A stretch of 64,000 nt of DNA. Origin: a virus. How positions within the stretch are numbered: position 1 is the stretch's first letter; each line of letters opens with the position of its first letter. Position numbers and translations under genes: made by a program. The notes beneath the pieces are model-generated. The model searched no databases. It saw nothing but the letters and a program-made list of their open reading frames with translations, and was not told the origin of the DNA. Shown in pieces: positions 1-64,000 of the stretch. Location of the stretch: IMG/VR virus record IMGVR_UViG_3300015370_000013, positions 31,717 through 95,716 of that record; one strand, written 5' to 3'.

Positions 1-106
1 AGCGATATCCCTGCTATCCACTTGCTTCGGAGCTTCACGTTTACAGCGGTCACACTGTTCAGTCACTGTTACCAACATTCTCGACTCCTGACTTATCTGG
101 TGCGGG

Positions 107-1300
107 TTATTCCCCCGCAGTAGCGCGCTCCAAGCGAGCGCAAGTTTCCACACCGGGAATGCCATCCACGGTTAGGACATCGTCTTTGTGTCGTACGTTC
201 CAGTCTTGCTGGAAGATACGTACTGCTTCGGTAGTCTCTGGCCCCAAGTCCCCGTCTGCTCCGTATTTCGGTAGGGGGTCTTTGTACAGGGTCAGTAGTG
301 TTTGTTGAACGTCCGTCACGGACGTAATCGTGTCGTCTTCGTCATATAGGTCGTGTGTGGTGTTTGGGTCCTCCGCATAAAGAATTGACTGCTCCAACTC
401 GTGTAGGTCCACGACAGGGTCCATACCGGGAGCACGCACAAACCACTGTATGAAAGAGTACTCTTCGACTGGATACGTTTCGAACGCGGCCTTGTTGCAC
501 AACGCGTACGGCCACAACGGACCCATATCGTATTTACTTGTACGCCAGTCGGTGTGTTGACTCATCCGTGAGGAGTCCATACGTCCAGTCGCGGCGATAC
601 AGAGGCGTTTGAGCTTGATATTCGTGACCACCTGTTCCCAGGTGTAGGGCAACATGTACTGCGCACCACGAAACGGGGCGTCAAGCTTCACCGGTTTCTG
701 TACATCAAGAATCCTCGAAGGGAGAGGTCCCGCCCAGCTACACCACTTCCCGTTTCGACGCGTGATAAGTAGTGCGTTTACTGTCTCAATCTGAATGCTG
801 TCGCCATTACGTTTCGGTTCTCCCCACGCCGCATCCTCCAACGGAAGGATCATAAAGGGAGTTCCATCCGTAAAGGCCACGAAATGGGTGCAGGCGCCTG
901 CGTAGCCTTTCCATGTCACCGTCCGAGCTTCCACCGTCGCCCCTTTGCGGCGTTTCGCGTAGGTTGCCGCCTCTACTGCTGTGTCAAAGCGACGTGTGTG
1001 CTTACGAGGTGCAGAAGAGAACCACCCCATAGTACCCCAGCCGTTAACACCGGCGGTCGCGTGATCAAGCCACCCCAACGATTTAACGTTCTGTAGCCGC
1101 TTGCGATAACCCTGCTTCGTGGGGAAATGCTTTTTCAAACTTGGCATCAGTAACGCGATATCCAGGTGTGACCGCTGCCACAGGAGGTCGAGGGTATATT
1201 TTGCTTCTGCTTGGGTCAATGCTCCAGCACCTGCTTGTGCCCACGCAACACTCCAATCTTTGTAAATCTGTTCTTGGTTTTGTAGCAGCGCTTCAAACAC
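107..1300 (-). CDS. Endolysin: N-acetylmuramoyl-L-alanine amidase with C-terminal peptidoglycan-binding domain
   Basis: Amidase_2-like motifs DHATAG, THF, NGDSIQIE, QHTD..KYDMGP; C-terminal DGDLGPETTEAVRIFQ...VDGIPG (PG_binding_1-like). GTG start at 1300 chosen just after the upstream stop. Confidence 0.75.
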   Translation of the reverse strand: MFEALLQNQEQIYKDWSVAWAQAGAGALTQAEAKYTLDLLWQRSHLDIALLMPSLKKHFPTKQGYRKRLQNVKSLGWLDHATAGVNGWGTMGWFSSAPRKHTRRFDTAVEAATYAKRRKGATVEARTVTWKGYAGACTHFVAFTDGTPFMILPLEDAAWGEPKRNGDSIQIETVNALLITRRNGKWCSWAGPLPSRILDVQKPVKLDAPFRGAQYMLPYTWEQVVTNIKLKRLCIAATGRMDSSRMSQHTDWRTSKYDMGPLWPYALCNKAAFETYPVEEYSFIQWFVRAPGMDPVVDLHELEQSILYAEDPNTTHDLYDEDDTITSVTDVQQTLLTLYKDPLPKYGADGDLGPETTEAVRIFQQDWNVRHKDDVLTVDGIPGVETCARLERATAGE

Positions 1301-1302
1301 GG

Positions 1303-2235
1303 TTACATCTTCCTTCCGCGGCATTGAGAGTAATACCCGCACCACTTCTCACTGCAGATCCACTCAACTGGATTACAGGGTGGGAATACACCAGCGGAAA
1401 TAGACATCGCCACACTTCGTACGATCTCCTGCATCCAGAGGTGATCCGCTGGAGAGCGGTAGTCCGTGATGCGCTGAACCTTGGGTTGTTTTGTTTTTAT
1501 CATCTGGTCAAAACGTACTGCGAGAATCCCCGTTACAAAGGAATACACTGTTAGCTGTAGAGAGTCACGAATTTCTCCAGCAGATGCTGCTTTTCCTTTG
1601 GTTTTAAGGTCCGTGACACAAGTACGCATATCTTCCGGCACAGTAACACCGCGAGATTGTAACATGTGATACTCTGTTTCAGAGATGCCCACAGGAACAT
1701 TCACGTCGATAAGGTCGATGTATCCCAACATCGGAACACCTGCGATATCTTGCTCGAACTTCAGCTCAATACCTCGGGTACCGTCAGGTGACACACGGGG
1801 CTGAACTGTGGGCGCGTGGTGTTTATTATACAGCTTCACCAATTCGACACCTACGTCTTTGACTTTAAATGCCTCCGCATCTTCTTTCGCTTTGGTTGGC
1901 ACATCTACTAACCCTAGCTCGTAGCAGTCCGAATACGCTGCGAGCACTTCTTCTTCGGACGCAGGGACCTTATGATCCACGATATGGTGGTGAGTATGCT
2001 CCGCTGCTTTATGGGCGCTAGACCCAAGGATCATCGCAACACCCGGAGGACGTATCTCATCCCGAACATACCGGAGCATATACTGTCGAGCGCAGCGCAG
2101 ATACATCTCTATCTGAGACACACTGAGTCGTCCTTTGGGGAGTTTTAAAAAAGGATGCTCACTCAGTCGTGCTGTAATATCCGCCAGTTCTTCAGGGGAG
2201 ATAAGGGATTGACCTTCATCTTCGCGACCTTTCAT
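1303..2235 (-). CDS. PD-(D/E)XK (RecB/AddB-like) exonuclease
   Basis: LSVSQIEMYLRC, GSSAH, E..GYIDLID, DLKT, QLTVY and C-terminal Cys cluster C..WCGYYSQC. Confidence 0.8.
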   Translation of the reverse strand: MKGREDEGQSLISPEELADITARLSEHPFLKLPKGRLSVSQIEMYLRCARQYMLRYVRDEIRPPGVAMILGSSAHKAAEHTHHHIVDHKVPASEEEVLAAYSDCYELGLVDVPTKAKEDAEAFKVKDVGVELVKLYNKHHAPTVQPRVSPDGTRGIELKFEQDIAGVPMLGYIDLIDVNVPVGISETEYHMLQSRGVTVPEDMRTCVTDLKTKGKAASAGEIRDSLQLTVYSFVTGILAVRFDQMIKTKQPKVQRITDYRSPADHLWMQEIVRSVAMSISAGVFPPCNPVEWICSEKWCGYYSQCRGRKM

Positions 2236-2685
2236 TTACCGCCTGCCTTTAGGTGTCGGTGGTTCAAACGATTCACCGTCCATCAAACTTTGTCGAGTGT
2301 AGTCCACAGGAGGACCCTTTCGCTGCAGTGATTTACTCTGTCCCGTGAGCGCTGAAATAGAGAGGATTTCCGCTTCGTCGTCCACTTCTTCTTCTTCTTC
2401 TTCTTCATGCACCAATGGTTCGTTGGACACAGGTATTCGTGCAGGCGGTGTAGGTGCAATTCGTTGTAGCGGGTCACCCCAGGGCTTCTTACATTGAGGG
2501 CAATTATCGGGATACGTACCTTCGGTGCACTCAACCTCAATCTCGAACTGGTCGGGTTCCACCTTACGTAGCGTCATACACTCTTGACCGTCGGGGAATG
2601 TCGTCGGTTGTAGGCCACGTAGGGATAAGAGCTGTCTAACGAACTGACGGATATCCTCTTCCTCAAACGTAATTTTTGTTTTCAT
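2236..2685 (-). CDS. Hypothetical protein (CxxC, acidic tract)
   Basis: 149-aa ORF tightly coupled between helicase and nuclease. Confidence 0.6.
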   Translation of the reverse strand: MKTKITFEEEDIRQFVRQLLSLRGLQPTTFPDGQECMTLRKVEPDQFEIEVECTEGTYPDNCPQCKKPWGDPLQRIAPTPPARIPVSNEPLVHEEEEEEEVDDEAEILSISALTGQSKSLQRKGPPVDYTRQSLMDGESFEPPTPKGRR

Positions 2686-4553
2686 ATTGACTCTTCTGGT
2701 CTTATGGGGTGTTTCGTGACGCGTCTAGCGTAACGACACTTAACGTCAAATAGCACCACGTTATTTTGTAAACACGTCTGTCGTTGGAGACAACCTGCGC
2801 ACGCTAACACCGTTGCAATCGTCTCAGCTACGTTTTTACGGAGAGATAACGCGCACGCCACGTTCTCGTCCACCGTGCCCTTACCGAGTAAGCGATACAC
2901 CGTCACTGGCTCCATTTGACCTACGCGGTAGTTTCGGTCCAGGGCCTGTAGATACGATTCCAGCTTTAAGGGTAAACTAAAATAGACCATGTAGGTCGCG
3001 GCGTTGAGTGTGATACCTACCCCCATAGATACCTGTCCGAGGTACACACGACACGCACTGTCGCTGTTGAACTGGGCGACCCTGGCACCCATGTTCGACG
3101 TGGTGCCATCGACCCTGACGTACCCCCAACCCTCCGCCTGAAGCGCCTCCTCGATGATCGTCATCTCTTCGTGAAACTGCGCCCACACGATGCATTTATG
3201 TGTCGGCTCCACTAAAATTTCGGAGAGTTTACCGCGTAAAACGTCAAGTTTGGCATTAGAACTAAACCTATCAGCGACTGCTTGTACCCGAATATCTTCA
3301 TCTTTTTGACAAGAGGAGGTGTACGGTTGAATCTGCTCCTCGACACAATCACGCACAAACTCGCATCCATCACAAATATCTGGGAGGTCAGGGCGCTTGA
3401 GGACGAACCCGGATGTCACCTGCTGAAGTTTAAAGACAAGGATCCCTGGGTTAGGAATTTCCAGCGTACCGAAAGCGGATAGCAGCCCCTCATCCTGTAA
3501 TATGGCTGCAGCTTCCACGTACTCCTTCGCCATGACCAACCCGTTATATATCTGACGCTGCGACCCTGTGATGGGTACGAGGATATCCAGGATAGTCTGT
3601 TTCGGGAGGTCCAGACATTCCTCCTTACTGCGGCTAAGCGCTACTGTCGCCACCCTCTGACGTAGGATATGTAGGTTCTTAAAACCCAACACAATACGTT
3701 TATTGAGGGGTGCGGTTACACAGAACTTCTGTTTAAACGCCCACTCTGACTCAGGCGCGAAGTAGGGTGCCAGGAAACGAAGCTGCGGATACATATCCCG
3801 GGGGTCACCCAAAGAAGGTGTACCCGACATGATGATTCGTCGCCCTGCTTTCTTGCTGAGTTCACGTGCCACTTTCGACCGTGTACTAGTAATCCCTTTA
3901 ATCTGTTGAGATTCATCAGCAACGATAGCGTCGTACGGCACCAACGCTGCGACTTCTTTATAGTAACGCGACGCAGTTCCGTACGTCATCACCGTACCAG
4001 CGTACCCCGCAGTGTCCTCGATCTGTTGGAATTTCTTCTTCTTCGTAACGCCGTCCACCACCCGAAATTCTTGGTTTATCCCATGTATAGCCGGTTCCTG
4101 TCCCCATACGCTGAGGACGACCTTGGGACACAATATGAGGGGGAAACAACCCAGGGCACGCTGCCAGTCGATGATTATTTTGCTTTTTCCTAAGCCGCAT
4201 GCGTAAAAGAGTGCAGCGCGGAAAAAGTACAGCGCATGTACAAGTCCCAACAACTGATGCGCGTAGGGTTGTGTACGAAACACGAAACCCGGAGGTAGCC
4301 TCTGTGTTTTGACATGCCCCTCGAATTTATCCGCCTCCAGCACCAACCGTTTCGCACTTTCAGAAAGGGCAACCTCCAGCTTGAGTGCCGCGAAATCCTT
4401 CAGGACGATGCGGTGAAACGGGTGGTACGCCGGATAGTACCACAACCCGTTGTCCAACCGCGTGGCACCGTAGACACGAGACAAGCGCATGTCCGTTCCA
4501 GCGGTGACGAAAGCGGGAGTTCCTGCTACTTTTGTGACTTTGAGTTGTATCAT
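2682..4553 (-). CDS. SNF2-family (SF2) helicase
   Basis: PYAHQ, GLGKS (Walker A), DESQ (Walker B), SGTP, QALDRNYRVGQ (motif VI). Confidence 0.85.
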   Translation of the reverse strand: MIQLKVTKVAGTPAFVTAGTDMRLSRVYGATRLDNGLWYYPAYHPFHRIVLKDFAALKLEVALSESAKRLVLEADKFEGHVKTQRLPPGFVFRTQPYAHQLLGLVHALYFFRAALFYACGLGKSKIIIDWQRALGCFPLILCPKVVLSVWGQEPAIHGINQEFRVVDGVTKKKKFQQIEDTAGYAGTVMTYGTASRYYKEVAALVPYDAIVADESQQIKGITSTRSKVARELSKKAGRRIIMSGTPSLGDPRDMYPQLRFLAPYFAPESEWAFKQKFCVTAPLNKRIVLGFKNLHILRQRVATVALSRSKEECLDLPKQTILDILVPITGSQRQIYNGLVMAKEYVEAAAILQDEGLLSAFGTLEIPNPGILVFKLQQVTSGFVLKRPDLPDICDGCEFVRDCVEEQIQPYTSSCQKDEDIRVQAVADRFSSNAKLDVLRGKLSEILVEPTHKCIVWAQFHEEMTIIEEALQAEGWGYVRVDGTTSNMGARVAQFNSDSACRVYLGQVSMGVGITLNAATYMVYFSLPLKLESYLQALDRNYRVGQMEPVTVYRLLGKGTVDENVACALSLRKNVAETIATVLACAGCLQRQTCLQNNVVLFDVKCRYARRVTKHPIRPEESI

Positions 4554-4572
4554 GATGTTTATCTGGTTGACT

Positions 4573-5007
4573 CTACTTTATGGTCAGCGTAACGTCAACT
4601 GAACAATTGGTGCAGCGAAAAATGTAATCCGTTGCCCGAGGTCGTCTGGGGTGGGAACGCTCCGAAGGTAGAAGGAATCGATGATTTACACGCAAAGCAC
4701 CCTCTACTACTTCACACCGTGGACACAGTGGTGTGTGTTTCGTACCGAAAGCGCCCTCCAGTTCAGCGCGTTCACGGAGTAACCGTGTGATGACCAAACA
4801 ATCAGCACCTACACCTACCCACTTCCCCTTGATGTACCGACACGTCATCTGCGCGTCGGTGTATTGTAACAAGCCCCCCTTGCTCGCGCACATTAGTGCG
4901 TGTTGACACTGCCCACAAGGAACCCCCATCTTAATCGACAAACAGTCGAGTCTGACAGGGCACATGGCGCAGAGACTCTTCTTGTATTTTGGTTTGGCTT
5001 CAGCCAT
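4573..5007 (-). CDS. Cys-rich putative zinc-binding protein
   Basis: Four CxxC pairs; ATG at 5007 preceded by AAGGA. Confidence 0.55.
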   Translation of the reverse strand: MAEAKPKYKKSLCAMCPVRLDCLSIKMGVPCGQCQHALMCASKGGLLQYTDAQMTCRYIKGKWVGVGADCLVITRLLRERAELEGAFGTKHTPLCPRCEVVEGALRVNHRFLLPSERSHPRRPRATDYIFRCTNCSVDVTLTIK

Positions 5008-5039
5008 GTTATCCTTCCCTTTGTGACCAAGGTGACGCA

Positions 5040-6752
5040 ATGAGTGGATTATCTACATCAGACCTAGAATCGCTTTTCCGCCAAAATTCGGCCCATCCGA
5101 ATCCAATGTTCGATTTCCTCACAGGATTCGTACCTCGACGTCTTCGAGACTTGTTCCTGTGGATGGAGTACCTGTACTACAACTCCGCACAGATTTTCGC
5201 TGCGTTGAAGAAATTCAGTGAATACCCGATTACCGAGATCCGGTACGACACACAAAACAGTGCGCAGGAGAAGAGAATAAAACACCTTCTAGAGAAGGTA
5301 ATCAAGATCAAGAACATCCTCATCACATGTGGCCGCGACCGTTGGATTTATGGCAACGCATTCGTCTCCGTGTACCAACCATTTGCGCGTTTCCTTCAGT
5401 GCCCCGACTGTAAAAAACTCATCAACATTGAACACGTAAATTACCGGTTTAGATACTGGCAAAAAACACTACAGTTCAAATACAAATGCACGAAGTGTAA
5501 AAAAGAAGTGGCAGGAAAAGTAATCGATCGCAAAGTTACCGACCCCAAAAAGATACACATTATCCGCTGGGACCCTAAACAGATGGACATTAACTACAAC
5601 CCGTTCACTGGGGAGTCTGTGTACTATTACTCCATCCCTGGAGATTTACGTCAGAAGATACAGAAGGGGGATAAACACATCCTGAACAGTATGCCCCTGA
5701 ACTTCATCCGTGCAGCGCACGACGACAAGATGTTTCAGTTCAACAAAGACCAAATCTACCACATGAAAGTAGAGGCTCCCGCAGGCATTGACCAACAGTG
5801 GGGGTTTCCACCTTTGACCGCAGCACTAAAACTTTTCTTCTACGCGGCTGTACTCCGTAAAGCGAATGAGGCAGTTGCACTCGACCACCTCGTACCGTTT
5901 CGTATTATCTTCCCTCAACCGTCGTCTAATAACGCGGACCCTCTGCAGACCATCGCACTGGCGAATATGTTTAGTAACGTTAAAGATGGTCTTCGACTTT
6001 GGCGACGCGACCCTTTAACAATCATGCATTCACCTGTACCTATTGGGACCGCCCAATTAGGTGGTGATGGTCGTGCCCTTCTGACGTTGGGAGAGGTGAA
6101 AGAAGCCGAAGACAGTATTATCATGGCCATGGGTATACCTCGTGAATTCCTCACTGGCGGATTGTCTTTCACCGGTTCCGCCATCACCTTACGTATGCTC
6201 GAAAACCAGCTCCTCACCTATACCTCCGAACTCAATGATTTGATGCAGTGGATCACCGACAAAAGCACCAAGATGCTTGGATGGGCACGCACCGACGTAG
6301 CGCTGACCGAGTTCAAACTCATCGACGATATTCAACAGAAACAAGCGCTGGTAGCGTTAAACCAAACCAATCAGTCCATCTCGAATACAACCATAGCAGA
6401 ACTGCATGATTTCAATCTCACGAAGGAACGTGAACGGAGGATGCAGGAATCTCTGGATGAGGTTCGTTTCCAGCAAGAGCTGCAACAGAAGGTCACCAAG
6501 ATGCAAGACTCCTTGGCACAACAGGCGCAGCGTCAAGCGATGATGGGTCGGTCGGATACACAATACGACCAGCAGCAAGTGATTGCTCAAGCGGATCAGA
6601 TTGTTCAACAGCTCATGCAGCTGGACACCGGAATGCGGAAGAGTCAGCTCCACTCACTGCAAACGGAAGATGCAGTTATGTACGCCGTTGTTGTACAGCG
6701 CCTCGAACAAGCACAATTATCACAAGCACAAGAAGCGAAACAAGGCGGTTAA
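5040..6752 (+). CDS. Probable portal protein with a zinc-ribbon insertion
   Basis: About 570 aa, helical; IYGNAFV and YHMK...WGFPPL...LRKANEA segments resemble portal wing/stem; Q-rich coiled C-terminus; CPDC/CTKC insert. Confidence 0.6.
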   Translation: MSGLSTSDLESLFRQNSAHPNPMFDFLTGFVPRRLRDLFLWMEYLYYNSAQIFAALKKFSEYPITEIRYDTQNSAQEKRIKHLLEKVIKIKNILITCGRDRWIYGNAFVSVYQPFARFLQCPDCKKLINIEHVNYRFRYWQKTLQFKYKCTKCKKEVAGKVIDRKVTDPKKIHIIRWDPKQMDINYNPFTGESVYYYSIPGDLRQKIQKGDKHILNSMPLNFIRAAHDDKMFQFNKDQIYHMKVEAPAGIDQQWGFPPLTAALKLFFYAAVLRKANEAVALDHLVPFRIIFPQPSSNNADPLQTIALANMFSNVKDGLRLWRRDPLTIMHSPVPIGTAQLGGDGRALLTLGEVKEAEDSIIMAMGIPREFLTGGLSFTGSAITLRMLENQLLTYTSELNDLMQWITDKSTKMLGWARTDVALTEFKLIDDIQQKQALVALNQTNQSISNTTIAELHDFNLTKERERRMQESLDEVRFQQELQQKVTKMQDSLAQQAQRQAMMGRSDTQYDQQQVIAQADQIVQQLMQLDTGMRKSQLHSLQTEDAVMYAVVVQRLEQAQLSQAQEAKQGG

Positions 6753-6754
6753 GC

Positions 6755-7201
6755 GTGGCCAAAGAAAATGAAACATTCGCCGAACTGGTAAACCGCGCAC
6801 GACAGTTCCCCGAAGATACAGGAAAAGGTGCCAACTCCGAACTTCCTCCAGGGCTTTTGGGATCGTTAGTGCCTCCAGGAGAACCACTGGTTAACGGCGA
6901 TGATTTACGTCATGGCCCGAAAAGAGGCGACCCTAACCACGCCCAGGGTGTACCTAATTACAACTTGGCTGCACACGTTAAACGTTTCGTCATCGGTGTT
7001 CTACCCGCTGAAAAGTTTGGAGACGAGGGGGACGACTGTGACGACTCTATAGCGTATGAAAGCCTCATGAACGACATGCTCCAGGGACGAGCCATTCCTC
7101 GTTGGGAGGAGAAGAATATCCTTCGTAATGGCACACTTGTTATCATCGTTAGTTGGATGACACCTCTCCCTAAAAAAGAAAAAAAAGAAACCGAGCACTA
7201 A
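6755..7201 (+). CDS. Hypothetical protein
   Basis: 148-aa ORF coupled to the portal gene. Confidence 0.6.
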   Translation: MAKENETFAELVNRARQFPEDTGKGANSELPPGLLGSLVPPGEPLVNGDDLRHGPKRGDPNHAQGVPNYNLAAHVKRFVIGVLPAEKFGDEGDDCDDSIAYESLMNDMLQGRAIPRWEEKNILRNGTLVIIVSWMTPLPKKEKKETEH

Positions 7202-7214
7202 GGCCCGGTTTCTT
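7172..7214 (-). terminator. Intrinsic terminator between convergent genes
   Basis: aagaaaccg/cggtttctt stem followed by a T-rich run on the minus strand. Confidence 0.5.
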
Positions 7215-7269
7215 GTCTACGTAAGCACTCCTAGAGGAGGAGCAAGAGAAACGGTGCAATCCACATAGT

Positions 7270-8037
7270 CTACACCTCCGGGGTGACGGGGTTGGGGGGA
7301 ACAGTTTCGGTGAGCTTCTTCTTCTTCTTCTTCTTGGCCGCTTTCAACACATCGGCCATGGCGGCTTGAGTGGTCTTCCATTCAGACATCTCACTGACGC
7401 TCACGCCCATCTTGTGCCCTTGGGCGCGGCTCTCCGCGAGGGCCTCGTTGCGCTTCTTACTGCACGCCTGACACAGGCGTGGGGGATCATACACGTCCCC
7501 TTTCTCCAGCAACCGGTGCTTCCTGATAGCCCTCACAGCCATCCCCACCGTGACCACCACGTCGTTGTTGTGGGGACACCCGACGTTCTGCTCGTTGACA
7601 TCCCTCTTGTATCCCTTGCAGGAACGGCAGAGGACAAATTGCCGGCGCTGCGCTTCGAGCATCTCGCCCCAGCGATGGAGACCTAACTCCTCCTTGTTTA
7701 GGTTCTCCCCGTCGTAGAGTGCGATGAGGAGCTGCATATTGTGGTAGTCCAGGTAGACCGCTTCGCGTGTGCTCAACACGCACTGCGGCATGCGGGGGAG
7801 GTCCAGGGCGTTGGGCTTGCGGTGACCATCCAGCACGAACACACCCAGCTCTTTGGACGCCGCCTCGATCTCATCACACAACTGAAATAATTCGTCGGAC
7901 GTCATCTCGACGCCCTCGTTTTGCAGTTCCGCCTGGACCTCGATCAGGCGGTGGTTGTGTCGTGCGTAGAATATCTTACGCAACATGAACAAACTCAGCC
8001 CTTTGGGCCACTTAATTAGTGCCATCCACTCCTCCAT
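7270..8037 (-). CDS. Hypothetical zinc-ribbon protein with Lys-rich tail
   Basis: CRSC and CQAC motifs; lies downstream of the conserved promoter motif. Confidence 0.65.
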   Translation of the reverse strand: MEEWMALIKWPKGLSLFMLRKIFYARHNHRLIEVQAELQNEGVEMTSDELFQLCDEIEAASKELGVFVLDGHRKPNALDLPRMPQCVLSTREAVYLDYHNMQLLIALYDGENLNKEELGLHRWGEMLEAQRRQFVLCRSCKGYKRDVNEQNVGCPHNNDVVVTVGMAVRAIRKHRLLEKGDVYDPPRLCQACSKKRNEALAESRAQGHKMGVSVSEMSEWKTTQAAMADVLKAAKKKKKKKLTETVPPNPVTPEV

Positions 8038-8137
8038 GGTTCGTAGGTTTGTAAGAAAAAAACAACAAAGGGATTGAAAAGATTGTCAAACCCCCACCGT
8101 CAGGTAGGGGGGAAAGAGCACCGTAAGTAGGGGCTTG

Positions 8138-8172
8138 ACACTTACTTATACCAAAAAAAGGGCACCTTTTTG
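8138..8172 (-). promoter_or_regulatory. Bipartite promoter motif CAAAAAR-N12-TGGTATAAGTRAGTGT (copy 1)
   Basis: Same sequence and spacing at 48908 and 62904; each copy is upstream of a minus-strand unit. Confidence 0.7.
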
Positions 8173-8220
8173 TTTTTTACGGTATGCCGTATACTTAGCG
8201 CACATACAGGATGTGACCCC

Positions 8221-11200
8221 ATGCCCCGATTGACCTCCACACTCACCGACGCAGTCACTAAACGCGAGGACATCCACCGCAAAGCAGTGGAAGGTCTACA
8301 GGACGTATTTCCTATTCAAGCCGGGGAATTGTCTGTAGAAATCGAAAACCCCTACGTCCAAGCCAAAGACTTTTCCTCTCGTGCGCAAAAGGACGCCATC
8401 CTTCACGGGCACACACTACAGGAGCCCCTGCGGGCAGATGTCTTAATCAAACGGGATGGTAAAGTTATTGACCGAAAAAAAGCGATGACCTTGGGTCAAA
8501 TCCCCTACTTTAATCAGCGACACACCTTCGTAGTGGACGGTAACGAATACAGTGTGTCCAATCAAAAACGCGTACGCCCTGGAGTATACACGCGGGTGCG
8601 TGGAAATGAGCAGCTGGAAGCGGCGTTTAACCTGGGTAAAGGTGAGAACTTTCGAATCAACATGGACCCAGCGAAAGGTCACATGTTCCTGCAGTACGGT
8701 TCAACTAATATCCCCCTTTACCCTATCCTAAAACAGATGGGAGTGAATGACACGGAGCTGAAGAAACACTGGGGCGCAGGGATGGTTGACCTCAATCGTG
8801 ATGCGTTCAAAACGAAACAAGACGCCTCAGTTACTAAGCTATACGAGCGGCTGGTTCCGGCGTATCAACGCACGGCTACTGTCTCTGACAGTATGGGGCG
8901 GGAAATACAGAAGAGGTATCAAGATACACAGCTCGACCCTGAAGTTACGGAAAAGACGCTAGGTAAGGGTTTCAAACACGTCACACCCGAGACCATGATG
9001 CTCGCGTCCAAGAAGCTCCTGGACGTACACCGTAAGGGAGAAGATACCGACGACCGTGACAGTCTTGCGTTCCAAACACTGCACGGCGTCGAAGACTTCT
9101 TGAAAGAACGTATCCAGTTGGAGGGACGACGGTTACAGCGTAAGGTACGCATCAAAGCGAGCAGTCAGCAACAGAACCCCACAGTCGAAAAGATTATGCC
9201 TGCAGCACCATTCACTCGGTCACTTCGCAACTTCCTAACCACTGCGACGCTCTCAGCGATCCCTGCGCAGATTAACCCCATCGAGATTCTCGACAGTGCG
9301 GTGCGTGTCACGTCGCTGGGAGAAGGCGGCATCGGGTCGGAGCGCGCAGTCCCCAGTGAGGCGCGAAGGCTGCACCATACGCACTTTGGGGTGCTGGATC
9401 CCGGACGTACGCCAGAGTGCCACAGCAGTGACACCGAGGTATACACGAAACAAGGGTGGAAGTACTGGAGTGAGGTCACGGAACAAGACCTCCTCGCTTG
9501 TAAAATCAACGGACAACCACGCTTTCACCGACCCAAACACTTGGTCGCCATGCACTACTGTGGCCCCATGCTGGGATTAGAAACCGAAGAAACGGGGTAT
9601 CTCGTAACACCCAACCACCGTATGCGGTGTCAGCACCCAAACAAAGCGTCCTGGTGCATCGAATACGCTGAAGATATACACCACAAACCGCGTGTTTTTG
9701 ATATCGGGTACAAAATACCCCATGTAACCGACGAAACCGTACACGGCTATTTCGAACAAGCCTACGACGACCTTGTGTACTGTGCCGAAGTGCCTGGGGG
9801 TTTACTGTATACACGCCGTAAAGGTAAACCGCCCCTTTGGTTAGGCAACTCATTCCGCGCGGGCATCGATCTACGTACATCCATCTGGACGAAGAAGGAT
9901 AACCAAGGACATATGTATACCCTGATGCGTAATGCGCGCACAGGGAAACTCGAAGACGTACCACTCCGTACACTGGAACATTCGACCATCGCTTTTTCAG
10001 GGGAAGCAGATAAGCAACGTAACGTTAGTGCGATGCGTATGGGTGAAATACGTTCCGTATCGCGTAAAGACGTGGACTATGATTTACCACACCCGTCGTT
10101 CCAGTTCAGTCCCGCGACAAACCTGGTTCCTATGCCTGAAAGCCTACAAGGTAACCGCATCATTTTGGGAAGTAAGATGGCTACCCAGGCGTTACCTTTG
10201 GTTGGACGGGAGGCCCCTCTCGTACAGGTACAATCCTTCAACCCTGGACGTACTTTTGAACAGGAGTTGGCAGACCGTATTGTGCCGAGCGCACCGGTCA
10301 GCGGCAAAATTAAAAAGATTGATGAGGACTATATCTACTTACGGCCTGACGGGCGTAAAAGCGCTGCTGTGTCGGACTATCCACCTTGGTGGGAGACCCA
10401 GAGTGTTTTAACGGAGAAGAACGCTGAAGTGGGAGGAGTACCTCTTATCAAAATCCCGTACGATACGAACTTCCCTCTCGCATCCAAAACGAGATTACAC
10501 AACACGATCATCGTTAAAGAGGGCGACCACGTTGACGCGAAGCAGCATCTCGCAGGGTCTAATTTCACAAAGGACGGGGTATTAGCGTTGGGTAAGAACC
10601 TCCAGGTCGGCTATATGGCCTACTACGGTGCGAACTCTAACGATGCAGTGGTTATCTCAGCAGGAGGTGCTATCAAACTGACATCGGAACACATGTATAA
10701 AGAGTCCATAGCGCTTGACGACGATGTGGTGATGGATAAAAACAAACACCGCGCTCGCTTCGGTATGAAATGGACTGCGAAGCAGTATGACAACCTGGAT
10801 GAAAAAGGCGTAGCTAAGTCCGGTGTCACGGTGCAGCCGGGAGACCCCATCATTATTGTATTGCGTAAAACACAACCCACCGCCGAACAAAAGATGTTAG
10901 GTAAGTTGCACAGGTCCCTAACGATGCCTTTTCGAGAGGACGTGGTGACGTGGGAGCACAAGTCACCGGGTACAGTTATGGACGTTGTAGTGACGCCGCG
11001 CCGTGTTCTTGTTACGGTTGCTACTGAAGAAGCTGCGGGAGTAGGCGACAAATTAAGTGGACGTTACGGCAACAAAGGAGTTATCTCTCAAATCATACCC
11101 GATGATCAGATGGTCCAAACACCCGACGGTAAACCTATAGATATCTTAATGACCTCGGCGGGTATCGTTTCACGTATTAATCCCGCGCAGATCATTGAAA

Positions 11201-14200
11201 CAGCCGTCAGCAAGGTAGCGGAGAAGACCGGAAAACCTATCGTTGTTCCGTCGATGTCTGGACGCGATAACGTTAAATGGGCACGAGGGCTCCTAAAAGA
11301 ACACGGGCTCTCGGATAAAGAAATCCTGTACAACCCAGTCACTGGAAAGAACATCGTAGGTCCCGACGGTAAGGGGGTAATGACCGGGAAACAGTACATC
11401 TATAAGTTGTTCAAATCGACGGATACAAACTACGCGGCTCGGGGTATTCAAGACTACGATATCAACTTGCAACCGTCCAAAGGAGGCACAACCGGTGCTA
11501 AATCACTAGGACGCATGGAGATCGACGCGCTCATCGCCCATAACGCACGCGACGTGCTGCGTGAGGCATCTACGATAAAGAGCTCCAGAAACGATGAGTT
11601 CTGGACGCGTTACCAGCTAGGGCAGGCACCGCCCAAGATGCAGACGTCTTTTGCCTACAACAAGTTTACAGACATGTTGCAAGGTGCCGGGATCAAGATC
11701 GACAAGAGTAATGAGAAGCTAACCTTGGGGCCTATGACTGACGCAGACATTACAAAAGTCTCAGCCGGAGCGCTAACCAAGGCCACCATGATCCGCGAGA
11801 AGGATTTCACACCGGAGAGAGGTGGGCTCTTCGACCCTGTAATCACAGGAGGCACACAGGGCAACAGGTGGAGCCATATCGCTCTCACCGAACCCCTTAT
11901 TAACCCCACGTTCGAGGACCCTGTGCGTCGGTTGCTGGGAATGACCAAACAGCAATTCCGTGACACTTTACGCAGTAAAGGGGGAGGCCATATCCAGCAG
12001 CAGCTCAAGGACATTGACGTCACGCAACGAGAGAAGGAGCTTCGTGCAGTCAACCAGACGGCTACCGGTGCGACCCTGGACCAGTCTGTGAAGCAACTCA
12101 AGGCGTTACGGGCGTTGCGCAAGATCGGACTCAGCCCTGACCAAGCGTACGTCGTGAATAAACTTGCGGTTGTTCCCCCTGTAGTGCGTCCCATCCTCCC
12201 TTCCCAAGGTAGACGGGACCTTCTCATCGCCGATGCTAATTACCTGTATCGAGACGCGATGCTTGCCAACGACGCGCTGGCCATGGCCAAAAAAGACCTA
12301 CCCGATGAAGTAGTGGGTGACGCACGCATGGGGTTATACGACTCTACACGTGCGCTATTTGGGCTGGCAGCGCCGGTAAGCCCCCAGCTACAAGCACGCG
12401 ATGCGAAGGGCTTCATCACGACCATCGCCGGACAGGGGTCTCCCAAACGAGGCTTCTTCCACGGAAAGGTCATCAAGCGGCCCCAGAACTTGTCGGGACG
12501 CGGCACGGCAGCTCCCGATATGACCCTCGACATGGATCAGGTGGGCCTACCTGAAGAGATGCTGTGGGCCACCTACGAACCGCATATTGTGCGGCGCATG
12601 GTGCAGAACGGCTACAAGGCGATGCTTGCCAAAGAGATGGTGGAAGCCCGCCACTCCGTCGCCCGAGACGCACTCATGGTAGAGACGAAGCTGCGCCCGG
12701 TGATCATCAACAGGGCACCTACGCTGCATCGTTTTGGGATGGTCGGTGCGCACCCTGTACCTGTCCCTGGGATGACAATCAGGGTTAATCCGTTTATTGA
12801 GAAAGGGCTCAACCTCGATTTTGACGGGGATTCGGTCGATTGTGACCTTGACACATACCAAAAAAGTGAGTATATTCGACTCCACATTAGTAATTTCCCC
12901 CGACAGGAGTCGAGTATGGAACGTAAAGACAACAAAGAAACATACACCGTGCCTCCCGGAATCCAAGTCTTCAGCTACGACGAAGGCACTAGACGCGCCG
13001 TACTACGCGACGTGACCCACTTCTCCGTACACCACGACCTGGAGATGTTAGACGTCGCACTCTCGTCGAAGCGGCACGTCAAGGTATCTCGCGACGCCAG
13101 TATGTACGCCGTAAATCCAGATACTTGGGTTCTTGAACGTGTTAACGCAGAAGACGCCATTGGTTGGGCCACACCGCGTCCTCGTTACCTACACCAGGAG
13201 CGTACGCCGCTTGAAACAGTGGCACTCCCTAAACACACATGGACGTTGGACGCCGCGTTAGGTCAGTTTTTGGGCACCTTCGTGGGCGATGGTTGGGTGT
13301 CCGGTGAAATGTCAAAACACCGTGAGAACCCGTACTGGTATTGGAAAACGGTGGGCCTCGCCAACACCGAAGTTGAGATTAAAGATGCGTACGTTCAGTA
13401 CGCTCAAACGCTCATGTCCGAACCGTTGAACGCTTTGCGCTACGACACCAAAGCCACGGACAAGGGGAGTTATGGTGACTCTACTAAATATCACTTAAAT
13501 TCAATGGAGCTAGCGAGTAAAGTAGCCGAACTGATGGACGATGTACGTGGTGCACACAATAAACACCTCCCCCGCTGTTTCGTCAACGCACCCCGTCCGT
13601 TTCTTCTCGGCCTACTGGGTGGGCTCATCGATACCGACGGGAGTATCTCTAAAGTCCAGGCCAAAGCCAAACCGAAGCCCCAGTGGATGTGTAATTACAC
13701 GAGCGTGTCCAAACGTTTAGTCGATGAGATTGCGGTACTCCTGACTATGCTCGGGGTTAAGAGCGGTATCAACCACAACAAACTACGAGAGGGGAAACGC
13801 CAAGCGTATACGTTGACAATCTCACTGCCAGACCTAGCACGTATCGGACACGAAATACCTCTCGCTAGCACACACAAACGTGAACTCCTACAACAGATGG
13901 TCACCGAATTTGACCAAGAGAGCGTGTACAACATGCGTTGGGATAATGTACCTATATCTACTGAGACGGCACTAGCGCTGGCATGTGCTGTAGGTAGCCC
14001 CAAACACGGCGACACCCCTGAAAAACGAGCACGTATAACACTATATATGCAACTCCACAAAAGTAAGAAAAACCAGCGACTCTCTCGCCTCGCCCTTCAA
14101 CGTACCGTTGATTGCCTCGGAGCGGAGCACGTCATCGCTGAGGGAGGGGAGAACTGGTTCAACCTCGTCACAAACGAAAACATCTTTTTTGATTTCATTG

Positions 14201-14553
14201 AAGAAGCAAACCAACTCCCCGGGCGCCACACCGCGTGGGATTTAACGGTGCCTGGTAGCAACACTTTCATGACGTCCAACCAGGTCGTTGTGTACGACAC
14301 CCTCCAAATCCACGTACCCGTCTCAGACGGTGCGATCAAGGACACCAAGAGCATCACCCTCTCCAACCAGCTATTTGGGGACAAAACCAAGTCAGATCTG
14401 CTAGTATTCCCACAGCACGAAGCGATCATTGGGATCCACGAGGCGAGCCGTGCTACTGGTGGTAAACTGCAGAAGTTCAAGACGACAGCCGACGCGCTCG
14501 CTGCGTACAAGCGTGGTGAGATCAAGATCGAAGATAAAGTGGAAATAGGATGA
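8221..14553 (+). CDS. Phage multisubunit RNA polymerase: full beta fused to N-terminal half of beta', containing two inteins
   Basis: beta motifs GQIPY..TFVVDGNE, RVTSLGEGG, GRTPE, GDKLSGRYGNKGVIS, LGRMEIDAL; beta' motifs PERGGLF, VPPVVRP, NRAPTLHR and catalytic NLDFDGD. Confidence 0.93.
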   Translation: MPRLTSTLTDAVTKREDIHRKAVEGLQDVFPIQAGELSVEIENPYVQAKDFSSRAQKDAILHGHTLQEPLRADVLIKRDGKVIDRKKAMTLGQIPYFNQRHTFVVDGNEYSVSNQKRVRPGVYTRVRGNEQLEAAFNLGKGENFRINMDPAKGHMFLQYGSTNIPLYPILKQMGVNDTELKKHWGAGMVDLNRDAFKTKQDASVTKLYERLVPAYQRTATVSDSMGREIQKRYQDTQLDPEVTEKTLGKGFKHVTPETMMLASKKLLDVHRKGEDTDDRDSLAFQTLHGVEDFLKERIQLEGRRLQRKVRIKASSQQQNPTVEKIMPAAPFTRSLRNFLTTATLSAIPAQINPIEILDSAVRVTSLGEGGIGSERAVPSEARRLHHTHFGVLDPGRTPECHSSDTEVYTKQGWKYWSEVTEQDLLACKINGQPRFHRPKHLVAMHYCGPMLGLETEETGYLVTPNHRMRCQHPNKASWCIEYAEDIHHKPRVFDIGYKIPHVTDETVHGYFEQAYDDLVYCAEVPGGLLYTRRKGKPPLWLGNSFRAGIDLRTSIWTKKDNQGHMYTLMRNARTGKLEDVPLRTLEHSTIAFSGEADKQRNVSAMRMGEIRSVSRKDVDYDLPHPSFQFSPATNLVPMPESLQGNRIILGSKMATQALPLVGREAPLVQVQSFNPGRTFEQELADRIVPSAPVSGKIKKIDEDYIYLRPDGRKSAAVSDYPPWWETQSVLTEKNAEVGGVPLIKIPYDTNFPLASKTRLHNTIIVKEGDHVDAKQHLAGSNFTKDGVLALGKNLQVGYMAYYGANSNDAVVISAGGAIKLTSEHMYKESIALDDDVVMDKNKHRARFGMKWTAKQYDNLDEKGVAKSGVTVQPGDPIIIVLRKTQPTAEQKMLGKLHRSLTMPFREDVVTWEHKSPGTVMDVVVTPRRVLVTVATEEAAGVGDKLSGRYGNKGVISQIIPDDQMVQTPDGKPIDILMTSAGIVSRINPAQIIETAVSKVAEKTGKPIVVPSMSGRDNVKWARGLLKEHGLSDKEILYNPVTGKNIVGPDGKGVMTGKQYIYKLFKSTDTNYAARGIQDYDINLQPSKGGTTGAKSLGRMEIDALIAHNARDVLREASTIKSSRNDEFWTRYQLGQAPPKMQTSFAYNKFTDMLQGAGIKIDKSNEKLTLGPMTDADITKVSAGALTKATMIREKDFTPERGGLFDPVITGGTQGNRWSHIALTEPLINPTFEDPVRRLLGMTKQQFRDTLRSKGGGHIQQQLKDIDVTQREKELRAVNQTATGATLDQSVKQLKALRALRKIGLSPDQAYVVNKLAVVPPVVRPILPSQGRRDLLIADANYLYRDAMLANDALAMAKKDLPDEVVGDARMGLYDSTRALFGLAAPVSPQLQARDAKGFITTIAGQGSPKRGFFHGKVIKRPQNLSGRGTAAPDMTLDMDQVGLPEEMLWATYEPHIVRRMVQNGYKAMLAKEMVEARHSVARDALMVETKLRPVIINRAPTLHRFGMVGAHPVPVPGMTIRVNPFIEKGLNLDFDGDSVDCDLDTYQKSEYIRLHISNFPRQESSMERKDNKETYTVPPGIQVFSYDEGTRRAVLRDVTHFSVHHDLEMLDVALSSKRHVKVSRDASMYAVNPDTWVLERVNAEDAIGWATPRPRYLHQERTPLETVALPKHTWTLDAALGQFLGTFVGDGWVSGEMSKHRENPYWYWKTVGLANTEVEIKDAYVQYAQTLMSEPLNALRYDTKATDKGSYGDSTKYHLNSMELASKVAELMDDVRGAHNKHLPRCFVNAPRPFLLGLLGGLIDTDGSISKVQAKAKPKPQWMCNYTSVSKRLVDEIAVLLTMLGVKSGINHNKLREGKRQAYTLTISLPDLARIGHEIPLASTHKRELLQQMVTEFDQESVYNMRWDNVPISTETALALACAVGSPKHGDTPEKRARITLYMQLHKSKKNQRLSRLALQRTVDCLGAEHVIAEGGENWFNLVTNENIFFDFIEEANQLPGRHTAWDLTVPGSNTFMTSNQVVVYDTLQIHVPVSDGAIKDTKSITLSNQLFGDKTKSDLLVFPQHEAIIGIHEASRATGGKLQKFKTTADALAAYKRGEIKIEDKVEIG
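9418..9849 (+). mobile_element. Mini-intein (144 aa, no endonuclease) in the beta subunit
   Basis: Starts CHSSDTEVYT, block B VTPNHRM, ends YCAEVP...LGN/S; removal restores GRTPE-SFRAG. Confidence 0.88.
12832..14298 (+). mobile_element. Intein (489 aa) with LAGLIDADG homing endonuclease, inserted immediately after catalytic DFDGD
   Basis: LGTFVGDG and LGGLIDTDG motifs; ends AWDLTVPGSNTF...VYD/T; removal restores NLDFDGD-TLQIHVP. Confidence 0.9.
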
Positions 14554-15452
14554 GCCTCGCACCCGAAGTACTACAAGACGTCGCACGCAACACGCTCGTT
14601 ACTACTTTAGGCTTGGGTCGGCGTGATGCGCCCACCGCTTTACTGCGTAAAACACTCACCAAAGCCAAGGAAGACGGTCAAATCGCAGCGCTGGAGGACG
14701 TTGGGTTGGAGCAGCAAGCAAAGCAAGCCGAGAATAGAGAAAGTACACTAGAGAAGTGTGGCTTCAGTATTCCAAGTGCAGTACGTCTAGGGCTTATCGG
14801 TAGTGCACTGGGTGCCGGTACAGGTGCGCTGATCGGGTCACAGGTGGGTGGGGGTAACGCACTGACAGGTGGACTTATCGGTGGAGGCACAGGTGCGCTA
14901 CTCGGAGCAGCCCCTGGACTCACAACGGCGTTTCGGCAACACAGGGCTTCGGTCCGTCGGGCATATCTAGAGAAGTGGACCCAGAAAGCGACGAAGGACT
15001 ACGCACAGCAGCTCGATGATGAACTGTTACAGTGGGAGGCCCAAAGAGCGGTCCGCGCCCAACAAAATGCCAAGGAACTACAACGATTACAGAAAATACA
15101 CGATGCACTACCACCCCTGGTAAAGTTTAGCTTTAACCGCAGTGGTGGTTTTGGTAGCCCCTTCAGCGCAGGGGCGGGGAGTGCTATTCAAGACATCATC
15201 GGTCCTCCCAAAATACCAAAACCCATGGGACCCCAGGTAGCCAAGCCGCCGCAACCCGGTGCGATGGCAAAAGCACCCACAACCATGGCACCTACAACCG
15301 CGACCGCACCGAAGATTCCCAAGGTGCCGGAGCTACCCAAACCTCTAAAAGCGCTACCTCCTCCTACAGCACCTAACGTTGCAGCGGGCGCAACACCTAA
15401 CGGTGGGATTACAATGAGTGCCAAGGTGGCGTGGGCGGTGTTGGGGTTATGA
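14550..15452 (+). CDS. Putative virion protein with tag motif, glycine zipper and Pro-rich tail
   Basis: KEDGQIAALEDVGL, then GxxxG repeats. Confidence 0.7.
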   Translation: MSLAPEVLQDVARNTLVTTLGLGRRDAPTALLRKTLTKAKEDGQIAALEDVGLEQQAKQAENRESTLEKCGFSIPSAVRLGLIGSALGAGTGALIGSQVGGGNALTGGLIGGGTGALLGAAPGLTTAFRQHRASVRRAYLEKWTQKATKDYAQQLDDELLQWEAQRAVRAQQNAKELQRLQKIHDALPPLVKFSFNRSGGFGSPFSAGAGSAIQDIIGPPKIPKPMGPQVAKPPQPGAMAKAPTTMAPTTATAPKIPKVPELPKPLKALPPPTAPNVAAGATPNGGITMSAKVAWAVLGL

Positions 15453-16723
15453 GCTTCGAAGACGGGGAATATGCGGCGCTAGAGGTGTTGGGGTTCGCCC
15501 CCGGCATCCCCAATCGCACCACCTCCAAGCTACCCACCATCACCCGTAAGACACAGAACCAGTGGGTGATGGCGGTGCAGTCGCATAAGGCCCGGCAGCA
15601 TCACTTCGACCTACGCCTCGTCGACCCTGATGCAGGAAAGGCACACTCCTGGGCTATCCCCAAGGCACGTTTGCCTGAACCGGGACAGAAACTCCTTGCA
15701 GTGCAGACCTTCACGCACACACCGGAATACGCACTTCATTTCGGAGAGGGAAAACCAGCGACCATCGGTAAGGGATACGGTGCGGGGACGGTTCATCTCA
15801 AAATGAAGAACCCGATTGAGCTTATTGAGTCCACACAGAATAAGGTTCGTTTCGGCCTCAAGCAAGAAGAGTTTCTCTTGCGACGAACTAATAAAGATAA
15901 GTGGCTGTTGATGAACGTGACGCAGCAACAGGAGAAGGAAGCGACGATGACATACTACACCAAAGGCCGCGACGCAGCATTGCAGAAACTGGGAGGCGTA
16001 GGCGGTGCACTGCGTACGCTATTCACAGGACGTGTGCCACTCTATCACGGCACGTCCACAGCACGCGCTGCGAAGATATTAGAAGAAGGTCTAATACCGC
16101 AAGCAGCGGAGGGTGCCACTGCAAACGTACTTAAAAACGTATCTGCAGGTATGGCAGAAGCCATGCAACCGTGGCAAATGGCTGAACGCAATTTAGCCTT
16201 TACTACACGCAACCCCACTTTAGCTAAAACGTACGGTATGCAACAAGCAGGGCGTGATCGTTACGATCGTCTAGGTACAGCTCTACAACGTGTATTAGGT
16301 GAACAAGGGTCTCCCCTACAGATGAACGCAATCAATCTCCTCGGTATCCTCCCTGGTGGAAAACGAGCTCTTCGGGCTAACGTCCCCCGAAGCTACATAC
16401 ACAACGCTGAACATCTTTCACTAGAAGCGCGGTTGAACCCAGGTTTTATAGACTACCGTGCCCGTGTGCAGCATGCAAACCCTACAGTGAAGCGTCTTTT
16501 ACAGGAAACAACCGCGATGCCCTACGCGACAGACGTCGTCTTAAAGGGCGGTGTTCCTGCAAAATATTTTCGGGGATCCCCACAGTATCAGGGCGTAACA
16601 CCTTCGGAACTAACACAGCATTTTCGCGAAGCTGTGTCTAATCCGAGGCAGTTAGGTGGAGACGTTTTACGATCTTTGACGGGTTACTCTCACCGCCCTG
16701 GTACCTTAATTAAAGGCCCGTAA
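15449..16723 (+). CDS. Two-module protein: LigD-type 3'-phosphoesterase domain plus ADP-ribosyltransferase-like domain, each behind a tag motif
   Basis: HKARQHHFDLRL..SWAIPK..LAVQT..H..Y..GYGAG (LigD PE); LYHGTS..I..EGL..FTT..A..Y (ART-fold-like). Confidence 0.75.
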   Translation: MSFEDGEYAALEVLGFAPGIPNRTTSKLPTITRKTQNQWVMAVQSHKARQHHFDLRLVDPDAGKAHSWAIPKARLPEPGQKLLAVQTFTHTPEYALHFGEGKPATIGKGYGAGTVHLKMKNPIELIESTQNKVRFGLKQEEFLLRRTNKDKWLLMNVTQQQEKEATMTYYTKGRDAALQKLGGVGGALRTLFTGRVPLYHGTSTARAAKILEEGLIPQAAEGATANVLKNVSAGMAEAMQPWQMAERNLAFTTRNPTLAKTYGMQQAGRDRYDRLGTALQRVLGEQGSPLQMNAINLLGILPGGKRALRANVPRSYIHNAEHLSLEARLNPGFIDYRARVQHANPTVKRLLQETTAMPYATDVVLKGGVPAKYFRGSPQYQGVTPSELTQHFREAVSNPRQLGGDVLRSLTGYSHRPGTLIKGP

Positions 16724-16729
16724 TAAACA

Positions 16730-16758
16730 TTGCCCTTTACTCCGTAAACCCTTACGCT
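16730..16758 (+). promoter_or_regulatory. sigma70-like promoter with a TTTAC-N3-GTAAA palindrome in its spacer
   Basis: TTGCCC-N17-TACGCT. Confidence 0.5.
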
Positions 16759-16788
16759 TCCCCTTAACAACACCAAGGAGATCTACCT

Positions 16789-17430
16789 ATGAAACGCACA
16801 ATGTTCTACGCCGCAGTCTTCGTCCTTTGCCTTGCTGTGTCCCCCCTGGTTTTTGCACAGGACGCCGCACCCAAGAAGGACGCTGTGGTTCAGGTCGCCC
16901 CCGTCAAGGACGCGGCGGCACCCGCACCTACGCCGATTCCTGCACCCGTAGCCACGATCACCCCCGTCGTTGCTCCCGTTGCTGAGACAACCCAAACCTG
17001 GTGGCAAGCACTGCTGCTCCCCGTTCTCAGTGCGCTGGGCCTCGCGCTCGCCGCGTTCCTGACTGTCGGTCTACGCAAACTGGTACAGCTCATCGAGCGG
17101 AAATGGAGTATCGATATCCCCAACGCAGTGGAGAACCAAATCTCTATACAGGCGCAGCTGCTACTCGCTTGGGCAGAAGAGAAAGCAGAGAACCGGCTCT
17201 TGAACGGTGATGGTAAACCCACACCGGGTGCGGAGAAGATCACGTCTGTAGTTAACGCTTTGGAAGCCTTCGTCGCAGCACGTGGTTGGAGTAAAGAATG
17301 GCAACGTGATAAGCTGGAGATGTTAGCTGAAGGCATCCTACACATGGAACGTAGCGATAACGCAGGCATCGGGACTACCAGCGGTGACCGAAAAGTACGT
17401 TTGGACGCCGTGGTGAAAAGCGAAAAATGA
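16789..17430 (+). CDS. Membrane protein, possibly holin (LL-H-like) with a signal peptide
   Basis: Signal peptide ending VFA, Pro/Ala linker, one TM helix, AEEKA...GAEK segment; strong RBS. Confidence 0.5.
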   Translation: MKRTMFYAAVFVLCLAVSPLVFAQDAAPKKDAVVQVAPVKDAAAPAPTPIPAPVATITPVVAPVAETTQTWWQALLLPVLSALGLALAAFLTVGLRKLVQLIERKWSIDIPNAVENQISIQAQLLLAWAEEKAENRLLNGDGKPTPGAEKITSVVNALEAFVAARGWSKEWQRDKLEMLAEGILHMERSDNAGIGTTSGDRKVRLDAVVKSEK

Positions 17431-17735
17431 TCCACACAGCTTCGTACAAACAAGGTGCTCTTCGAGCGCTGGACGACCTCGGGATGAATCTGGAGGAGCT
17501 ACGTGCTCCGTATCCCAGTAAAAATCCGGAGTTACCTGCGGAACGGTTAAGCCGCATGTTACAGAAGTCTGAAGAAACGGACATACCCAGGCACATTGCA
17601 CCCGATAATAAGGGTAGTTACCGTGAGGACCGACTTGACCGACCGGTTACCTGGAGTGCACCTACGAATATCTCCAACATGTACAACGGTCAGCGCGTTC
17701 CTGGTCTCATGCTACCGGGGAGTCCTCGAAGCTGA
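17427..17735 (+). CDS. Small putative virion protein with tag motif
   Basis: N-terminal SYKQGALRALDDLG. Confidence 0.65.
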   Translation: MIHTASYKQGALRALDDLGMNLEELRAPYPSKNPELPAERLSRMLQKSEETDIPRHIAPDNKGSYREDRLDRPVTWSAPTNISNMYNGQRVPGLMLPGSPRS

Positions 17736-19501
17736 TGCCCCCCACAACCCTCGGTCTGCTACTACTAAACGACGTCCTACCTGCAGAATACCAAATCAAA
17801 GGATCCATCTCCAAGAAGCAACTTCAGGGGATGATGACCGAACTGGCGCGAACCGATCCTCAGCAGTACGTCAAAACGATCAGCACACTCAAACGCGTTG
17901 GCGACGCAGTTGCAACAGACGTCGGCATAACTGTAGGGCTGGACGACATCGAACCCGATCGGAAAGTACGTGATGCGATTTTGGAACCGGCTCTAGCGCG
18001 GATAAAGAAAACAACAAATGTAGCTGAGCGAATCAAAATTGTCGAAGCAACACAAAAACTTCTGTTGGAGAGCACCAAGAAACATCCGGGACAAATGACC
18101 CCCATGGCGTTGAGCGGCGCACGCGGCAACATTGCCGCACTCATGCGCACTGTAACATCACCCGCCGCAGCTCAAGACGAAGCAGGGCGCACGATACCGT
18201 GGCTCATCAGTAAAAGCTACGCCGAGGGGTTGAAACCCGCAGACGCCTGGACGGCACTTACTGAGTCCCGGCGTAACGCGATTGCCAGTTTCACCTCTGT
18301 CGCTGCCCCTGGAGAAATTAACAAGATCATTGTCAACAACATGTCCGACCAAATGATCACCATCCCCGACTGTGGTACCAAGAACGGCATCGTTGTAGAC
18401 GCAGCACATGCAATAGACCGCTACACAGCGGAAACCGGGCAACTGGTCACCCCACAGGACACGCAGAAGAAAACACAGTTTAAAGTACGCTCCCCTATGA
18501 CCTGTGAAGCACCGGACGGTATCTGTCAAAAGTGTTACGGACTTAACACCAAAGGTAACAACCCTGCGTTGGGCACAAACGTAGGTATAATCGCAGCACA
18601 CGCTATGGGTGAACCCGTAACACAGATGGCTCTGAGTGCTAAACACGGCGGAAGCGTCGCATACGGTGCTAAACCGACGTTGTCGGGGTTATCTGGTCTC
18701 AAACAAATCACTGAAATCCCCCAAGCATTCTTAAACGAGGCGACGTTATCACCTGCACGTGGCACGGTCTCTGCGATTAAAAAAGCGCCACAGGGTGGTT
18801 ACTACGTCCATGTTCAAGATCACCAAGAGTATGTCCCACCGAACTTGCGTGTGACTGTTCACCTCGGAGATAAAGTACAGGCTGGAGATGTTTTGTCTGA
18901 AGGGATTCCGAAGCCTGATAAAATCATCAAGTACAAAGGGTTGGGTGCCGGACGTAAATACTTGACCGAGCAGTTGCACGGGATTTACCAACGAGAGGGG
19001 GTTGACCTGGACCGTCGCCACATCGAGCTTCTCGCCAAGACGGACCTGAATTACATCCGTATAATGGATCGTGACAGTTCCGCTTTGGGCGTCCTACGTG
19101 GAGACATTGTGGACTACAATCAGTTCCGTAAACATCTGGCCAGTACAGCAAAAACAGTTCCGATAGCCGAGGCCCGAGGAAAGACGTTGGGGAACAACGT
19201 GCTACATCACGTTGCAGGGACCCGAGTTACGGGAGATATGTTGCGTGAATTCACACGGAACAATATTCAAACGGTACCAATCGCAGCTCGTGCTATACTC
19301 CACGAACCTGTGATGAAACCCATCAGCCGCACACCTCTACTGCACCCTGACTTCTTGGCCCGTTTGGCCCACCGCAATCTGAAAACCACCCTTTTGGAGG
19401 GTGCAGCTTTTGGCGACCAGTCCAATTTACATGGAACCCACCCCATCCCGGCCTTCATCTTTGGTGAGGAGTTTGGCGAGGGGCCGAACAATCGCTATTA
19501 A
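17735..19501 (+). CDS. Phage RNA polymerase beta' C-terminal subunit
   Basis: SGARG, SYAEGL, DCGT, VRSPMTC...ICQKCYG, GEPVTQ...KHGG (trigger loop), RRHIELL. Confidence 0.92.
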   Translation: MPPTTLGLLLLNDVLPAEYQIKGSISKKQLQGMMTELARTDPQQYVKTISTLKRVGDAVATDVGITVGLDDIEPDRKVRDAILEPALARIKKTTNVAERIKIVEATQKLLLESTKKHPGQMTPMALSGARGNIAALMRTVTSPAAAQDEAGRTIPWLISKSYAEGLKPADAWTALTESRRNAIASFTSVAAPGEINKIIVNNMSDQMITIPDCGTKNGIVVDAAHAIDRYTAETGQLVTPQDTQKKTQFKVRSPMTCEAPDGICQKCYGLNTKGNNPALGTNVGIIAAHAMGEPVTQMALSAKHGGSVAYGAKPTLSGLSGLKQITEIPQAFLNEATLSPARGTVSAIKKAPQGGYYVHVQDHQEYVPPNLRVTVHLGDKVQAGDVLSEGIPKPDKIIKYKGLGAGRKYLTEQLHGIYQREGVDLDRRHIELLAKTDLNYIRIMDRDSSALGVLRGDIVDYNQFRKHLASTAKTVPIAEARGKTLGNNVLHHVAGTRVTGDMLREFTRNNIQTVPIAARAILHEPVMKPISRTPLLHPDFLARLAHRNLKTTLLEGAAFGDQSNLHGTHPIPAFIFGEEFGEGPNNRY

Positions 19502-19523
19502 AAGACTTGGAAATTGAGAATAC

Positions 19524-19552
19524 TTGACATCTAGGTTGATCCCCTGTACTTT
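19524..19552 (+). promoter_or_regulatory. sigma70-like promoter
   Basis: TTGACA-N17-TACTTT; predicted start about 19559, at the first hairpin of RNA A. Confidence 0.7.
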
Positions 19553-19559
19553 TTAAAAG

Positions 19560-19696
19560 ATCGCAGCCTATGCGATAACAGCCCAGTGCCAAGGAAGCTC
19601 TGGTTTTGACCTTAAAAATCAAAACGAAACTGCCTTTTGATTGGGAATTGAGCATTTGTGTTAACTAAGGTTGACATGGTTTCAGTCTCGAATGGG
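19560..19696 (+). ncRNA. Structured RNA A, divergent homologue of the TnpB omegaRNA-like scaffold
   Basis: Shares GAAGCTCTG...GAAACTG core with copies B and C; flanking stems differ in sequence but keep pairing. Confidence 0.6.
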
Positions 19697-19723
19697 ATAT
19701 ATTTAGAGGGCCTAATCTCCAAG

Positions 19724-19895
19724 GAGTGCGGTTTGTTCATCGATACGATAAACCTTTCAAGACTAGGGGCAGGTAGCTCCGATGTTAAGCCGGTGAAGAT
19801 AGAAGCTCTGACTGATCGAAATTTGGTCAGTGAAACTGATGTCTACGAAGCCGGAACAGTGCTTGGGTAAATTTGTCCAAGTGTCTGAAACCAGG
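19724..19895 (+). ncRNA. Decayed tnpB 3' remnant with omegaRNA-like scaffold B (19766-19895)
   Basis: Translates ECG...INLSRL...VKPVKIEAL...EAG; near-copy of 43069-43215 on the minus strand. Confidence 0.7.
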
Positions 19896-19904
19896 ACAGT
19901 CGTC

Positions 19905-21221
19905 ATGGCACAAACTAACCTTTTCAAACGCGCCTACGTTCGGGGCATCAATGATGAACTGGTACGCCTCGGAGCCCTCCGTTACCCATCGAAGACAGCG
20001 GCTGATGAAGTGGCTGATGGTGTTGCCGAAATGATGCCCGTCGATCCGGCAGTGGAACTAGCGCCTGAGGAAGCACCGGCAGGTATTGAGGGTGCACCAG
20101 GTGCAGGTGTTTCTCCCGACACCGCTGCGGAGGTCGCCGCCACACTGGTCGAGTCGGCACAGCAGCTGATGGCCGAAGCGGGACCCCCTGCCATGCCCGG
20201 AGGCGAAGTTCCCGTTCAAGCCCCCGAAGAGGCACTGAAAACCTCTGCTGCTGCGGATCTGAATACTCGTGCGAGTATGCAAGCCGAAGCTGTCATGGTG
20301 AAAGCCGCGTCCGAGGTGAAGCGAGCAATGGGATCTACCATCGAGGGCGGAGACAAGGGGAACACCTTGGCCGACGCTATCGCAGGTGAATCTGTGATGG
20401 AAGCTCGGAACAGACCCGCAGGCATGTACAACCTGGGTGTAGGCAATACACAGTACCCGGTAGGTGAGGGCGCAGTGGGTACCGAACAAGTTCCCGCACC
20501 AAACGCCCCCGCTGAGGATGGTACTGGCGCGTCCAGCAACTCCATCATCGAGCAGGCAAAGGCCGGTAGCTGGTTGAATGGCATCATCCACAAGCTCGCC
20601 ATGGGCGCGACCATCGAGGGCGGCGATAAGGGAAACACCCTGACCCAAGCTGCGGGTGTGACCGGCGAAGCCAAGATCGAAGCTGATCGGCGTCCCGATG
20701 GCTACGCCACAAATAGCCTCGGTCAAACCGCGCTACCTGTCACACTCGCCGCTGTGGTGGGTACGGAGCAGGACCACCCAGATATGCCCGGTGAAAGGGG
20801 CACTGGTGCTTCAAGCAACTCCGTCACCGAGCACACTGACAAAGCGGCGTTCGTCCGATTGTTCAAAAAAACCGCTTCATCCGTCGCGCACTTCCTACCG
20901 GAAGGCATGTCCGACGCACAGAAAATCGCACATGTCCGTCAAATGATGGGTCAGACCACCGCTGAGCGGAACATCTACCTGGGTTCGCTACACAAGAACG
21001 CAGGTACCGGCATCAAGCAAGCCATGGCTCTCATCCAGGCACACAGCAAAGCTGCTGAGGATATGCCCGAAGCCCTGGCCGCTGCCATGGTGGGCAAGGA
21101 AGAGGAGTGTGATAAGGATAAGAAAGACAAGAAGGACGAGAAGGACGAGAAGGAGAAAGAAGCCGGTCTCGACATCCTCGCACGAATTCGTGAGTTCAAC
21201 ACCACACTAGCACGACGCTAG
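19905..21221 (+). CDS. Putative scaffold/inner-core head protein with internal duplication
   Basis: Acidic, Ala-rich; N-terminal AYVRGINDELVRLG; two copies of AMGxTIEGGDKGNTL...GTGASSNS; many KxA motifs. Confidence 0.65.
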   Translation: MAQTNLFKRAYVRGINDELVRLGALRYPSKTAADEVADGVAEMMPVDPAVELAPEEAPAGIEGAPGAGVSPDTAAEVAATLVESAQQLMAEAGPPAMPGGEVPVQAPEEALKTSAAADLNTRASMQAEAVMVKAASEVKRAMGSTIEGGDKGNTLADAIAGESVMEARNRPAGMYNLGVGNTQYPVGEGAVGTEQVPAPNAPAEDGTGASSNSIIEQAKAGSWLNGIIHKLAMGATIEGGDKGNTLTQAAGVTGEAKIEADRRPDGYATNSLGQTALPVTLAAVVGTEQDHPDMPGERGTGASSNSVTEHTDKAAFVRLFKKTASSVAHFLPEGMSDAQKIAHVRQMMGQTTAERNIYLGSLHKNAGTGIKQAMALIQAHSKAAEDMPEALAAAMVGKEEECDKDKKDKKDEKDEKEKEAGLDILARIREFNTTLARR

Positions 21222-21293
21222 CTTCCGCGTTCGGCATCGCAGCCCGCCCCGGTGTCTGGCGGCAACTCGCGCCTACCCGGTAGGAGATGGCGC

Positions 21294-21524
21294 ATGAGAT
21301 TGTCTACAGAGATCTTTAAAATCGCAGCCCAAATGATCGAAGACCAACGTCTTCCTCAAACCATGGACGCCACCACGTCTCCCGACGAACAGGCCGGTGT
21401 TAATCTGGGGAATCCGGGAAGATCCGCGCTTTCTTTACTCGGTAAAGTCCCACGCTTTACCGCCCGAGAACCAGACCCGAAGGTTGTCCTGCCTTCTGGG
21501 GGTGGAGAGGCCGCGGGACAATGA
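21294..21524 (+). CDS. Hypothetical protein
   Basis: AGGAG RBS; coupled to the next gene. Confidence 0.55.
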   Translation: MRLSTEIFKIAAQMIEDQRLPQTMDATTSPDEQAGVNLGNPGRSALSLLGKVPRFTAREPDPKVVLPSGGGEAAGQ

Positions 21525-22120
21525 ATCTCCAACAGCTAAATACCCCCGCGGGGATGCAGCAACTAGTCGCTGTTACAGGAGGGGCACGTAGCCCTTACGC
21601 CGCGCCGGAGATGCAGAGCGCTACACACTCCGTGCTTAGCAATGCCCTACGTGAAAATCCAGCACTAGCCACCACCACCGTGGTCATTCGCCCCGGTTTC
21701 CCTAACGCGTACTATAACGTGAACAAAAATGAAATCGTGTTGGGGATTGTAGATCCTAACGTACTCGCACATGAACTGGAACATGCGGACAGCATGCAGC
21801 AGCACGGGTTGTACCGTAAGGTGTTGCAAATCGCACACGGCGTGTCCCAGCTCAACCACCTCGCTGCGCTACCCACTGTGCTTGCCCTACGCACATTTTT
21901 AAAGGATAAAGGACAGCGAGATGATATCCTTAAAACACTAGCCGCGGTCTCGGCAGCAGCTGCAGCCCCCGGACTAATGGAAGAAGCGAGTGCAAATATA
22001 GGTGCAGTACGGAACAGTCCCAATAAACTTGAAGCAATACGTACACTGGGTCCTGGATTTATGGCACATATTGCAAGCGGTATGTCCCCCAGTTTGATTT
22101 ACCAGCTCGGGAGAATGTAG
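21521..22120 (+). CDS. Putative zincin metallopeptidase
   Basis: NAYY...LAHELEH...EEASA. Confidence 0.6.
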   Translation: MNLQQLNTPAGMQQLVAVTGGARSPYAAPEMQSATHSVLSNALRENPALATTTVVIRPGFPNAYYNVNKNEIVLGIVDPNVLAHELEHADSMQQHGLYRKVLQIAHGVSQLNHLAALPTVLALRTFLKDKGQRDDILKTLAAVSAAAAAPGLMEEASANIGAVRNSPNKLEAIRTLGPGFMAHIASGMSPSLIYQLGRM

Positions 22121-24604
22121 ATGAGAAAACTAGCCGCACCACTGTCGCCGCGTACCCAGGGCTTCATGCAAGGGCTCCCTACGAGAGACGAAGAAAAGCA
22201 GCTGTTCGAGCAGGGATTATCGCAGATGGCGTATAACGTCCTGACGTCTCGTTTTCCAGACCTACTCCCTGAAGTAATAACCTTCCGCATTCTGGATACC
22301 GACGTGGATAAGGGCGTCGGTGTTGGTGCCTTCGTGGTACAGCACGGAACGGACACGTTGTATATTCCGGTTATCATGTCCGACAACCAAATTAAACCAC
22401 TAGACATGTTTTATCATAAAGCTCTAAACGTGTTCCTGCCCCTCAACAACGACTGGTTAGATGAAGTACAGCAGCTTACCCTCGACGAGATGGGCAACGA
22501 CGTCGATACGCCTAAATCACTACAACGTGATGTAGACACACGCCATGTAATGGTGCCGCCTACAGCGGGGCGTTTTGCATACGCTGCAGCACGAGGGACA
22601 GGCGCACCAGACATCAAAGCTGATCTTCTACAGATGTTAACGCACCTGCAAACCAAAACTGCTGCGTCCGTGGCGCATCTTCCAACTTTTCTTCAACGAG
22701 CACCTGAAGAGATGCGTACAGCTTTCGCAGATATTCTCCTCAAAAATACAAAACTAGCGTCCAGTGTCAGCCGGATGTACGGACTGGATGAACTCTGCGC
22801 CGCGTTGCAGAAGACCGCTAGTGCCACATCTTCCACAGGTGGTGGTTTGTGGGTCGCCGACGACACCACTACACCCAAGCGCTTAAATGAAATCTTCGGA
22901 GACCAAGCGCCGGAAGCTTTCCAGGGTGTGCGTCGAGATGGTTTTGCCGCCAAGGATACTCGCAAAACCAACAATGTCGCTGTACAGATTCAAACCCCGA
23001 CGAGCCTGCAAGAACCTGCGGACTCAGGGTTCTACGCGGTATTTACAGACAAGGGACAAATGAAACCCGCGTTCGTGATTTGTGACCCTACATCCGTTGA
23101 TCACCACCAATGCTTTAACTTTACTCTTCGTGGCAAACGCCACACTACAACCCCACGACTTGTCATTTTGAATGACGGCAAATACATCCGATGCAGCCGT
23201 CTAATAGGAGAAAGACTCGAAGGAAGTGATGCCAAAAAATCAGACCTTTGGGGTAAACTCCTTGAAGGTTCGCGTGGTGATACGCCCAAGGTCGGTGACC
23301 ACGGAATCTTCGTGTATAAAGCGGGACAAAGTTTCAAAGGTACGAAACCCTTCACGATTCAAACAGCCAACACGGACAGCGTTGGAGTGAAGCGGTTTAC
23401 CTGTGACGTTTACGACCAGACTACCCTCATTCAAGATCCGAAGGGGGTGTTCAAGTCGTTTCACCAACCGTCGCAGACACGGATCATGTACATCCCCCAA
23501 ACGGCACGGTTTATTCGACTGGTTAACCCCAGAGATCAGGAACGCCAAAGTGAGGATGTCCTGCTAAGTGACCCGAAAGCGGTTGCTGAGCTGTTCCAGG
23601 GAGAGATGGTGCGGCGTGCAAAGCCTCTCACCATCAAAAACGCCAGTGGGGGAGAGTTCGTCATCAACAAAACGGAACACCACTACGGTGTCGCTAAAAC
23701 AGCGGAGGCTGTCGCGCGTAGATGGGATATCCCATTCGGTGATGCATTGACCTTAGTAAAACAGGCGGCTATGTACCCGCGCGCCCACGCCAAAGCGTTT
23801 ATCCTGGGTGCTCAAGAACGGGACTTCCTGGTTCGAAACTTCAACGCTCGTATGAAATACGCTCAAGGCCCCGCGATGGACCCCTCGTCCATGATGAATG
23901 GTCAGGGTGCTCCGCCACCACCTCCGCCGCCTCCTGGAGGTATGCCGCCCGAGGGTATGCCTCCTGAAATGATGCCACCGCCGCCGCCGCCACCGCCGTC
24001 TCCGCTGGATATGGCTGTAGGTGAGGCGAATACACAGCTGCAGCAGCAAATGGCGGATCTCCAACAGCAACAAATGGCGTTGGAGAGTCAGGTTCAGACA
24101 CTACAGATGGTGCAACAGCGGGCGCAGGAACTCGCCATGGGCGGGGGAGAAGCAGCGGCAATGGGCGCACCTCCGATGCCTATGCCCGGTGCTGGGGGTG
24201 GAGGTATGGCTGGCGGTGAGGAAATGATGGGTGGCACTGCAACTATGGCCACGGAGACACCCTCCGCTGCAGAAATTCAAAACCAGGTGAACCCTCAGTT
24301 CCTGGAGCAAGCGGCGGAGCTGAACGACACCGGCGTGTTTGATGCTGCTGCCATCTCCAGCATGTCTCAAGCACCCGCGTTCAAAGCGATGGTGTTAGAT
24401 TACGTTCCTGTGCTGGAGCGCAGTCTGGATAACCTGGGGCGCGTCTTACTCACCATGTGGATACAAGAAAGTGAGTTGAAACAAGCGCTAGGCGAAGAAG
24501 AGTATACTGGCCTTGAGGACAGTACACGTAACGTCTTCGAGGGACTCGGTAAACTCATTCTCCAATTAAATCGAAATACCATAGTCCTGGGGGACCTCAA
24601 ATGA
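22121..24604 (+). CDS. Large putative head/inner-core protein
   Basis: 827 aa in the head module; many KxA motifs; Pro/Met/Gln-rich linker. Confidence 0.65.
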   Translation: MRKLAAPLSPRTQGFMQGLPTRDEEKQLFEQGLSQMAYNVLTSRFPDLLPEVITFRILDTDVDKGVGVGAFVVQHGTDTLYIPVIMSDNQIKPLDMFYHKALNVFLPLNNDWLDEVQQLTLDEMGNDVDTPKSLQRDVDTRHVMVPPTAGRFAYAAARGTGAPDIKADLLQMLTHLQTKTAASVAHLPTFLQRAPEEMRTAFADILLKNTKLASSVSRMYGLDELCAALQKTASATSSTGGGLWVADDTTTPKRLNEIFGDQAPEAFQGVRRDGFAAKDTRKTNNVAVQIQTPTSLQEPADSGFYAVFTDKGQMKPAFVICDPTSVDHHQCFNFTLRGKRHTTTPRLVILNDGKYIRCSRLIGERLEGSDAKKSDLWGKLLEGSRGDTPKVGDHGIFVYKAGQSFKGTKPFTIQTANTDSVGVKRFTCDVYDQTTLIQDPKGVFKSFHQPSQTRIMYIPQTARFIRLVNPRDQERQSEDVLLSDPKAVAELFQGEMVRRAKPLTIKNASGGEFVINKTEHHYGVAKTAEAVARRWDIPFGDALTLVKQAAMYPRAHAKAFILGAQERDFLVRNFNARMKYAQGPAMDPSSMMNGQGAPPPPPPPPGGMPPEGMPPEMMPPPPPPPPSPLDMAVGEANTQLQQQMADLQQQQMALESQVQTLQMVQQRAQELAMGGGEAAAMGAPPMPMPGAGGGGMAGGEEMMGGTATMATETPSAAEIQNQVNPQFLEQAAELNDTGVFDAAAISSMSQAPAFKAMVLDYVPVLERSLDNLGRVLLTMWIQESELKQALGEEEYTGLEDSTRNVFEGLGKLILQLNRNTIVLGDLK

Positions 24605-25296
24605 CCCGCGACCCGTATCACCTCATTTACTCGGCGCAGGCGTGCGTTGAGTCCAGTACTGCGCCGCCCGTTGGGTCTCGGATGGAGGTCCTTGTTCAAC
24701 ACCTATACGGGGCTACAGTAGACCCACACCTACGCTACGCCATCGAGAAATACGAAGATAGTGTGTCTCGTAGCGTGCTTGGTAGTCTTCTATTAGCCGG
24801 TGCCCCATCTGATCTTATCCGGCGCGTCACGGATATCGCTACTGAAATAGTTGAAGCGTACAGAACGTACATCTTTGACACTACGGTGTTTCGTGACCAA
24901 CTGGAAAAGGTTAGCTACGTAAAAGCTATCCGTCAGTATCTCCCCGACGATGAGAGCAGCTTGTTTGAAGCATCTGTAAGTGCGGGCATGGAGTACCTTA
25001 CTTGGATGCTTGGACACCAACCGGAAATAACGACCAAAGAAGTATTGCGTGCGCAAATGTTAAGCGCGCATTACCGAAGCGAAAGCGGTAAAAATGCACC
25101 CATCACTTCGGAGGTCTCCAAACAAGCGCGTGTCTGGTCTAAACAAGCGAGTGAAAACGCTATTGCATTGGAGCGTATCGACCCGTCCAAGAGCACCGAC
25201 GCCTTCAACCAACTACGTATCGCCCTGACATACCAGGACGAAGTGTGGGATAGTGACGCTATCGATGCTCCAGACCCTAACGATTTAGTCAATTGA
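24601..25296 (+). CDS. Hypothetical protein
   Basis: 231-aa ORF with ATGA coupling. Confidence 0.65.
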   Translation: MTRDPYHLIYSAQACVESSTAPPVGSRMEVLVQHLYGATVDPHLRYAIEKYEDSVSRSVLGSLLLAGAPSDLIRRVTDIATEIVEAYRTYIFDTTVFRDQLEKVSYVKAIRQYLPDDESSLFEASVSAGMEYLTWMLGHQPEITTKEVLRAQMLSAHYRSESGKNAPITSEVSKQARVWSKQASENAIALERIDPSKSTDAFNQLRIALTYQDEVWDSDAIDAPDPNDLVN

Positions 25297-25306
25297 GAGG
25301 AACACG

Positions 25307-26107
25307 ATGATGTTAACTGATCCTCAACTCCGTAGCTTCACCAACGAAGTAGTGGCGTCACACTTCAAAGACAACACGCCGCTGACCGACGGTGTCGTAA
25401 AGATTGCGGAGCGTGCAGACCTCAACCCGGAACAGGTGCGGCGGCTCACAGAGTCTGTGAATAACGAGACGTTTCTACGCCGGTTTCAGAACGCCGAAAA
25501 ACAAGGTGAAGCAGACCGTGTAGTGACCTTTGAGACCGCGGATGCTGACGCGGCGCTCTCTCGTCTAGTCGACACCGCAAAGACGGCGATGTACCAGGGA
25601 CGTGTTGCACCCAAGGACAGTAACGACTCGGGACCACTCCCACGAACCCACGCTAATACCCCAGCGCCTCTTCCCCCTCCCCGTAAGGAAGAAGTGAAAG
25701 AAGCGCAGCTCGACGGACACATCATCGTTCGCCGTCTGAGGAAGACAGCGGCGAATTTGGCAGCAGCAATGATGGAGCAGCGAGAAGCGTATACCTCTGG
25801 TCTCGTCCAGATGACACACCATCTCGTCCATCACCCGGACCAGTTCGACACTTTCGAAAAAGACGCCTTCTATCACTGGGGCGGCGACGCATGTCCGCAC
25901 CTACAACTCTTACGTTCAGCCCTACGGAAACCGCAAGCGACGTACAACCACGCACAGTTCACCAAGGTTGCTCGCGTCGTTGATTTGAATACTGTCCCTA
26001 TGCAGCAACTCCAAGAGCTACACAGGAACACATCCGAAATACGCAGACTTAACGCGGGACAGGAGAAGGTAAAACAGTGGCTGGACCAACTGAAAGACTT
26101 CCGATAG
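25307..26107 (+). CDS. Putative head protein
   Basis: KIA, KTA, KEA, KVA motifs; head-module position. Confidence 0.6.
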   Translation: MMLTDPQLRSFTNEVVASHFKDNTPLTDGVVKIAERADLNPEQVRRLTESVNNETFLRRFQNAEKQGEADRVVTFETADADAALSRLVDTAKTAMYQGRVAPKDSNDSGPLPRTHANTPAPLPPPRKEEVKEAQLDGHIIVRRLRKTAANLAAAMMEQREAYTSGLVQMTHHLVHHPDQFDTFEKDAFYHWGGDACPHLQLLRSALRKPQATYNHAQFTKVARVVDLNTVPMQQLQELHRNTSEIRRLNAGQEKVKQWLDQLKDFR

Positions 26108-26844
26108 TATCAAACATAGAGGACGCGGCTACTCGTACTTCAGAACGGTACGATCGTTTTCTCAACGCGTTGTTGTCCGCCAACAAGAAGCAACCAGGAG
26201 AGCGTGTCGTGACTGCCTCTACAAATTTCACTCGGCTACGAAAAGCTTTACAGGATAAAAACACCGTTAAAACTGCAGCTGTACCTACTGCTCCTGTCAA
26301 GAGTCTCATGGAGCGTCTACTCGGCAGTAAAGGACTTCTGTTAGGCGGCGCAACGCTCCTGGGTGTTGGTGCCTTAACCGCTCCGACACTCAACTCCATG
26401 GGTGAACGCGTCCGCAAACACTTCTACCCAACCCTTGGTGAACGGATGGGTCTTCCTGGCACAACCGATGACCCATTTATCAAGAAACTACAGGAGGAGG
26501 CGGGTAAAGAACTTGCGACAGGTGGGGGTGAGGCGATCAGGAGTCTAATCAATCGCGGCCTAAAAGTACCGGGTCAACTTACCAAAGGGTATCAGGGTAG
26601 AGGTGTTTTCCAGCAACTCCAACAAGACGACGACGTGCTGTCCCAAGCGGATCCTAGGATGGTGATGGACGCGTACCAAACGATGGCTCGGTTCGCCCCC
26701 ACACTCGCGACAGACCCCAACGCTGTTCGTACATTCCTACGTGAGAGCGCGCTGTACGGCTCCGGTCCCAACGTTATGTCGGTTCAACAAATTGCAAACG
26801 CTGAACGTGCTATCGCAGACGCACAAGAGGGTCCCAGGAGATAA
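26077..26844 (+). CDS. Putative head protein (start uncertain)
   Basis: KTAA followed by a Gly-rich hydrophobic segment. Confidence 0.6.
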   Translation: MAGPTERLPIVSNIEDAATRTSERYDRFLNALLSANKKQPGERVVTASTNFTRLRKALQDKNTVKTAAVPTAPVKSLMERLLGSKGLLLGGATLLGVGALTAPTLNSMGERVRKHFYPTLGERMGLPGTTDDPFIKKLQEEAGKELATGGGEAIRSLINRGLKVPGQLTKGYQGRGVFQQLQQDDDVLSQADPRMVMDAYQTMARFAPTLATDPNAVRTFLRESALYGSGPNVMSVQQIANAERAIADAQEGPRR

Positions 26845-26846
26845 CC

Positions 26847-27077
26847 ATGTTTCTCATTACAAAAGCGTCGCCACACACACGGCAAGTCCTCAGCGGCGCG
26901 CTCCACAAGGTCGCCGCAGTCATGGCGAACCGAGGACCCTTCCCTATCAACCGGAACGAGGTGACCCTGAAGGAGGCGGCGTACCTTATCGGCACCCAGG
27001 CGCATTACAACTGGTTGACGAAACGTGCTACCCTGGAGGGTATCATCAACACGGTGCGGCTGAACCAAGGTGTATAG
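26847..27077 (+). CDS. Small hypothetical protein
   Basis: AGGAG RBS; KVA, KEA, KRA motifs. Confidence 0.6.
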   Translation: MFLITKASPHTRQVLSGALHKVAAVMANRGPFPINRNEVTLKEAAYLIGTQAHYNWLTKRATLEGIINTVRLNQGV

Positions 27078-27080
27078 ACC

Positions 27081-27746
27081 ATGAACCCCCAACTCTACGG
27101 TGACATTTTACGCGCACTCCACCTCTCCGCTGCTTTGGAGAAAACAGCTTCGCTGCGTCCTGACACCCTGGAGGCCAAGACCGCGCATGACTGGGTGCTC
27201 TTCCAGACGATTAAAGAAGCGGGCCTGTTAAGCGCCGCCAGACAGGGGCTTTCGACTGCTGCTGAATCTTCGGTAGGTAAAGGGCTCTTAACCGCAGCTA
27301 AATCACCCATGGGTAAGGGACTCTTGGCTGCTACGGGTGCTGCCATCCCCGCTGCTGCGGTGGTTTCTCACGCAGGCAACGTAGCTGCGGACAACAACGA
27401 AGACATGCGGAACAAGGCCCTCCAGGTTGCCCTGGGTATAGGCGGTGTTGGGGCTGGGTTATTGGGTATGCACCGCTTAACCCAACCGACGGAGTCACAA
27501 AGTGTTAGCTATGGCCGTGACCCCTCCACGGGTAAGATGGTTATGCAGCACGCATCTGGTGTTAAAAAAAGCTCCGCCGAAGCTGAGCCTCTACTCCAAA
27601 AGCTCGCCACAGTGGGCTACCTCGATGTCGTGCTTGAGACACAAGCAGCGTATGGAAAGACCGCTGAGACACGCGAGAACGCACAGCAGTGCCGCTTCCT
27701 CAACGCTGAACACGGTGTCTCCATCCTGAGAGAACTGCTCCTCTGA
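27081..27746 (+). CDS. Putative head protein with Gly/Ala-rich hydrophobic segments
   Basis: EKTAS, KTAH, KEAG; short duplicated GKGLL. Confidence 0.6.
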   Translation: MNPQLYGDILRALHLSAALEKTASLRPDTLEAKTAHDWVLFQTIKEAGLLSAARQGLSTAAESSVGKGLLTAAKSPMGKGLLAATGAAIPAAAVVSHAGNVAADNNEDMRNKALQVALGIGGVGAGLLGMHRLTQPTESQSVSYGRDPSTGKMVMQHASGVKKSSAEAEPLLQKLATVGYLDVVLETQAAYGKTAETRENAQQCRFLNAEHGVSILRELLL

Positions 27747-29644
27747 TGCGCACCAAAATCATCGTACTGGACGACCATTTCTCCACCGGCGAACCTACAG
27801 TTCAGCCTGTGCTTCTTTGGGGTTTACGCGGTAAACCGTTCTACGGCGAGCACTCCAAGGTCGCGACACATAGTCCTGCGATGGAGTACATCAAGACAGT
27901 TACGCCTGTGCCTGGACGCACCATCGTTTTAATTATTGGCCTGGGCAGCTTCGAGTACTACGGACTCAACCGCAACGGTGACGGTTTTAATGAGCGACCC
28001 TACAAGCCGAACGTAAAACCTACATGTGGGTGCTGCGGTACGAGTCGGGACGCTTGGGTGCTCGAAGACGAGTGCGTTCAGCACCACTATAAGACGTACG
28101 AGCAGGGTGCCGTCTATCGCCACCACTGTAACAAAGATCCAAAAAAAGCCATCGGTCAGGTCCTAAAAGCCTTCTGGAATCCCTACATGCACCGCGTAGA
28201 GGTCCTGCAGGATATCGAGAATACGAAGGCCCCAGACCTGGTAGAACAGATAAACGGTGGGCAATACCCGGCTGCGTCGATGGGTTGTAGGATCAAGTAT
28301 GACGTATGCACAAAATGCGGACATAACGCTCCCACTCGTGCTCAATACTGCGATCACCTCAAATGGCAAATGGGACACCTCGACCCTGGTTCAGGTATCC
28401 GATACGGTGCGTTGAACCCCTCCCCCCGCTTCTTCGACAGCTCCTGGGTTATTCGCCCCGCCGACCGCACAGGCTACATGCTCAAGAAGGTGGCCAACAC
28501 CCACGCCTACGAGCTGCAAGACAGCAGCGTGATGGGTGAGCTTGTCGACGCGCTAGACGCCAAATCAGCAGCGGTGCGTAAGATCGGAGCCATCGACAAG
28601 GTCCTCCGTGGGTATCCCGCCGCCATGGTTTCGTCTGACCTCCCCGAGGGCAAACTCGTTGAACAGTACCGCGACACCTCCCTCTCGAAGGTTACGAAAA
28701 GCACAGAACTACTACCAGAGAAAGTACTGCAAGCGCTTTCCATGTACAGTTTACCGAAAACACTAAAGGCATTGTCTCGTGCAGGTATCACCCTGACCAC
28801 GCCGGAGTTTGTTAAGCTATTCATGAAGCAACTAGCGCCACAGGCGAAGATACCTGTAGAGGTGCTCCACCACTTGACCGCGCTTCAGACCGAGATTCTC
28901 GCGCTACTAGCTGAGCACCCTACGCTGCTAGAGGCTCTAAGCCCTGCGCTACAGACGGAGGATGAACCCGGCGACGCGTTACAAAAGAAGACCGACACGT
29001 TGCGGGAAAAACGGTCCACTGCAATGGGCTACCTTCAGCGTCGCATGACGCCCGAGGCGTACAAACATAGTGACCCACCGAGGACCGAACTGCTCCACGT
29101 ACAAGACCCCACTACGGGACAGATATATCAAACGAACCGGGACGCCGTTAGGAACACGGAGGACTCCCTGGACGAAGCCCAGCTTAAAAAACTCTTGGGT
29201 AGCGCGGGTCTGATGGCGGGAGCGTACAAAGCGCTTACCAGCCTCCCCGGCGCTTCCAAACTGGTGAGTCTACCCTTGGCAGGCGCGAGCTACGCCTTGG
29301 GTCGTTCAGGTCTACAGGAGCCGGATACATACGAGACGACCACCGGGGAGCGTATTCCTCAGCTAACGGAGCTTCAAGAGAAACAGAGTCACGTCCTTAA
29401 CCAAATACACACAACTGGGCTTGAACATTCGTTCCTGACGAAGCACGCTTGTCGTACGCACGGCACCCTACACGCTCTACTATCTAAAATTGCACATTTT
29501 GGTATAGAGTCCGGGGGTCCTTCGCTGCTAGACTTACTACCGAAAACGGCGGGACAGTACAGCGTTGTTGCGACACCGCCAAACATTGAAAAAATCGCCA
29601 TGTTAGTCGGGAATTTAATATACTCGACAATTGATAGAAACTAA
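27746..29644 (+). CDS. Capsid maturation (prohead) protease with C-terminal extension
   Basis: NRNGDGF...HHCN...SMGC..CTKCG..CDH...FFDSSWVIRPAD pattern of Cys-containing phage prohead proteases; upstream of the capsid genes. Confidence 0.78.
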   Translation: MRTKIIVLDDHFSTGEPTVQPVLLWGLRGKPFYGEHSKVATHSPAMEYIKTVTPVPGRTIVLIIGLGSFEYYGLNRNGDGFNERPYKPNVKPTCGCCGTSRDAWVLEDECVQHHYKTYEQGAVYRHHCNKDPKKAIGQVLKAFWNPYMHRVEVLQDIENTKAPDLVEQINGGQYPAASMGCRIKYDVCTKCGHNAPTRAQYCDHLKWQMGHLDPGSGIRYGALNPSPRFFDSSWVIRPADRTGYMLKKVANTHAYELQDSSVMGELVDALDAKSAAVRKIGAIDKVLRGYPAAMVSSDLPEGKLVEQYRDTSLSKVTKSTELLPEKVLQALSMYSLPKTLKALSRAGITLTTPEFVKLFMKQLAPQAKIPVEVLHHLTALQTEILALLAEHPTLLEALSPALQTEDEPGDALQKKTDTLREKRSTAMGYLQRRMTPEAYKHSDPPRTELLHVQDPTTGQIYQTNRDAVRNTEDSLDEAQLKKLLGSAGLMAGAYKALTSLPGASKLVSLPLAGASYALGRSGLQEPDTYETTTGERIPQLTELQEKQSHVLNQIHTTGLEHSFLTKHACRTHGTLHALLSKIAHFGIESGGPSLLDLLPKTAGQYSVVATPPNIEKIAMLVGNLIYSTIDRN

Positions 29645-29645
29645 C

Positions 29646-29674
29646 TTGTCTTTCCGGGAGTTTCACTCTAACAT
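29646..29674 (+). promoter_or_regulatory. sigma70-like promoter
   Basis: TTGTCT-N17-TAACAT in the intergenic gap. Confidence 0.5.
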
Positions 29675-29712
29675 TAGGATTGAAAATTCAGCCGGAAATA
29701 TGCGAGGGTACA

Positions 29713-30336
29713 ATGGACATTGAAACAGTCATGCAGCGAGTGAAGGCCAGTCAGACCGCAAACGACGGGATCAAAACTGCCGCCGCGACACAGCCAGCCT
29801 CCGCTGAGCTACACCGGGCGCTAGCTGACGCGCTCGCCGGGACTGACACAACCAAAACAGCGTCCGCCGCTGACGCCGCAAACGTGGGTGACGGGCTACT
29901 CAAGATCGCCAAAGAACTCGGCGACGCTGAAGATGCCCTGATGCAGAAGCAAGCGCAGATGTACGGTGCTGCTGTTGCCGACGGTTTCATGTCGCGGTAC
30001 GCACAGTACGAGGCTGCTGCACAGGATATCCCCGCGCCAAAGACCGCGGGATACGGGTATGCTGGAGACCCTACCGTGGACCAGATCAAGACCGCTGCTG
30101 CGTCCCCCGCGTTCACCAAGTTCGCCAACGAGAACCCTGAACTCACCAAGGAAGCCTTCGAGCTGGGGTACCAACGCACCTGGGGTGCCCTGGAGAAACA
30201 AGCGGCGGATGAGTACTATCAAGGCTACGACGAGACCATGCAGCAGATCCACAAGGTCGCTTCTACTTGCTACAAACACGGTGCCGTCACCATCAACAAC
30301 GTGATGTACGCGCTGCAGCAGCGAGCCAACGCATAA
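29713..30336 (+). CDS. Putative scaffolding/core protein
   Basis: Ala-rich helical; at least eight KxA motifs; tandem [FY]xxG helices. Confidence 0.6.
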   Translation: MDIETVMQRVKASQTANDGIKTAAATQPASAELHRALADALAGTDTTKTASAADAANVGDGLLKIAKELGDAEDALMQKQAQMYGAAVADGFMSRYAQYEAAAQDIPAPKTAGYGYAGDPTVDQIKTAAASPAFTKFANENPELTKEAFELGYQRTWGALEKQAADEYYQGYDETMQQIHKVASTCYKHGAVTINNVMYALQQRANA

Positions 30337-30338
30337 AC

Positions 30339-31013
30339 ATGGTCTACACCGACGACACATACGCTCTGTACGACGAACTCTTCCATGATGCCCATCAGGG
30401 GCTCATGAAGACCGCGGGGGTTGCACGCTGGTTGGGGGAAAAAGCACAGAACGTGTATCGGCGTGGGCATAGTATGTTCACAAACCCGAAGCGGATAGAG
30501 GGACTTCGGGCCAGCGAAGAGCAAGCTAGAGTAGCCGCTCAAAACGCTGCCTTTGAAGCACAAAACGCTCAACTCGGACAAACGCTCGCTGAAGGTGCCG
30601 CTAAACGTCAGGCAAAACAACATGCTGTAGAAAAAGCACAACAAGAAGCCGCACGGGCCGCACAAGCGACCAAACACACGAACGAACTCGCCCAACTCAA
30701 CGCCACACCGGGTGCCCTCACCGACGCTCAACGCTCCGCTCAAAACTGGCGAAGGTTCGGCACAGGTGCGGCGGTTGCTGGTGGTGTTGGTGTCCCTGCA
30801 GCGTACGCCATGGGAAACGCCTCAGGTAGTGAGGATGCGATCCGGACCCGCAACCTTGCGTTCGGTGCAGGTGCGGCAACAGGACTCGCAGCACCGCAAC
30901 TGGTGCGGGGTTTAGGCCACATAGCTCGGGGCGTAAGTAACATGAACCAGGGACTCTACCCCGAGTCGGGTTACTCCGACGCGTACGACCCGTACGCCGG
31001 GGGAGGTTACTAA
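30339..31013 (+). CDS. Putative virion protein (coiled coil plus Gly-rich hydrophobic segments)
   Basis: Short acidic N-terminus ending in KTAG. Confidence 0.6.
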   Translation: MVYTDDTYALYDELFHDAHQGLMKTAGVARWLGEKAQNVYRRGHSMFTNPKRIEGLRASEEQARVAAQNAAFEAQNAQLGQTLAEGAAKRQAKQHAVEKAQQEAARAAQATKHTNELAQLNATPGALTDAQRSAQNWRRFGTGAAVAGGVGVPAAYAMGNASGSEDAIRTRNLAFGAGAATGLAAPQLVRGLGHIARGVSNMNQGLYPESGYSDAYDPYAGGGY

Positions 31014-31243
31014 TGGCACGACACCCCTCTATCCAAGAGCTTTCCGAAGAAGTACTTCGTCACGTTGATGAAGAACAGCGGCAACAGAAAACAGCAAACG
31101 CTGCACCGGAAAGTGGAATGCGTACCAAAGTAGGCCGAGAGCTTCAGAAGCTTGCAGCTCACTGTCGCCAAGAAGCAGAACGACCCGTTGTTGTCACACT
31201 CGGTGACCTCAAAGGATTTATCGACAAATGCCAACGCCTATAA
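31013..31243 (+). CDS. Small hypothetical protein
   Basis: GGAGG RBS; KTA, KLA motifs. Confidence 0.6.
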   Translation: MARHPSIQELSEEVLRHVDEEQRQQKTANAAPESGMRTKVGRELQKLAAHCRQEAERPVVVTLGDLKGFIDKCQRL

Positions 31244-31392
31244 ATGGTGATCAGCTACGTAAACTTGCCACGATGTTGAGGCAAGCAGCGGATGACCGTG
31301 ACAGCCAGCACATTAGAAAATGCGCACAAGCTATCCGTGCTTCAGCGGGGCTAGATACTTTACGGCGTAAACTCACGCTTCTTTTGGTATAA
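31228..31392 (+). CDS. Small hypothetical protein (54 aa, not in the ORF track)
   Basis: MPTPINGDQLRKLA...; AAGGA RBS; fills the gap. Confidence 0.5.
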   Translation: MPTPINGDQLRKLATMLRQAADDRDSQHIRKCAQAIRASAGLDTLRRKLTLLLV

Positions 31393-31421
31393 GCAAGGGT
31401 CAACAACCCAAGAGGTGTAAG

Positions 31422-31805
31422 ATGTCTGATTTACTACGAAAAGTCGCCACCGTGCTGGACCATATGGCTTTGCGTCTCGACGCCGAAGACGATACTGCTA
31501 CACAGCAGAAAACCGCCGCACAACACGCTGTCGCTAAAGATTGGCAAGACCGTCTCGCACAGCTGACCGGCAACGATATCCCCGAAAATGCTGTACAAAA
31601 ACTCGCCGCACTTGACGACGGGGACATAAATGCGCTACTTAAACAGTTAACCGAGAAGGTGGCGGGATTGAATGAAGCACCTGACGATTTGGGACATATA
31701 GATGACACACAGGGTGTCACAACCCCACTCGAAGGGCGCACACGTGTGAAACAAGCCGCTGCTGAAGCAGATAGTGCTTTTCTTCAGTGGATTATGAATT
31801 CCTAA
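31422..31805 (+). CDS. Putative scaffold protein
   Basis: Helical; KVA, KTA, KLA, KQA; directly upstream of the capsid genes. Confidence 0.55.
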   Translation: MSDLLRKVATVLDHMALRLDAEDDTATQQKTAAQHAVAKDWQDRLAQLTGNDIPENAVQKLAALDDGDINALLKQLTEKVAGLNEAPDDLGHIDDTQGVTTPLEGRTRVKQAAAEADSAFLQWIMNS

Positions 31806-31839
31806 AGGACTATCCTGATAGTGAACAAGGAGACAGCGC

Positions 31840-32286
31840 ATGGCACTATTAAATTCCAAATTTGACGTTAAACGTGGATACCCCAACGGTTCGGCAGTTC
31901 ACTGGGATTTCACTGTCAAATCGACAGGCGGCACATACGAAGCGATTGCCGGTGGCAAGATCGTAACGGTCCAAGCAGCCAGTGGTCTACCCGTAGTGAC
32001 CCTGGCTACAACGCCCAACACTTCAATCGCCGACGAGATCGACGTCTACCTGGTCATCGAGGGGAACGACGACTTCTCCGGTACGTTCGTACAGAAGGTG
32101 TCTGTGCTGCGTTTCGGTAGCGGTTTCATCTTCACCACCGCTGACTACGCCGCTGGGTCCTACGCCATCGGTACCAAGGTGTCCTTCTCTGCGGGCCAAA
32201 TCAAAGTGAAAGCAGCCAACGAGCAGATCATCGGTTCCGTCATTGAAGTTGACGCGACGAACAGCACCATCACCATCGCTTGTTAA
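31840..32286 (+). CDS. Putative capsid decoration/cement protein
   Basis: 148-aa beta-rich protein directly before the major capsid gene; strong RBS and codon bias. Confidence 0.6.
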   Translation: MALLNSKFDVKRGYPNGSAVHWDFTVKSTGGTYEAIAGGKIVTVQAASGLPVVTLATTPNTSIADEIDVYLVIEGNDDFSGTFVQKVSVLRFGSGFIFTTADYAAGSYAIGTKVSFSAGQIKVKAANEQIIGSVIEVDATNSTITIAC

Positions 32287-32329
32287 GAAGTACGAATAAT
32301 ACGTTCACTCAGCTGAACTGGAGGAGCTA

Positions 32330-33244
32330 ATGGATCAACGATATAAAACAGAAACTCAGGAGGTATCGGCTCAGCTGATTAACTCCAACTTTCTGCGCAA
32401 GCTGGAAGATGGTCGGACCAAAGAAGCCCAAGATGAGGGGTCCGCATTCATCCGTACGAAGGTGCGGCAAGAGGCGTTCTCTCGTGAAATCATCCACCCC
32501 ATCACTCTGGAAGACGACGAGATTGATCGGGATGAAGACACAGACCAGCCCAAGAAGATCGTGGAGAAGGAGCCGGATAGTTTGGCTACTTTCGTCACGT
32601 TCCAGGGCACCGGCCCCCGAACCTGGTTCCGCGGCAAGCGTTTCGCGGTGAAGTTCGGCAAGACTGAGTCCCAGCGCTTCACCAAGTCCAAGTTCGAACT
32701 GATGACCTACCAGAATGACATCCGGAAGATCCTCAGTGACAACGCTGTCAAGGATATGGCGGACGAAGAGGACAAGAAGTTCACTGAAACCATCGACGCC
32801 ATCATCGCGTTGAACCCGGCAGTACAGTTGACCGCATCCCCGGCCTTCAACTCCACCGCCTTCCGTAAAGGTTTCCAGGCAATGGTTGCCCGTCGGCAAC
32901 CCATCGGTAAGATTCTGCTCACCAAAGAGCTGTACTACGAGGCGCTGGACCTCCCCGCCACCTCCGTCGGCGATGCGATCGCCACACGCCATTACGACGA
33001 GGGCATCGAGTCGGAGGAAAAACTGTGGGGTATCCCCGCAGTGACCACGATGAAGGGTGACATCCTCAGCAACAAGAAAGCGTACATCTTCGCCCCCGAG
33101 AACTTCCTGGGCTGCTTCTTCCTGTTGCAGGACGCGACGCTGTACATCAAGCAAGAAGCGGACATCATCGAATTCTGGTGTTACGCAGCTCCGGGTCTTG
33201 GCATCGGCAACACCTTGGCCGCGCAGGTCCTGCAGTTCACGTAA
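32330..33244 (+). CDS. Major capsid protein (HK97-like fold inferred)
   Basis: 304 aa; GGAGGAG RBS; very strong C/G-ending codon bias; position after protease/scaffold and before neck genes. Confidence 0.75.
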   Translation: MDQRYKTETQEVSAQLINSNFLRKLEDGRTKEAQDEGSAFIRTKVRQEAFSREIIHPITLEDDEIDRDEDTDQPKKIVEKEPDSLATFVTFQGTGPRTWFRGKRFAVKFGKTESQRFTKSKFELMTYQNDIRKILSDNAVKDMADEEDKKFTETIDAIIALNPAVQLTASPAFNSTAFRKGFQAMVARRQPIGKILLTKELYYEALDLPATSVGDAIATRHYDEGIESEEKLWGIPAVTTMKGDILSNKKAYIFAPENFLGCFFLLQDATLYIKQEADIIEFWCYAAPGLGIGNTLAAQVLQFT

Positions 33245-33257
33245 GAGGTTTCGTTCG

Positions 33258-33611
33258 ATGCGTAAGGTCTGCCTAACATGGCGGGGCTCCGGTGCTCTAG
33301 AGGTTTACTCACTTCTAGATGACCAAGGGCGACCCCTACACTTTGAAGCACCCGGTGTAATGCGGGTAGTAACCGAAGACACCCTCGAAGACGCCACCCT
33401 ACTTCCTTTTTTAGCTAGCATGGACGTATGGTATATCTCCGAGGAAGTCCCGGTGCCGCCCCCACTTCCTCCTCCTCCTCCGCCTCCGCCTCCGCCTCCG
33501 CCTATTGAAGTTGTGACTGTGGAAAAGGTGGTAATGAAAGAAGCACCAGTGAAAGTAGTAGTGAAAGAGGTGGTGGAAGAAGTAATGAAGAAAGGTACGC
33601 GTAAAAAATAA
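33258..33611 (+). CDS. Hypothetical protein with polyproline tract
   Basis: ATG at 33258 after GAGG. Confidence 0.55.
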   Translation: MRKVCLTWRGSGALEVYSLLDDQGRPLHFEAPGVMRVVTEDTLEDATLLPFLASMDVWYISEEVPVPPPLPPPPPPPPPPPPIEVVTVEKVVMKEAPVKVVVKEVVEEVMKKGTRKK

Positions 33612-33684
33612 TCGCGTCCAAAGCGATCAATCAACACTGAGGCGCGTGCCGTTAATTCGACACGCGCCTTTTTACACCAGGATA

Positions 33685-34242
33685 ATGATGGGCATCACCA
33701 TTAAATGGCCTGCGGTCACCGGAACCATCGACCGTTACGTAATCCAACGCGCTCCCGACGTGTTAGATCTCCCAGGGACCTTTGCTGCCCTGGCCGAAGT
33801 ACCTCACGATTTATCCGGTCCGAACTACGACGCAACGACTGGGTTATTTTCGTACACAGATGTCACCGGCACATCTAAACTCTGGTACCGGATTCGCAGC
33901 AAGGACAACCTGGGTAACTACAGCCCGTGGACACCTTCGTTTCAACCACCTAACCTCCTGGTGTTTCCAAACCAAATCGCGTTGGACCACGACTACGGTA
34001 TTGCCGACGCGCTACGCTATCTTACAACCGGAGGGGATCCTGTTAGTGGAGCACAGATCCGTGTGTTCAAAAAAATCGACTACGACCAAGAGGATTGGGA
34101 TGCAGCCCTCGGCAAAAGCAGTACGGATACCAACGGGCGGTGGACAGATCCGATCTACGTTGAAGCCGGATACACTTACACGGTACAATACTTAAAACTG
34201 GGGGAGTACGGCCCCGACACTACCGAAATAACCGTACCCTAG
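33685..34242 (+). CDS. Putative structural protein (FN3/Ig-like)
   Basis: W..V...YRIRSKDNLGNYSPW pattern. Confidence 0.55.
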   Translation: MMGITIKWPAVTGTIDRYVIQRAPDVLDLPGTFAALAEVPHDLSGPNYDATTGLFSYTDVTGTSKLWYRIRSKDNLGNYSPWTPSFQPPNLLVFPNQIALDHDYGIADALRYLTTGGDPVSGAQIRVFKKIDYDQEDWDAALGKSSTDTNGRWTDPIYVEAGYTYTVQYLKLGEYGPDTTEITVP

Positions 34243-34251
34243 GAGCACCGC

Positions 34252-34725
34252 ATGGCTGACACGCTACAACCAAACATTACGCCGTACAGCATAATCCAGT
34301 GCGTGGAACAACGTATCGTAGCCGGAAGTGAGTTTGATGGTACGGCACCCAGACTTGCGACGGTAGCATTTGCACCTTTTTTTGATGACACCGACGGCAT
34401 TATACGCATGAAACAGAGCACCGTTCCTGCCAACGTCGAAGGGGACCAGGGTGGATTATTTACCTTCACCACGGATCGCCCGATGGTCATCACTAATATA
34501 CTCGGTAACTTGGGGAGTAGTATTGCCTGGACGCTCAGTCTGGTTACAGTACTCGGTACAGCTAAAGCTGCCCAAATCGACGGCGCTACAGGGCGGTATA
34601 TCAACCATCTCGCCAACCAACGATTCACATTATTCCCAGGAGAACAGGTTCAATTCACTACTACCGGCGCTTCTGCAGCTATGTGGTTACGTGTTTATTT
34701 CCGCACACAGCCGGAAAATCAATAA
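34252..34725 (+). CDS. Putative structural protein
   Basis: AGGAG RBS; beta-rich. Confidence 0.55.
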   Translation: MADTLQPNITPYSIIQCVEQRIVAGSEFDGTAPRLATVAFAPFFDDTDGIIRMKQSTVPANVEGDQGGLFTFTTDRPMVITNILGNLGSSIAWTLSLVTVLGTAKAAQIDGATGRYINHLANQRFTLFPGEQVQFTTTGASAAMWLRVYFRTQPENQ

Positions 34726-34747
34726 ACTCTTTACGGAGTAAAGAACG

Positions 34748-35245
34748 ATGACCGTCCCAGCCACCCCCGCAACGGCCCTACCCCTGGTCACAAGCGACCA
34801 GGTGCGTATGTTTATGCGTGATTACGCGCTGGGTAAACTCCCAGGGGGACAAGGCAACATCCTACTCGACGACGTTCAATTCACACCGGCTGAGGTGACC
34901 TTCGCGTTAGAGATGACCGCAGAAGCATACAACGCAGTCACACCCGTCAGCAGTATCACAGCAGCTCAATTCCCTAACAAATACGTCCTCCTCATCGGTG
35001 TTACACGTTTTCTAATGATGTCCGAAACGTTTCACCAGGTACGGAATCAAGTACAGGTACAAGACGGTAACATCGGTCCCACAGGGATCTACGAAAAAGG
35101 ACAAATTTACGGAGCCCTTGCCCAAGCGTTGCGTGCAGAGTGGGACATCCTGGTACGTGGTATCAAGACCCAACAGAATATGGAGAGCGCTTACGGCTTC
35201 TTCGGATCCGGCTACGGCAGCGGAAACGGGACATTTAACGCATGA
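34748..35245 (+). CDS. Putative head-tail adaptor (neck)
   Basis: Helical 165 aa, VRMFMRD...FTPAEV; position. Confidence 0.55.
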   Translation: MTVPATPATALPLVTSDQVRMFMRDYALGKLPGGQGNILLDDVQFTPAEVTFALEMTAEAYNAVTPVSSITAAQFPNKYVLLIGVTRFLMMSETFHQVRNQVQVQDGNIGPTGIYEKGQIYGALAQALRAEWDILVRGIKTQQNMESAYGFFGSGYGSGNGTFNA

Positions 35246-36066
35246 GCCTGAGTGTAGAAATAACCAACGTGGTGCCGTTGTTTCCGACACGGGTGTTTCT
35301 CCAGTGGAACATCTTAATACCCGAAGATGGGACCCACACAGTTAAGGTAGAGCGTAGTGGATCGAGTGGAGGTGCCTGGACGGTGCTCACTTCGGAAAGT
35401 GACCTGTTCTACTATATTGACGATCTGGGAGCGCAAACAGGCGGAGACCTAACCAAAGCAGCGTTGTTCTCTCTGCAGCGCCAAGTGTATTATCGCGTCA
35501 CGGTGACAGCGCCCTCAGGCGCTTCAGCAGTTAGCGCAGTACACGGACTTGTTCCCGACCTCCCCCCTGTACAAGCGGGCTTACGTCGACGTTTACAGTA
35601 CGACCAACAAATCCTTTGGCGTAGACTCAACGGTATGAAACTGGCGATACTGAAACGTAAACAATGGGGAGCGCGTTGCACAGTTTGTTTTGATCCGACA
35701 ACTCGCAGTGTCACACAGGAGCACTGTTCAACCTGTTTCGGTACATCATTCACAGGGGGATACCATACTCCGGTTATCACCTGGGGACGAATCGTCACTC
35801 CACAGAACGTCAACACCCAAACAACCGAACGCGACGTAAAAGAAACAGCCACTAAACGGATACACTTGATTGACGTTCCGCGGTTACAAGACAGTGATTT
35901 GATTGTTGAGATAGACACAAATGAGCGCTACATTGTACGTCTCCAGGAACAAACGGAGATACGCCGTAAACCCGTACACCAAGAACTTACAGTGTCTACT
36001 GTAGACCATCACTCCATTGAGTTCCGCGTCCTCGCGGACCTATCCTTTACACTGCCACTACTATGA
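35242..36066 (+). CDS. Putative neck/head-closure protein with zinc finger
   Basis: FN3-like N-terminus; CTVC...CSTCFGTSFTGGY. Confidence 0.55.
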   Translation: MSLSVEITNVVPLFPTRVFLQWNILIPEDGTHTVKVERSGSSGGAWTVLTSESDLFYYIDDLGAQTGGDLTKAALFSLQRQVYYRVTVTAPSGASAVSAVHGLVPDLPPVQAGLRRRLQYDQQILWRRLNGMKLAILKRKQWGARCTVCFDPTTRSVTQEHCSTCFGTSFTGGYHTPVITWGRIVTPQNVNTQTTERDVKETATKRIHLIDVPRLQDSDLIVEIDTNERYIVRLQEQTEIRRKPVHQELTVSTVDHHSIEFRVLADLSFTLPLL

Positions 36067-36773
36067 CACGTGACGTAGAAAGGCCCCGCGCTGCAGATCA
36101 ACCGAGTATGATCATCGACGGATCGCCCCTCGCGCTCATCGGTGTATTTGTCAGTATCCTGCGTGAACGCTACGCACCGGGTCAGGGTATCGTGAACTAC
36201 CCCTGGTACGCTGACATCACCAAGACCAAAATCACCATTGAGTCGGCGTTCGCGGATAGTGACGAACATCGTAATTTCAAACCGGCTATCTTCATAGATA
36301 AAGAAGAAACTATCTACGGGAAAGTAGTCATCGGTGACCGTGCGGGACGCAACATGTTCACTAGCCAAGACTTCTTTTGGTCACTAGCAACCGTCCCTAT
36401 CCTTATCGACTGTGTAGCAAGTAGGCGCGGAGAAAGTGCAAGTATTGGGGACGTCGTACAGTGGACGCTACACTCTGCTTCAGACATCATCCAAGGTGTC
36501 TTTGGTTTCCATAGTATGTCCCCTCCGCGGCTAGGAAAAACGATCCCCTACGAGGCTGACAAAAAAGCGTGGACATCACCCATCACATTCCAGGTACAGT
36601 ACAATGTACGGTGGGCTACAGTCCCCATAGCACCGTTGCTACAAGATATTGCCCTTCACATCACAGCAGGAGCAGGTACCAGTATACACTTCCAGACAGT
36701 GGCGACCGTCGCTTCTTCAGGACTGACGCAGTACGCAGGACAGACCATTGTCACACAAATTGATACAGAATAA
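36063..36773 (+). CDS. Putative tail terminator/completion protein
   Basis: PAIFI motif; directly upstream of the sheath gene. Confidence 0.5.
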   Translation: MTRDVERPRAADQPSMIIDGSPLALIGVFVSILRERYAPGQGIVNYPWYADITKTKITIESAFADSDEHRNFKPAIFIDKEETIYGKVVIGDRAGRNMFTSQDFFWSLATVPILIDCVASRRGESASIGDVVQWTLHSASDIIQGVFGFHSMSPPRLGKTIPYEADKKAWTSPITFQVQYNVRWATVPIAPLLQDIALHITAGAGTSIHFQTVATVASSGLTQYAGQTIVTQIDTE

Positions 36774-36778
36774 CCAAC

Positions 36779-36807
36779 TTGTAAATCTAAGGTGGCTCGC
36801 CTATAAT
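36779..36807 (+). promoter_or_regulatory. sigma70-like promoter
   Basis: TTGTAA-N17-TATAAT. Confidence 0.7.
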
Positions 36808-36842
36808 TTGAGCGTACCTGAGTCCTGTAACAGGAGAAATCG

Positions 36843-39536
36843 ATGGCCCGACCTGTCGTTTTAGTTTACCAAGAAACCGCAACAGTTACTGTAACCCCCA
36901 CAATCCCGGAGCTGAACTGCTGCGTGGTTGGCCCGGCGTACTGGATTCAGGACTACCTGGACGATAAGACCGCATGTAAAGTCACGTCAACTTACGGTAC
37001 CAAAAACACAGTGAACACCTACGTCCCACCACTGCTGAACACCACGGCGATCACCCTCACAGACGCACCGGGGAACACTGCAGGTGCTTACGTCGATTCG
37101 ACCAGCGTGAAGCTGTACTTCGACAACTGTAGGGTGCTTATTGCGCAGGATGTGGCTACAGGGGCTCTCGTCACGGAGACCACGCCCGACGCCATGCCCC
37201 ACAACAGGATCAGGTATGCTGCTTGCCCCGCACCCTTTAAGACCGCGATGGCGAGTGCTAAAGCAGGGGACTATGTCATCATTGACGATGAGTCTAGTGC
37301 ACTCCTCCCCATTGTCAAAACGATTCAGAGCGTCGACACCACCAACTTTTACATCTACTGCACAACCAACTTCGTAACGGGTCAAGGGCACGACGCCAAC
37401 ACGCAAATGCTCCGCGTCGAGCGCGAAGTCAACGACATCCTGGTAAGCAGCACCTTTCAGTCTGTCAGCGGCAACTCCATCCTCGTGTTGGGCGGTGCCA
37501 CTACCACGCTAACCGGTGAGAGTGTGGCCCGCACGATTCAGTACGCCGACGTTTACATTCAATACCGGTCGCTACGCACCGACCTCGCCGATGTCGGCAC
37601 CGTTTCTTCGGAGAGCGACGTCATCAAAACCATCTGTAACAGCTCCACCGACGTTATCGATGCACGAAACCCCTTGGCGGGTTGTTTGATGACAGCTCTC
37701 AAGAACACCACCACTCCCGTTCAATACTACGGTCTAAAGACCAACAACGCTGCGGGCCACACTCTTGCCCAAGAGGACCTGGAGGGACGCACAGACATCT
37801 ACGCCGTGGTACCCATCACGGAAGACCTCACAATCCTCAACACGTACGGCGCGCAGTTTAAATCGTTGGCCGACCCCGCCATCGCGGGTACCACCGGTAT
37901 TCCACAAAAGTGGCGCGTCGTCCTGGGAGCCTACGCACTACCCACCACCAAAATTGTTGCTGCACCGGACCTGGTAACTGCCAACTCCGCGTATATCGCA
38001 GGAAGGCACGGGTCCGTGAGCGGCGCTATCTCCGGTACGCCTATCACAACGGCGGACGTAATCGACGTCTTCGTTGATGCCTCCGCAACCTTCGTCACAG
38101 ACGGGGTTGCTGTTGGGGATATTCTAGTAATCACCAATGCGACGGGTGTTTCCAACACAAACGTAGGAAGTTACACCGTCGCCGCGGTATATGACGAGCA
38201 ACGTCTACGCATCGCCTCTGCTGTTCCTTTCCCCGTGGAATCGAAGGCTGTCGCCGCTACGTACTACTACATCATCCGAGGGACCGGAACGCCTGTCGCA
38301 AGTACTACATTTACCGCAGGTACATCCACACTCGGTAGCGTCTTCGGACTCAACGGCACCGTCACCATGACCCTGATCCCCGGCCTTGCAGCGTATGCCG
38401 GAAAGGTGCTCCGCATAACAGCCCCTGCAGGAAATGCCTACGATTGGCTCATTATATCTTGCACCGTAGCAACACCAGGTGTTGCTACCGTAGACCACGC
38501 CACCCAAGTTCTTGCTGCTGATGTTGTAGGCATCACAGCCGGCGCTATCTTCGACACCATCTCCTCCGGAATAAACAAAACAACCGCCCACCGTCGTCCC
38601 TTCCGCACCATCACAGAAGCCGCTGCGACGTACAGCACCAGTAAGGTGTTGGCCGGTGACTACCTCCAGGTGCCGAACCCCATCACCGGTACCTCGTTCA
38701 CTACTTCGTTCGCGCACAAGATCGCTTACGTCGCCAACGAGAACTTGTTGGTCATGGACACCAACGTAGACGTGGTGGCCACCCTCCCCTTGGCGGGGGA
38801 TGTGAACCTACGACACCGGGTTAGCCGCACCCTGTCCAAGGCCAACCAGGTCACTGAATTGGTGACTATCTCTCAGAGCGTTAAAAATCGCCGTATCGTT
38901 CTGGTATGGCCGAACTTGGCCACGGTCAGCGGACTGGTGGACGGATCCAAGACACGTACCGTTAGCAGCACACCTGAAGCAGCTAACGCACAGCCCGGCT
39001 ACTACCTCGCAGCTGTTGTGGGCGGGATGACAGCAGGTCTCCCGTCGCACCAGGGCTTCACCAACCTAAGCATCGCGGGGATCAGCGGCATCACCAACTC
39101 GACGCGCTACTTCAGCGATACACAGCTCACCACCATCTCGGATGGCGGGTGGTATGTGTTCGGGCAAACCAGCACCAGCTCGTTGCCCTTCTGTATTCAC
39201 CAGCTCACCACCGACCCCACAACCTTGGAGAGTGGCGAATACTCGGTCGTCAAGAACTTCGACTTCGTCTCGTACTTCTTCCAGGACATCCTGGATGAGT
39301 TCCTCGGGGACTACAACATTAACACCGACACCCTTGGTCTCCTACAACAGGCCCTGACTACCGGCATCGACGTCCTCAAGTTACGTAAAGCCGCCAAGAT
39401 CGGTGCTCCCTTGAACGACGCAGCCATCACCTCCTTGGCGCAACACGCCACCGTCCGTGACCGCGTCGAAGCGTACATGACCGTCAACCTACCGATCCCC
39501 TTGAACCGAATTGGACTGCACCTCGTCAGCAGCTAA
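36843..39536 (+). CDS. Contractile tail sheath protein
   Basis: MARPVVLVYQE N-terminus; C-terminal HQLTT...EYSVVKNFDF...PIPLNRI; inserted beta-rich domains. Confidence 0.82.
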   Translation: MARPVVLVYQETATVTVTPTIPELNCCVVGPAYWIQDYLDDKTACKVTSTYGTKNTVNTYVPPLLNTTAITLTDAPGNTAGAYVDSTSVKLYFDNCRVLIAQDVATGALVTETTPDAMPHNRIRYAACPAPFKTAMASAKAGDYVIIDDESSALLPIVKTIQSVDTTNFYIYCTTNFVTGQGHDANTQMLRVEREVNDILVSSTFQSVSGNSILVLGGATTTLTGESVARTIQYADVYIQYRSLRTDLADVGTVSSESDVIKTICNSSTDVIDARNPLAGCLMTALKNTTTPVQYYGLKTNNAAGHTLAQEDLEGRTDIYAVVPITEDLTILNTYGAQFKSLADPAIAGTTGIPQKWRVVLGAYALPTTKIVAAPDLVTANSAYIAGRHGSVSGAISGTPITTADVIDVFVDASATFVTDGVAVGDILVITNATGVSNTNVGSYTVAAVYDEQRLRIASAVPFPVESKAVAATYYYIIRGTGTPVASTTFTAGTSTLGSVFGLNGTVTMTLIPGLAAYAGKVLRITAPAGNAYDWLIISCTVATPGVATVDHATQVLAADVVGITAGAIFDTISSGINKTTAHRRPFRTITEAAATYSTSKVLAGDYLQVPNPITGTSFTTSFAHKIAYVANENLLVMDTNVDVVATLPLAGDVNLRHRVSRTLSKANQVTELVTISQSVKNRRIVLVWPNLATVSGLVDGSKTRTVSSTPEAANAQPGYYLAAVVGGMTAGLPSHQGFTNLSIAGISGITNSTRYFSDTQLTTISDGGWYVFGQTSTSSLPFCIHQLTTDPTTLESGEYSVVKNFDFVSYFFQDILDEFLGDYNINTDTLGLLQQALTTGIDVLKLRKAAKIGAPLNDAAITSLAQHATVRDRVEAYMTVNLPIPLNRIGLHLVSS

Positions 39537-39539
39537 GAG

Positions 39540-40283
39540 ATGCCCACCGCCTACGACATAGGGACGGAGTCCGCCCTGGAGAAGCTGGGGTTCACTAAAG
39601 AAGCTTTCGGTGGCCGTATCCTTGGCGGCATCGGTAAGGGACTTGTAGGTGAACTCTCTCGCCTGGGTACGCCCAAGGTTGTCACAAACACGTTGCTACG
39701 TGTCGGTAAAGGTTCGGGACGTGAAGCTTTCGGTTTTGGTCTCTTCGGTGGAGGTACAAATGCCGCGTTCGCAGAACCGGGAGAGCGTCTGGACGCATTT
39801 GGCCGAGGGTTCGCAGGAGGTATGACTAGTGGTGGTCTTTGGCGTGGGGGTGGTAATATCGCACGGATGGGCCTCTACAAGGGATTAGGTAAACATTTTA
39901 TGCCTGTATCCCGTGCCGCACGCCCAGGCTTCACCGGTACTGTCAAAAAAGTTAACCAGGGTGCCAACTTTCAACTACTGGGCAAAGACATACCCGGCAC
40001 ACACATGCTGCGTAAACCCTACTGGCAAGCCAAACGTAAAGCCTTCAAGGACGTCGGGCTCAAGAGCATCGGTGCCAAGACCTTGCTGGGTGGTGTTCCC
40101 TTGGCTGCAGGCATCGGTGCCAGTTCACTCGTCCCGCACGACCTATTCGAAAAGGCACCTGCTAGACAACAACGACCATGGCAACAGCAACAACAACCTA
40201 GACCTAATTACATGCACCCGCTATACTATACTCAAGGCGCCCAACAACAATGGCAGAACCTTGGGCGTGGTTGGAATAGGTAA
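39540..40283 (+). CDS. Tagged Gly-rich basic virion protein
   Basis: AYDIGTESALEKLGFTKEA then glycine-zipper segments. Confidence 0.65.
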   Translation: MPTAYDIGTESALEKLGFTKEAFGGRILGGIGKGLVGELSRLGTPKVVTNTLLRVGKGSGREAFGFGLFGGGTNAAFAEPGERLDAFGRGFAGGMTSGGLWRGGGNIARMGLYKGLGKHFMPVSRAARPGFTGTVKKVNQGANFQLLGKDIPGTHMLRKPYWQAKRKAFKDVGLKSIGAKTLLGGVPLAAGIGASSLVPHDLFEKAPARQQRPWQQQQQPRPNYMHPLYYTQGAQQQWQNLGRGWNR

Positions 40284-40299
40284 CCCTGAGGAGTGACCA

Positions 40300-41040
40300 A
40301 TGCCCGCAACTGGAATTACGTTCGGTATCGATAACTGGCAAATGCAGAACAACTATGTCGAACGCATGATGGACAATGCGGCCTACTCCGCGGCACACCC
40401 GGACGATACTTTGGTGCTCGCAGGTCCGCCGCGCATACCTACCGCGTCTGCTAAAGGTGGTGTTAGATTCGGCGAGAAACTGCTTGCCATCGGGCACCTA
40501 CAGTCCTGTCAGTTTACACAGCAAAAACCCACCCAGCCCGTTATGGCTATCGGTTCGGGACGTACATTCTTCGTCTCAGGGAAAGCACAAGGACAAGCTA
40601 CGCTGGGGCGTCTCTTCGTCAACGGACGTAACCTGATGCGGGTACTACACCACAATGCCCGGCTTAATAGTGTACCCGTTACCGAATTCGACGACAAACC
40701 GAGCATCAATGACAACTCGCAATACTACATCAATCTGGACTCCGAGTTGTACCTTATCCCCATCGGTCTTGCAGTTTTGTTCCAAGACAAGATCCACGAA
40801 AACCTGGGGGGTTTCTACGCTGAACTGATGATGATCACCAGCTACGCGGTGGGTTTCAATGCTGGTCAGAACATGATCATGGAACAAACCACGTTGGTCT
40901 TTGACCGCCTCTACCCCTACTACGAAAGCTCCGCTATCATATGGGCAAAGGGTGCTACACTACACGCCGTCATGGGTTTCACCGACAACACCGTTACAAA
41001 CCTCCAAACCACCAAAGATATCGGGATACAGCCTACTTAA
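40300..41040 (+). CDS. Probable tail tube protein
   Basis: IGHLQS..FTQ...AIGSGR.FFVSG, beta-rich; follows the sheath gene. Confidence 0.65.
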   Translation: MPATGITFGIDNWQMQNNYVERMMDNAAYSAAHPDDTLVLAGPPRIPTASAKGGVRFGEKLLAIGHLQSCQFTQQKPTQPVMAIGSGRTFFVSGKAQGQATLGRLFVNGRNLMRVLHHNARLNSVPVTEFDDKPSINDNSQYYINLDSELYLIPIGLAVLFQDKIHENLGGFYAELMMITSYAVGFNAGQNMIMEQTTLVFDRLYPYYESSAIIWAKGATLHAVMGFTDNTVTNLQTTKDIGIQPT

Positions 41041-41047
41041 CCTTATC

Positions 41048-41076
41048 TTGTAAAAGTCCTCCCCGACACGTATCCT
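41048..41076 (+). promoter_or_regulatory. sigma70-like promoter giving a probable leaderless mRNA
   Basis: TTGTAA-N17-TATCCT, 6 nt before the ATG at 41083. Confidence 0.55.
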
Positions 41077-41082
41077 CAACAT

Positions 41083-42747
41083 ATGTCGGATTACACAAAA
41101 GCCTTCCGCGGACTATTCCCTTTCCTCAGCCAAGCACCCTTACCGCCTGATCAAGGCGAGCGTCATTTAGACAATCAGCGAGGACAAATCTTCGCCCCAC
41201 GAGACACACATACCGGGGAGTGTGGCACCATCATAGATTTCGACGCTGAAACACACACCTACCAAATAAAAACGGATAGTGGGGGTATTCTTTCAGCTCC
41301 CCGGCGTACCCAGGACGCAGGGGACAAACGTCAATTCTCACCCGGTACCTACGTCACCATCTCCCACGCTTACGGTTCTGCGGTCATCACAGGGATGTTG
41401 CCGTATACCCACGAACAGAGTGCTAACGAAAACCGCATCAGCTTTACAGGAGTTGAATCCCCCACGGCATTAACAGCCGGAAAGGCGTACAGCGCAAACC
41501 ACCGGACGCCGAACACCCCTGCGGATATCGGTCCTGGAGATTGGGTCCAGACCGATGAAGACGGGACAACCGGAGTAGGTGTACTCGCCGGAGGCGTCGC
41601 CATGCTTAAGGCCGGTATGTCTCAGGTGCAGGTACACACGGTAAACAACCTACTCCAACTCATATGTCAAAACTACAAACTCCACACCGCGATGGGCACC
41701 TCCGAGATCAAAAACGAAGGAGGGCGTATTTCCTGGAAATTTCGTGGCGGTTCAGACCAACTAAAAGAAGCCGGGAGCACACAAGAAAACTGGACCATAC
41801 GTATGGACCTGGGAGCTGAGGGGGATCTGTTCACTTTCGAACTAACCCGACCCAACGGCACTACATTATTTAGACTCCACGTTAGTGGTGATGGGAAGAT
41901 CGAACTGTTTGGTGCCCAGGGCATAGACCTCATGGGTGGGGGGCCACATACACAAAAACACCTGGAGGGGCGTGCTCTCGTTATAAAAAAGGACGATGCC
42001 CAGGAGATCGGAGGCGCACAAACCAAGACGGTTGGACAAGATCGAAACATAACGATCAGCGGCTCCGACAGTCTCGTCGTAGGTAACGATGTCACACAGA
42101 GCGTGGGGAGACACCGTGTAGATACGGTGAATGGCAACCATGACGACAAAGTCGTGGGAGGGTCCTACGCAGACGCAAAATCAGGTAACGTGGCGCGGAG
42201 CACCACTATCAATAATGGTAGCTGGGAAATTGAGATCGGTAGCCCAACCAACGGCGCAAACCCTGCAGCTAGTGCGGGACATAAAATCAGCGTCTTCACC
42301 GGTGACATTGAACATACGATCACTACTAAAGGGGACATCGACCTCAACACATTAGCGGGTGCGATTCACATTATCACCAAACTCGGGACCGCCAACATCG
42401 ACGGTAGTGTAAAAGTCAAAGTGGGCAAGGAGAGTCTAGCGTTCCATCCGGCACTTCACGGTGACACACATAACCGCCTCATTAACCAACAAATAAGCAC
42501 CCGTACCGCACCGATGCCTGCGTATCTAGCCGCGACACAAGCACTCGCTGCCGTAATAACACCCCCGCTACTAATCGTTTACATCATCCCTGTTGCTGGA
42601 CCCATGTTGTTTTTTATATTGGCAGGACCTCTATGGCTCGCCAAACTTCAAGGGGAGTTCGCTACTAACACCGCCCACTACATGGCTGACCTATCTCTTC
42701 AGGCATTGCTTCGAACCATGCTCTCCAACAAAGTGGACCTGGAATAA
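41083..42747 (+). CDS. Baseplate central spike (gp5/VgrG-like)
   Basis: OB-like N-terminus; 8-residue beta-helix repeats (IGGAQTKTVGQDRNITISGSDSLVVGND); hydrophobic C-terminus. Confidence 0.7.
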   Translation: MSDYTKAFRGLFPFLSQAPLPPDQGERHLDNQRGQIFAPRDTHTGECGTIIDFDAETHTYQIKTDSGGILSAPRRTQDAGDKRQFSPGTYVTISHAYGSAVITGMLPYTHEQSANENRISFTGVESPTALTAGKAYSANHRTPNTPADIGPGDWVQTDEDGTTGVGVLAGGVAMLKAGMSQVQVHTVNNLLQLICQNYKLHTAMGTSEIKNEGGRISWKFRGGSDQLKEAGSTQENWTIRMDLGAEGDLFTFELTRPNGTTLFRLHVSGDGKIELFGAQGIDLMGGGPHTQKHLEGRALVIKKDDAQEIGGAQTKTVGQDRNITISGSDSLVVGNDVTQSVGRHRVDTVNGNHDDKVVGGSYADAKSGNVARSTTINNGSWEIEIGSPTNGANPAASAGHKISVFTGDIEHTITTKGDIDLNTLAGAIHIITKLGTANIDGSVKVKVGKESLAFHPALHGDTHNRLINQQISTRTAPMPAYLAATQALAAVITPPLLIVYIIPVAGPMLFFILAGPLWLAKLQGEFATNTAHYMADLSLQALLRTMLSNKVDLE

Positions 42748-42749
42748 CG

Positions 42750-42974
42750 ATGACTATCCCCGAACTACTGAACCAGATATGTACAAAATACCCCTCGGTA
42801 GAGGCACATCGCGCACAACTGCAAGGCGCGCTACAACACGTGGTCAGCCACTTACCTCCCGATATGACCGAGGATCAATACCTCACTACCGCAGCCACAC
42901 TTCTCACGATCCCCGACCTACCCCCAGATCAACAAGTGGCAGCGCTCGAATCCTTATCGAAATTTACGGCGTAA
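42750..42974 (+). CDS. Hypothetical protein
   Basis: 74-aa ORF coupled to the spike gene. Confidence 0.5.
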   Translation: MTIPELLNQICTKYPSVEAHRAQLQGALQHVVSHLPPDMTEDQYLTTAATLLTIPDLPPDQQVAALESLSKFTA

Positions 42975-42979
42975 AGTCT

Positions 42980-43022
42980 AAAAAAAAAAGAGAGCCCGGT
43001 TACTTACGTAACGAGGCTCTCT
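42980..43022 (-). terminator. Intrinsic terminator downstream of RNA C
   Basis: agagagcc/ggctctct stem with gttac/gtaac apex, then 10 T on the minus strand. Confidence 0.7.
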
Positions 43023-43068
43023 CCGGTCCAAAGACCCGCCCTCGTAGGGGCTCGACCTGCTCCTTCAG

Positions 43069-43198
43069 CCTGGTTTCAGGAACTTGGACAAACTTACCCA
43101 AGTCCTGTTCCGGCTTCACAGACGGCAGTTTCACTGACCAAACTTCGATCAGCCAGAGCTTCCATCTCCACCGGCTTAACATTCGGGTTACCCACCCG
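43069..43198 (-). ncRNA. omegaRNA-like scaffold C
   Basis: Overlaps the tnpB C-terminal tail; homologous to 19766-19895 with compensatory changes. Confidence 0.7.
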
Positions 43199-43270
43199 TA
43201 GCTTCGAAAGGTTTACCGCAGCATTGAAATCTCTGTTGTGTACCACACCGCAGGAAGGACAGACCCGATA
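43094..43270 (-). pseudogene. tnpB: tnpB 3' fragment (IS200/IS605/IS607 family)
   Basis: CPSCGVVHNRDFNAAVNL (zinc-ribbon half plus RuvC-III) only. Confidence 0.8.
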
Positions 43271-43303
43271 GTCCTGACTTTTTAGGATGCAATATACCAA
43301 CAC

Positions 43304-43332
43304 TTGTGTCAATCATAAAGTTCGCTTATAAT
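43304..43332 (+). promoter_or_regulatory. sigma70-like promoter
   Basis: TTGTGT-N17-TATAAT. Confidence 0.65.
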
Positions 43333-43391
43333 TTTCGACAGTGGGTGATTCCACTTAAAAAACAACTCAACCTCTCTGGAGGGTAGAACAG

Positions 43392-45422
43392 ATGCCCAAA
43401 CTTAGTATTGAAAATGTCGGCCTTACAACCGTGGTCATCAAGGATCTAGAGGGGTACACCTCCTGGAAGGCCGATGTCGCTTCCGGTGTTACCGGTACGT
43501 ACAACGTCAGTCAAGACCTCATCGACCGCATCGCCCCCACCCTCGCGTTGCTGGAAGGTGAACCGCGTCAAACAAACAACACCGTCCTCACAGGTATTCG
43601 TTGGAGCATCCTCGCCAGTGCAGACCAAGACGACCGTGCCCTGAGTGAAGGGCTGTCCGGGCTACCGCAGCTCCTGTACAGCAGCGTTACAGGCTACGAC
43701 GCGGAGAGCGGCAACGCCGACATCACCCTGACAGGTACCGGGCTGTTGGGTACCAAACAGGTTAAATCCTCGGTGAACATCTCCAACCTCACCGTGGCCA
43801 CAGCGACCTTGATACTGACGGCGGTTAAACCCGGTAGCACTGGCAACGACATCAGCTGTCAGGTCGCCGTCGACACAGGCGTCGCACCGCTGACAATCAC
43901 CGTCCCCTCGACCAACACCATCGTGGTCACCCTCGCAGCCGCAGGTAACACATGTCTCGCCATCGCGACCGCCATCAACGTACATGCTGCGGCCAAACTA
44001 CTGGTGCAAGCCACTGTGGGCCTCGGTGACGCCATCGCCTTCACCGCCGCTGTGGCCAAGACCTATCTCTACGGCGGGAAGGGGCCGGGCATGTCCCTGA
44101 CGTTGTCCGGTACCGCCTGTACCATCAGTGCCACCTCCGCAACCAGTATCACCTGTAGCCTGCCCGCAGACGTCCTCCTGGGCGAAACCGTGGTCTACCT
44201 AAACCTCGTTGTAGGGCCGCACAGCAGCATCCTGCCGATTCCCGCACGGTTGAGCGCCGCCAACACGCCTCGCCTTCTCAAATGCAGTGAGGATTACTAC
44301 AGTCCCAGCACCGGTGCCGCGAACATCACCCTGACAGGCACAGGGATGCTCGGGGACCAGACCAAAGCGGGCAAGACCATCTCCAACACCACGCCCGCTA
44401 CAGCTACCGTCATTTTCGAAGCGGTTCGGCCCGGCACGGACGGTAACGCCATCACTGTCACAGTCGCGACCGGTGGTGGTTTGGCTATCAGCGTACTTGC
44501 TAACGCCATCACAATCACCCTTGGTAGTGCTGGTAGCACAAGCGCCGCCATCGCTGCAGCCATCAACCTACACGCCGCCGCGCTACTCCTGGTACAAGCC
44601 ACTGCTGGTGTCGCGGGTACATTCACCTTGGCTGTAGCAGCCACCGCGCTCACCGGTGGCCTGGGCGACAACGTCAGCCTGACCCTGGGCGGCACCGCAT
44701 GCACCATCTCCGCCATGAGCGCCACCAGCATCACCTGCACCCTCCCCACGGGTATCGGTGTTAACCGTGATGCACTCGTTCTGGAGTTGGGCGTCGGGCG
44801 CTACTACAGCAGCATGGCTCTTCTAGCGATGCTCCCTCCGGCCAACGCGCCCAAACTACTTACCTGTAATGAGGACAACTACAGCAACGGCGGTGGAAAA
44901 CTCGGCGTCACCCTAACCGGTACTGGACTGCTGGGTGAACAAGTGCAGGCTAAGCTGAGTGTGCTCAACACACTTGGCACGGCACAGATAGACCTTGTAG
45001 CAATCAAACCCGGCACCGTGGGTAACTCCACCACCATTGAGATTGTAACCGGAGGTGGACTAGTTGTCAGCGTAATCGGTACGGCTATCCTTGTCACCCT
45101 TGGTGGTGCTGGTAGTACATGCACCGCCATCGTCGCCGCTATCAACGCACACGCCGCTGCACTTCTTCTGGTGGAAGCGACGGTTTTTGCCGGTGGTGGT
45201 GTTTCATTCGTCGATGCTGCTGGTCCCACCCCCCTCGCAGGTGGTCTGGGTTCCGGCGTCGCCCTCGCACTCGGCGGCACCGCCTGTCCCATCTCCGAGT
45301 ACAGCGCGACGTCTATTACCTGTGACTTCGACGCAGGTATCAGTGTCACTGGTGCAACCGTCGCACTGGAGCTAGACGTGGGTCGGTACTCCAGTCGCAC
45401 CACTCTGATTGTTGTTGTTTAA
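43392..45422 (+). CDS. Virion structural protein with three ~195-aa repeats
   Basis: Three copies of TLTGTG..G...PG..GN...AIN.HAAA.LLV...L.GTAC.IS..SATSITC; strong RBS. Confidence 0.7.
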   Translation: MPKLSIENVGLTTVVIKDLEGYTSWKADVASGVTGTYNVSQDLIDRIAPTLALLEGEPRQTNNTVLTGIRWSILASADQDDRALSEGLSGLPQLLYSSVTGYDAESGNADITLTGTGLLGTKQVKSSVNISNLTVATATLILTAVKPGSTGNDISCQVAVDTGVAPLTITVPSTNTIVVTLAAAGNTCLAIATAINVHAAAKLLVQATVGLGDAIAFTAAVAKTYLYGGKGPGMSLTLSGTACTISATSATSITCSLPADVLLGETVVYLNLVVGPHSSILPIPARLSAANTPRLLKCSEDYYSPSTGAANITLTGTGMLGDQTKAGKTISNTTPATATVIFEAVRPGTDGNAITVTVATGGGLAISVLANAITITLGSAGSTSAAIAAAINLHAAALLLVQATAGVAGTFTLAVAATALTGGLGDNVSLTLGGTACTISAMSATSITCTLPTGIGVNRDALVLELGVGRYYSSMALLAMLPPANAPKLLTCNEDNYSNGGGKLGVTLTGTGLLGEQVQAKLSVLNTLGTAQIDLVAIKPGTVGNSTTIEIVTGGGLVVSVIGTAILVTLGGAGSTCTAIVAAINAHAAALLLVEATVFAGGGVSFVDAAGPTPLAGGLGSGVALALGGTACPISEYSATSITCDFDAGISVTGATVALELDVGRYSSRTTLIVVV

Positions 45423-45484
45423 TCCTCCCCCATGCCCTCGGTGTTCTATAAACAGGTTAGGCATTTGTTTAGTGATGAAAAACA

Positions 45485-46657
45485 ATGACCAACCACTTCT
45501 ACAAAGAAGGAGTAAGTTCCAGCCTGGAAGCTCTAGGGCTCCAACAACCAGAAACACCAACTTGGCAGAAGGGGATGTTAGCGGGTGCTGCAGGGTTGGG
45601 GTTAGGTGCTCTCGGTTACGGTTTAATGCGGCGCTTCCGTCTATCGCCTAACGCACGTATCCGTGGATTACAGCAAGCGACCAAAGGGAAACAATACACA
45701 GTGGGGGGTATCCCTAAAAATCTGGCGCGTGACGCCCATGGTCCGTACAAAGTCACCACACCAGAGGAGCTAGCTCAAGCTAGAGCCGCAGGGCACGAGA
45801 TCAGTTCTGGAAAACAGTTTGAATACCGTCTCGGAGGACCCTCCCCCGACCCCCGTAAAGCTTCTGACCAGGTGGTGTATCACTACTTCCCCGACGAAGT
45901 AGGTAAAGGTCTAGGTGCAGTAGAGTTAGGGACTGGTACTTCTGCGACGGAAAAAGCTTTGCAAGACAAACTTCGATTTCACGAACTGATGCCTAAACAT
46001 ACCATCCCTACACGTACGCTACATGACGTACTACAAGAGCAGAAAGTACGTCAAGCCTGGCAAATAGACCAACGTCTAGACGCTATCAATAAAGCGTACC
46101 CTGGGGGTGCGGTAATCAAGGGCCGTACGGGAGCACAGGGAGAAAACGTGTTCATGAGTGGCACTCCGAAGTTTGAACAAGCGCTGCGTAACTCTACAGA
46201 CGATATGCTCATCCAACCCCGTTTACCTATCAATAAGGAATACCGCGTACACTCATTAGCTGGACACCCTTACTCCACCAGTCAACGCTTCCTCCCCGAA
46301 ATAGTACGCAACACCTTATCCAAGATTACCGGCAAGCCGGTAGGGTCTTCCGTGTTCCTCCCAACAAACCCCCTAAGGAGCAGGCGACTGCGCAAATTCG
46401 TAGAAGAAGCGGAAGCCACACTCCCCGCTGAACACCGACAAGGGTTGGCACATCTCGGATACGATGTTGCTGAACTACCAGGCGGTAAATTTGTCCTTGT
46501 GGAAGGGAACGCTGGTCCTCTAGGTAGTTTACTCAACCCAGCCATATCCCAGCAACTACGCCGTCAGGTCATGGGGCGTTGGTCACCCCAAGCAGCTGCA
46601 TTGGGTGCTCTAGGGTTAGGAACGGCGGGCGCTGTAGGGACGGCTGCGGCTGTTTAA
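45485..46657 (+). CDS. Tagged ATP-grasp (RimK-like) ligase flanked by Gly-rich hydrophobic segments
   Basis: QDKL, VIKGRTGAQGENV, IQPRL, EYRVH, GYDV, VEGNAGP. Confidence 0.75.
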   Translation: MTNHFYKEGVSSSLEALGLQQPETPTWQKGMLAGAAGLGLGALGYGLMRRFRLSPNARIRGLQQATKGKQYTVGGIPKNLARDAHGPYKVTTPEELAQARAAGHEISSGKQFEYRLGGPSPDPRKASDQVVYHYFPDEVGKGLGAVELGTGTSATEKALQDKLRFHELMPKHTIPTRTLHDVLQEQKVRQAWQIDQRLDAINKAYPGGAVIKGRTGAQGENVFMSGTPKFEQALRNSTDDMLIQPRLPINKEYRVHSLAGHPYSTSQRFLPEIVRNTLSKITGKPVGSSVFLPTNPLRSRRLRKFVEEAEATLPAEHRQGLAHLGYDVAELPGGKFVLVEGNAGPLGSLLNPAISQQLRRQVMGRWSPQAAALGALGLGTAGAVGTAAAV

Positions 46658-47098
46658 CGTATCACGTACGCTACACATCTTTTTTGACGTACACACGTCA
46701 CCTACGACAACACGAGCAAACGTTTCTGCGAAGTCCTCCACCGCGTGAAGTGTAGCATACCCACTCACGAAACCGTCAGGCCTGGGAATTAACCACCCAG
46801 TTAGACACTTAAGTCTGCTTGGGTAATTTACTAATGTAAACGACCCAAATACTTGCGTTAAACGCGTACGTGTTAGTGCATCACATAGGTCCAGGTACGC
46901 ATGCCCGTACTCATGTAGAATGGAACGGTGGTAGTTAGGGTCAAAACGTGCACGCAGAGTCTGCCACCGCGGTATCGTAATATACCCATCACCATAACTC
47001 ATCTGTAACCCTGTGCCCCTATAGATCGGCACAGTATGGTGAAGTGTTGCGAGCCCCCAATCGTCCAAACAACGTTTAACCTTTGATGGTACAATCAT
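46616..47098 (-). CDS. Putative zinc-binding metallopeptidase
   Basis: LHEYGH...SGYATLHAVEDFAETF. Confidence 0.75.
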   Translation of the reverse strand: MIVPSKVKRCLDDWGLATLHHTVPIYRGTGLQMSYGDGYITIPRWQTLRARFDPNYHRSILHEYGHAYLDLCDALTRTRLTQVFGSFTLVNYPSRLKCLTGWLIPRPDGFVSGYATLHAVEDFAETFARVVVGDVCTSKKMCSVRDTLNSRSRPYSARRS

Positions 47099-47376
47099 CC
47101 CTGCACCTGTCGTCGCGCCACTTTCCGCGCTTCGATTTCGAAGGGGTTAGCATCATAGCCAACCCGTAAATGATAAAACCCGTACCTCACCAAAAATCCC
47201 ACCAGACCGTACTTCCGATACTGTACGATGTGTTGGTGCTCATGGTGTTGTACCTCTTCCTCTTGTGACGCCTGCACAGTTGAATACACCACAACGGGCC
47301 ACACCGCGAACCCTAACACCCCGATCTTATGTAACCAGCGCTGAAAGATACCACACGCTACAAAACTCCGGTACAC
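47095..47376 (-). CDS. Small zincin-like protein (DUF4157-like)
   Basis: HEHQHIVQ...Y..NPFEIEAR. Confidence 0.65.
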   Translation of the reverse strand: MYRSFVACGIFQRWLHKIGVLGFAVWPVVVYSTVQASQEEEVQHHEHQHIVQYRKYGLVGFLVRYGFYHLRVGYDANPFEIEARKVARRQVQG

Positions 47377-47495
47377 CCGCTCTTCGCCCCAAATACTTTA
47401 CCATTTGAACTCTCCTTTCGGAGCTAAACGAAGGCGGGTCACCCCGGGACTCTCCCCGGCCCACCAACGCCTCTTATTACCCCGAAAACTAGAAG

Positions 47496-47924
47496 TTATC
47501 CTGAATACCGTTCCATCAGGAGCCATCCTCGGCCCTGACAATTCGTACATTTAAATTCATCGGGAATTTCGGTCATTACGATAGGTCCTGTGGGTTGGTT
47601 AAACTCAAAGGCGCTCTTCCTCATAATGCGTCCACTCTCCACGTCCAGGGCTTTCTGCCCGGTGCCGTTACACTCCATACATTTCACACGTACAACTTTG
47701 TCTTGTACGATCTTCAAGGACAACGTCGCGTCATAATTTGCTGACGTTAAAAAAGTATGAACCCTACGAAGGGATTCGAGTTCTGCTTGTGCCGCTTGTA
47801 CGTACTGTGCGTAGATACTACAGAGTTCCTGTGCACGCGTTTGCCTACGCGTTAATTCCTCGACAGTCCAGGTACTCAATTTATCCACCGGAACAGGGCG
47901 GATATCTACTTCTTCTTTGGTCAT
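47496..47924 (-). CDS. DnaJ-type zinc-finger protein
   Basis: CMECNGTG and CTNCQGRG; GGAGG RBS. Confidence 0.65.
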   Translation of the reverse strand: MTKEEVDIRPVPVDKLSTWTVEELTRRQTRAQELCSIYAQYVQAAQAELESLRRVHTFLTSANYDATLSLKIVQDKVVRVKCMECNGTGQKALDVESGRIMRKSAFEFNQPTGPIVMTEIPDEFKCTNCQGRGWLLMERYSG

Positions 47925-47987
47925 TATTTTTTGCCTCCATGGAACGTAAAGGAAAACACAACCACATGGAAGTGTTTCCCTGTCCTG

Positions 47988-48458
47988 CTAACTGTACGCT
48001 TCCTCTTCTTCTTCAGCCTCTTCTTCTTCAGCCTCTTCTTCAAGAGGCTCTCCCCCCTTCACCACCACCACCGACGCCGCATCAATAGCGTCGATGGGGA
48101 TGGCGTACTCCTCGCCATCCTCATAGTCCAGCACCACGTGCGTGCTGGACACGTCCGCCACCGTTCCCGCCACGACGATGCCGTCGACGGTAAGTGCGGC
48201 GTTCGCGCATTCTAGTACACGGAGCGCCACTTGCCGCCCCGCTCTTTTAACGACGCGCTCCTCTTCCTCGCGCCTTTCTTTCATTAACTCCCGCTGCTCC
48301 TTCGCAGCCTTCCTTGCTTCCTCGGCCACCGCGCGCGCCTCCTTTGCGCGCTCCTCGGCCCATTGAATATCGTACACCTCCTGTTCACGTTTCTGTTCCC
48401 TCCGCGCTAAGTACGTCAGCGCAGCGGGAACCGCCGCTAGTATCAGCCACGGCCACAT
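47988..48458 (-). CDS. Membrane-anchored coiled-coil protein
   Basis: N-terminal TM helix, charged coil, acidic tail; GAGGAG RBS. Confidence 0.65.
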   Translation of the reverse strand: MWPWLILAAVPAALTYLARREQKREQEVYDIQWAEERAKEARAVAEEARKAAKEQRELMKERREEEERVVKRAGRQVALRVLECANAALTVDGIVVAGTVADVSSTHVVLDYEDGEEYAIPIDAIDAASVVVVKGGEPLEEEAEEEEAEEEEEAYS

Positions 48459-48565
48459 GTACTCCTCCTCTCGAAGCTAAGAAAAACCCACGGGGGGTTT
48501 CTCTGTTTTTTTATTTTTTGACCATCGAAGGACTCGACGGTCACGACCCCTCAGGATAGGAGGGT

Positions 48566-48820
48566 CTACTGGACGTGCTGCTGGGAGCGACGGGCCTGCG
48601 CGGCGCGCCTCTCCAGGCCGCAGGCGAAATCCTCACCCGCCCGCAGCCTCTCGCTCTCATTGTTGTACGGGCTGTCGCCCGCACAACGCTTTCCTAAGGT
48701 CCATCCTATAGCAACCGCCATCGCGGGCGCTACATACACCGTCAGCGTATGTCCTACGCCGACCACAATCTGCTGCCAGACCGGAATAATCGCTGGTTTG
48801 CCAATCAATCCCCACAACAT
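48566..48820 (-). CDS. Small membrane protein
   Basis: GGAGGTGA RBS; first gene after the conserved promoter motif. Confidence 0.6.
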   Translation of the reverse strand: MLWGLIGKPAIIPVWQQIVVGVGHTLTVYVAPAMAVAIGWTLGKRCAGDSPYNNESERLRAGEDFACGLERRAAQARRSQQHVQ

Positions 48821-48907
48821 AACTCACCTCCAATGTACGAGCGTGTGGGTGTGAGCAAGGAGAATCCTCACTCACTCCAGAAGTATTGCCGTTGCTACTC
48901 TTCTGGA

Positions 48908-48942
48908 ACACTTACTTATACCAAAAAACACCCCGTTTTTTG
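48908..48942 (-). promoter_or_regulatory. Bipartite promoter motif (copy 2)
   Basis: CAAAAAA-N12-TGGTATAAGTAAGTGT. Confidence 0.7.
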
Positions 48943-48958
48943 GTGTATACTGACTGTT

Positions 48959-49180
48959 ATGAACGAGCAAAAATGGACCACATTCGACGGTGGTTTAGGC
49001 CACCTCAAACAACTCGCAGCCCTCGCTGTACGTGCGCATCGTCTCCGCCTATACCAACACATTAACGCGCTACAGAGTATGTTGCATATTCACTCCAAAC
49101 AGATACGGCAACTTCCAGAAGGTGCAGCGCAGCTCAAGACAATACAGCAACAAATTGATGTACTTAGGGACACACTATGA
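48959..49180 (+). CDS. Hypothetical protein
   Basis: ATG 7 nt after TATACT; coupled to the next gene. Confidence 0.5.
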   Translation: MNEQKWTTFDGGLGHLKQLAALAVRAHRLRLYQHINALQSMLHIHSKQIRQLPEGAAQLKTIQQQIDVLRDTL

Positions 49181-50925
49181 GTGACGGCAAATGGGAATCA
49201 CTATCAGTTAAAGCCCCGGCAAACCTACTTGACCCCGTAAAGGAGACGCTAACAACCATCTCCCATACGGTAATCGCGGTTAATGCGCTACAGGTGGCTA
49301 TCTTTAAAGCCTTCATCCTTCTCACATCTACGGTGTTGAACAGTAATGAGCTACTTTTAAAGACAGCACTCACGACCATTGAAACAATCCTCGATAAGTT
49401 CACCAAAGACGGGCGCGTACACCTGCTTCCCGTCGCTCCCTTCCCTCAAAACCCATTTGATGAATCCGACGCGATTGCCGTCTCCTCAGGTGAAGACTCG
49501 TGGTCCTTGAACGACACCATGACAGACGCGGAGCGTAAGGCGTTTAGCGATACAATGGCTGTAATCGCAAAAGCTGACCGCGGTAACGAAGGCTTTGCAC
49601 GTATCGTTGTTGAATCAATCTACGACGAGGCCGATTCCCAGCGACCACAATACGACAACGACTGCGCTATCTTTGCTCTCGTTATCGTTACGGGGGGTAG
49701 CAGCTTCATACAGGTAAATAAAGCCCTACAATCCCTCAAGCGAATATTTGGTACAGCGCTCAAGAATAATAGTTTGATTCCCGATGATGCGTTCAAATCA
49801 GTGAAAGAGCTGAAAGCCACGCCCATCGCATCGCCGGAAAGTACAGGCATTGGTGTTTTACTCTCGTGGGTAAACCCACCCACCATGCAAACATTGCCAC
49901 GATACGGTAATGACTTTGTGCGCCTTGAGGAGTTAGCCATTATACGGTCCACCGACGACCAGGCGATGCTTGCCACTAACTGGGGAGACCTGTTCGGTGC
50001 TACCCAACCTACGGCCTTACCTGAAAGCACACCATCAACCACCAGCAGCATAGTCTCCGCGAATAAAAAAACCAAGGTCATTTACCGTTTTCGTTTTAAC
50101 GGTGTGCGTACAAACTACATAGACGACGACGCGGCTCTACTAAGAGACACCGATTATTACTACAGCGTTGCTTACCGGTACTCCATCGCCGGTGGGACAG
50201 CCCCGGGCGACACCGCCACGAACGTGGCCTTTGTCATGCAAGATTACGACGGAATTAGCAACGTCGCCAAGGTACGTATCGCCGCGCAGCTCGCACCGTC
50301 GCGCGGTGTTGCTCCGGACTGGATTACACATACCTCACTCCTCAACCTCATCCCCTCCTTGGCGTTCGCCGTCAACGCTATAAAAGCGTACGTAACCAGC
50401 TACAAATCACGCCTCACCGGGGGGTTCCAAGCTCTACAAGCCTACGTGGCTTTCTTAGAGGCGGAGGGACTCCGCTACGCCGAGTACGTCACACAGATCA
50501 CCGCAGAACTCGCCAAACTCAAAGACATCCTAAATATACCTGCGACGGGTATATACGTCACAACCATCGAACTCCCCACAGGGGGGATCAACGGCTTCGC
50601 GTCGGAGCTCGCTAAGCGCCTCTCTGACCAAGCGGACACTTCAGCACCTCCCTTCTTCAAGAGTGGTTTGGTCGGCGGTGTTGTGCTGCTCGCGGGTGCG
50701 ACGAACCCCGCCTCGCTACAGAGCACCAAGGATTTCATCAACTTACTCTTCAACCCACCCGCAGTCACCGCCTGGGAAGCGGCTGTCGCATCAATTGACC
50801 AGGCACTCACCGCTGTCGAGACTGCGGCGACCAGCAGCACTGTCGCGGCTCAAGTCACCTTCAACGACGCAATGGAGCCTGTTGCCGCTACAAGCGATGA
50901 AGCGAACGTACCTTTTGACCCCTAA
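49177..50925 (+). CDS. Putative virion/baseplate protein
   Basis: 582 aa; FN3-like core (LSW..P...YYYSV) between helical arms. Confidence 0.55.
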   Translation: MSDGKWESLSVKAPANLLDPVKETLTTISHTVIAVNALQVAIFKAFILLTSTVLNSNELLLKTALTTIETILDKFTKDGRVHLLPVAPFPQNPFDESDAIAVSSGEDSWSLNDTMTDAERKAFSDTMAVIAKADRGNEGFARIVVESIYDEADSQRPQYDNDCAIFALVIVTGGSSFIQVNKALQSLKRIFGTALKNNSLIPDDAFKSVKELKATPIASPESTGIGVLLSWVNPPTMQTLPRYGNDFVRLEELAIIRSTDDQAMLATNWGDLFGATQPTALPESTPSTTSSIVSANKKTKVIYRFRFNGVRTNYIDDDAALLRDTDYYYSVAYRYSIAGGTAPGDTATNVAFVMQDYDGISNVAKVRIAAQLAPSRGVAPDWITHTSLLNLIPSLAFAVNAIKAYVTSYKSRLTGGFQALQAYVAFLEAEGLRYAEYVTQITAELAKLKDILNIPATGIYVTTIELPTGGINGFASELAKRLSDQADTSAPPFFKSGLVGGVVLLAGATNPASLQSTKDFINLLFNPPAVTAWEAAVASIDQALTAVETAATSSTVAAQVTFNDAMEPVAATSDEANVPFDP

Positions 50926-50943
50926 GAGAACTTCAACTACAAT
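50915..50943 (+). promoter_or_regulatory. sigma70-like promoter giving a probable leaderless mRNA
   Basis: TTGACC-N17-TACAAT, 7 nt before the ATG at 50951. Confidence 0.65.
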
Positions 50944-50950
50944 TGGACCA

Positions 50951-51265
50951 ATGGCAAACTACGAACCTTACATGGATGATCCGGCTATGGGACCTGGTGG
51001 AACGTACGAGCGTCCTACCGAAACCCCCTCATGGTATTTACCTGCGGGATTAGCAGCCGGTGCCCTGTTGGGGTACGGTGCCCTGCGTAGAATACGAGGC
51101 GGAATAAGGCGGGGTGTGGAGAAGGGGACCGGGTCATTCCGTCAAGGATGGCACGAAGCGACACCCCAATTCCAACACCGTAACTGGACCATCCAACAAC
51201 AACACCCTAAAATGATCTGGCGTGAACGCGGCGTTGATGCTGCTAAGAAAGGAGTAGGACTGTAA
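50951..51265 (+). CDS. Small single-TM protein
   Basis: ETPSW...LGYGALRR resembles ETPTW...LGYGLMRR of 45485. Confidence 0.55.
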   Translation: MANYEPYMDDPAMGPGGTYERPTETPSWYLPAGLAAGALLGYGALRRIRGGIRRGVEKGTGSFRQGWHEATPQFQHRNWTIQQQHPKMIWRERGVDAAKKGVGL

Positions 51266-51267
51266 CA

Positions 51268-51885
51268 GTGTACCCCCTCCTCCCCACCCGCCTCCTCGCT
51301 CTCAGACAGCAATGGGGTACTGTGCTCAACACCTACCGCGATAACATCCCGTTGGGGTATCTTGTTGCGCACATGGTCGCTGACTCCAACGGTGTTTCAA
51401 CCGTGGTGAGTACCGATCGGATAAAGAGGCCACAAGGGTTGATGCAAGTCCCTCTACGCGACGCCACCCGTTTCAGCTACACCGAGAAAGCTCTACAGAA
51501 GGACACCACCAATCTGCAGGCTGCAGCCAAGGTCATCAACCTCTACTCCGAGCTGCTGCACAACACCTACCCCCTCGTTTGGCCCACCGCCACGCAGGAC
51601 TTTTGGTGTGCTGTGCGCCTACTTTACCTCGTAAACTTGACGTCATTTAGTAACTTGATGACTCAGCTTACAGGCACCAAAACGCTGGATATTCTGCTGG
51701 CCTACATGACCGGACGGACAACGCGTCTGGGACGTTGGCACCCTCGTGACCTCAAACGGTTTGCAACGCACATCGCCGAATTCCGTGTAGCTCTACGTTT
51801 ACTGGACGGGGCTACCGCACCCGGCTATCATGCATCACTCATCCCACCTCCACCAGGTGGCGCACTTATGCAGGAGACACAATGA
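51268..51885 (+). CDS. Lytic transglycosylase-like (SLT) protein, possibly degenerate
   Basis: GLMQV motif and a downstream N-L..A; DS in place of the catalytic ES. Confidence 0.55.
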   Translation: MYPLLPTRLLALRQQWGTVLNTYRDNIPLGYLVAHMVADSNGVSTVVSTDRIKRPQGLMQVPLRDATRFSYTEKALQKDTTNLQAAAKVINLYSELLHNTYPLVWPTATQDFWCAVRLLYLVNLTSFSNLMTQLTGTKTLDILLAYMTGRTTRLGRWHPRDLKRFATHIAEFRVALRLLDGATAPGYHASLIPPPPGGALMQETQ

Positions 51886-52391
51886 ATCCCCATCTCGAAA
51901 TGGCTTACACCATCGGTGCTGCTACCGCACAACGGGACTTCGAAAAGGACGCCGAAGGGGGTACAGCCGAAGATTTCCTGACGGGCCTCACGGGCGCTGT
52001 TCCTGGTTACGGTCCCGCCCTCTCCGGCATCACCAGTGGGCTAACAGGTCCCCAGGGCGGAAAAGCCCTGACGGGACTGGCCACCACCGGAGGTAGTGCT
52101 GCGGGTCAAGCCATCGGGGGTATCGGTGGTGGTCTCGTGGGCGCAGGGTTGGGTGCCGGGGGTATCGCGCTGGCTCGTGCCCTCGGCGCAGATCCCGACT
52201 GGACTCCCAGTGAAGGTGCACAGCTGGGTGCACTACTTGGAGGCGGTCTGGGCATGATGGGCGGTGGTGCCTACGGCGCGACGCAGGGAAGACAGTTCGG
52301 ACAAGACCGTGCTGCTGAAAAAGAGCAAGCGGCGGAACAACAGCAGCTGATGCAGTTGCTCCAACAATATCAACAAAGCCAAGGACAATAA
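51882..52391 (+). CDS. Tagged glycine-zipper protein
   Basis: AYTIGAATAQRDFEKDA plus GxxxG repeats. Confidence 0.7.
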   Translation: MNPHLEMAYTIGAATAQRDFEKDAEGGTAEDFLTGLTGAVPGYGPALSGITSGLTGPQGGKALTGLATTGGSAAGQAIGGIGGGLVGAGLGAGGIALARALGADPDWTPSEGAQLGALLGGGLGMMGGGAYGATQGRQFGQDRAAEKEQAAEQQQLMQLLQQYQQSQGQ

Positions 52392-52394
52392 CCA

Positions 52395-52754
52395 ATGGCA
52401 CGCAACCTAACAGTCACTGCTGAAGTTGAGTGGCCCCTTGAAGACGGCAAACAAGCGGGAAAGATTCCCTTGGCGATCTCCTTGGCGTACACCTCAAATC
52501 TCAATTATGAGAAACTGTTCGCAGCACCCGTCGCAGACGAAGCTGTGACGTTACCCATGACCAGCGCGAAGTTCTTACTCCTGCGCGCCACAGGAAACGA
52601 CATCACCGCGAAGTTGAACGCCAACACCAACGCACTGACGCTCAAGAAAGACACAGGCTTTGTCATGGTCTGGTGCTCCGACGGAACCGTCACTGCCATG
52701 ACCGTAACAGTTGCAACACAGCCCGCTACACTTAAAGTGTTGGCGTTCGCCTAG
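52395..52754 (+). CDS. Putative structural protein
   Basis: 119 aa, beta-rich; AAGGA RBS. Confidence 0.6.
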   Translation: MARNLTVTAEVEWPLEDGKQAGKIPLAISLAYTSNLNYEKLFAAPVADEAVTLPMTSAKFLLLRATGNDITAKLNANTNALTLKKDTGFVMVWCSDGTVTAMTVTVATQPATLKVLAFA

Positions 52755-52763
52755 GAGAAGAGC

Positions 52764-53306
52764 GTGTTAAAGGTAGCCTACAATATCGGGGTACTCACAG
52801 CGCAACGGGACTTCTACGTAAAAACGGGAGGAGTCCTCAGTGACCTAGCCGCGCGTGGGGGTAACGTGTTACTGTCCGCCATCCCTGGAGCTGCGTTGGG
52901 TGCTGGAGCAGGGGGAATCACCGGCGCTGTTGCGTCTGATAGCGGTAACCGTTTACAGGGGGCACTTCAAGGAGCCGGTTTAGGCGCACTGCTGGGTGGT
53001 GCTGGGAGTCTTGCAGGGGCCTATGGGGGTGCGGGTGCAGGACGGGGATTAAAACGTCTACAACAGGGGAGTAAAGATGTACGCGCCGCAAACTACGAAA
53101 AACTTATACGTGCAAGAGGAGTAAAAGGTGAAGCTATGCCTTTTGCACAAAGAGACCAACTCAACACAGAACGACGTGACCTTATAGGTGGCGGCTCTGG
53201 TTTACTAGCGGGGGGTGTCGGTGGTGGTGTTGTTGGTGGACTCTCAGGTGCAGAACACGAGGATACTGCGATGGAGCGCCTAAAAGCGTTGCTGTCACAA
53301 CAATAA
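52764..53306 (+). CDS. Tagged glycine-zipper protein
   Basis: AYNIGVLTAQRDFYVKTG; paralogous to 53320 (SDSG.RLQG.LQGA). Confidence 0.7.
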   Translation: MLKVAYNIGVLTAQRDFYVKTGGVLSDLAARGGNVLLSAIPGAALGAGAGGITGAVASDSGNRLQGALQGAGLGALLGGAGSLAGAYGGAGAGRGLKRLQQGSKDVRAANYEKLIRARGVKGEAMPFAQRDQLNTERRDLIGGGSGLLAGGVGGGVVGGLSGAEHEDTAMERLKALLSQQ

Positions 53307-53319
53307 AGGACGGAATACA

Positions 53320-53925
53320 ATGACCCCACTACAGCTCGCACACAGTATTGGTGCTTTGCAAGCACAAGAGGATTTCAATAAACAAGCTGGAGTTACAAGT
53401 ATAGGGAGAGGAATTTTTGAACAGCTTGCAAAAAACCCTGCTGCTGCTGCGAAAGGTGTGAACTGGGCCGCACTACAGGGGGCTGGTACTGGCGCACTCC
53501 ACGGTGCGGGTATAGGTGCAGGAGTGGGCGGGCTCACTGGAGCGATTAGCAGTGACAGTGGAGAAAGATTACAGGGCGGTCTCCAAGGAGCGCTGGGTGG
53601 CGCAGCTCTGGGTGCGATCGGGGGCGGATTAGGTGGAGCGTACCGCGGTCTTCAAGCGGGTGGAAAAGGTTTAGGCGTAGGTGCATTAGATGGACGTGCA
53701 GTACCCCGACCAAGCCAAATCCAACGAGGTATACACGAAGGTTACTCCCCTGAAGGGATGACTGCATTGAAACGACAACTCGCCGGACGCGCAGGGCTCT
53801 ACGGCGGTGCCGTTGGTGGCCTCGCCGGTGGCCTCGCCGGACGTCAAGAAGCCCCCGAGTCCTGGTATAGCCCCCTCACCCGTGGCGCGTCCTCCGCGAT
53901 GCAGTCCCTGGGTATCGGTGGGTAG
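53320..53925 (+). CDS. Tagged glycine-zipper protein
   Basis: AHSIGALQAQEDFNKQA plus GxxxG repeats. Confidence 0.7.
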   Translation: MTPLQLAHSIGALQAQEDFNKQAGVTSIGRGIFEQLAKNPAAAAKGVNWAALQGAGTGALHGAGIGAGVGGLTGAISSDSGERLQGGLQGALGGAALGAIGGGLGGAYRGLQAGGKGLGVGALDGRAVPRPSQIQRGIHEGYSPEGMTALKRQLAGRAGLYGGAVGGLAGGLAGRQEAPESWYSPLTRGASSAMQSLGIGG

Positions 53926-55052
53926 TGACCTCCGCGTACCTCACCGGCGCTAAACACGCCTCGGCCCGTCTGGGTCTCTTAAAACTCCTGGAGGGACCTC
54001 TGGGGGAGACACTCACACGTATGCCTGTACAAGCCACCATGGGTGCGTTGGTCGGGGGAGCTTCGGGTTCCCTGTACGATCACCCGGTGGAGGGGGCACT
54101 ACTCGGCGCGTTGAGTGGCGGGTTGGGTGGGTTGGCTGTGGCGCAAGCGCCGCAGATACGGAAGGCGTTGATTAAACGACTCGCGAAGGCGGCGGGGGTC
54201 AAAGAAGCGATTGACCTTGGTGAGCTAAGAAAAATTACCACAAAAATTAAAGGGTTAATCCGACTCCCGAAACACGATCCCCGTACCGAAATCGGCCTCC
54301 ACGCTACGAATCCACACCTAAATAAAGCGTACGCAGCAGAACACTTACGTAACATCGAACGTATGCATATGTCGGGAGACCCGTGGCTAAATTGGGAGAA
54401 GGCCCAGTTAAGAAACGAATTAACCAAAGCCGCCAAACCCGGGCACATTTTCAGCACCGCAGGGGGGTCTGTACGTGGTGAAAAAATACGCGGACTGACA
54501 CCGAATCAATTCGAAGCACGTAATAGGTTGGGTCTAGCACACGAAGTCGATGAGACGGGGGTTAAACGAATCTCTACAGCCTTTGTAGAGCGTGCGCAAC
54601 ACGGTAACCCTGATGTGATTCTACGAGAGCACAACAGAGTGACCACACTACCCAAAAGTCTACGCCCTGCTGGAGATACTATAGTTGCTTTACGCACCGC
54701 TGGACCGGAGGCTCAATTAATCCGCGATGCCACAAAAACAATCAGTGGTCAAAGCGTACAGTTCGGACAAGGACCACGACTTAGTCGCCACGCAAGAAAG
54801 CGGATTGGTCAAAACATCGACCGCCAAACAGCCTATAAACAAGGCTCCTATGCTGCGATGAGAAAACTAGGAGGACTCACGACGCGAGGCATCAAAGACC
54901 CATTCAAAGAAATCCATCGCCAACAAACGCAAGCGTTCAAGGTGAAGATGCCTGAGATGGATACCTCCAAAATGTTGAAGCGTCTGTTCAACAATCCATT
55001 CTCTCAGCCGCAAAAACAACTAACGGGGCAATGGCCGGGGTTACGGGTATGA
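53925..55052 (+). CDS. Tagged multi-module protein (glycine zipper, unknown domain, second tag)
   Basis: AYLTGAKHASARLG; internal KEA; AYKQGSYAAMRKLGG. Confidence 0.65.
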   Translation: MTSAYLTGAKHASARLGLLKLLEGPLGETLTRMPVQATMGALVGGASGSLYDHPVEGALLGALSGGLGGLAVAQAPQIRKALIKRLAKAAGVKEAIDLGELRKITTKIKGLIRLPKHDPRTEIGLHATNPHLNKAYAAEHLRNIERMHMSGDPWLNWEKAQLRNELTKAAKPGHIFSTAGGSVRGEKIRGLTPNQFEARNRLGLAHEVDETGVKRISTAFVERAQHGNPDVILREHNRVTTLPKSLRPAGDTIVALRTAGPEAQLIRDATKTISGQSVQFGQGPRLSRHARKRIGQNIDRQTAYKQGSYAAMRKLGGLTTRGIKDPFKEIHRQQTQAFKVKMPEMDTSKMLKRLFNNPFSQPQKQLTGQWPGLRV

Positions 55053-55735
55053 GTTATTTCTATAACCGAGGTATCGAGTACGCGCTGCAAAAGTACGCAG
55101 TCTCAAACAATACACGACTAGTTGATGTCGGCGGAGCACTGGGTATAGCACTAGCCCCTGTGGTGCTTAGCGGCCCTATATATCGATTAAGTACAAAAGC
55201 AGAAGGACGTTACGCAAAGCCCCTAACAGACGCAGGAATTGAAACCCTACGTAAAAAAATGCATATCCCCAAGGATATTGTGATTCAACATATACCCCGT
55301 ATCCCTCCCCATTACGCGCCCGCGGCCCGTACTGTACGGATACCCCCAAGAGTACTACCGGGTACGCTAAGTCATGAGCTAGGTCACACTATATCACGAA
55401 AAGGTAAACTATTACCCGGTGCACTTGCAGGCCCTAGAGTGGGAGGGCTTCTATCATTAGCAGCACTTCCAGCAGCGATGTACCTCGACCCCGATAGCAC
55501 CACCGCAAAAGCGCTTCCACTTGCCACCACACTACCATGGCTACCACGCTTAGCTGAAGAAGCGCGTGCGTCTTTTCGTGGATACCGCGGTTTACGCGCC
55601 GCTAGACATGGGCGTTCTTCTCTGTTGACGTTACTACCCGCACTGGGGACTTATGCACTAGCCGCAACCGCACCAGCTGCTACATTAGAGTGGATTCGAC
55701 GACGTAGAGCTGCACGACAAGGGGGGTTCTCATGA
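55049..55735 (+). CDS. Tagged membrane zinc metallopeptidase
   Basis: FYNRGIEYALQKYA; PHY...SHELGH...EEARAS. Confidence 0.7.
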   Translation: MSYFYNRGIEYALQKYAVSNNTRLVDVGGALGIALAPVVLSGPIYRLSTKAEGRYAKPLTDAGIETLRKKMHIPKDIVIQHIPRIPPHYAPAARTVRIPPRVLPGTLSHELGHTISRKGKLLPGALAGPRVGGLLSLAALPAAMYLDPDSTTAKALPLATTLPWLPRLAEEARASFRGYRGLRAARHGRSSLLTLLPALGTYALAATAPAATLEWIRRRRAARQGGFS

Positions 55736-55909
55736 TCCAACATACATTCAAACAAGGGAGCGCCCACACCCTCTCCCGTCGCATGGCAAGCGTTCAAGGT
55801 GAAGATGCCTGAGATGGACACCTCTAAGATGTTGAAGCGTCTTTTCAATAACACATTCTCTCAGCCGCAAAAACAACTAGCGGGGTAATGGCCGGGGTTG
55901 CAGGTATGA
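55732..55909 (+). pseudogene. Chimeric duplicated segment
   Basis: 55744-55786 is identical to 57097-57139; 55786-55909 is a diverged copy of 54929-55052; joined out of frame. Confidence 0.8.
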
Positions 55910-57651
55910 ACGAAAACACAACGGATAGTGTATTAAACCTTGCAGGGTCCCTGGGCGCTGCCGCCGCGGTACCAGCTGCAGCGGTAGGGTATGGTGCTCA
56001 CCGTCTGTCCAAAGAATTACCTAAATATCGCCTCGTTGACCCTGCAACCCAAGGTAAAGCTGATGCGTTTAAAGCCCTCGGCGGGGATGCTACTTCCACG
56101 AATGCCTGGATTCGTAGCTATATTAGTCAGGGGAGTGAATTAGCGCGTGAACCCGTAATCACTTTACCGAGTGGAAAACAATACACGGGTGCCGGTGTTC
56201 AGCGAGCGATCCGTGGTAATTCCGGATTAGTGGGGCGTGCAGCAGAGCTTGCAACAGGTACACCTTTCACTCCTAGTTCCCAACTACACTACAAAGCATT
56301 TGAGAAGGGACCGCTCGCAGGGTATACCCGTATGGCCGCTGAGATATATGAAAACCCAGTACATACTCAACGTATACTCGGAGGGAACGCACACTCCTTC
56401 CACGGTCAAAAACAACTACGTAACGATTTTATGACCACAATCGGTGAAGCGCGATATGAAACCGCAAAACAATTAGCTGATCAAGGAAAGCTACACCCGA
56501 CACGTTTTCGTCAAGAACTCCCCAAAGTTCTGCAACGAAAACTTCCAGGCGTCCCAGCAGCGGAAGTAGCGGCATTAGCGGAGTCCCTTGAAGCCCGACT
56601 TCTAAACGCTGACCCCAAAACGTACCTCGAACATTTAAAAAGCGTTGGTGCCAACCAAGACGCCACAGTACTACAAGACAAATTGCTTCGTCATCTTGTA
56701 CCTGATCAAGACCGTAACGCCGCTAATATCGTCGGCAGAGAACTGCGACGTGCATCCAGACAACTTGGATACACAAAAGCACTCGGACAACTTGGACTAA
56801 ACGAACAAGAAAAAGTCCTCGCACATGCGTTACATGGGTCTTCTAATAACCCACTCCTACAATACCTGAATTTACGTCTCCGCGAAGGATGGAAGACCGC
56901 ACCTAAACAATACGGGAATATGATCGACCCCTTAGTACACTACGGTGGTGTACACCGTCGAATTAGTAGCGCTGTTAAAAACATTAAGCGTCTAGGAATC
57001 GGAGGAGCACTGTTGGGTGGTGGTTTAGCACTCGCCCCCTTGGCTGCTAAAGCACTAACTCCCGACAAACCTACAATAACAGACCAATTACGACGCACAT
57101 TCAAACAAGGGAGCGCCCACACCCTCTCCCGTCGCATGGAGTTCCAGGGCCTGAACATCTCCATCGAGACGGACAAGGGAGAGTATCGTCATTGGTATGA
57201 CCCGCACAAAGAAGAGTCAGGCAAAACGTTAATGAAGCACCCCTACGGTTACATACGCCGTACCCTGGGTGTGGACGGCGACCACTGTGACGTCTACGTA
57301 GGGCCGAACGAACAAGCCAAAAACGTCTACGTCGTCAACCAAATGAAGAAACCAAAAGACGGTACAAAAATGTGGACTGTCTTCGATGAGCAGAAACATA
57401 TGCTCGGTTTCAACACAGCAGCAGAAGCCAAAGCAGCGTACCTGCAACACTACGACGACCCTCGCTTTTTTGGTTCCGTAACAGCCATGCCTTTTGATGA
57501 ATTCAAAACGCAGGTGCTGAAGACTTTCGACGCGCCGAAACGTCAGCTAAAAATTTCCAGTGTGGCTTACCGGTTAGGCGTTCTACACGCACTAGAAAAA
57601 TTGGGGGGCGTCTACCGTGCATCCATACCAGTCCCAGGAGTTAGGTTATGA
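55906..57651 (+). CDS. Multi-module protein with polyvalent-protein-type inorganic pyrophosphatase domain
   Basis: GLNISIE..KG...YGYIRRTLGVDGDHCDVYVG...FDEQKHMLGF..AY; tag-like motifs on both sides. Confidence 0.75.
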   Translation: MNENTTDSVLNLAGSLGAAAAVPAAAVGYGAHRLSKELPKYRLVDPATQGKADAFKALGGDATSTNAWIRSYISQGSELAREPVITLPSGKQYTGAGVQRAIRGNSGLVGRAAELATGTPFTPSSQLHYKAFEKGPLAGYTRMAAEIYENPVHTQRILGGNAHSFHGQKQLRNDFMTTIGEARYETAKQLADQGKLHPTRFRQELPKVLQRKLPGVPAAEVAALAESLEARLLNADPKTYLEHLKSVGANQDATVLQDKLLRHLVPDQDRNAANIVGRELRRASRQLGYTKALGQLGLNEQEKVLAHALHGSSNNPLLQYLNLRLREGWKTAPKQYGNMIDPLVHYGGVHRRISSAVKNIKRLGIGGALLGGGLALAPLAAKALTPDKPTITDQLRRTFKQGSAHTLSRRMEFQGLNISIETDKGEYRHWYDPHKEESGKTLMKHPYGYIRRTLGVDGDHCDVYVGPNEQAKNVYVVNQMKKPKDGTKMWTVFDEQKHMLGFNTAAEAKAAYLQHYDDPRFFGSVTAMPFDEFKTQVLKTFDAPKRQLKISSVAYRLGVLHALEKLGGVYRASIPVPGVRL

Positions 57652-58187
57652 CACCCCTTAACCTCGCATATCAACTTGGCGCAATTCAAGCGGAGACTGA
57701 CTTCCGTAAACGAGCATCTCTCGCAACAATTGGTGGTGGTGCGCTACTCGGTGGTATAGGTGGAGCTATCAGTGGTAAAGACTACTCCGCTAAACGTATC
57801 TTGGGTGGTGCACTACTCGGTGGTACAGGTGGACATTTCGCTGGACAAGGTTTACAAGCATTACGTGCAGCACGTCAACCTACGGCGTTGGCACCAAAAG
57901 TAACTGGAGCAGCGCCTGTTGCAGCAGCGCCTGTTGCAGCAGCGCCTGTTGCAGCAGCGCCTGTTGCAGCAGCGCCTGTTGCAGCAGCGCCTCGCGCCGT
58001 CCCCCGTGCAGCACCACGCCCATCAGCGGTAGAGGACGCATCACGACGCGCAACAGAAGACGCTCAAGCACGTCTTCGCATGTATCAAGAAGGCGGTATA
58101 TCCCCCGCAGGATTAAATATCAAATACTCACCGGAGGACTATCAAGCCTTCCGTAGCGCGGGTATTAACCTCGACACATTGGTGTAG
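57648..58187 (+). CDS. Tagged glycine-zipper / Ala-Pro repeat protein
   Basis: MTPLNLAYQLGAIQAETDFRKRA leader. Confidence 0.7.
   Translation: MTPLNLAYQLGAIQAETDFRKRASLATIGGGALLGGIGGAISGKDYSAKRILGGALLGGTGGHFAGQGLQALRAARQPTALAPKVTGAAPVAAAPVAAAPVAAAPVAAAPVAAAPRAVPRAAPRPSAVEDASRRATEDAQARLRMYQEGGISPAGLNIKYSPEDYQAFRSAGINLDTLV
57909..57992 (+). repeat. 15-bp tandem repeat, about 5.6 copies, coding AAPVA
   Basis: (gcagcgcctgttgca)n. Confidence 0.9.
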
Positions 58188-58194
58188 GAAAAAC

Positions 58195-58659
58195 ATGACC
58201 CCTCTCAACCTCGCGTATCAACTCGGCGCAATTCAAGCGGAGACTGACTTCCGTAAACGAGCCGAAGACGACCTCGGTCTGGGTCCCAGCATTATCAAGA
58301 CACCGAGTCGCATGCCTATGCAACGTCCCGCCGCACCCATGCCTGCAGCACCCATGGTTCCTCGCGCTGCAGCTGCTCCGCGACGTATGCCCGGCACTGC
58401 TGTACCTGGTGGACCCATCGCACCTCCGGTCAACGACGGGATGCAGCAGCGGGAAATTGTAAACCCAAAGGCGCAGGCAGCGTACATGCAAAAAATTAAA
58501 AACCAACCGCTCTTCGCGCCGGGTTATAATCAAGCTCCGAAACCGACACCGAGGGCACCTGCGGTGAAGCCTGTTGTGAAACCAGCGGTGAACCCGTTCT
58601 CCAAAAGAACCAACTCCCTTGCACCAACTATAGACGGCAGCGGTTCACTGCGGTCATAG
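58195..58659 (+). CDS. Tagged Pro-rich disordered protein
   Basis: 23-aa leader identical to that of 57648. Confidence 0.7.
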   Translation: MTPLNLAYQLGAIQAETDFRKRAEDDLGLGPSIIKTPSRMPMQRPAAPMPAAPMVPRAAAAPRRMPGTAVPGGPIAPPVNDGMQQREIVNPKAQAAYMQKIKNQPLFAPGYNQAPKPTPRAPAVKPVVKPAVNPFSKRTNSLAPTIDGSGSLRS

Positions 58660-58669
58660 GAGCTAGACG

Positions 58670-59116
58670 ATGACACCCCTCAACCTCGCATATCAACTCG
58701 GCGCAATCAGTGCGACGGAAGATTTCCGTAAGCACGCTGAACCTGCACTAGGCGACCCCAACTTCTGGCAAGGCGGGCAAGAAGCCATGCAAGCGCCGCC
58801 GCAACCGCAGAACGCGGAAGAAGCTATCGCCTTGCTTCCTGCAGGGACGTTCCAGGGCCTACAAAGCAAGCTCACACCTGATGGACAGAAGACTACAACC
58901 GTCAAGGTGTCCCCAGAAGCGTTGACGCAGCCTGAGGGCCTCGCCAGTATTTTTCAAACAGGGGAACAAGCCAAGGTAGAGATCGAAGTGCCCCAAGCCC
59001 CTGCAGGCGGGGGAGCGCCGATGGGTGGAGCACCGCCGATGGGTGGAGCACCGCCGATGGGAGGAGGCGCACCGATGGGAGCTGAGGGAGGTGCCCCTCA
59101 AGGCCCTTTAGCTTGA
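58670..59116 (+). CDS. Tagged protein with GGAPPM repeats
   Basis: MTPLNLAYQLGAISATEDFRKHA; AGGAG RBS. Confidence 0.7.
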   Translation: MTPLNLAYQLGAISATEDFRKHAEPALGDPNFWQGGQEAMQAPPQPQNAEEAIALLPAGTFQGLQSKLTPDGQKTTTVKVSPEALTQPEGLASIFQTGEQAKVEIEVPQAPAGGGAPMGGAPPMGGAPPMGGGAPMGAEGGAPQGPLA

Positions 59117-59136
59117 AAGAGGCCGGTGCAGGTAGC

Positions 59137-59388
59137 ATGCTTGTAAACCGCGCCGTCCAAGTAGCAAACAAAGAACCCGACGTAAAAACAACGGGAGAGA
59201 ATACCACACGCCTGTTCAACCTCCTCAAGAGTTGGCTTAAACGAGATGAACCAGCGCCGCTGCAACCCGAACCAGCGCCTGCGCCAAAGACAGAACCCCC
59301 GGTTATTATTGAAACTCCTCCACTCCCCACAGAAGCTGTGGTTAAAGAAGAGGTGCCGCTTATTATCCCTCGGTTATTCCCCCAATAA
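59137..59388 (+). CDS. Hypothetical Pro/Glu-rich protein
   Basis: ORF fills the gap. Confidence 0.45.
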   Translation: MLVNRAVQVANKEPDVKTTGENTTRLFNLLKSWLKRDEPAPLQPEPAPAPKTEPPVIIETPPLPTEAVVKEEVPLIIPRLFPQ

Positions 59389-59471
59389 CTGCTTGACATT
59401 GTGCCCCGCGTATGTTTATCTAACTAACATACTAAAAATGCCAAATAACGGCATTAAAGGTTTGCGCATAC

Positions 59472-59750
59472 ATGCCCCTCATATCTTTCGATTATGAGTG
59501 TGAAAAGTGCCGCACCATTGAAGAACATCTCGTACAACAAAACAGCGGTGTGATTACTGAAACAATATACTGTCCCACTTGCGCTTCCGAACTAATCCGT
59601 CTTCATCCCGCCCCCGCAGTTTTCAATACAATAATCCCCACATACCCGGGTAGCCGCGCACGTAAAGCCGGGTATCAACACCTCTACGGTAATCGCCCCG
59701 CCACCAAGACACAGGTCGGTGTAGGGGGCGGTGTCTCTAAAGGAGACTAA
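59472..59750 (+). CDS. FmdB-like zinc-ribbon protein
   Basis: MP..DYECEKC...E...CPTC. Confidence 0.7.
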   Translation: MPLISFDYECEKCRTIEEHLVQQNSGVITETIYCPTCASELIRLHPAPAVFNTIIPTYPGSRARKAGYQHLYGNRPATKTQVGVGGGVSKGD

Positions 59751-60500
59751 ATGGATATCACACTCCCCGACCCTAACGACCCTGGACTCCCTAAAGTCGT
59801 GCCTGGACACCTGTTATGGGTGGAAGGGATTGTGGGTGCGGGCAAAACAACCTTTTGCCGTAATATTGGTCCTCTCCTCAATCTACGTGTAATAGAAGAA
59901 CCTGTCGCTACAAACCCCTACCTCAAACGGTTCTATCAAGACCCAAAGAAATACGCCTTTCCCATGCAAATATGTTTGTTAGCGCTGCGTGCAAAGATGC
60001 AACAGCTCGCCATGTGGGAAGCATCAGGTGTGGGGAGATACAACGGGGCCATGCTGGATCGTTCCCTTTCAGGAGACCGTGTCTTTGCTAAACAGCACGC
60101 TCGAAACGGCAACATTTCACGGCTGGACTGGTGGACCTACGAACAGGCATACGACGCCTTCTGTCGCCCCATCGCCCCACCGGTTCGTTTAATCTACCTA
60201 ATCGTAGATCCGGAATGTGCTTTGGAACGAATACAGCGCCGCAAAGTTGAAGACCCGGAAAACCGTGCGTGTGAATCGGCCATTACGTTAGACTACCTAA
60301 AGTCCTTACGTGATGGTTACGACGAACTCATGGAAGAAGCAGAACACGGACTCTTACCCTGGGGAAACGCTGTCAAGATCAACCGTATGCACTGGGACCC
60401 TATGGGTGGTGAACCTCGGTGGGACCTCATCGCCAGGAGTTTACAAGTGGAATGCCAACTACATGCCAAACAAAAACAAGTAACAACGCTTCTCATATAG
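59751..60500 (+). CDS. Deoxynucleoside kinase
   Basis: EGIVGAGKTT, EPV, FYQDP, DRS..D..FA, RIQRR. Confidence 0.88.
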   Translation: MDITLPDPNDPGLPKVVPGHLLWVEGIVGAGKTTFCRNIGPLLNLRVIEEPVATNPYLKRFYQDPKKYAFPMQICLLALRAKMQQLAMWEASGVGRYNGAMLDRSLSGDRVFAKQHARNGNISRLDWWTYEQAYDAFCRPIAPPVRLIYLIVDPECALERIQRRKVEDPENRACESAITLDYLKSLRDGYDELMEEAEHGLLPWGNAVKINRMHWDPMGGEPRWDLIARSLQVECQLHAKQKQVTTLLI

Positions 60501-60642
60501 ACAGCGACTGTTTTCAGAAGTGGTATACCAAACGCCCCCGGAAACCACAGGATCGTTATCTCTGTAGAACATGTGAGTATTGGCACTACTGCACACAGAA
60601 CCCTGGACCAACGTTAACGTACTACATACTGGATAATATACG

Positions 60643-60867
60643 ATGAAAGGACGCGAATACTCTGAGGGACAGCCCCTAGGAGATTTTCTTCAAAAGTACC
60701 CCGGAGGAGTCCTCCTTTTACGCGGTAAATTCGCAGGGCAGTATCTCCACAGTGTCCCTCGCGGATACGTTCGTAAATACATACTTGTAAACTGGATAGA
60801 CGATATGACACCCCGTGAGCTGGAGCTCTTTACGCTCCACGGACAAAAAGAGGAACCAGATGGATAA
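60643..60867 (+). CDS. Hypothetical protein (DUF3820-like)
   Basis: GKFAGQYLHSVPRGY motif. Confidence 0.55.
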   Translation: MKGREYSEGQPLGDFLQKYPGGVLLLRGKFAGQYLHSVPRGYVRKYILVNWIDDMTPRELELFTLHGQKEEPDG

Positions 60868-61414
60868 AGTAACGAAGGCATTTAACAATGTGGCAAAGAA
60901 TAGTGGGTCGATGAGTGTAGCACTCACCGAGAAACCGGCGAAGCGGCGCGTACCCAGTATACGTCAAGCCGCAGATGATCTCGAATTACTCCTGGATTAT
61001 CTCCTCGCCGATCCACAGCAACTTCAACACCAGGCGGAGTTTGTTTTAAGTGCCCGCGCCCTGGAGTATGTGGTGGAGCGTCTGGACGACATCGACGGCG
61101 TACACACTACACTCACAGATACCCCGTATCAGGGAACTTCCGAAACAGACGAACACCTCTATTTGGATATCGACCACACCAAACGTTTCACAGTGGTTGA
61201 GTCTGGGGACTTTGAACTACCCAACCACACAGAACCATTACTAATAGTTAAACGCTTAGGGGACCAACTTCTCGGCGTTATACACGACACGCTATCCTCA
61301 TACGAGAGCTGTCACGTATACCTCGTACCCCACCTCTGTTGCACAACATTAACCAAGGTAGCTAACACCGTAACCGCAGAGATCAGCGTACCCATGTACG
61401 TTGAAACACGATGA
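60860..61414 (+). CDS. Hypothetical protein
   Basis: GAGGA RBS before the ATG at 60860. Confidence 0.6.
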   Translation: MDKVTKAFNNVAKNSGSMSVALTEKPAKRRVPSIRQAADDLELLLDYLLADPQQLQHQAEFVLSARALEYVVERLDDIDGVHTTLTDTPYQGTSETDEHLYLDIDHTKRFTVVESGDFELPNHTEPLLIVKRLGDQLLGVIHDTLSSYESCHVYLVPHLCCTTLTKVANTVTAEISVPMYVETR

Positions 61415-61854
61415 CTTGGCAATGGTGGTACTGGGTTACACTCGGCGTGACCGCGCTACTCAGTTTCTTCCCTCTACTACCCAATTTAGCGAACCTGTCT
61501 CATGAGGCAGCGCACTGGTTCTTCGCACGTATCGTAAACAACGTCAAAGGACGCATCAAACCATATTGGCACTACAGCTTTGACGAGAAGCTGTGGAAGT
61601 CCCCGCGATACTGGGCCGAGATGCCGCTCCCCACCACTAAACACACAGTTTACCTTATCGCACCCATCATCTTTGATAGCTTGTGGCTTATCGTCTTGGG
61701 TGTGCTGTGTTGGTACATAGACAACACAGTCGCACGCATCCACCTGGCTATACCGATGATGGGTTTCCTCTTCGACTTCGGTTGGTTCTGGAGAGGATAC
61801 TTCTGGGGAACGAAGAACTGTGATGGGAAACGTTGGCGTTATGGTGTGACCTAA
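61411..61854 (+). CDS. Membrane zincin (M50-like) peptidase
   Basis: TM helices; HEAAH...IAP...DG. Confidence 0.55.
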   Translation: MTWQWWYWVTLGVTALLSFFPLLPNLANLSHEAAHWFFARIVNNVKGRIKPYWHYSFDEKLWKSPRYWAEMPLPTTKHTVYLIAPIIFDSLWLIVLGVLCWYIDNTVARIHLAIPMMGFLFDFGWFWRGYFWGTKNCDGKRWRYGVT

Positions 61855-61890
61855 AAAAAAGGCACACCCCCGATTAGGAAGTGTGCCTTT
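61853..61890 (-). terminator. Intrinsic terminator after rpsL (possibly bidirectional)
   Basis: aaaggcacac/gtgtgccttt stem with 8 T on the minus strand. Confidence 0.7.
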
Positions 61891-61892
61891 GT

Positions 61893-62291
61893 TTAACTCT
61901 TGGGCCTCTTCACCCCGTACTTCGACCGCCCCTGATTTCTCCCGGGTTTACCCCCACCCGGGGATACGGGGGACGCATCTGCATTCTTCGCCCCACGAAT
62001 TACGTGGTAACGCACACCGGGGAGGTCCTTGACGCGACCACCCCGAAGCAGGACCACCGAGTGCTCCTGCAAGTTGTGGTCCTCACCCGGGATGTAGGTG
62101 GTGACCTCCATCCCGTTGCTGAGCCTCACTCTGGCCACCTTACGCAGCGCCGAGTTCGGCTTTTTGGGTTTTACGGTGTAGACGCGGAGACAAACACCTC
62201 GTATTTGTGGCGCTCCTTGCATCGCCTTTGTTTTGGATTTCTTTCGAATACGCTTACGGCCCTTTCGGACCAACTGGGTGATTGTTGGCAT
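61893..62291 (-). CDS. rpsL: 30S ribosomal protein S12 (phage-encoded, orphan)
   Basis: [35 protein letters not shown]; AGGAG RBS. Confidence 0.97.
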
Positions 62292-62336
62292 ACTGCTATT
62301 CTCCTACAACGGTGGAAAAAAAGATACTCCGCGAAC

Positions 62337-62439
62337 TTCCCGTTAGTAGGCCCCAGCGGAGAAACAGCCTTGTTGCAAAAGGAGTGATGCGCGACATGAA
62401 CAAACACGCATCAACGCGCCTGAGAGGCCCACACGGGAA
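62337..62439 (-). ncRNA. Putative structured RNA in the rpsL leader
   Basis: Nested stems ttcccgt/acgggaa, gtgggcc/ggcctac and tgatgcgtg/cgcgcatca; G-U pairs form only on the minus strand. Confidence 0.5.
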
Positions 62440-62492
62440 CACATTTAGACATCAGACGCAAATAGCCACATGTGCAATGTGGCAACTAAGTT

Positions 62493-62845
62493 TGGACACG
62501 CCGGATTTCGATATCCGGGTCCACAACTGCTCAGCTAATGACTCTACAAGCTTGTCCGCTGATTTATTACCCACCAAAGCGCCCAGCGACAGGCTCCGTG
62601 GTTTCTTTTGCTACCCGCACTTCCAGGACCAACGGTAGCGTGAATCCTTGTCCTGTTCATCGTCGTTCTTATGACCCGTCACAGGCGGGAGAAGCCACAG
62701 AACGGGACTGCGGTTTAGGCAGCCATCGCCAGCTGAATGTTATCGTTGGCATTTGAGGTTGGCATCGTTTTTTAACCCGGAACCACGCCGTCCGGAGCTT
62801 GCATCACTTCGCATCGTACAGCCATGTCGAAGCCAATTCGTGCCC
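62493..62845 (-). ncRNA. ssrA: tmRNA, tag ANDNIQLAMAA* (62750-62715)
   Basis: Acceptor stem GGGCACG/CGTGTCC-A with G3-U70; GGCTTCGAC near the 5' end; T-arm; 353 nt; CCA not encoded. Confidence 0.92.
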
Positions 62846-62903
62846 GAAAAAAAAAAGAAACAGTAACGCTAACTAAGTGTGAACCATAACTACATCGTAC
62901 CTT

Positions 62904-62938
62904 ACACTCACTTATACCACGCTTCCTACAGTTTTTTG
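62904..62938 (-). promoter_or_regulatory. Bipartite promoter motif (copy 3), upstream of tmRNA-rpsL
   Basis: CAAAAAA-N12-TGGTATAAGTGAGTGT. Confidence 0.7.
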
Positions 62939-62961
62939 AAAATAGTTGATACACTAGTAGT

Positions 62962-63516
62962 ATGCGCAGCTACAAAACAGCCCTCCGACAATTTCACGCA
63001 CAACACCCTAGCCCCATGGACCAGCTCGTCAAAGACCTGGAGGAGTTACGAGCACACGCTCGAAATCATGTGCAAGGTTGTTACCCATTAGCACCAACTA
63101 CACCCTCCAGCGGTGTTGCGTGGTACCTAAACTTGACACACGGTATTAGTGTTGTAGGGAGTGTCGCGCAGGAATTCATCGCACAAACAGACCACGTATT
63201 GTTTGCTGGAAGTGCACTTGCCGTCGGCCAAAGCTGCGTCGCTGCACTCGTTATTAAAAACACAGGAAGTGTTGTGTCTCAGACCCACGTATTCGGAGTC
63301 GTCGCGGCCACAGGTGCGGAAGTTGCGCCAAGTGCAGCCACCATCACCGCAGCGCTTGCTGTAGGTGATATTTGGATCCGTACAGGGGAGACTACGCTGA
63401 ACCGCTCAGGCGGGGGCTATACGCAGACCTACGACGGGACCAAACGGCCTATCTTGGGCGTGACGCTCAGTCCCAACTTTGGGGACTACAGTTGGCTTCC
63501 TAATATATTGGGTTGA
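62962..63516 (+). CDS. Putative structural protein
   Basis: Ala/Val/Thr-rich; ATG 6 nt after TACACT. Confidence 0.6.
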   Translation: MRSYKTALRQFHAQHPSPMDQLVKDLEELRAHARNHVQGCYPLAPTTPSSGVAWYLNLTHGISVVGSVAQEFIAQTDHVLFAGSALAVGQSCVAALVIKNTGSVVSQTHVFGVVAATGAEVAPSAATITAALAVGDIWIRTGETTLNRSGGGYTQTYDGTKRPILGVTLSPNFGDYSWLPNILG

Positions 63517-63518
63517 AT

Positions 63519-63752
63519 TTACGCCGTAAAGTCTGTCGCGTCCTCACACTCCAAACACCGTAGTTTCCTGGGTGCTGGGTAAGGTCCCTGGTCCTCATCA
63601 CCATCGAGATCGCAGTATCTCACGGCGTAGGTCCCTGAGTGCCCGCATTCAAGAACACACCGCCATGAGACGATATCCTCGTGCGGGTGTCGCTCGTCGT
63701 GGGCGACGGGTTTAGGTGTGCGGCGTGCGGTCTTGACGATGCGTTCGATCAT
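63519..63752 (-). CDS. Small zinc-ribbon protein
   Basis: LECGH...CLEC. Confidence 0.55.
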   Translation of the reverse strand: MIERIVKTARRTPKPVAHDERHPHEDIVSWRCVLECGHSGTYAVRYCDLDGDEDQGPYPAPRKLRCLECEDATDFTA

Positions 63753-63783
63753 TTTTTTTTTTTTTAGCTCTTGGTTACGCCTT

Positions 63784-64000
63784 TCACCGTGTCACCAGGA
63801 CCAGGCGGATGATGAGGGTGGCGATCACGGCGACGGCGCCGGCCACGGCTGCGAGGGTGATCCACCGGACAGACCAACCTGTCTGCACCGTGGCCACGGC
63901 ACTTATCTTCGCGGCGTTGACGGCGATGCCTGCGGCGTTCTCCGTGGTCTTCTCTTTCACCCGGACGTGCCGCTCGTCGCAGCGCCGCTCCTCCACGACG
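63784..64000 (-). CDS. Small membrane protein, probably 5'-truncated by the window edge
   Basis: C..RH coil followed by one C-terminal TM helix. Confidence 0.45.
   Translation of the reverse strand, partial: VVEERRCDERHVRVKEKTTENAAGIAVNAAKISAVATVQTGWSVRWITLAAVAGAVAVIATLIIRLVLVTR

What the first reader, a model, noticed from the sequence alone, without database searches (positions are those of the whole stretch)
19524..19905. Tandem omegaRNA-like RNAs behind a dedicated promoter, with no tnpB gene
Seen: TTGACA-N17-TACTTT starts transcription at RNA A (19560), followed by RNA B (19766-19895). A shares mainly GAAGCTCTG...GAAACTG with B and C, yet each helix is kept by covariation. The 5' hairpin is atcgca/tgcgat vs ggggc/gctcc vs cgggt/acccg, each with a 5-nt loop. 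The inner stem is gttttga/tcaaaac vs ctgatc/ggtcag, and a 3' hairpin is present in all three. A possible pseudoknot pairs loop CC with 3' GG in A and loop GGT with ACC in B and C. A has no coding remnant, and B ends in AGG that forms the RBS of 19905. Known: TnpB omegaRNA overlaps the tnpB 3' end and takes its guide from flanking DNA. Inference: retained guide RNAs (candidate guides start near 19697 and 19896) for a TnpB or TldR acting in trans, decoys, or a co-opted 5' leader of the head operon.
Basis: partly seen in the sequence, partly recalled or inferred. Interest (0 to 1): 0.8.

Follow-up and report, generated by a model that had tools for sequence, protein, structure and literature searches.

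The report
Orphan TnpB guide-RNA remnants in phage
Two leftover right ends of different TnpB "jumping genes", each still encoding a complete guide-RNA scaffold, sit one behind the other in the leader of a conserved gene of an uncultured groundwater phage; this kind of gene-less guide-RNA relic is already known, so the case is well documented but ordinary.

Summary
A (19559-19698), B (19725-19895) and C (43069-43275, minus strand) are real omegaRNA-coding right ends of TnpB transposons, with compensatory base changes in every helix.

- **The phage does carry tnpB.** An intact 400-aa ISDra2-like TnpB, with an Arc-like RHH gene and an A-type omegaRNA, lies about 44 kb upstream of A, outside the window. 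A frameshifted B/C-type tnpB probably lies in the unsequenced half.
- **The promoter is not dedicated to A.** It occupies the conserved promoter region of the downstream gene. In 32 related phages that gene follows the RNA-polymerase gene, in eight read out after a 73-111 nt gap. A and B are lineage-specific insertions into this 5' UTR.
- **A and B belong to different families.** A is IS605-group. B and C are IS607 family, since a community contig carries serine-recombinase tnpA, tnpB and the same scaffold.

All three copies lack a left end, so they are immobile relics and not PATE-type mini-transposons. B's last bases now form the Shine-Dalgarno sequence of gene 19905.

Whether they still load TnpB in trans is open; I put this at about 0.25. 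Stand-alone omegaRNAs are known from the literature, and this scan has noted them in phages of at least 14 genomes. This is a new member of a known kind, of moderate to low interest.

The parts
17735..19501 (+). Upstream context gene: RNA polymerase beta'-C-like subunit (588 aa)
   Evidence: Pfam RNA_pol_Rpb1_5 at 2.3e-18 and PHROG RNA polymerase beta subunit. Its homolog lies upstream of the p438 homolog in all 32 related loci.
19502..19558 (+). Conserved intergenic/promoter region of gene 19905. It includes ACTTGGAAA...CTTGACA and the sigma-70-like TTGACA-N17-TACTTT (19524-19552). The predicted +1 is at about 19559.
   Evidence: The motif is at 19524. The same ACTTGG-N14-TTGAC(C/A)T.TA...ACTTT..AAAG layout occurs in the short gaps of relatives L007, L011 and L008. 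The tool's strict consensus scan does not call it.
19559..19698 (+). Element A: a complete 140-nt omegaRNA scaffold of the IS605-group (ISDra2-like) type. It has no left end, and only the last ~13 codons and the stop of tnpB are recognisable.
   Evidence: It aligns end to end with the 3' end of the intact tnpB (T) and with L089. It scores 145.9 bits with model R1, though it is a training member. It keeps 34 of 37 consensus pairs. The coding remnant is shown.
19699..19724 (+). Retained piece of the ancestral 5' UTR, which is also the predicted guide of A (ATATTTAGAGGGCCTA...). It ends in AAGGAG, the left half of the ancestral SD.
   Evidence: Homology of A, T and L089 ends at ...GGGAT. The three pieces flanking A and B add up to 93 nt, against gaps of 73-111 nt in relatives. 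This is an inference.
19725..19759 (+). Element B, tnpB coding remnant (zinc-finger CG ... INL) with a 15-nt deletion across the RuvC-III motif
   Evidence: It translates as ECGLFIDTINLSRLGAGSSDVKPV..., against CGVVHNRDFNAAVNLSKLRVGNPNVKPV... in C.
19760..19895 (+). Element B: a complete 136-nt omegaRNA scaffold of the IS607-family type. Its right end is GAAACCAGG, and the AGGA across the junction serves as SD of gene 19905.
   Evidence: It scores 153.9 bits with model R2, though it is a training member. It keeps 42 of 44 consensus pairs. It is 84-85% identical to the scaffolds of L127 (an intact IS607) and L128.
19896..19919 (+). Predicted guide of B: the SD-ATG spacer, the start codon and the first 5 codons of gene 19905
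   Evidence: Homology among B, C, L127, L128 and L005 stops at CCAG(G). There is no second match in the 95.7-kb record and none in viral contigs.
19905..21221 (+). Downstream gene p438: conserved in this phage family, function unknown
   Evidence: 196 homologs were found, the top ones (after the window's own protein) 50-56% identical and on contigs of up to 187-207 kb. It has no Pfam or PHROG hit. The AlphaFold2 model is helical and disordered with pLDDT 52.8. Its N-terminus aligns from residue 1-5 in relatives.
43205..43275 (-). Element C, tnpB coding remnant (…YRVCPSCGVVHNRDFNAAVNL…)
   Evidence: Translation is. Pfam Cas12f1-like_TNB scores 28.8 bits in the genome search and 26.0 bits for the peptide.
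43069..43204 (-). Element C: a complete IS607-type omegaRNA scaffold
   Evidence: It scores 161 bits with model R2 and keeps 44 of 44 consensus pairs. It is 92% identical over 198 nt to L128 and 90% over 205 nt to L127.
43045..43068 (-). Predicted guide of C. It lies on a conserved intergenic motif (GGGGCT(C/T)GACC on the + strand).
   Evidence: The sequence is. The motif is shared with relatives L124 and L125. There is no second match in the record.
42978..43022 (-). Hairpin plus T10, which reads as an intrinsic terminator on the minus strand, downstream of C
   Evidence: The sequence is. The hairpin has a counterpart in L125, but the A10/T10 run is found only in this phage. The tool's terminator scan does not call it.

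Best explanation
A and B are 5'-truncated right ends of two unrelated TnpB transposons. They inserted independently into the ~93-nt 5' UTR of a conserved phage gene (p438, start 19905), between its promoter region and its Shine-Dalgarno sequence.

- **A** comes from an IS605-group, ISDra2-like element, the family of the phage's own intact Arc-TnpB gene.
- **B**, like C at 43 kb, comes from an IS607-family element. This family also occurs in the same kind of groundwater community, both as an autonomous tnpA-tnpB copy and as a frameshifted copy on a phage-like contig.

Each relic has lost its left end and nearly all of tnpB, so none can transpose. Each keeps the whole omegaRNA scaffold, from the 5' hairpin that supplies the pseudoknot strand to the right end.

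Today the relics are carried as part of the p438 leader, transcribed from the p438 promoter region. B's terminal ...CCAGG plus the flanking A supplies the SD that the IS607 insertion split.

Shown: origin, family, boundaries, intact structure, insertion into a conserved UTR, and absence from relatives.

Inferred: transcription as leader, the SD role, and that the relics are mostly passive passengers left by deletional decay. The series frameshifted tnpB, then C, then B suggests that decay. The right end is protected because deleting it would damage the neighbouring start site.
For: **Origin and family**
- A aligns over its whole length to the 3' end of the intact tnpB (T) and to L089.
- T is ISDra2-like, with 8bf8/8exa/8h1j at E about 9e-70 and D/E/D kept. 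It has all three TnpB Pfam domains and an RHH gene upstream.
- B and C match the right end of L127, which carries a Resolvase+MerR tnpA and a 400-aa tnpB.

**Insertion into an ancestral UTR**
- The RNA-polymerase gene lies upstream of p438 in 32 of 32 related loci.
- In the eight relatives whose gap was read out it is 73-111 nt, and three of them carry the same promoter-like motif.
- Neither covariance model hits any of 25 related loci.

**No mobility**
- No left-end sequence is present.
- No Y1 transposase or resolvase is found in the 95.7-kb record.

**Decay series**
- L128 carries a stop and a frameshift in the first ~55 codons of tnpB, and its scaffold is 93% identical to C's.
- L128's genes have homologs in complete relatives but not in this half-genome.
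- A 22-kb contig with the same loose-end sequence has the phage's depth, 105.6 against 107.9.

**Leader**
- One 164-nt contig from an RNA library, identical to the window, spans 19827-19990. That covers B's 3' half, the junction, the SD and the start of p438.
Against: - **Clustered truncations.** All three relics, the four mini-elements of phage G002 and the L094 orphan are cut within 0-70 nt upstream of the first scaffold hairpin. None is cut inside the scaffold. Random deletion would not be expected to do this.
- **Structure preserved.** B differs from the intact IS607 scaffold at 22 positions, 15 of them in paired columns, yet only 2 pairs are broken. A keeps 34 of 37 pairs.
- **Position of A.** A's first base lies at the predicted +1 of a promoter.
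- **Transcription unit of C.** C has an extended -10-like TGGTATATT upstream and a hairpin-T10 downstream whose T run is specific to this phage.
- **A cognate protein exists.** A TnpB of A's family is encoded in the same genome.

These points fit continued use as guide RNAs as well as, or better than, pure decay.
Confidence: 0.55

Rival explanations
1. The relics are still working stand-alone omegaRNAs. The p438 leader (and the C unit) would be processed by TnpB into guide RNAs that act in trans. A would use the phage's own ISDra2-like TnpB, and B and C would use an IS607-type TnpB from the host or another copy. Each guide matches the uninterrupted form of its own insertion site. The complex would therefore cut co-infecting relatives that lack the insertion. 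This would drive the cassette into them (non-restorative homing) or exclude them.
For: - Stand-alone omegaRNAs work in trans with compatible effectors (Altae-Tran 2021, as summarised in PMC10691335). PATE-like elements encode omegaRNAs that need TnpB in trans (PMC10055086).
- TnpB-driven spread without TnpA, and homing between co-infecting phages or plasmids, has been proposed (PMC13565253).
- TnpB processes its own transcript into omegaRNA (PMC10278001 abstract).
- An intact TnpB of A's family is in the same phage.
- The scaffolds are structurally complete.
- All the relics keep at least the span corresponding to the functional ISDra2 scaffold of 116 nt (PMC10097598).
- Phage G002 has 4 tnpB genes and 8 full scaffolds. 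Its 4 orphans are a promoter region fused directly to the scaffold hairpin.
- A starts at a predicted +1.
Against: - A's scaffold is only 64% identical to that of the phage's TnpB, so compatibility is unknown.
- The only B/C-type tnpB traced to the phage family is frameshifted.
- No contig in four runs joins across A or B, so no empty-site allele was seen.
- The TAM is unknown.
- No other target for guides B, C or T was found in the record (A, B, C, T) or in viral contigs (A, B, T). The one outside match of guide A is compatible with chance.
- The structure-preserving changes may predate the truncations.
Confidence: 0.25
2. The relics act as a cis-regulatory leader. The folded A and B scaffolds, or TnpB bound to B (whose guide segment contains the SD spacer and the AUG), would control translation or stability of the p438 mRNA.
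For: - B's predicted guide (19896-19919) covers the spacer, the AUG and the first 5 codons. This is read directly from the sequence.
- The SD is built across B's right end.
- An RNA-library contig spans B and p438.
- The L094 orphan also ends AGGAATCAGG, 5 nt before an ATG.
Against: - Relatives express p438 from a plain 73-111 nt gap without any such element.
- The arrangement is a necessary by-product of IS607 inserting at GG inside the SD.
- No conservation of A or B is seen in relatives.
Confidence: 0.08
3. Two other origins or roles are possible. The relics could be decoys that soak up host TnpB. Alternatively, they could be retro-copies of mature omegaRNAs made by the phage's reverse transcriptase.
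For: - A's boundaries coincide with those expected of a mature omegaRNA, from the 5' hairpin to the right end.
I did not check it.
Against: - B and C carry 35-70 nt of tnpB coding sequence upstream of the scaffold. This fits deletion of DNA, not copying of a processed RNA.
- The G002 orphans are plain internal deletions that keep the left-end region.
- Nothing points to a decoy role.
Confidence: 0.03

Closest known systems
Stand-alone omegaRNAs / PATE-like gene-less IS200/IS605 derivatives (Altae-Tran et al. 2021, as summarised in PMC10691335; Meers et al. 2023, PMC10055086)
   Same: Both are gene-less loci that keep a complete omegaRNA scaffold and a flank-derived guide, in a genome that also encodes a TnpB of the same family elsewhere.
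   Different: The known ones are 'evidently mobilised' mini-transposons with both ends. A, B and C have no left end, are single-copy, have three different left junctions, and are absent from relatives. They are truncated relics embedded in a leader, not mobile mini-elements.
ISDra2 TnpB-omegaRNA (PDB 8bf8/8exa/8h1j; Nakagawa et al. 2023, PMC10097598)
   Same: The phage's intact TnpB is a clear homolog (E about 9e-70, D/E/D kept). The A-type scaffold overlaps the tnpB 3' end, has nested stems, and allows a pairing between a 5' element and the bases just before the guide, where the ISDra2 pseudoknot lies.
   Different: There is no TnpA. An Arc-like RHH gene with a sigma-70-like promoter precedes tnpB. 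No recognisable left end was found in this phage. A is detached from any tnpB.
IS607-family elements (serine-recombinase TnpA + TnpB)
   Same: B and C are 84-93% identical to the right end and omegaRNA of L127 (Resolvase+MerR tnpA, 400-aa tnpB) and L128. Their right ends finish in ...CCAGG. B's site is consistent with insertion at GG inside GGAGG; the GG preference of IS607 is from my own knowledge (Kersulyte et al. 2000) and was not re-read here.
   Different: tnpA, the left end and nearly all of tnpB are gone.
Promoter-fused orphan omegaRNAs of phage G002 (IMGVR_UViG_3300025117_000031), found here
   Same: They have the same scaffold family as A (about 70% identity). In each, tnpB is deleted up to within 2 nt of the 5' hairpin, and a promoter-like region lies upstream.
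   Different: The G002 orphans keep the element's own left-end/promoter region, share one deletion junction, and occur in 4 copies. A has none of that and uses the host gene's promoter region.
TldR (TnpB-like nuclease-dead repressors; PMC10705468)
   Same: Both involve a TnpB-family protein plus a guide RNA in a phage, with guides that lie on promoter or start regions.
   Different: The phage's TnpB keeps its catalytic triad. The guides match only their own flanks. No repressor target was found.

Membership tests
TnpB omegaRNA (right-end guide-RNA scaffold) | Encoded across the 3' end of tnpB and ending at the transposon right end | tested here: met
   A aligns to the last ~35 codons plus 45 nt after the stop of the intact tnpB and of L089, and similarity ends at ...GGGAT. 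B and C align to the 3' ends of L127, L128 and L005, ending at CCAG(G).
TnpB omegaRNA (right-end guide-RNA scaffold) | Conserved multi-stem fold supported by covariation | tested here: met
   The A type has 43 pairs, 14 of them compensatory. The B type has 44 pairs, 8 of them compensatory. A, B and C keep 34/37, 42/44 and 44/44 pairs.
TnpB omegaRNA (right-end guide-RNA scaffold) | Pseudoknot between a 5' element and the bases just 5' of the guide (ISDra2: -5..-3 with -103..-105) | tested here: inconclusive
   A pairing of 3-4 bp is possible in all 13 copies, with one covarying position (CCUA/UGGG against CCCU/AGGG). It is too short for a statistical test. The reference structure is in PMC10097598.
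TnpB omegaRNA (right-end guide-RNA scaffold) | Bound and used by a TnpB protein | not testable with these tools
   This needs RIP-seq or a cleavage assay.
PATE / mobilised stand-alone omegaRNA mini-transposon | Both left end and right end present, with no protein gene | tested here: not met
   Sequence left of A is the conserved UTR of relatives. Sequence left of the B and C scaffolds is tnpB coding remnant, then unrelated flank. No inverted or direct copy of an end was found in the record.
PATE / mobilised stand-alone omegaRNA mini-transposon | Several copies with the same internal junction (evidence of mobilisation) | tested here: not met
   A, B and C have three different junctions and one copy each. 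By contrast, G002 has 4 orphans with one junction.
IS607 family (B, C) | Serine-recombinase TnpA next to tnpB in full-length members with the same ends | tested here: met
   L127 has a 202-aa Resolvase+MerR ORF overlapping a 400-aa TnpB, with a scaffold scoring 153 bits on model R2.
IS605 group / ISDra2-like (A and the intact tnpB) | TnpB homologous to ISDra2 TnpB with an intact RuvC D/E/D | tested here: met
   Chains 8bf8, 8exa and 8h1j match at E about 9e-70 over residues 8-377. The motifs GVDLG, IGIENL and HDRD are present.
IS605 group / ISDra2-like (A and the intact tnpB) | Y1 (HUH) TnpA in the element or the genome | tested here: not met
   PF01797 has no match in the 95.7-kb record, which is 53% complete. 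The element is tnpB-only with an Arc-like RHH gene.
TldR (nuclease-dead TnpB repressor) | RuvC active site lost, and the guide matches a promoter elsewhere | tested here: not met
   The catalytic triad is kept. The guides match only their own flanks in the record.

The most novel reading that the evidence does not exclude
The phage keeps these scaffolds because they work. The abundant p438 leader and the C unit would be cut by TnpB into several guide RNAs. These would direct cleavage of co-infecting relatives at the uninterrupted promoter and start regions. The result would be a gene-less, promoter-fed RNA-guided exclusion or homing system with heterologous guides (IS605-type and IS607-type) in one transcript. 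As a side effect, TnpB bound to B would gate translation of p438.
Probability: 0.12. Interest if true: 0.7.

Novelty: new member of a known kind. Interest (0 to 1): 0.35.

Why it matters
- **If the relics are passive:** this is a clean, well-bounded example of how TnpB elements decay in a large phage. Decay proceeds from the left end inward, with the guide-RNA module lasting longest and its last bases recruited as a ribosome-binding site.
- **If they are active:** a phage could hold cheap extra guides for an RNA-guided nuclease without extra nuclease genes. That bears on how TnpB-type systems spread between co-infecting viruses and how multi-guide systems such as CRISPR arrays could begin.
- **A recurring pattern:** truncations stop at the 5' edge of the scaffold in this phage, in G002 and in L094, and similar orphans are reported by other notes of this scan. 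That pattern could be tested statistically across phages.

Tried and rejected
- **Rfam:** no family matches at 19300-20100, even at E<=10. The only hit above threshold in the window is a tmRNA.
- **Phage GenBank collection:** no DNA match for 17000-23000.
- **First single-protein scan** for p438 relatives in viral contigs found nothing. An alignment-based scan worked.
The 160-200 kb contigs of the nearest p438 homologs therefore could not be read.
- **Pattern GAGCATNNGTGTTAACTAA** gave one chance match (L006).
- **Consensus promoter/terminator scans** call neither the promoter at 19524 nor the hairpin-T10 at 42978-43022.
- **Left end and TAM of the A-type family** could not be fixed. L089, L090 and L091 share no upstream similarity with T. 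The G002 left ends are too variable at their tips.
- **Guide targets:** no second site in the record at <=3 mismatches in 16 nt. Guides B and T have no exact 20-mer in viral contigs. Guide A matches one AT-rich phage lineage without TnpB. I estimate 0.2-0.4 such matches by chance, so I did not treat it as a target.
- **Reads:** no contig of four groundwater runs skips A or B. This says nothing about absence of empty-site alleles.
- **p438 structure:** the model is poor (pLDDT 52.8), so no fold search was run. The 'head operon' label remains unverified.
- **A as a copy of the phage's own omegaRNA:** rejected, since identity is only 64%.
- **A, B and C as one family:** rejected. Model R1 hits C only weakly (28.6 bits) and does not list B.
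Full report
**What is there**

The window is the last 64 kb of a 95.7-kb IMG/VR virus record, which CheckV rates 53% complete. The stretch 18900-20900 is held almost completely by two groundwater metagenome runs. The phage encodes its own multisubunit RNA polymerase and a tmRNA.

Between the RNA-polymerase beta'-C-like gene (17735-19501) and a conserved gene of unknown function (p438, 19905-21221) lies a 403-nt gap. It occurs in none of 100 shuffles. B and C are 84% identical over 150 nt.

**A tnpB gene exists**

A search of the whole record with the TnpB zinc-ribbon family found the remnant at C and an intact 400-aa ORF at G000:C1:5857-7059, minus strand. That ORF lies about 44 kb upstream of A and outside the window. 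I call it T.
- T has all three TnpB Pfam domains.
- It is a clear homolog of ISDra2 TnpB, with 8bf8/8exa/8h1j at E about 9e-70, and it keeps GVDLG, IGIENL and HDRD.
- It is preceded by a 52-aa ribbon-helix-helix ORF and a TTGACG-N17-TATACT motif. This matches the Arc repressor recently described for IS605-family elements (bioRxiv 10.64898/2026.09.24.754181).

**A belongs to T's family**

A (19559-19698) aligns end to end with the 3' end of T, including GTTAACTAA with the stop codon. It also aligns with L089, the 3' end of a TnpB that is 63% identical to T and sits in a 154-kb phage. Similarity in all three stops at ...GTCTCGAAnGGGAT. The right end is therefore at 19698, and the predicted guide starts at 19699.

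RNAalifold gives 43 pairs, 14 of them with changes on both sides. In the tnpB frame A still reads ...KLPFDWELSICVN*, against KLPFGGEPSIRVN* in T, so it does carry a coding remnant. A is 64% identical to T's scaffold and about 70% to the L089 group. It is therefore not a copy of T.

**B and C are IS607 family**

C retains ...YRVCPSCGVVHNRDFNAAVNL... upstream of its scaffold. B retains ECGLFIDTINL..., the same stretch with a 15-nt deletion.

A metagenome scan, using a sequence seen as a loose end in the read-laying, returned two contigs:
- **L127** is 2.1 kb. It carries a 202-aa Resolvase+MerR ORF overlapping an intact 400-aa TnpB, and the same scaffold. This is the IS607 architecture.
- **L128** is 13.5 kb and phage-like. 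It has the same scaffold, 93% identical to C, behind a tnpB with a stop and a frameshift in its first ~55 codons.

L128's other genes have homologs in complete relatives of this phage but not in the 95.7 kb held here. In run X2 a 22-kb contig with L128's loose-end sequence has the same depth as the window's contig, 105.6 against 107.9. The missing half of this phage therefore probably carries that decayed copy. This is an inference.

B, C, L127, L128 and L005 share 44 consensus pairs. B keeps 42 and C keeps 44, while copies linked to intact genes keep 41-42.

**The promoter is the neighbour's, and A and B are insertions**

An alignment-based scan found 32 related loci, and in all of them the RNA-polymerase gene lies upstream of the p438 homolog.
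- In the eight relatives whose gap was read out it is only 73-111 nt. In three of these (L007, L008, L011) it carries ACTTGG-N14-TTGAC(C/A)T.TA...ACTTT..AAAG, followed by about 45 nt and GGAGGA.
- The window has the same left part (19502-19558). It also has a piece ending AAGGAG (19699-19724) and GACAGTCGTC before the ATG. These three pieces add up to 93 nt.
- A and B are thus two separate insertions into one short UTR.
- Neither covariance model finds anything in 25 related loci.

The motif TTGACA-N17-TACTTT puts a predicted +1 at A's first base. However, the -10 position used by relatives (TATATT) reads TCTAGG here, so the promoter may have shifted. I did not pursue this. The tool's strict sigma-70 scan does not call the site.

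B's left junction follows AAGGAG and its right end ...CCAGG abuts ACAG. This is what insertion at GG inside an ancestral GGAGGACAG would leave. The new AGGA across the junction is the only SD-like sequence before the ATG at 19905.

**Transcription**

In four runs laid on 18500-21000, one 164-nt contig from a metatranscriptome library matches 19827-19990 exactly. That covers B's 3' half, the junction and the start of p438. This fits B being part of the p438 leader. It is a single low-depth contig, and DNA carry-over cannot be excluded. No contig skips A or B.

**Comparison with other phages**

- **G002**, the 154-kb record of L089, holds 4 intact tnpB genes and 8 full-length A-type scaffolds. 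Its 4 orphans all share one junction: the region found upstream of the intact genes, including promoter-like hexamers, is fused through ATGAAAG/ATAAAAAG directly to the scaffold's 5' hairpin. These are mobilised, internally deleted mini-elements.
- **L094**, another viral contig, has an orphan of the B-like type ending AGGAATCAGG 5 nt before an ATG, next to an intact tnpB of a different subtype.

Gene-less scaffolds cut just upstream of the first hairpin therefore recur. In ISDra2 the functional scaffold is the last 116 nt, everything 5' of it is not needed, and the pseudoknot pairs -5..-3 with -103..-105 (PMC10097598).

**Which reading**

Stand-alone omegaRNAs that work in trans, and PATE-like elements with omegaRNAs, are established (PMC10691335, PMC10055086). 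Other notes of this scan report orphan scaffolds in phages of at least 14 genomes. What sets A, B and C apart from those is that they have no left end and three different junctions. They are immobile, and no transposase is found in the record.

For passive decay:
- the series frameshifted tnpB, then C, then B;
- the absence of A and B from relatives;
- the lack of an intact cognate TnpB for B and C;
- the fact that removing B's end would destroy the SD.

For continued use:
- every truncation stops short of the scaffold;
- the divergence is structure-preserving;
- A starts at a predicted +1;
- C has an extended -10-like motif and a hairpin whose T10 run is specific to this phage;
- a TnpB of A's family is on board.

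I put passive relic plus leader/SD role at 0.55, active trans guides at 0.25, cis regulation at 0.08, other origins at 0.03, and the rest unassigned.

**Targets**

None of the four predicted guides has a second site in the record. Exact 20-mers of guides B and T are absent from viral contigs. Guide A matches one AT-rich phage lineage, seen as five near-identical contigs, inside a coding sequence. The 5 nt before that match differ from A's own left flank, and the contigs have no TnpB. By my estimate 0.2-0.4 such matches are expected by chance, so this is not evidence of targeting.

**Limits**

- The TAMs are unknown.
- The host is unknown.
- p438 is not identified: it has no family hit, and its model is helical and disordered with pLDDT 52.8. 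'Head operon' is therefore unverified.

Noticed in passing
outside the window: G000:C1:5857-7300, minus strand (= L003:1384-2830, minus strand): The intact 400-aa ISDra2-like TnpB is preceded by a 52-aa RHH (CopG/Arc-like) ORF that overlaps its start, and by TTGACG-N17-TATACT. There is no TnpA and no recognisable left end. Its predicted guide, GGTGATATAATAAGCG, contains a TATAAT just upstream of a 187-aa gene on the same strand.
   Followed up: partly
G002 (IMGVR_UViG_3300025117_000031): L119-L122 and L113, L116-L118: This 154-kb phage has 4 intact TnpB genes and 8 full scaffolds. In most copies the left end begins with an inverted copy of the last ~45 nt of the right end (e.g. ATCCCGTTCGAGATTTAAACC...), which gives terminal inverted repeats. 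That is not what IS200/IS605 ends normally look like.
   Followed up: partly
L129-L133 (five AT-rich viral contigs, 42-92 kb): There is an exact 20-nt match to A's predicted guide (ATATTTAGAGGGCCTAATCT) near the 5' end of a gene. These contigs have no TnpB. The match is compatible with chance, but it is the only outside match of any guide.
   Followed up: partly
window 42978-43022: The hairpin after the 74-aa ORF has a counterpart in relative L125. Only this phage has an A10 run before it, which makes it a hairpin-T10 terminator for the minus strand, downstream of C.
   Followed up: partly
window 19502-19558 compared with L007, L008, L011, L014, L016, L031: Relatives share CTTGGN-N17/18-TA(T/C)(A/G)(A/C/T)T upstream of p438. 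In this phage the -10 position reads TCTAGG, and a new pair, TTGACA-N17-TACTTT, lies 23 nt downstream, directly in front of A.
   Followed up: no
window 43025-43068 (+ strand), L124:3370-3400, L125:1400-1430: A conserved intergenic motif, GGGGCT(C/T)GACC, lies next to C's right end. It resembles the GCTTGACC core of the p438 promoter region. Both A and C sit within about 30 nt of such a motif.
   Followed up: no
window 19905-21221: p438 has an internal duplication of GSTIEGGDKGN...RP.G... (invariant in 22 homologs), and its N-terminal YVRGINDELVRLG matches a tag that another note reports on about 15 genes. Its function is unknown and its predicted structure is helical and disordered.
   Followed up: partly
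window 62492-62845, minus strand: A full-length tmRNA gene is carried by the phage (Rfam RF00023, 95.5 bits). ARAGORN did not call it.
   Followed up: no
L094:1385-1450: The sequence upstream of the intact tnpB in this contig (GCCGTAAAACCGTACCCCTTGTGGGTACGAATGTAAGACGGGTG) resembles the start of a B-type scaffold, that is, a hairpin followed by GAATGTTAAGCCGGTG. It may be another truncated relic or a left end that mimics the scaffold's 5' part.
   Followed up: no

Follow-up and report, generated by a model that had tools for sequence, protein, structure and literature searches.

The three adjacent genes that begin at positions 57648, 58195 and 58670 of the stretch analysed here (the window: 64,000 nucleotides, positions 31,717 to 95,716 of the IMG/VR virus record IMGVR_UViG_3300015370_000013) have an N-terminal leader of 23 residues in common, and this leader is one member of a clade-wide family of N-terminal tags that resemble a repeat of a head-module protein and close on a motif enriched specifically in head modules. 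I put at roughly 55% the probability that the leader is, like that of T4, a modular tag for loading the capsid, in which a docking helix is followed by a candidate maturation-protease site. An address label for the capsid is the most likely reading because the leader copies a repeat of the presumed scaffold protein and ends in a motif of head proteins.

All three genes are real open reading frames on the + strand, with an AGGAG-like ribosome-binding site before each:

57648..57716, + strand: leader of cargo gene 1, 23 codons, ending F-R-K-R-A (repeat family D2)
57648..58187, + strand: cargo gene 1, 179 aa; leader, two glycine-zipper segments, (AAPVA)x5 and a C-terminal domain of ~50 aa; pI 10.2
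58195..58263, + strand: leader of cargo gene 2, the same peptide as in gene 1 with 6 synonymous differences
58195..58659, + strand: cargo gene 2, 154 aa; leader and a Pro-rich, basic, low-complexity body; pI 11.0
58670..58738, + strand: leader of cargo gene 3, 4 substitutions, ending F-R-K-H-A
58670..59116, + strand: cargo gene 3, 148 aa; leader and an acidic Gly/Pro/Ala/Gln-rich body with a GGAPPM-type repeat (D6); pI 4.1

As originally observed, the leaders of 57648 and 58195 are identical (23 of 23 residues) and differ by no non-synonymous change; the synonymous differences, first counted as five, number six (codons 2, 3, 4, 7, 10 and 23). Given 16.7 synonymous and 52.3 non-synonymous sites, the probability that all six changes would be synonymous is ~2e-4. 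The four substitutions in the 58670 leader (residues 14, 16, 17 and 22) each fall at a position that varies across the family. At the DNA level the leader repeat begins exactly at the ATG and stops at base 68, within Ala codon 23, with identities of 93% and 78%, and of 63% to another tagged gene at 53320. The similarity had been said to end right after K-x-A and to leave unrelated bodies behind it, and so it does: past residue 23 the three proteins are pairwise at chance (z 0.2-0.6), against z >22 for the leaders.

Because the synonymous differences between 57648 and 58195 are unevenly spread, with codons 11-22 identical (P ~0.02 for such a run), gene conversion may have homogenised part of the leader, and the region also holds a 38-nt identical tract. 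Codons 1-10 alone show five synonymous and no non-synonymous changes (P ~7e-4). Gene conversion alone cannot explain the tag, since the tag is conserved between genomes that lack DNA similarity. The proposal that selection acts on the leader peptide rather than on its DNA is supported by this retention together with the purely synonymous changes.

In cargo gene 1, which also contains the repeat families D1 and D9, G-x-x-x-G arrays are visible by eye. Its product has no match in Pfam, including the glycine-zipper families PF13441 and PF05433, or in PHROG; its paralogues reach 14-22 bits against these two families, below gathering cut-offs of 24-29. The ESM Atlas offers weak leads only (score 0.83), the nearest cluster being 53% PF13441, along with unnamed viral clusters.

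The leader is indeed shared by the three neighbours, but confining it to them was too narrow. At least 9-11 genes in this genome carry the tag (~17 by eye), and a profile search returned 11 matches in the 95.7-kb record and 10 in a complete relative of 160.9 kb. Tags are 23-27 residues long, with a core A-Y-x-x-G-x-x-x-A and an end hydrophobic-x-K-x-A, and fall into two subtypes, of which the general one ends G-F-T-K-E-A. The boundary claimed at K-x-A holds for both: across 47 non-redundant tags, information content drops to baseline there. Homology running past K-x-A in relatives had been offered as a test of this boundary, and orthologues such as P0002 and 53320 are homologous throughout; the test is naive because orthologues are naturally so over the whole protein. 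A few tags sit internally or C-terminally instead of N-terminally, and tandem double tags exist (P0006 to P0009). AlphaFold2, given an alignment of 32 tags, predicts a single helix over residues 3-27 (pLDDT 94-96 over the first 20), and the conserved positions gather along one side of it (P = 0.003).

Other members of the family, and two associated genes, lie elsewhere in the window:

51882..53925, + strand: three further genes with the same leader subtype (starts 51882, 52764 and 53320), all glycine-zipper
52395-52754, + strand: untagged conserved gene among these three
39540..40283, + strand: tagged glycine-zipper gene of the general subtype (G-F-T-K-E-A), between the sheath and tube genes
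55888..57651, + strand: polyvalent-type protein with an InPase domain (PF18823), directly upstream of 57648, with a C-terminal tag-like unit at ~57562

The block 51882..53925 is syntenic with a metagenome contig (L033). The InPase protein itself is without an N-terminal leader, and no relatives of it were found in viral contigs. The tagged genes are all found in late structural operons, in between genes for a virion-type RNA polymerase, the head and the tail. Their bodies are unrelated and include a LigD_N phosphoesterase, ATP-grasp (a weak Pfam match, E 3.5e-4) and HExxH proteins. Many carriers are of glycine-zipper, membrane type; others are soluble enzymes or disordered proteins. The tag is independent of body function, since unrelated enzymes and disordered proteins carry it.

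Among 1.84 billion representative proteins, the tag profile found 22 matches, 19 of them starting at residue 1-9. Across 80 loci of the clade there are 42 matches to the core just past an ATG on the coding strand and none on the opposite strand, and two metagenome contigs have seven tagged genes each. Searched as a strict DNA pattern, the exact leader has no match in viral contigs; a looser pattern has one true match in viral, three in metagenome and none in genome contigs, its other matches being chance occurrences away from N-termini. No entry in Pfam, PHROG or PDB covers the tag, and a PDB sequence search with its profile gave nothing meaningful. The tagged clade has no cultured member: by blastn and tblastn the tag is absent from cultured phages, and by profile search from the cultured relatives Arash and Vibrio D181, though both share the K-x-A enrichment described below.

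What connects the tag to the head is its likeness to a gene of the head module, flanked by those for a protease-like protein and the capsid protein:

27746..29644, + strand: candidate prohead protease (residues ~107-213) with a long helical C-terminal domain and an invariant K248-V-A250 in the linker
29680..30336, + strand: scaffold-position head-module protein, between the protease-like gene and the capsid gene
32330..33244, + strand: major capsid protein, 39% identical to Arash gp226, with an invariant K31-E-A33 in its N-terminal arm

The 29680 product is presumed to be the head scaffold from its gene position, composition and conservation; it is Ala/Gln/Glu-rich, has a conserved C-terminus and matches no family. 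Its C-terminal 75 aa (30109-30333) consist of three tandem tag-like units, each closed by K-x-A, and 10 of its 14 Lys lie within a K-x-A, which recurs at fixed spacing inside the repeat. The leader matches one unit of this ~19-residue repeat in register. In support of this, when HHalign compares the tags with the C-terminal part of 29680 in 40 homologues, the two align in register with P = 7.6e-4, at an HHalign probability of 25%. Furthermore, the spaced pattern of aromatic/His-x-x-G, seven residues and hydrophobic-x-K-x-A occurs 11 times in both genomes against 1.08 expected, at eight cargo N-termini, two tandem 29680 units and one other head-module ORF.

The K-x-A motif was derived from the tags first and then tested on head proteins. 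In each of four genomes, G000, G001, Arash and Vibrio D181, it is the most over-represented of 400 gapped pairs within the head module (P 8e-10 to 1.7e-6); in genes for the tail, the portal (4989-6752 here) and RNA polymerase, in non-structural genes and in unrelated ones, its frequency does not exceed expectation. In Arash, gp220 has 10 such sites, gp223 has 8 and gp225 has 7, and others lie in the linker of gp222 and, as K27-E-A29, in the N-arm of gp226. The extended head-module logo, L-x-K-x-A-S/A, is alike in three genomes. Head sites prefer S or A after K-x-A, whereas tags mostly have E or G. The closing hydrophobic-x-K-x-A is most likely the recognition site of a head maturation protease, and the enrichment in four genomes lends indirect support to cleavage at the K-x-A of the tag.

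The candidate enzyme at 27746 is called a protease from a single PHROG family, phrog_18299, which all 40 of its homologues in the clade hit (best E 5.5e-12); the same 40 match no Pfam family, of proteases or otherwise. Its AlphaFold2 model is poor (pLDDT 64; 30-70 in the N-domain), the invariant K-x-A falling in a low-confidence linker. Fold searches with that model (Foldseek PDB and VIA wide) returned generic helical hairpins only, and a PDB sequence search nothing meaningful; these sequence and fold searches did not establish homology to gp21/gp175. A complex prediction pairing the tag alignment with the helical C-domain of 27746 and the capsid protein gave no answer (score 0.00), which is evidence neither way.

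I infer the binding, packaging, ejection and cleavage of the tagged proteins from these observations. The amphipathic helix, with its core A-Y-x-x-G-x-x-x-A, in which Y, G and the last A are residues 8, 11 and 15 of the leader, and with all conserved residues on one face, would be the docking part of the tag, and hydrophobic-x-K-x-A its second part. During procapsid formation, tagged proteins would either assemble together with the scaffolding core or occupy the scaffold's site on the capsid protein, and in this way cargo proteins with otherwise nothing in common would enter the head and be delivered with the DNA. The cargo set would comprise glycine-zipper membrane proteins, disordered basic or acidic proteins, an HExxH protein, a LigD-type phosphoesterase and ATP-grasp enzymes, with the InPase protein and its C-terminal tag-like unit encoded beside them. 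The maturation protease would then cut off the tag behind K-x-A, in the way that gp21 of T4 takes off its targeting peptide, leaving residue 24 as the predicted mature N-terminus of each of the three proteins.

The T4 capsid targeting sequence is a short N-terminal peptide on hypervariable internal proteins (PMC3012670); on IPI-III and Alt it directs the protein into the scaffolding core, ends at a prohead-protease motif and is removed there (PMC3012670, PMC5694885). Like it, the tag is a short peptide at the extreme N-terminus, common to otherwise unrelated, hypervariable, clustered genes. The two have no sequence similarity, the T4 peptide having 10-20 residues and ending (L/I)-x-E and the tag 23-27 and a K-x-A end, and the profile search with the tag gave metagenomic proteins only, none of them from T4-like phages. 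Also unlike the T4 system, the tag is found on 10-17 genes per genome, scattered through head, tail and RNA polymerase blocks, and can be seen to be a copy of a repeat in the scaffold-position protein. A short head-enriched motif is the processing site of many head proteins in SPN3US and phiKZ, and their propeptides are thought to target the prohead; SPN3US gp53 and gp54 have identical 15-residue N-termini, 34% overall identity and protease sites (PMC5694885). These phages too are myophages with a virion multisubunit RNA polymerase and a short motif enriched in head proteins. However, their motif is A/S/G-x-E, cut after Glu, and most of their propeptides exceed 100 residues, whereas the tag has no invariant Glu. 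Glu-specific cleavage of this type inside the tag (A-x-E) was rejected as a general rule, Glu occurring there in only ~40% of tags and at a shifted position in 57648 and 58195.

The head-module K-x-A data are also compatible with an uncleaved motif that binds coat or scaffold, and the foremost alternative, which I consider rather unlikely, is that the leader is a docking helix that stays on the mature cargo and makes such a contact through hydrophobic-x-K-x-A. The Lys could, for example, pair with an acidic patch on the capsid protein in the manner of the C-terminus of the P22 scaffold, and the contact would be repeated in scaffold-like proteins. The hydrophobic residue and Ala of the motif do share the face of the Y/G/A core, in the last turn of a continuous predicted helix, and the fixed spacing of K-x-A inside the scaffold repeat is consistent with this, as are the tandem double tags, expected of additive binding motifs, and the lack of an invariant P1' residue after the tags. 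Yet many head-module K-x-A sites lie outside any Y-x-x-G unit, and an i/i+2 pattern followed by a preferred S or A looks more like protease subsites than a helical contact. K-x-A in the N-arm of the capsid protein, and in the protease-like protein within the linker between its domains, also fits processing.

A wider form of the capsid-loading reading is possible rather than probable. On it, uncultured, abundant myophages of ~160-200 kb with a virion-type multisubunit RNA polymerase would load proteins programmably by means of a ~25-residue copy of a scaffold repeat and release them with a protease that cuts L-x-K-x-A-S/A after Ala, in Arash and Vibrio D181 as well; this enzyme would differ from the Glu-specific ones of T4 and phiKZ, its sites resembling those of herpesvirus assemblin.

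It is quite improbable that the tag is no virion address at all, being instead an oligomerisation or membrane-surface helix that brings late proteins together as a complex in the infected cell for lysis, exclusion or envelope remodelling, or just the conserved N-terminal domain of fast-evolving paralogues that gene conversion keeps alike. G-x-x-x-A is a classic helix-packing motif, many carriers are of glycine-zipper, membrane type, and signs of recombination or conversion in the region (the 38-nt tract and repeats D3 and D8) point the same way. Against these stand the presence of the tag on unrelated soluble enzymes and disordered proteins, a helix whose sequence, acidic and rich in Ala and Gly, sets it apart from the cationic helices that bind membranes, a conservation across genomes beyond what conversion alone would give, and a specific link to head-module proteins. 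Sec, Tat and lipoprotein signals have a hydrophobic h-region of 7-15 residues and an A-x-A or lipobox cleavage site; a signal peptide of this kind was rejected, the leader being amphipathic and net-acidic with a polar residue every 2-3 positions and no h-region.

Very improbable, finally, is a destination in the baseplate or the lumen of the tail tube instead of the head, after the manner of the N-terminal signals by which PVC and Afp payloads enter the tube of eCIS particles (PMC11495950, PMC10097599); it keeps some weight because several tagged glycine-zipper genes adjoin the tube gene (between sheath and tube, and right after the tube, in G000 and G001), but many tagged genes are distant from tail genes, tail proteins show no excess of the closing motif, and the only non-cargo look-alikes of the tag are head-module proteins.

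Encapsulin cargo-loading peptides are mostly C-terminal and uncleaved, and are enough to load arbitrary cargo into an HK97-fold shell. Like the tag, they and the eCIS payload signals are short terminal peptides that load cargo, into a shell or the lumen of a contractile tail; unlike it, neither mimics a scaffold repeat, and the eCIS signals are ~50 residues long, disordered and not conserved in sequence. A further parallel is with polyvalent proteins (Iyer et al. 2017), among which the InPase is placed as virion-packaged (PMC5512222): delivered domains such as InPase, Zn-peptidase-like HExxH and phosphoesterase stand here too beside virion genes. Theirs are fused in one giant polypeptide with a MuF/portal anchor, whereas here they are mostly separate small genes with short tags of their own, and no MuF domain was found with Pfam or PHROG. 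The RNA polymerase subunits, presumably packaged, carry no tag; in the virion of Arash, beta has the most spectra of all proteins and beta' the fifth most (PMC10585845).

If the capsid-loading reading is true, the tag would be the second sequence-defined capsid-targeting system after that of T4, with an origin readable from sequence as a copy of a scaffold repeat, and a short portable means of loading foreign proteins into capsids. K-x-A would define a new prohead-protease specificity and give a simple sequence rule for predicting the head-internal proteins of these phages. The head motif can be checked in two cultured phages from virion mass-spectrometry data that already exist, the coverage column of Arash Table 2 being uninformative on cleavage because its values disagree with the low peptide counts. 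Such a loading system would also account for the way in which a large phage clade, abundant in the environment, packages a shifting set of effectors and injects them; the capsid protein of this clade has more than 1000 homologues with E no higher than 1e-10, and identity is 71-87% for the best 120.

The leader of 23 residues shared by the adjacent genes 57648, 58195 and 58670 (named, like others here, by their start coordinates) is real, and wider than first described: it is one member of a large family of N-terminal tags. The original prediction held that 57648 and 58195 encode the same leader peptide through five synonymous and no non-synonymous differences; the peptides are indeed identical, but six codons differ synonymously rather than five (16.7 synonymous sites of 69; P about 2e-4). 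The 58670 leader differs at four residues, all of them at positions that vary across the tag family. The DNA repeat of the three leaders starts at the ATG and stops at base 68, and beyond residue 23 the proteins resemble one another at the level of shuffled sequence (z 0.2-0.6), so similarity does end after K-x-A as proposed. Differences between 57648 and 58195 are concentrated in codons 1-10, which alone hold five synonymous and no non-synonymous changes (P about 7e-4). Because of this clustering, together with a run of 12 identical codons (P about 0.02), partial gene conversion is possible, and the identical 38-nt tract (57678-57715 versus 58225-58262, from the third base of codon 10 to the second base of codon 23) may be the conversion tract. 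The bodies that follow are a basic glycine-zipper protein (57648), a very basic Pro-rich protein (58195) and an acidic Gly/Pro-rich protein (58670); all three contain internal tandem repeats, which suggests fast-evolving, disordered, head-internal proteins.

A profile of the leader finds six strong N-terminal copies in the window (51882, 52764, 53320, 57648, 58195 and 58670), and a broader tag profile gives 11 matches in this record and 10 in a related, complete genome of 160.9 kb (G001). Looser versions stand at the N-termini of 15431, 17427, 19830 (from an internal Met), 39540, 45485 and 55049. Seven tagged genes stand on each of two metagenome contigs, of which L033 shows synteny with 51882-57651 and encodes tagged Pro/Gln-rich small proteins resembling the products of the three genes. 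Across 80 clade loci the tag core matches 42 times just 3' of an ATG on the coding strand and never on the opposite strand. Against 1.84 billion representative proteins, a profile of 32 tags yields 22 matches at E 1e-3 or better, 19 of which begin at residue 1-9; the remainder, three long repeat proteins, are taken as false hits. All matches of this profile are of metagenome origin. No entry in Pfam, PHROG or PDB covers the tag, nor was it found in the cultured Salmonella phage Arash or Vibrio phage D181. In function it would belong with the N-terminal capsid-targeting propeptides already known; its sequence is novel.

Within the tags G11 never varies, and Y8 and A15 hardly do. AlphaFold2 predicts from the tag alignment a single helix (residues 3-27), one face of which holds the conserved L4, A7, Y8, G11, A12, A15, F19 and A23 (P = 0.003). 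There are two subtypes, a general one ending G-hydrophobic-x-K-x-A and that of the three genes, two residues shorter and ending D-F-x-K-x-A. In both, information content reaches baseline directly after K-x-A, and the boundary proposed for the three genes is thus a property of the whole family. Four database proteins (P0006, P0007, P0008 and P0009) carry two tandem tags, in which the K-x-A that closes the first is also part of the K-x-A-Y/H that opens the next; judged by sequence, the tag thus behaves as a repeat unit of 17-19 residues, like that of one head-module protein:

29680-30336: scaffold-position protein, between the protease-like and capsid genes

The C-terminal 75 residues of this candidate scaffold, whose assignment rests on gene position and composition, form three tandem units of about 19 residues in 40 clade homologues. 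A unit consists of an aromatic residue or Ala, then x-x-G, seven further residues and hydrophobic-x-K-x-A; its G, K and A positions are nearly invariant, and its spacing equals that of the leader exactly. HHalign places the tag profile in register with the first full unit (P = 7.6e-4; the probability of 25% is that expected for 24 columns). In six-frame translations of both genomes the spaced pattern matches 11 times against 1.08 expected: at eight cargo N-termini, in two tandem units of 29680 and once in a 76-aa head-module ORF (26847-27077). Ten of the 14 lysines in the 29680 product lie in K-x-A. The origin of the tag thus appears visible in the scaffold-position protein. The 76-aa ORF, between 26077-26844 and 27081-27746, has its tag-like unit internally, ending L-T-K-R-A, and gene 27081 begins with a degenerate 23-residue leader ending L-E-K-T-A-S.

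The motif that closes the tag is also a motif of the head module. Head-module proteins of the window contain 37 copies of hydrophobic-x-K-x-A where composition predicts 8.4 ± 2.8; tail proteins have four (5.2 expected) and portal plus RNA polymerase three (6.0 expected). Among 400 patterns of like form it is over-represented by far the most (P = 3e-13; runner-up 4e-4), and the simpler K-x-A heads the list of 400 gapped pairs in the head module of each of the four genomes tested.

K-x-A in head modules, observed and expected counts
This record: 64 observed, 26.8 expected
G001: 70 observed, 28.0 expected
Arash: 46 observed, 21.0 expected
Vibrio D181: 51 observed, 22.5 expected

Elsewhere it is not enriched, ranking 158th-389th in tail and non-structural sets and 77th in unrelated contigs. 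The extended logo is alike in three genomes, with Leu two residues before Lys and Ser or Ala after Ala. The protease-like protein 27746, a candidate protease by its match to one PHROG family and with more than 600 homologues, has an invariant K248-V-A250 in a low-confidence linker, and the N-arm of the capsid protein has an invariant K31-E-A33, a site shared with Arash. Prohead-protease motifs of T4 and phiKZ-type phages are distributed as K-x-A is here (PMC5694885), and a repeated coat-binding contact could equally give this distribution. In Arash, the K-x-A-rich proteins gp220, gp223 and gp225 yielded 6, 9 and 2 unique peptides versus 38, 36 and 30 for gp217, gp218 and gp226, which is suggestive, but protein abundance confounds the comparison. 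K-x-A is a candidate new protease motif, testable in cultured relatives.

I propose that the leader is a docking helix mimicking the scaffold repeat and followed by a head-specific motif. Proteins that bear it would be taken into the scaffolding core and become enclosed by the shell, after which the maturation protease would cut the closing motif, as in T4. Binding, packaging, ejection and cleavage of the tagged proteins are all inferred. Two alternatives are live: that the leader is a docking helix left uncleaved, and that the tag loads proteins into the tail lumen.

A role in delivery is supported by the kind of cargo involved. The InPase protein directly upstream of the three genes (55888-57651) combines a polyvalent-protein form of that domain (PMC5512222) with a C-terminal tag-like unit, and further cargo-type enzymes include a LigD-type phosphoesterase as well as an ATP-grasp protein (weak Pfam match); glycine-zipper proteins are numerous. 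On contig L028, two tagged proteins (1131-1886 and 3128-3922, minus strand) have an HExxH metal-binding motif directly after the tag, and the tagged protein 55049-55735 has one about 110 residues in. Such proteins may be peptidases that are packaged, or even enzymes that process the tag. Gene 51268-51885, adjoining the cluster, has a GLMQ motif and by eye the look of a lytic transglycosylase, with no match in PHROG or Pfam. A 119-aa untagged, beta-rich protein in mid-cluster (52395-52754), with no family match, is strongly conserved in L033 (5490-5849). G001 (L042/L043) encodes at 95309-101977, minus strand, a 2222-aa ORF containing a LigD-phosphoesterase homologue, with a tagged glycine-zipper gene directly after it; this looks like a giant polyvalent protein, where the window has separate tagged genes instead.

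Where a tag is internal or C-terminal, gene fusion seems to have put it there. In L033 an independent tagged gene of 82 aa (3259-3507) corresponds to the C-terminal part of 53925-55052, and the InPase protein of that contig (3-2132) begins at the tag-like segment that 55888-57651 carries internally. Both window genes look as if fused from modules that L033 encodes as separate tagged genes, which would explain the internal tag-like segments. Together with repeats D3 and D8, these fusions suggest that recombination uses tags as boundaries between modules.

The source, an IMG/VR virus record, is 95.7 kb long and 53% complete by CheckV estimate, the window being its bases 31717-95716. The window holds a portal gene, sheath, tube and gp5-like spike genes, a head module with a 304-aa capsid protein, and a small-gene cluster whose end is formed by 57648, 58195 and 58670. 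Its only cultured relatives are Arash and three Vibrio phages (D181, D148 and D69), with capsid proteins 37-39% identical. The uncultured clade is large: capsid-protein homologues exceed 1000 at E 1e-10, the best 120 being 71-87% identical, and contigs reach 198 kb. RNA polymerase beta and beta' (multisubunit type) are fused in one 2127-aa ORF at 8170-14553, and a second beta' piece lies elsewhere in the window. Among all Arash virion proteins, RNA polymerase beta has the most spectra and beta' ranks fifth (PMC10585845). A LAGLIDADG domain within the fused ORF (residues about 1812-1896) is probably an intein or homing endonuclease insert; several homologues of 27746 likewise have Hint/LAGLIDADG inserts, each about 370 aa long. 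ARAGORN detects neither tRNA nor tmRNA in the whole window. An intact-looking ORF for ribosomal protein S12 (132 aa; 61893-62291, minus strand) stands alone, with no rpsG or fusA adjoining.

Follow-up and report, generated by a model that had tools for sequence, protein, structure and literature searches.

A stand-alone ribosomal protein uS12 gene beside a tmRNA gene on a phage contig: sequence evidence for a phage-specific S12 lineage

Introduction

Ribosomal protein uS12 is located at the decoding centre of the ribosome, where it governs accuracy, speed and the response to aminoglycosides, and it is assembled into the ribosome rather than exchanged; its gene, rpsL, is the first gene of the str operon. 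The virus-encoded ribosomal proteins which have been published (bS21, bL12, bL9, bL31, bL33 and others) are mostly solvent-exposed proteins that exchange between ribosomes (PMC6375957), and Al-Shayeb et al. 2020 list S4, S1, S21 and L7/L12 (PMC7162821). An earlier note on the DNA studied here, made from the letters alone, had stated that the ribosomal proteins reported in phages are mainly exchangeable surface proteins, and this agrees with both papers.

An HMM for S12 was included in the search set of Mizuno et al. 2019, the main text and examined supplementary files of which name no S12 hit (PMC6375957). S12 is listed among the KEGG-annotated ribosomal proteins of huge phages from glacier forelands (PMC11748809), and this passing listing is the one prior phage S12 in the literature searched. 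Phage tmRNAs have been described in huge phages, some of which also carry SmpB, with ARAGORN as the detection program used (Al-Shayeb et al. 2020, PMC7162821). With regard to its biochemistry, uS12 is a late-binding assembly protein which also chaperones nascent rRNA (PMC10931766).

The present analysis concerns an S12 gene, and the tmRNA gene upstream of it, in a stretch of viral DNA of 64,000 nucleotides. This whole stretch is referred to below as the window, and all positions are those of the window unless a different record is named.

Results

The S12 gene and its predicted protein

The coding sequence and the signals immediately around it are as follows.

61893-62291, minus strand: uS12 (rpsL-type) coding sequence, 132 amino acids, stop included (open reading frame list, PF00164, TIGR00981 and alignment to solved chains)
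62301-62305, minus strand: Shine-Dalgarno sequence AGGAG, nine bases 5' of the S12 ATG (read from the sequence)
61858-61890, minus strand: intrinsic terminator, a 14-bp stem followed by a T run (terminator scan and sequence)

The predicted product is unambiguously an intact, full-length uS12 of the bacterial type. It matched Pfam family PF00164 (E 4.7e-37; 126.5 bits against a cut-off of 22.3) and the NCBIfam equivalog TIGR00981 rpsL_bact, the latter over model positions 1-123 of 124 (190.9 bits against a cut-off of 112.95). Solved bacterial S12 chains aligned with it end to end (E 2e-51); the N-terminal extension is present, with query residues 1-131 corresponding to chain residues 1-123, and in the case of the E. 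coli chain residues 2-122 paired with query residues 3-131. The database gene call for the contig (P0008) has 109 amino acids and begins at an internal methionine; the 132-residue frame was taken as correct because homology reaches residue 1 of bacterial S12. Identity to named bacterial S12 proteins was approximately 60-73% and, among the matches listed, did not exceed 81% (over aligned columns), this being to an unlabelled metagenome S12. An AlphaFold2 model built with 13 sequences was poor, with a mean pLDDT of 58 and values below 50 at the C-terminus.

Both decoding loops, PKKPNSA (with K43 and K44) and RVKDLPGVR (with K88, D89 and P91), were found to be identical to those of the solved Thermus and Flavobacterium S12 and invariant across the S12 alignments made, and the residues associated with streptomycin and accuracy, K43, K88 and P91, have their wild-type identity. 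Adjacent to the latter are three changes typical of the clade described below, T40V, T41K and G71D, the last of which gives GED where GEG is usual (in the GEGHN loop). Relative to the Thermus, Flavobacterium and E. coli chains, eight residues are inserted after the last beta strand and before the RSKYG tail. The description given in the earlier note is thus borne out: it had reported an intact S12 with its own ribosome-binding site and terminator and without rpsG or fusA (AGGAG, the hairpin with its 14-bp stem, no S7 and no EF-G neighbour), and the alignment to solved chains agrees with its statements that PKKPNSA and RVKDLP are intact, that GED replaces GEG and that there are about eight extra C-terminal residues compared with E. 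coli.

The cellular gene order rpsL-rpsG-fusA was absent at the window S12, where the terminator and a convergent orphan gene come next, and no S7 gene was present on the whole 95.7-kb contig from which the window is taken. This gene order is a mark of the cellular operon and not of the protein family. No family match was found for the convergent gene downstream of S12 (61411-61854, plus strand), and PHROGs contained no family for S12 and none for its immediate neighbours. A tblastn search against a collection of phage records returned S12 only from mislabelled bacterial records, and a Megablast search with positions 55000-64000 returned no match.

Linkage of S12 to the phage contig

The window corresponds to the final 64 kb of a linear IMG/VR contig of 95,716 bp (designated G000), which was estimated by CheckV to be approximately 53% complete. 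Phage genes on this contig include those for a large terminase (phrog_675, E 1e-55), PolA fused to UDG, a class II RNR, a fused beta/beta' RNA polymerase with a LAGLIDADG insert, a gp5-like baseplate hub, a SNF2 helicase, an endolysin and a head-protease-like protein. The stretch was present in groundwater metagenomes from several studies. A single Logan contig of 4449 bp from run X1 corresponds to positions 59315-63763 with zero differences, and a contig of 6178 bp from run X2 (a different study, seven years later; 113x depth) spans positions 58225-63834 with 29 substitutions and 6 gaps relative to the window, the S12 coding sequence being untouched. These bridging contigs run from a deoxynucleoside kinase gene across both S12 and the tmRNA gene. 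In addition, the palindrome TTTACNSNGTAAA occurs in 11 copies in the window compared to 0.02 expected, and the copies at 60717 and 63518 bracket S12.

The possibility was considered that S12 had been joined to the phage by a chimeric assembly or by host contamination at the contig end. The distance from S12 to that end is 1.7 kb; the last 217 bases (63784-64000) have a depth of 750-1200x, the phage having 11-113x, and do not agree with the abundant sequence at a number of sites; and four other IMG/VR 'viral' contigs which carry S12 together with S7 look bacterial. Against this, single contigs from two studies reach 63763 and 63834 from the deoxynucleoside kinase gene, copies of the phage-specific palindrome flank S12, bacterial neighbours such as S7 or EF-G are absent, and a related phage (G003, see below) holds the tmRNA-S12 module deep within a complete genome. 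The bridging contigs of the two studies and the flanking palindrome copies exclude a chimera for S12 itself, and an artefact of this kind is considered exceedingly improbable; a foreign or repeated appearance is confined to the last 217 bases of the contig. G000 is a genuine phage fragment and its S12 is really phage-borne. The description of the gene as phage-encoded in the earlier note is therefore upheld by the hallmark genes, by the bridging independent assemblies and by stand-alone homologues on five other large viral contigs, and the linkage to the phage contig that it had proposed confirming from read coverage is provided by the X1 and X2 contigs, which bridge S12 on both sides.

A phage tmRNA gene upstream of S12

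The 670-bp 'intergenic' stretch 5' of S12 was found to contain a tmRNA gene, 200 nt upstream of S12 and on the same strand. The features of this region are listed below.

62292-62491, minus strand: ORF-free 200-nt spacer between the tmRNA gene and S12 (fold z-score -1.1, nothing notable)
62465-62483, minus strand: 7-bp hairpin followed by TATTTG, just past the tmRNA 3' end (sequence and minimum-free-energy fold)
62492-62845, minus strand: phage tmRNA (ssrA) gene (Rfam RF00023, 95.5 bits against a gathering threshold of 47, E 8.7e-36)
62715-62750, minus strand: tmRNA tag frame, resuming at GCC and encoding the 11 residues ANDNIQLAMAA, then TAA (Rfam alignment and sequence)
62911-62919, minus strand: extended -10-like sequence TGGTATAAG, 66 nt upstream of the tmRNA 5' end (four exact copies in the window)

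The match to RF00023 spans the full model (positions 1-374). The acceptor carries the G3:U70 alanine identity pair and the T arm is present, with the CCA not encoded; tags of the ANDN...AA type also occur in Myxococcota and Gemmatimonadota genomes. When Rfam was searched over the 96-kb contig the tmRNA was the only match, with no group I or group II intron and no other family. ARAGORN reported no tRNA or tmRNA in the window or at the G003 locus, which is a false negative as Rfam finds a tmRNA in both. The tmRNA gene had been left out of the earlier note on S12.

Four substitutions distinguish the tmRNA gene of run X2 from that of the window. Those at 62505 and 62514 together change an A-U pair of the T stem to C-G (a compensatory change), a third converts U-A to U-G and the fourth is situated in a loop; since the helices are preserved, the RNA is under structural constraint. 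No SmpB gene was detected in the contigs G000-G004 (G000 being approximately 53% complete), and host SmpB would therefore have to serve the phage tmRNA.

With regard to transcription, no sigma-70-like promoter was called between the tmRNA gene and S12, and in the sigma-70 promoter scan sites were no more numerous than in shuffled sequence. Judged by its sequence, TGGTATAAG is a candidate promoter of a tmRNA-S12 unit, a role assigned by inference; its enrichment is not significant when one mismatch is permitted. The hairpin at 62465-62483 is a possible processing or weak termination site. The terminator beyond S12 has an A run on its other flank and may serve the convergent plus-strand gene as well. 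Run X2 holds a natural variant in which 1-base deletions at 62297 and 62300 shorten the distance from AGGAG to the S12 ATG, with the motif kept. As no promoter was called between the two genes, TGGTATAAG precedes the tmRNA gene and one strong terminator lies past S12, a single tmRNA-S12 transcription unit is plausible but unproven. A metatranscriptome (run X7) contained only one phage-matching piece, of 145 bases (62891-63035), which has no bearing on S12 expression; this run otherwise gave short rpsL pieces from other organisms. No RNA dataset was listed among those in which the stretch occurs.

Viral relatives carrying S12

A pattern scan of IMG/VR identified ten further S12 loci, five of which had no S7 in the whole record.

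G001: 441,904 bp, scored complete; S12, no S7
G002: 127,888 bp; S12, no S7
G003: 193,340 bp, 152-bp terminal repeat, scored complete; S12, no S7
G004: 89,773 bp; S12, no S7
G006: 11,057 bp; S12, no S7

At four of the ten loci S7 adjoins S12, and the S12 groups with Bacteroidota or Firmicutes-like sequences; these four are, on this evidence, probably cellular DNA. The fifth excluded locus, at a contig end, also has an S12 of the Firmicutes type.

G000 and its distant relative G003 have at least 18 genes in common, including RNA polymerase and terminase, which are largely collinear and 23-53% identical. Their S12 proteins are 65% identical and their S12 genes are oriented alike relative to the structural genes. 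That S12 is shared despite a core identity of only 23-53% argues that the gene has been kept through a deep divergence of this phage group, and S12 is also present in phages which share almost nothing else with G000. In G003 the tmRNA gene is followed by S12, an order identical to that in G000, with approximately 25 tRNA genes before them and with HNH and TnpB mobile-element genes beside the module. The tmRNA gene of G001 is 14 kb to one side of S12, and tRNA genes lie approximately 7 kb from S12 to the other; in G004 a tRNA array is situated 7 kb from S12, and in G002 the tmRNA gene is distant.

Directly 5' of S12 in G001, G002, G003 and G006 there is a small ORF with a helical product, the stop of which overlaps the S12 start. 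The G001 and G003 versions matched each other with an E value of 2e-9, and no Pfam family matched this ORF. No homologue of it was detected by tblastn (E up to 10) in G000, where its position is occupied by the 200-nt spacer, which holds no conserved ORF.

Phylogeny and the C-terminal insertion

A maximum-likelihood tree was built from 14 phage-type and 54 bacterial S12 sequences, with the insertion columns left out (approximately 124 columns). The phage-type set consisted of the window S12, those of the five viral contigs and eight unlabelled metagenome proteins, and the bacterial S12 were sampled as top hits and are not a census. Seven proteins (P0001-P0007) were left out as assembly duplications on contigs of less than 2 kb. 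The branch separating the 14 phage-type sequences from the 54 bacterial ones was well supported (UFBoot 96, SH-aLRT 95), and a tree of 209 sequences concurred (SH-aLRT 94). A profile search of 5.8 billion proteins gave approximately 28 further clusters of the phage type, on contigs of up to 442 kb.

The hallmarks of the clade are V or I at position 40 (usually within TVK, compared to TTT in bacteria), a frequent D at position 71 and an insertion usually ending in P-x-R-N. In the window S12, PKKPNSA is preceded by TVK, and the spacer, of 21 residues, ends in PGRN. Judged by its place in the tree and by these hallmarks, it belongs to a phage-specific S12 lineage found across several unrelated large-phage groups.

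Among the S12 sampled, the spacer from RG to RSKYG was 13 or 15 residues long in most bacteria and 20-29 residues long, with variable sequence, in the phage clade; a bacterial group, the named members of which are Sandaracinaceae, Polyangiales and Myxococcales, had a constant spacer of 21 residues with a nearly invariant sequence. The emphasis which had earlier been placed on the C-terminal insertion is not supported as pointing to a phage-specific novelty, as its length varies within the clade and Myxococcota-type S12 has an insertion at the same site. In the tree the Myxococcota-type S12 formed their own supported clade on the bacterial side. A phylogeny to find the donor had also been proposed. 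The window S12 falls in the phage clade, and an origin from the Myxococcota type was neither supported by the free tree nor rejected when the two clades were joined (AU P = 0.37). On these sequences, an old Myxococcota-like donor of the phage S12 is possible.

Selection and composition

Pairwise dN/dS among the six viral S12 genes was 0.16-0.25 where computable, with dS saturated. The X2 strain had 0 changes in the 399-bp S12 gene (about 2 expected) compared to 29 in the surrounding 5.6 kb, and the sole S12 variant in run X3 was a third-position change. The GC3 of the window S12 was 0.67 compared to 0.57 +/- 0.08 for the long ORFs of G000, that is, within approximately 1.2 standard deviations. 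In G001 the S12 GC3 was 0.85 compared to 0.36, and the S12 of G004 was likewise a strong outlier. These outliers suggest either transfer between phages or codon bias; the S12 gene may move between genomes and may not be fully ameliorated everywhere.

Discussion

On balance, the sequence evidence favours a maintained phage uS12 gene, likely part of a tmRNA-S12 translation module, the protein of which would be built into the host 30S subunit. Phage uS12 would be made during infection and would enter 30S subunits in place of host uS12. Entry would probably take place during the assembly of new 30S subunits and not by exchange on mature ribosomes, since uS12 is buried, binds late and is not among the ribosomal proteins listed as exchanging (PMC6375957); for the same reason the phage copy would depend on rRNA synthesis and 30S assembly continuing during infection. 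The changes at positions 40 and 41 (by the decoding loop), at position 71 (in the GEGHN loop) and in the C-terminal loop would then retune or sustain decoding for the phage, with the phage tmRNA working alongside by means of host SmpB. Incorporation into ribosomes is supported by the conservation of the protein over its whole length, including residues with no known role outside the 30S subunit.

A tighter coupling, in which uS12 and the adjacent tmRNA form one functional unit, with an altered decoding or A-site response and tmRNA rescue or tagging which favours phage proteins, is judged unlikely. The phage tmRNA and host SmpB would in that case act, for example, after host nucleases had cut mRNA or tRNA. 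Solved pre-accommodation complexes show no contact between S12 and SmpB (PMC3929946, PMC3989591), so that the adjacency of the tmRNA gene need not mean direct cooperation.

It is also conceivable, although fairly unlikely, that the phage S12 acts outside the ribosome as an RNA chaperone which helps structured RNAs (the tmRNA, introns, other non-coding RNAs or nascent rRNA) to fold or mature. Bacterial uS12 aids splicing of the T4 group I intron in vitro and chaperones nascent rRNA, which speeds uS4 binding (PMC10931766), and a structured RNA gene adjoins S12 in both G000 and G003; however, the tmRNA is the only Rfam family on the 96-kb contig, and a general chaperone would not need the decoding-centre residues K43, K88, D89 and P91 or the N-terminal tail which threads into the 30S body, all of which are conserved. 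The earlier note had proposed that the phage S12 may alter fidelity or replace a host S12 damaged by a defence system. A role of the second kind in counter-defence, with the phage copy replacing a host uS12 that has been damaged or modified by a host defence or toxin, or absorbing the attack as a decoy, would accord with the tmRNA gene beside S12 here and the tRNA arrays in relatives, which could form a kit for restoring translation after attack, and an arms race could be the source of the surface changes specific to the clade and of the variability of the C-terminal loop. This role is nevertheless rather improbable: the core residues appear to be under purifying and not diversifying selection, replacement too would demand assembly into new subunits, and the searches turned up no defence system targeting uS12. 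We know of no defence system which targets it.

Recent capture from a host, the gene being a neutral passenger that serves no adaptive purpose, would accord with its GC3, which exceeds the phage mean to some degree here and by a wide margin in G001 and G004, and with the HNH and TnpB genes adjoining the G003 module. It is very improbable, as the phage sequences form a clade apart from all sampled bacteria, the gene is common to a relative whose core genes are only 23-53% identical, the frame, ribosome-binding site and terminator are intact, dN/dS is low, and an independent strain with 29 nearby differences has an unchanged S12.

If the favoured reading of a maintained gene whose product enters the 30S subunit is correct, the phage uS12 lineage suggests that the changes which some phages make to the host ribosome reach its core and are not confined to the exchangeable proteins of its surface. 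A conserved, phage-only uS12 across unrelated large phages, accompanied here by a tmRNA, would imply intervention in ribosome assembly or decoding, and the phage variants near K43 and in the GEGHN loop would be natural probes of decoding. The locus offers a concrete and testable case for the long-debated virus-specialised ribosomes. Were uS12 and the tmRNA to act as one functional unit, they would provide the first example of the decoding centre itself being remodelled by a virus.

Compared with bacterial uS12, the phage protein is a full-length equivalog match in which the decoding loops, D89 and the N-terminal extension are identical, but it differs in T40V, T41K, G71D and the 8-residue C-terminal insertion, falls outside all sampled bacteria in the tree, and is encoded by a stand-alone gene (without rpsG, fusA or tufA) located behind a tmRNA gene. 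The Myxococcota-type S12 is also 132 amino acids long, with an insertion at the same RG/RSKYG site and with a subgroup which has V40 and the RN motif; its insertion is nearly invariant in sequence and length, whereas that of the phage clade varies. The S12 of glacier-foreland huge phages occupies a single line of a list, with no sequence analysis, phylogeny, context or tmRNA link (PMC11748809). Like the tmRNAs of huge phages, the window tmRNA has a tag frame and the alanine identity pair, here with no phage SmpB; unlike those described, it is directly followed by S12 in G000 and G003, an arrangement which was not found described. In common with the virus-encoded ribosomal proteins already known, the phage S12 is a cellular gene found mostly in large phages with other translation genes, but, in contrast to proteins of the bS21 and bL12 kind, uS12 belongs to the decoding centre, is buried and assembles late.

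S12 genes and their neighbourhoods in other phages

Stand-alone S12 genes (without S7) from other viral contigs were compared, and two of these, together with two genes near a third, are located as follows:

L012:787-1176, in the 90-kb contig G004: S12, the most divergent of the stand-alone viral copies
G001:C1:233716-234183, in a 442-kb phage: S12
L007:6834-8458, in the 193-kb contig G003: HNH endonuclease and TnpB-like protein, with the tRNA array on one side and the tmRNA-S12 pair on the other

The G004 protein has R at position 43, its second decoding loop is rewritten (changes at positions 86, 88, 91, 94 and 96) and the C-terminal insertion is missing; it nevertheless still scored 192.9 bits against TIGR00981, the bacterial S12 equivalog model. 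In G001 the GC3 of the S12 gene was 0.85, compared to an average of 0.36 for the genome's long ORFs; this phage likewise encodes bS21. The TnpB-like protein of G003 consists of OrfB_IS605 plus a Cas12f-like TNB domain.

Four other phages carry a small helical ORF (89-118 aa) immediately upstream of S12, overlapping its start:

L004:9679-10035
L007:9729-10022
L006:9766-10038
L003:2093-2362

No Pfam family was found for this ORF, and it has no counterpart in the phage of the window.

Five short IMG/VR contigs filed as viral (L005, L008, L009, L010 and L011) also contain S12, followed by S7 in four of them. The S12 of these four groups with Bacteroidota or Firmicutes-like sequences, while that of L010, located at the contig end, is of the same Firmicutes type; all five are probably cellular DNA.

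Fused RNA polymerase

The window contains a large polymerase ORF, a homologue of which, likewise fused, is present in G003:

8170-14553: fused RNA polymerase beta/beta' ORF, 2127 aa

Residues 1812-1896 form an in-frame LAGLIDADG domain, which looks like an intein.

Repeats and the contig end

The final 217 bases (63784-64000) were covered at a depth of 750-1200x in runs where the phage itself was at 11-113x, and the contig departs from the abundant sequence at several sites. This tip may be a repeat that an abundant organism also carries or, alternatively, a chimeric contig end, and the assembly probably ends at this point for that reason. In the window, 11 copies of the palindrome TTTACNSNGTAAA (0.02 expected) lie at sites from 3228 to 63518; they served solely to mark DNA as belonging to the phage.

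Strain variation and the phage tmRNA

The groundwater run X2, from a different study, carries a natural variant strain of the phage which lacks 547 bp at window positions 57677-58225. The deletion removes one of three adjacent genes with a common 23-residue leader, and 38 identical bases at the joint are common to both sides, a pattern that fits recombination of one leader copy with another. The same strain also differs in the tmRNA, which had been overlooked by ARAGORN:

62492-62845, minus strand: full-length phage tmRNA

Positions 62505 and 62514, in the T stem, show a compensatory change from A-U to C-G, while of the differences at 62528 and 62586 one is wobble-preserving and one lies in a loop.

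All four of the phage tmRNAs that were compared start with GGGC and end with GUCCA, whereas the four bacterial tmRNAs sampled start with GGGG and end with CUCCA; the difference hints at a lineage of phage tmRNAs.
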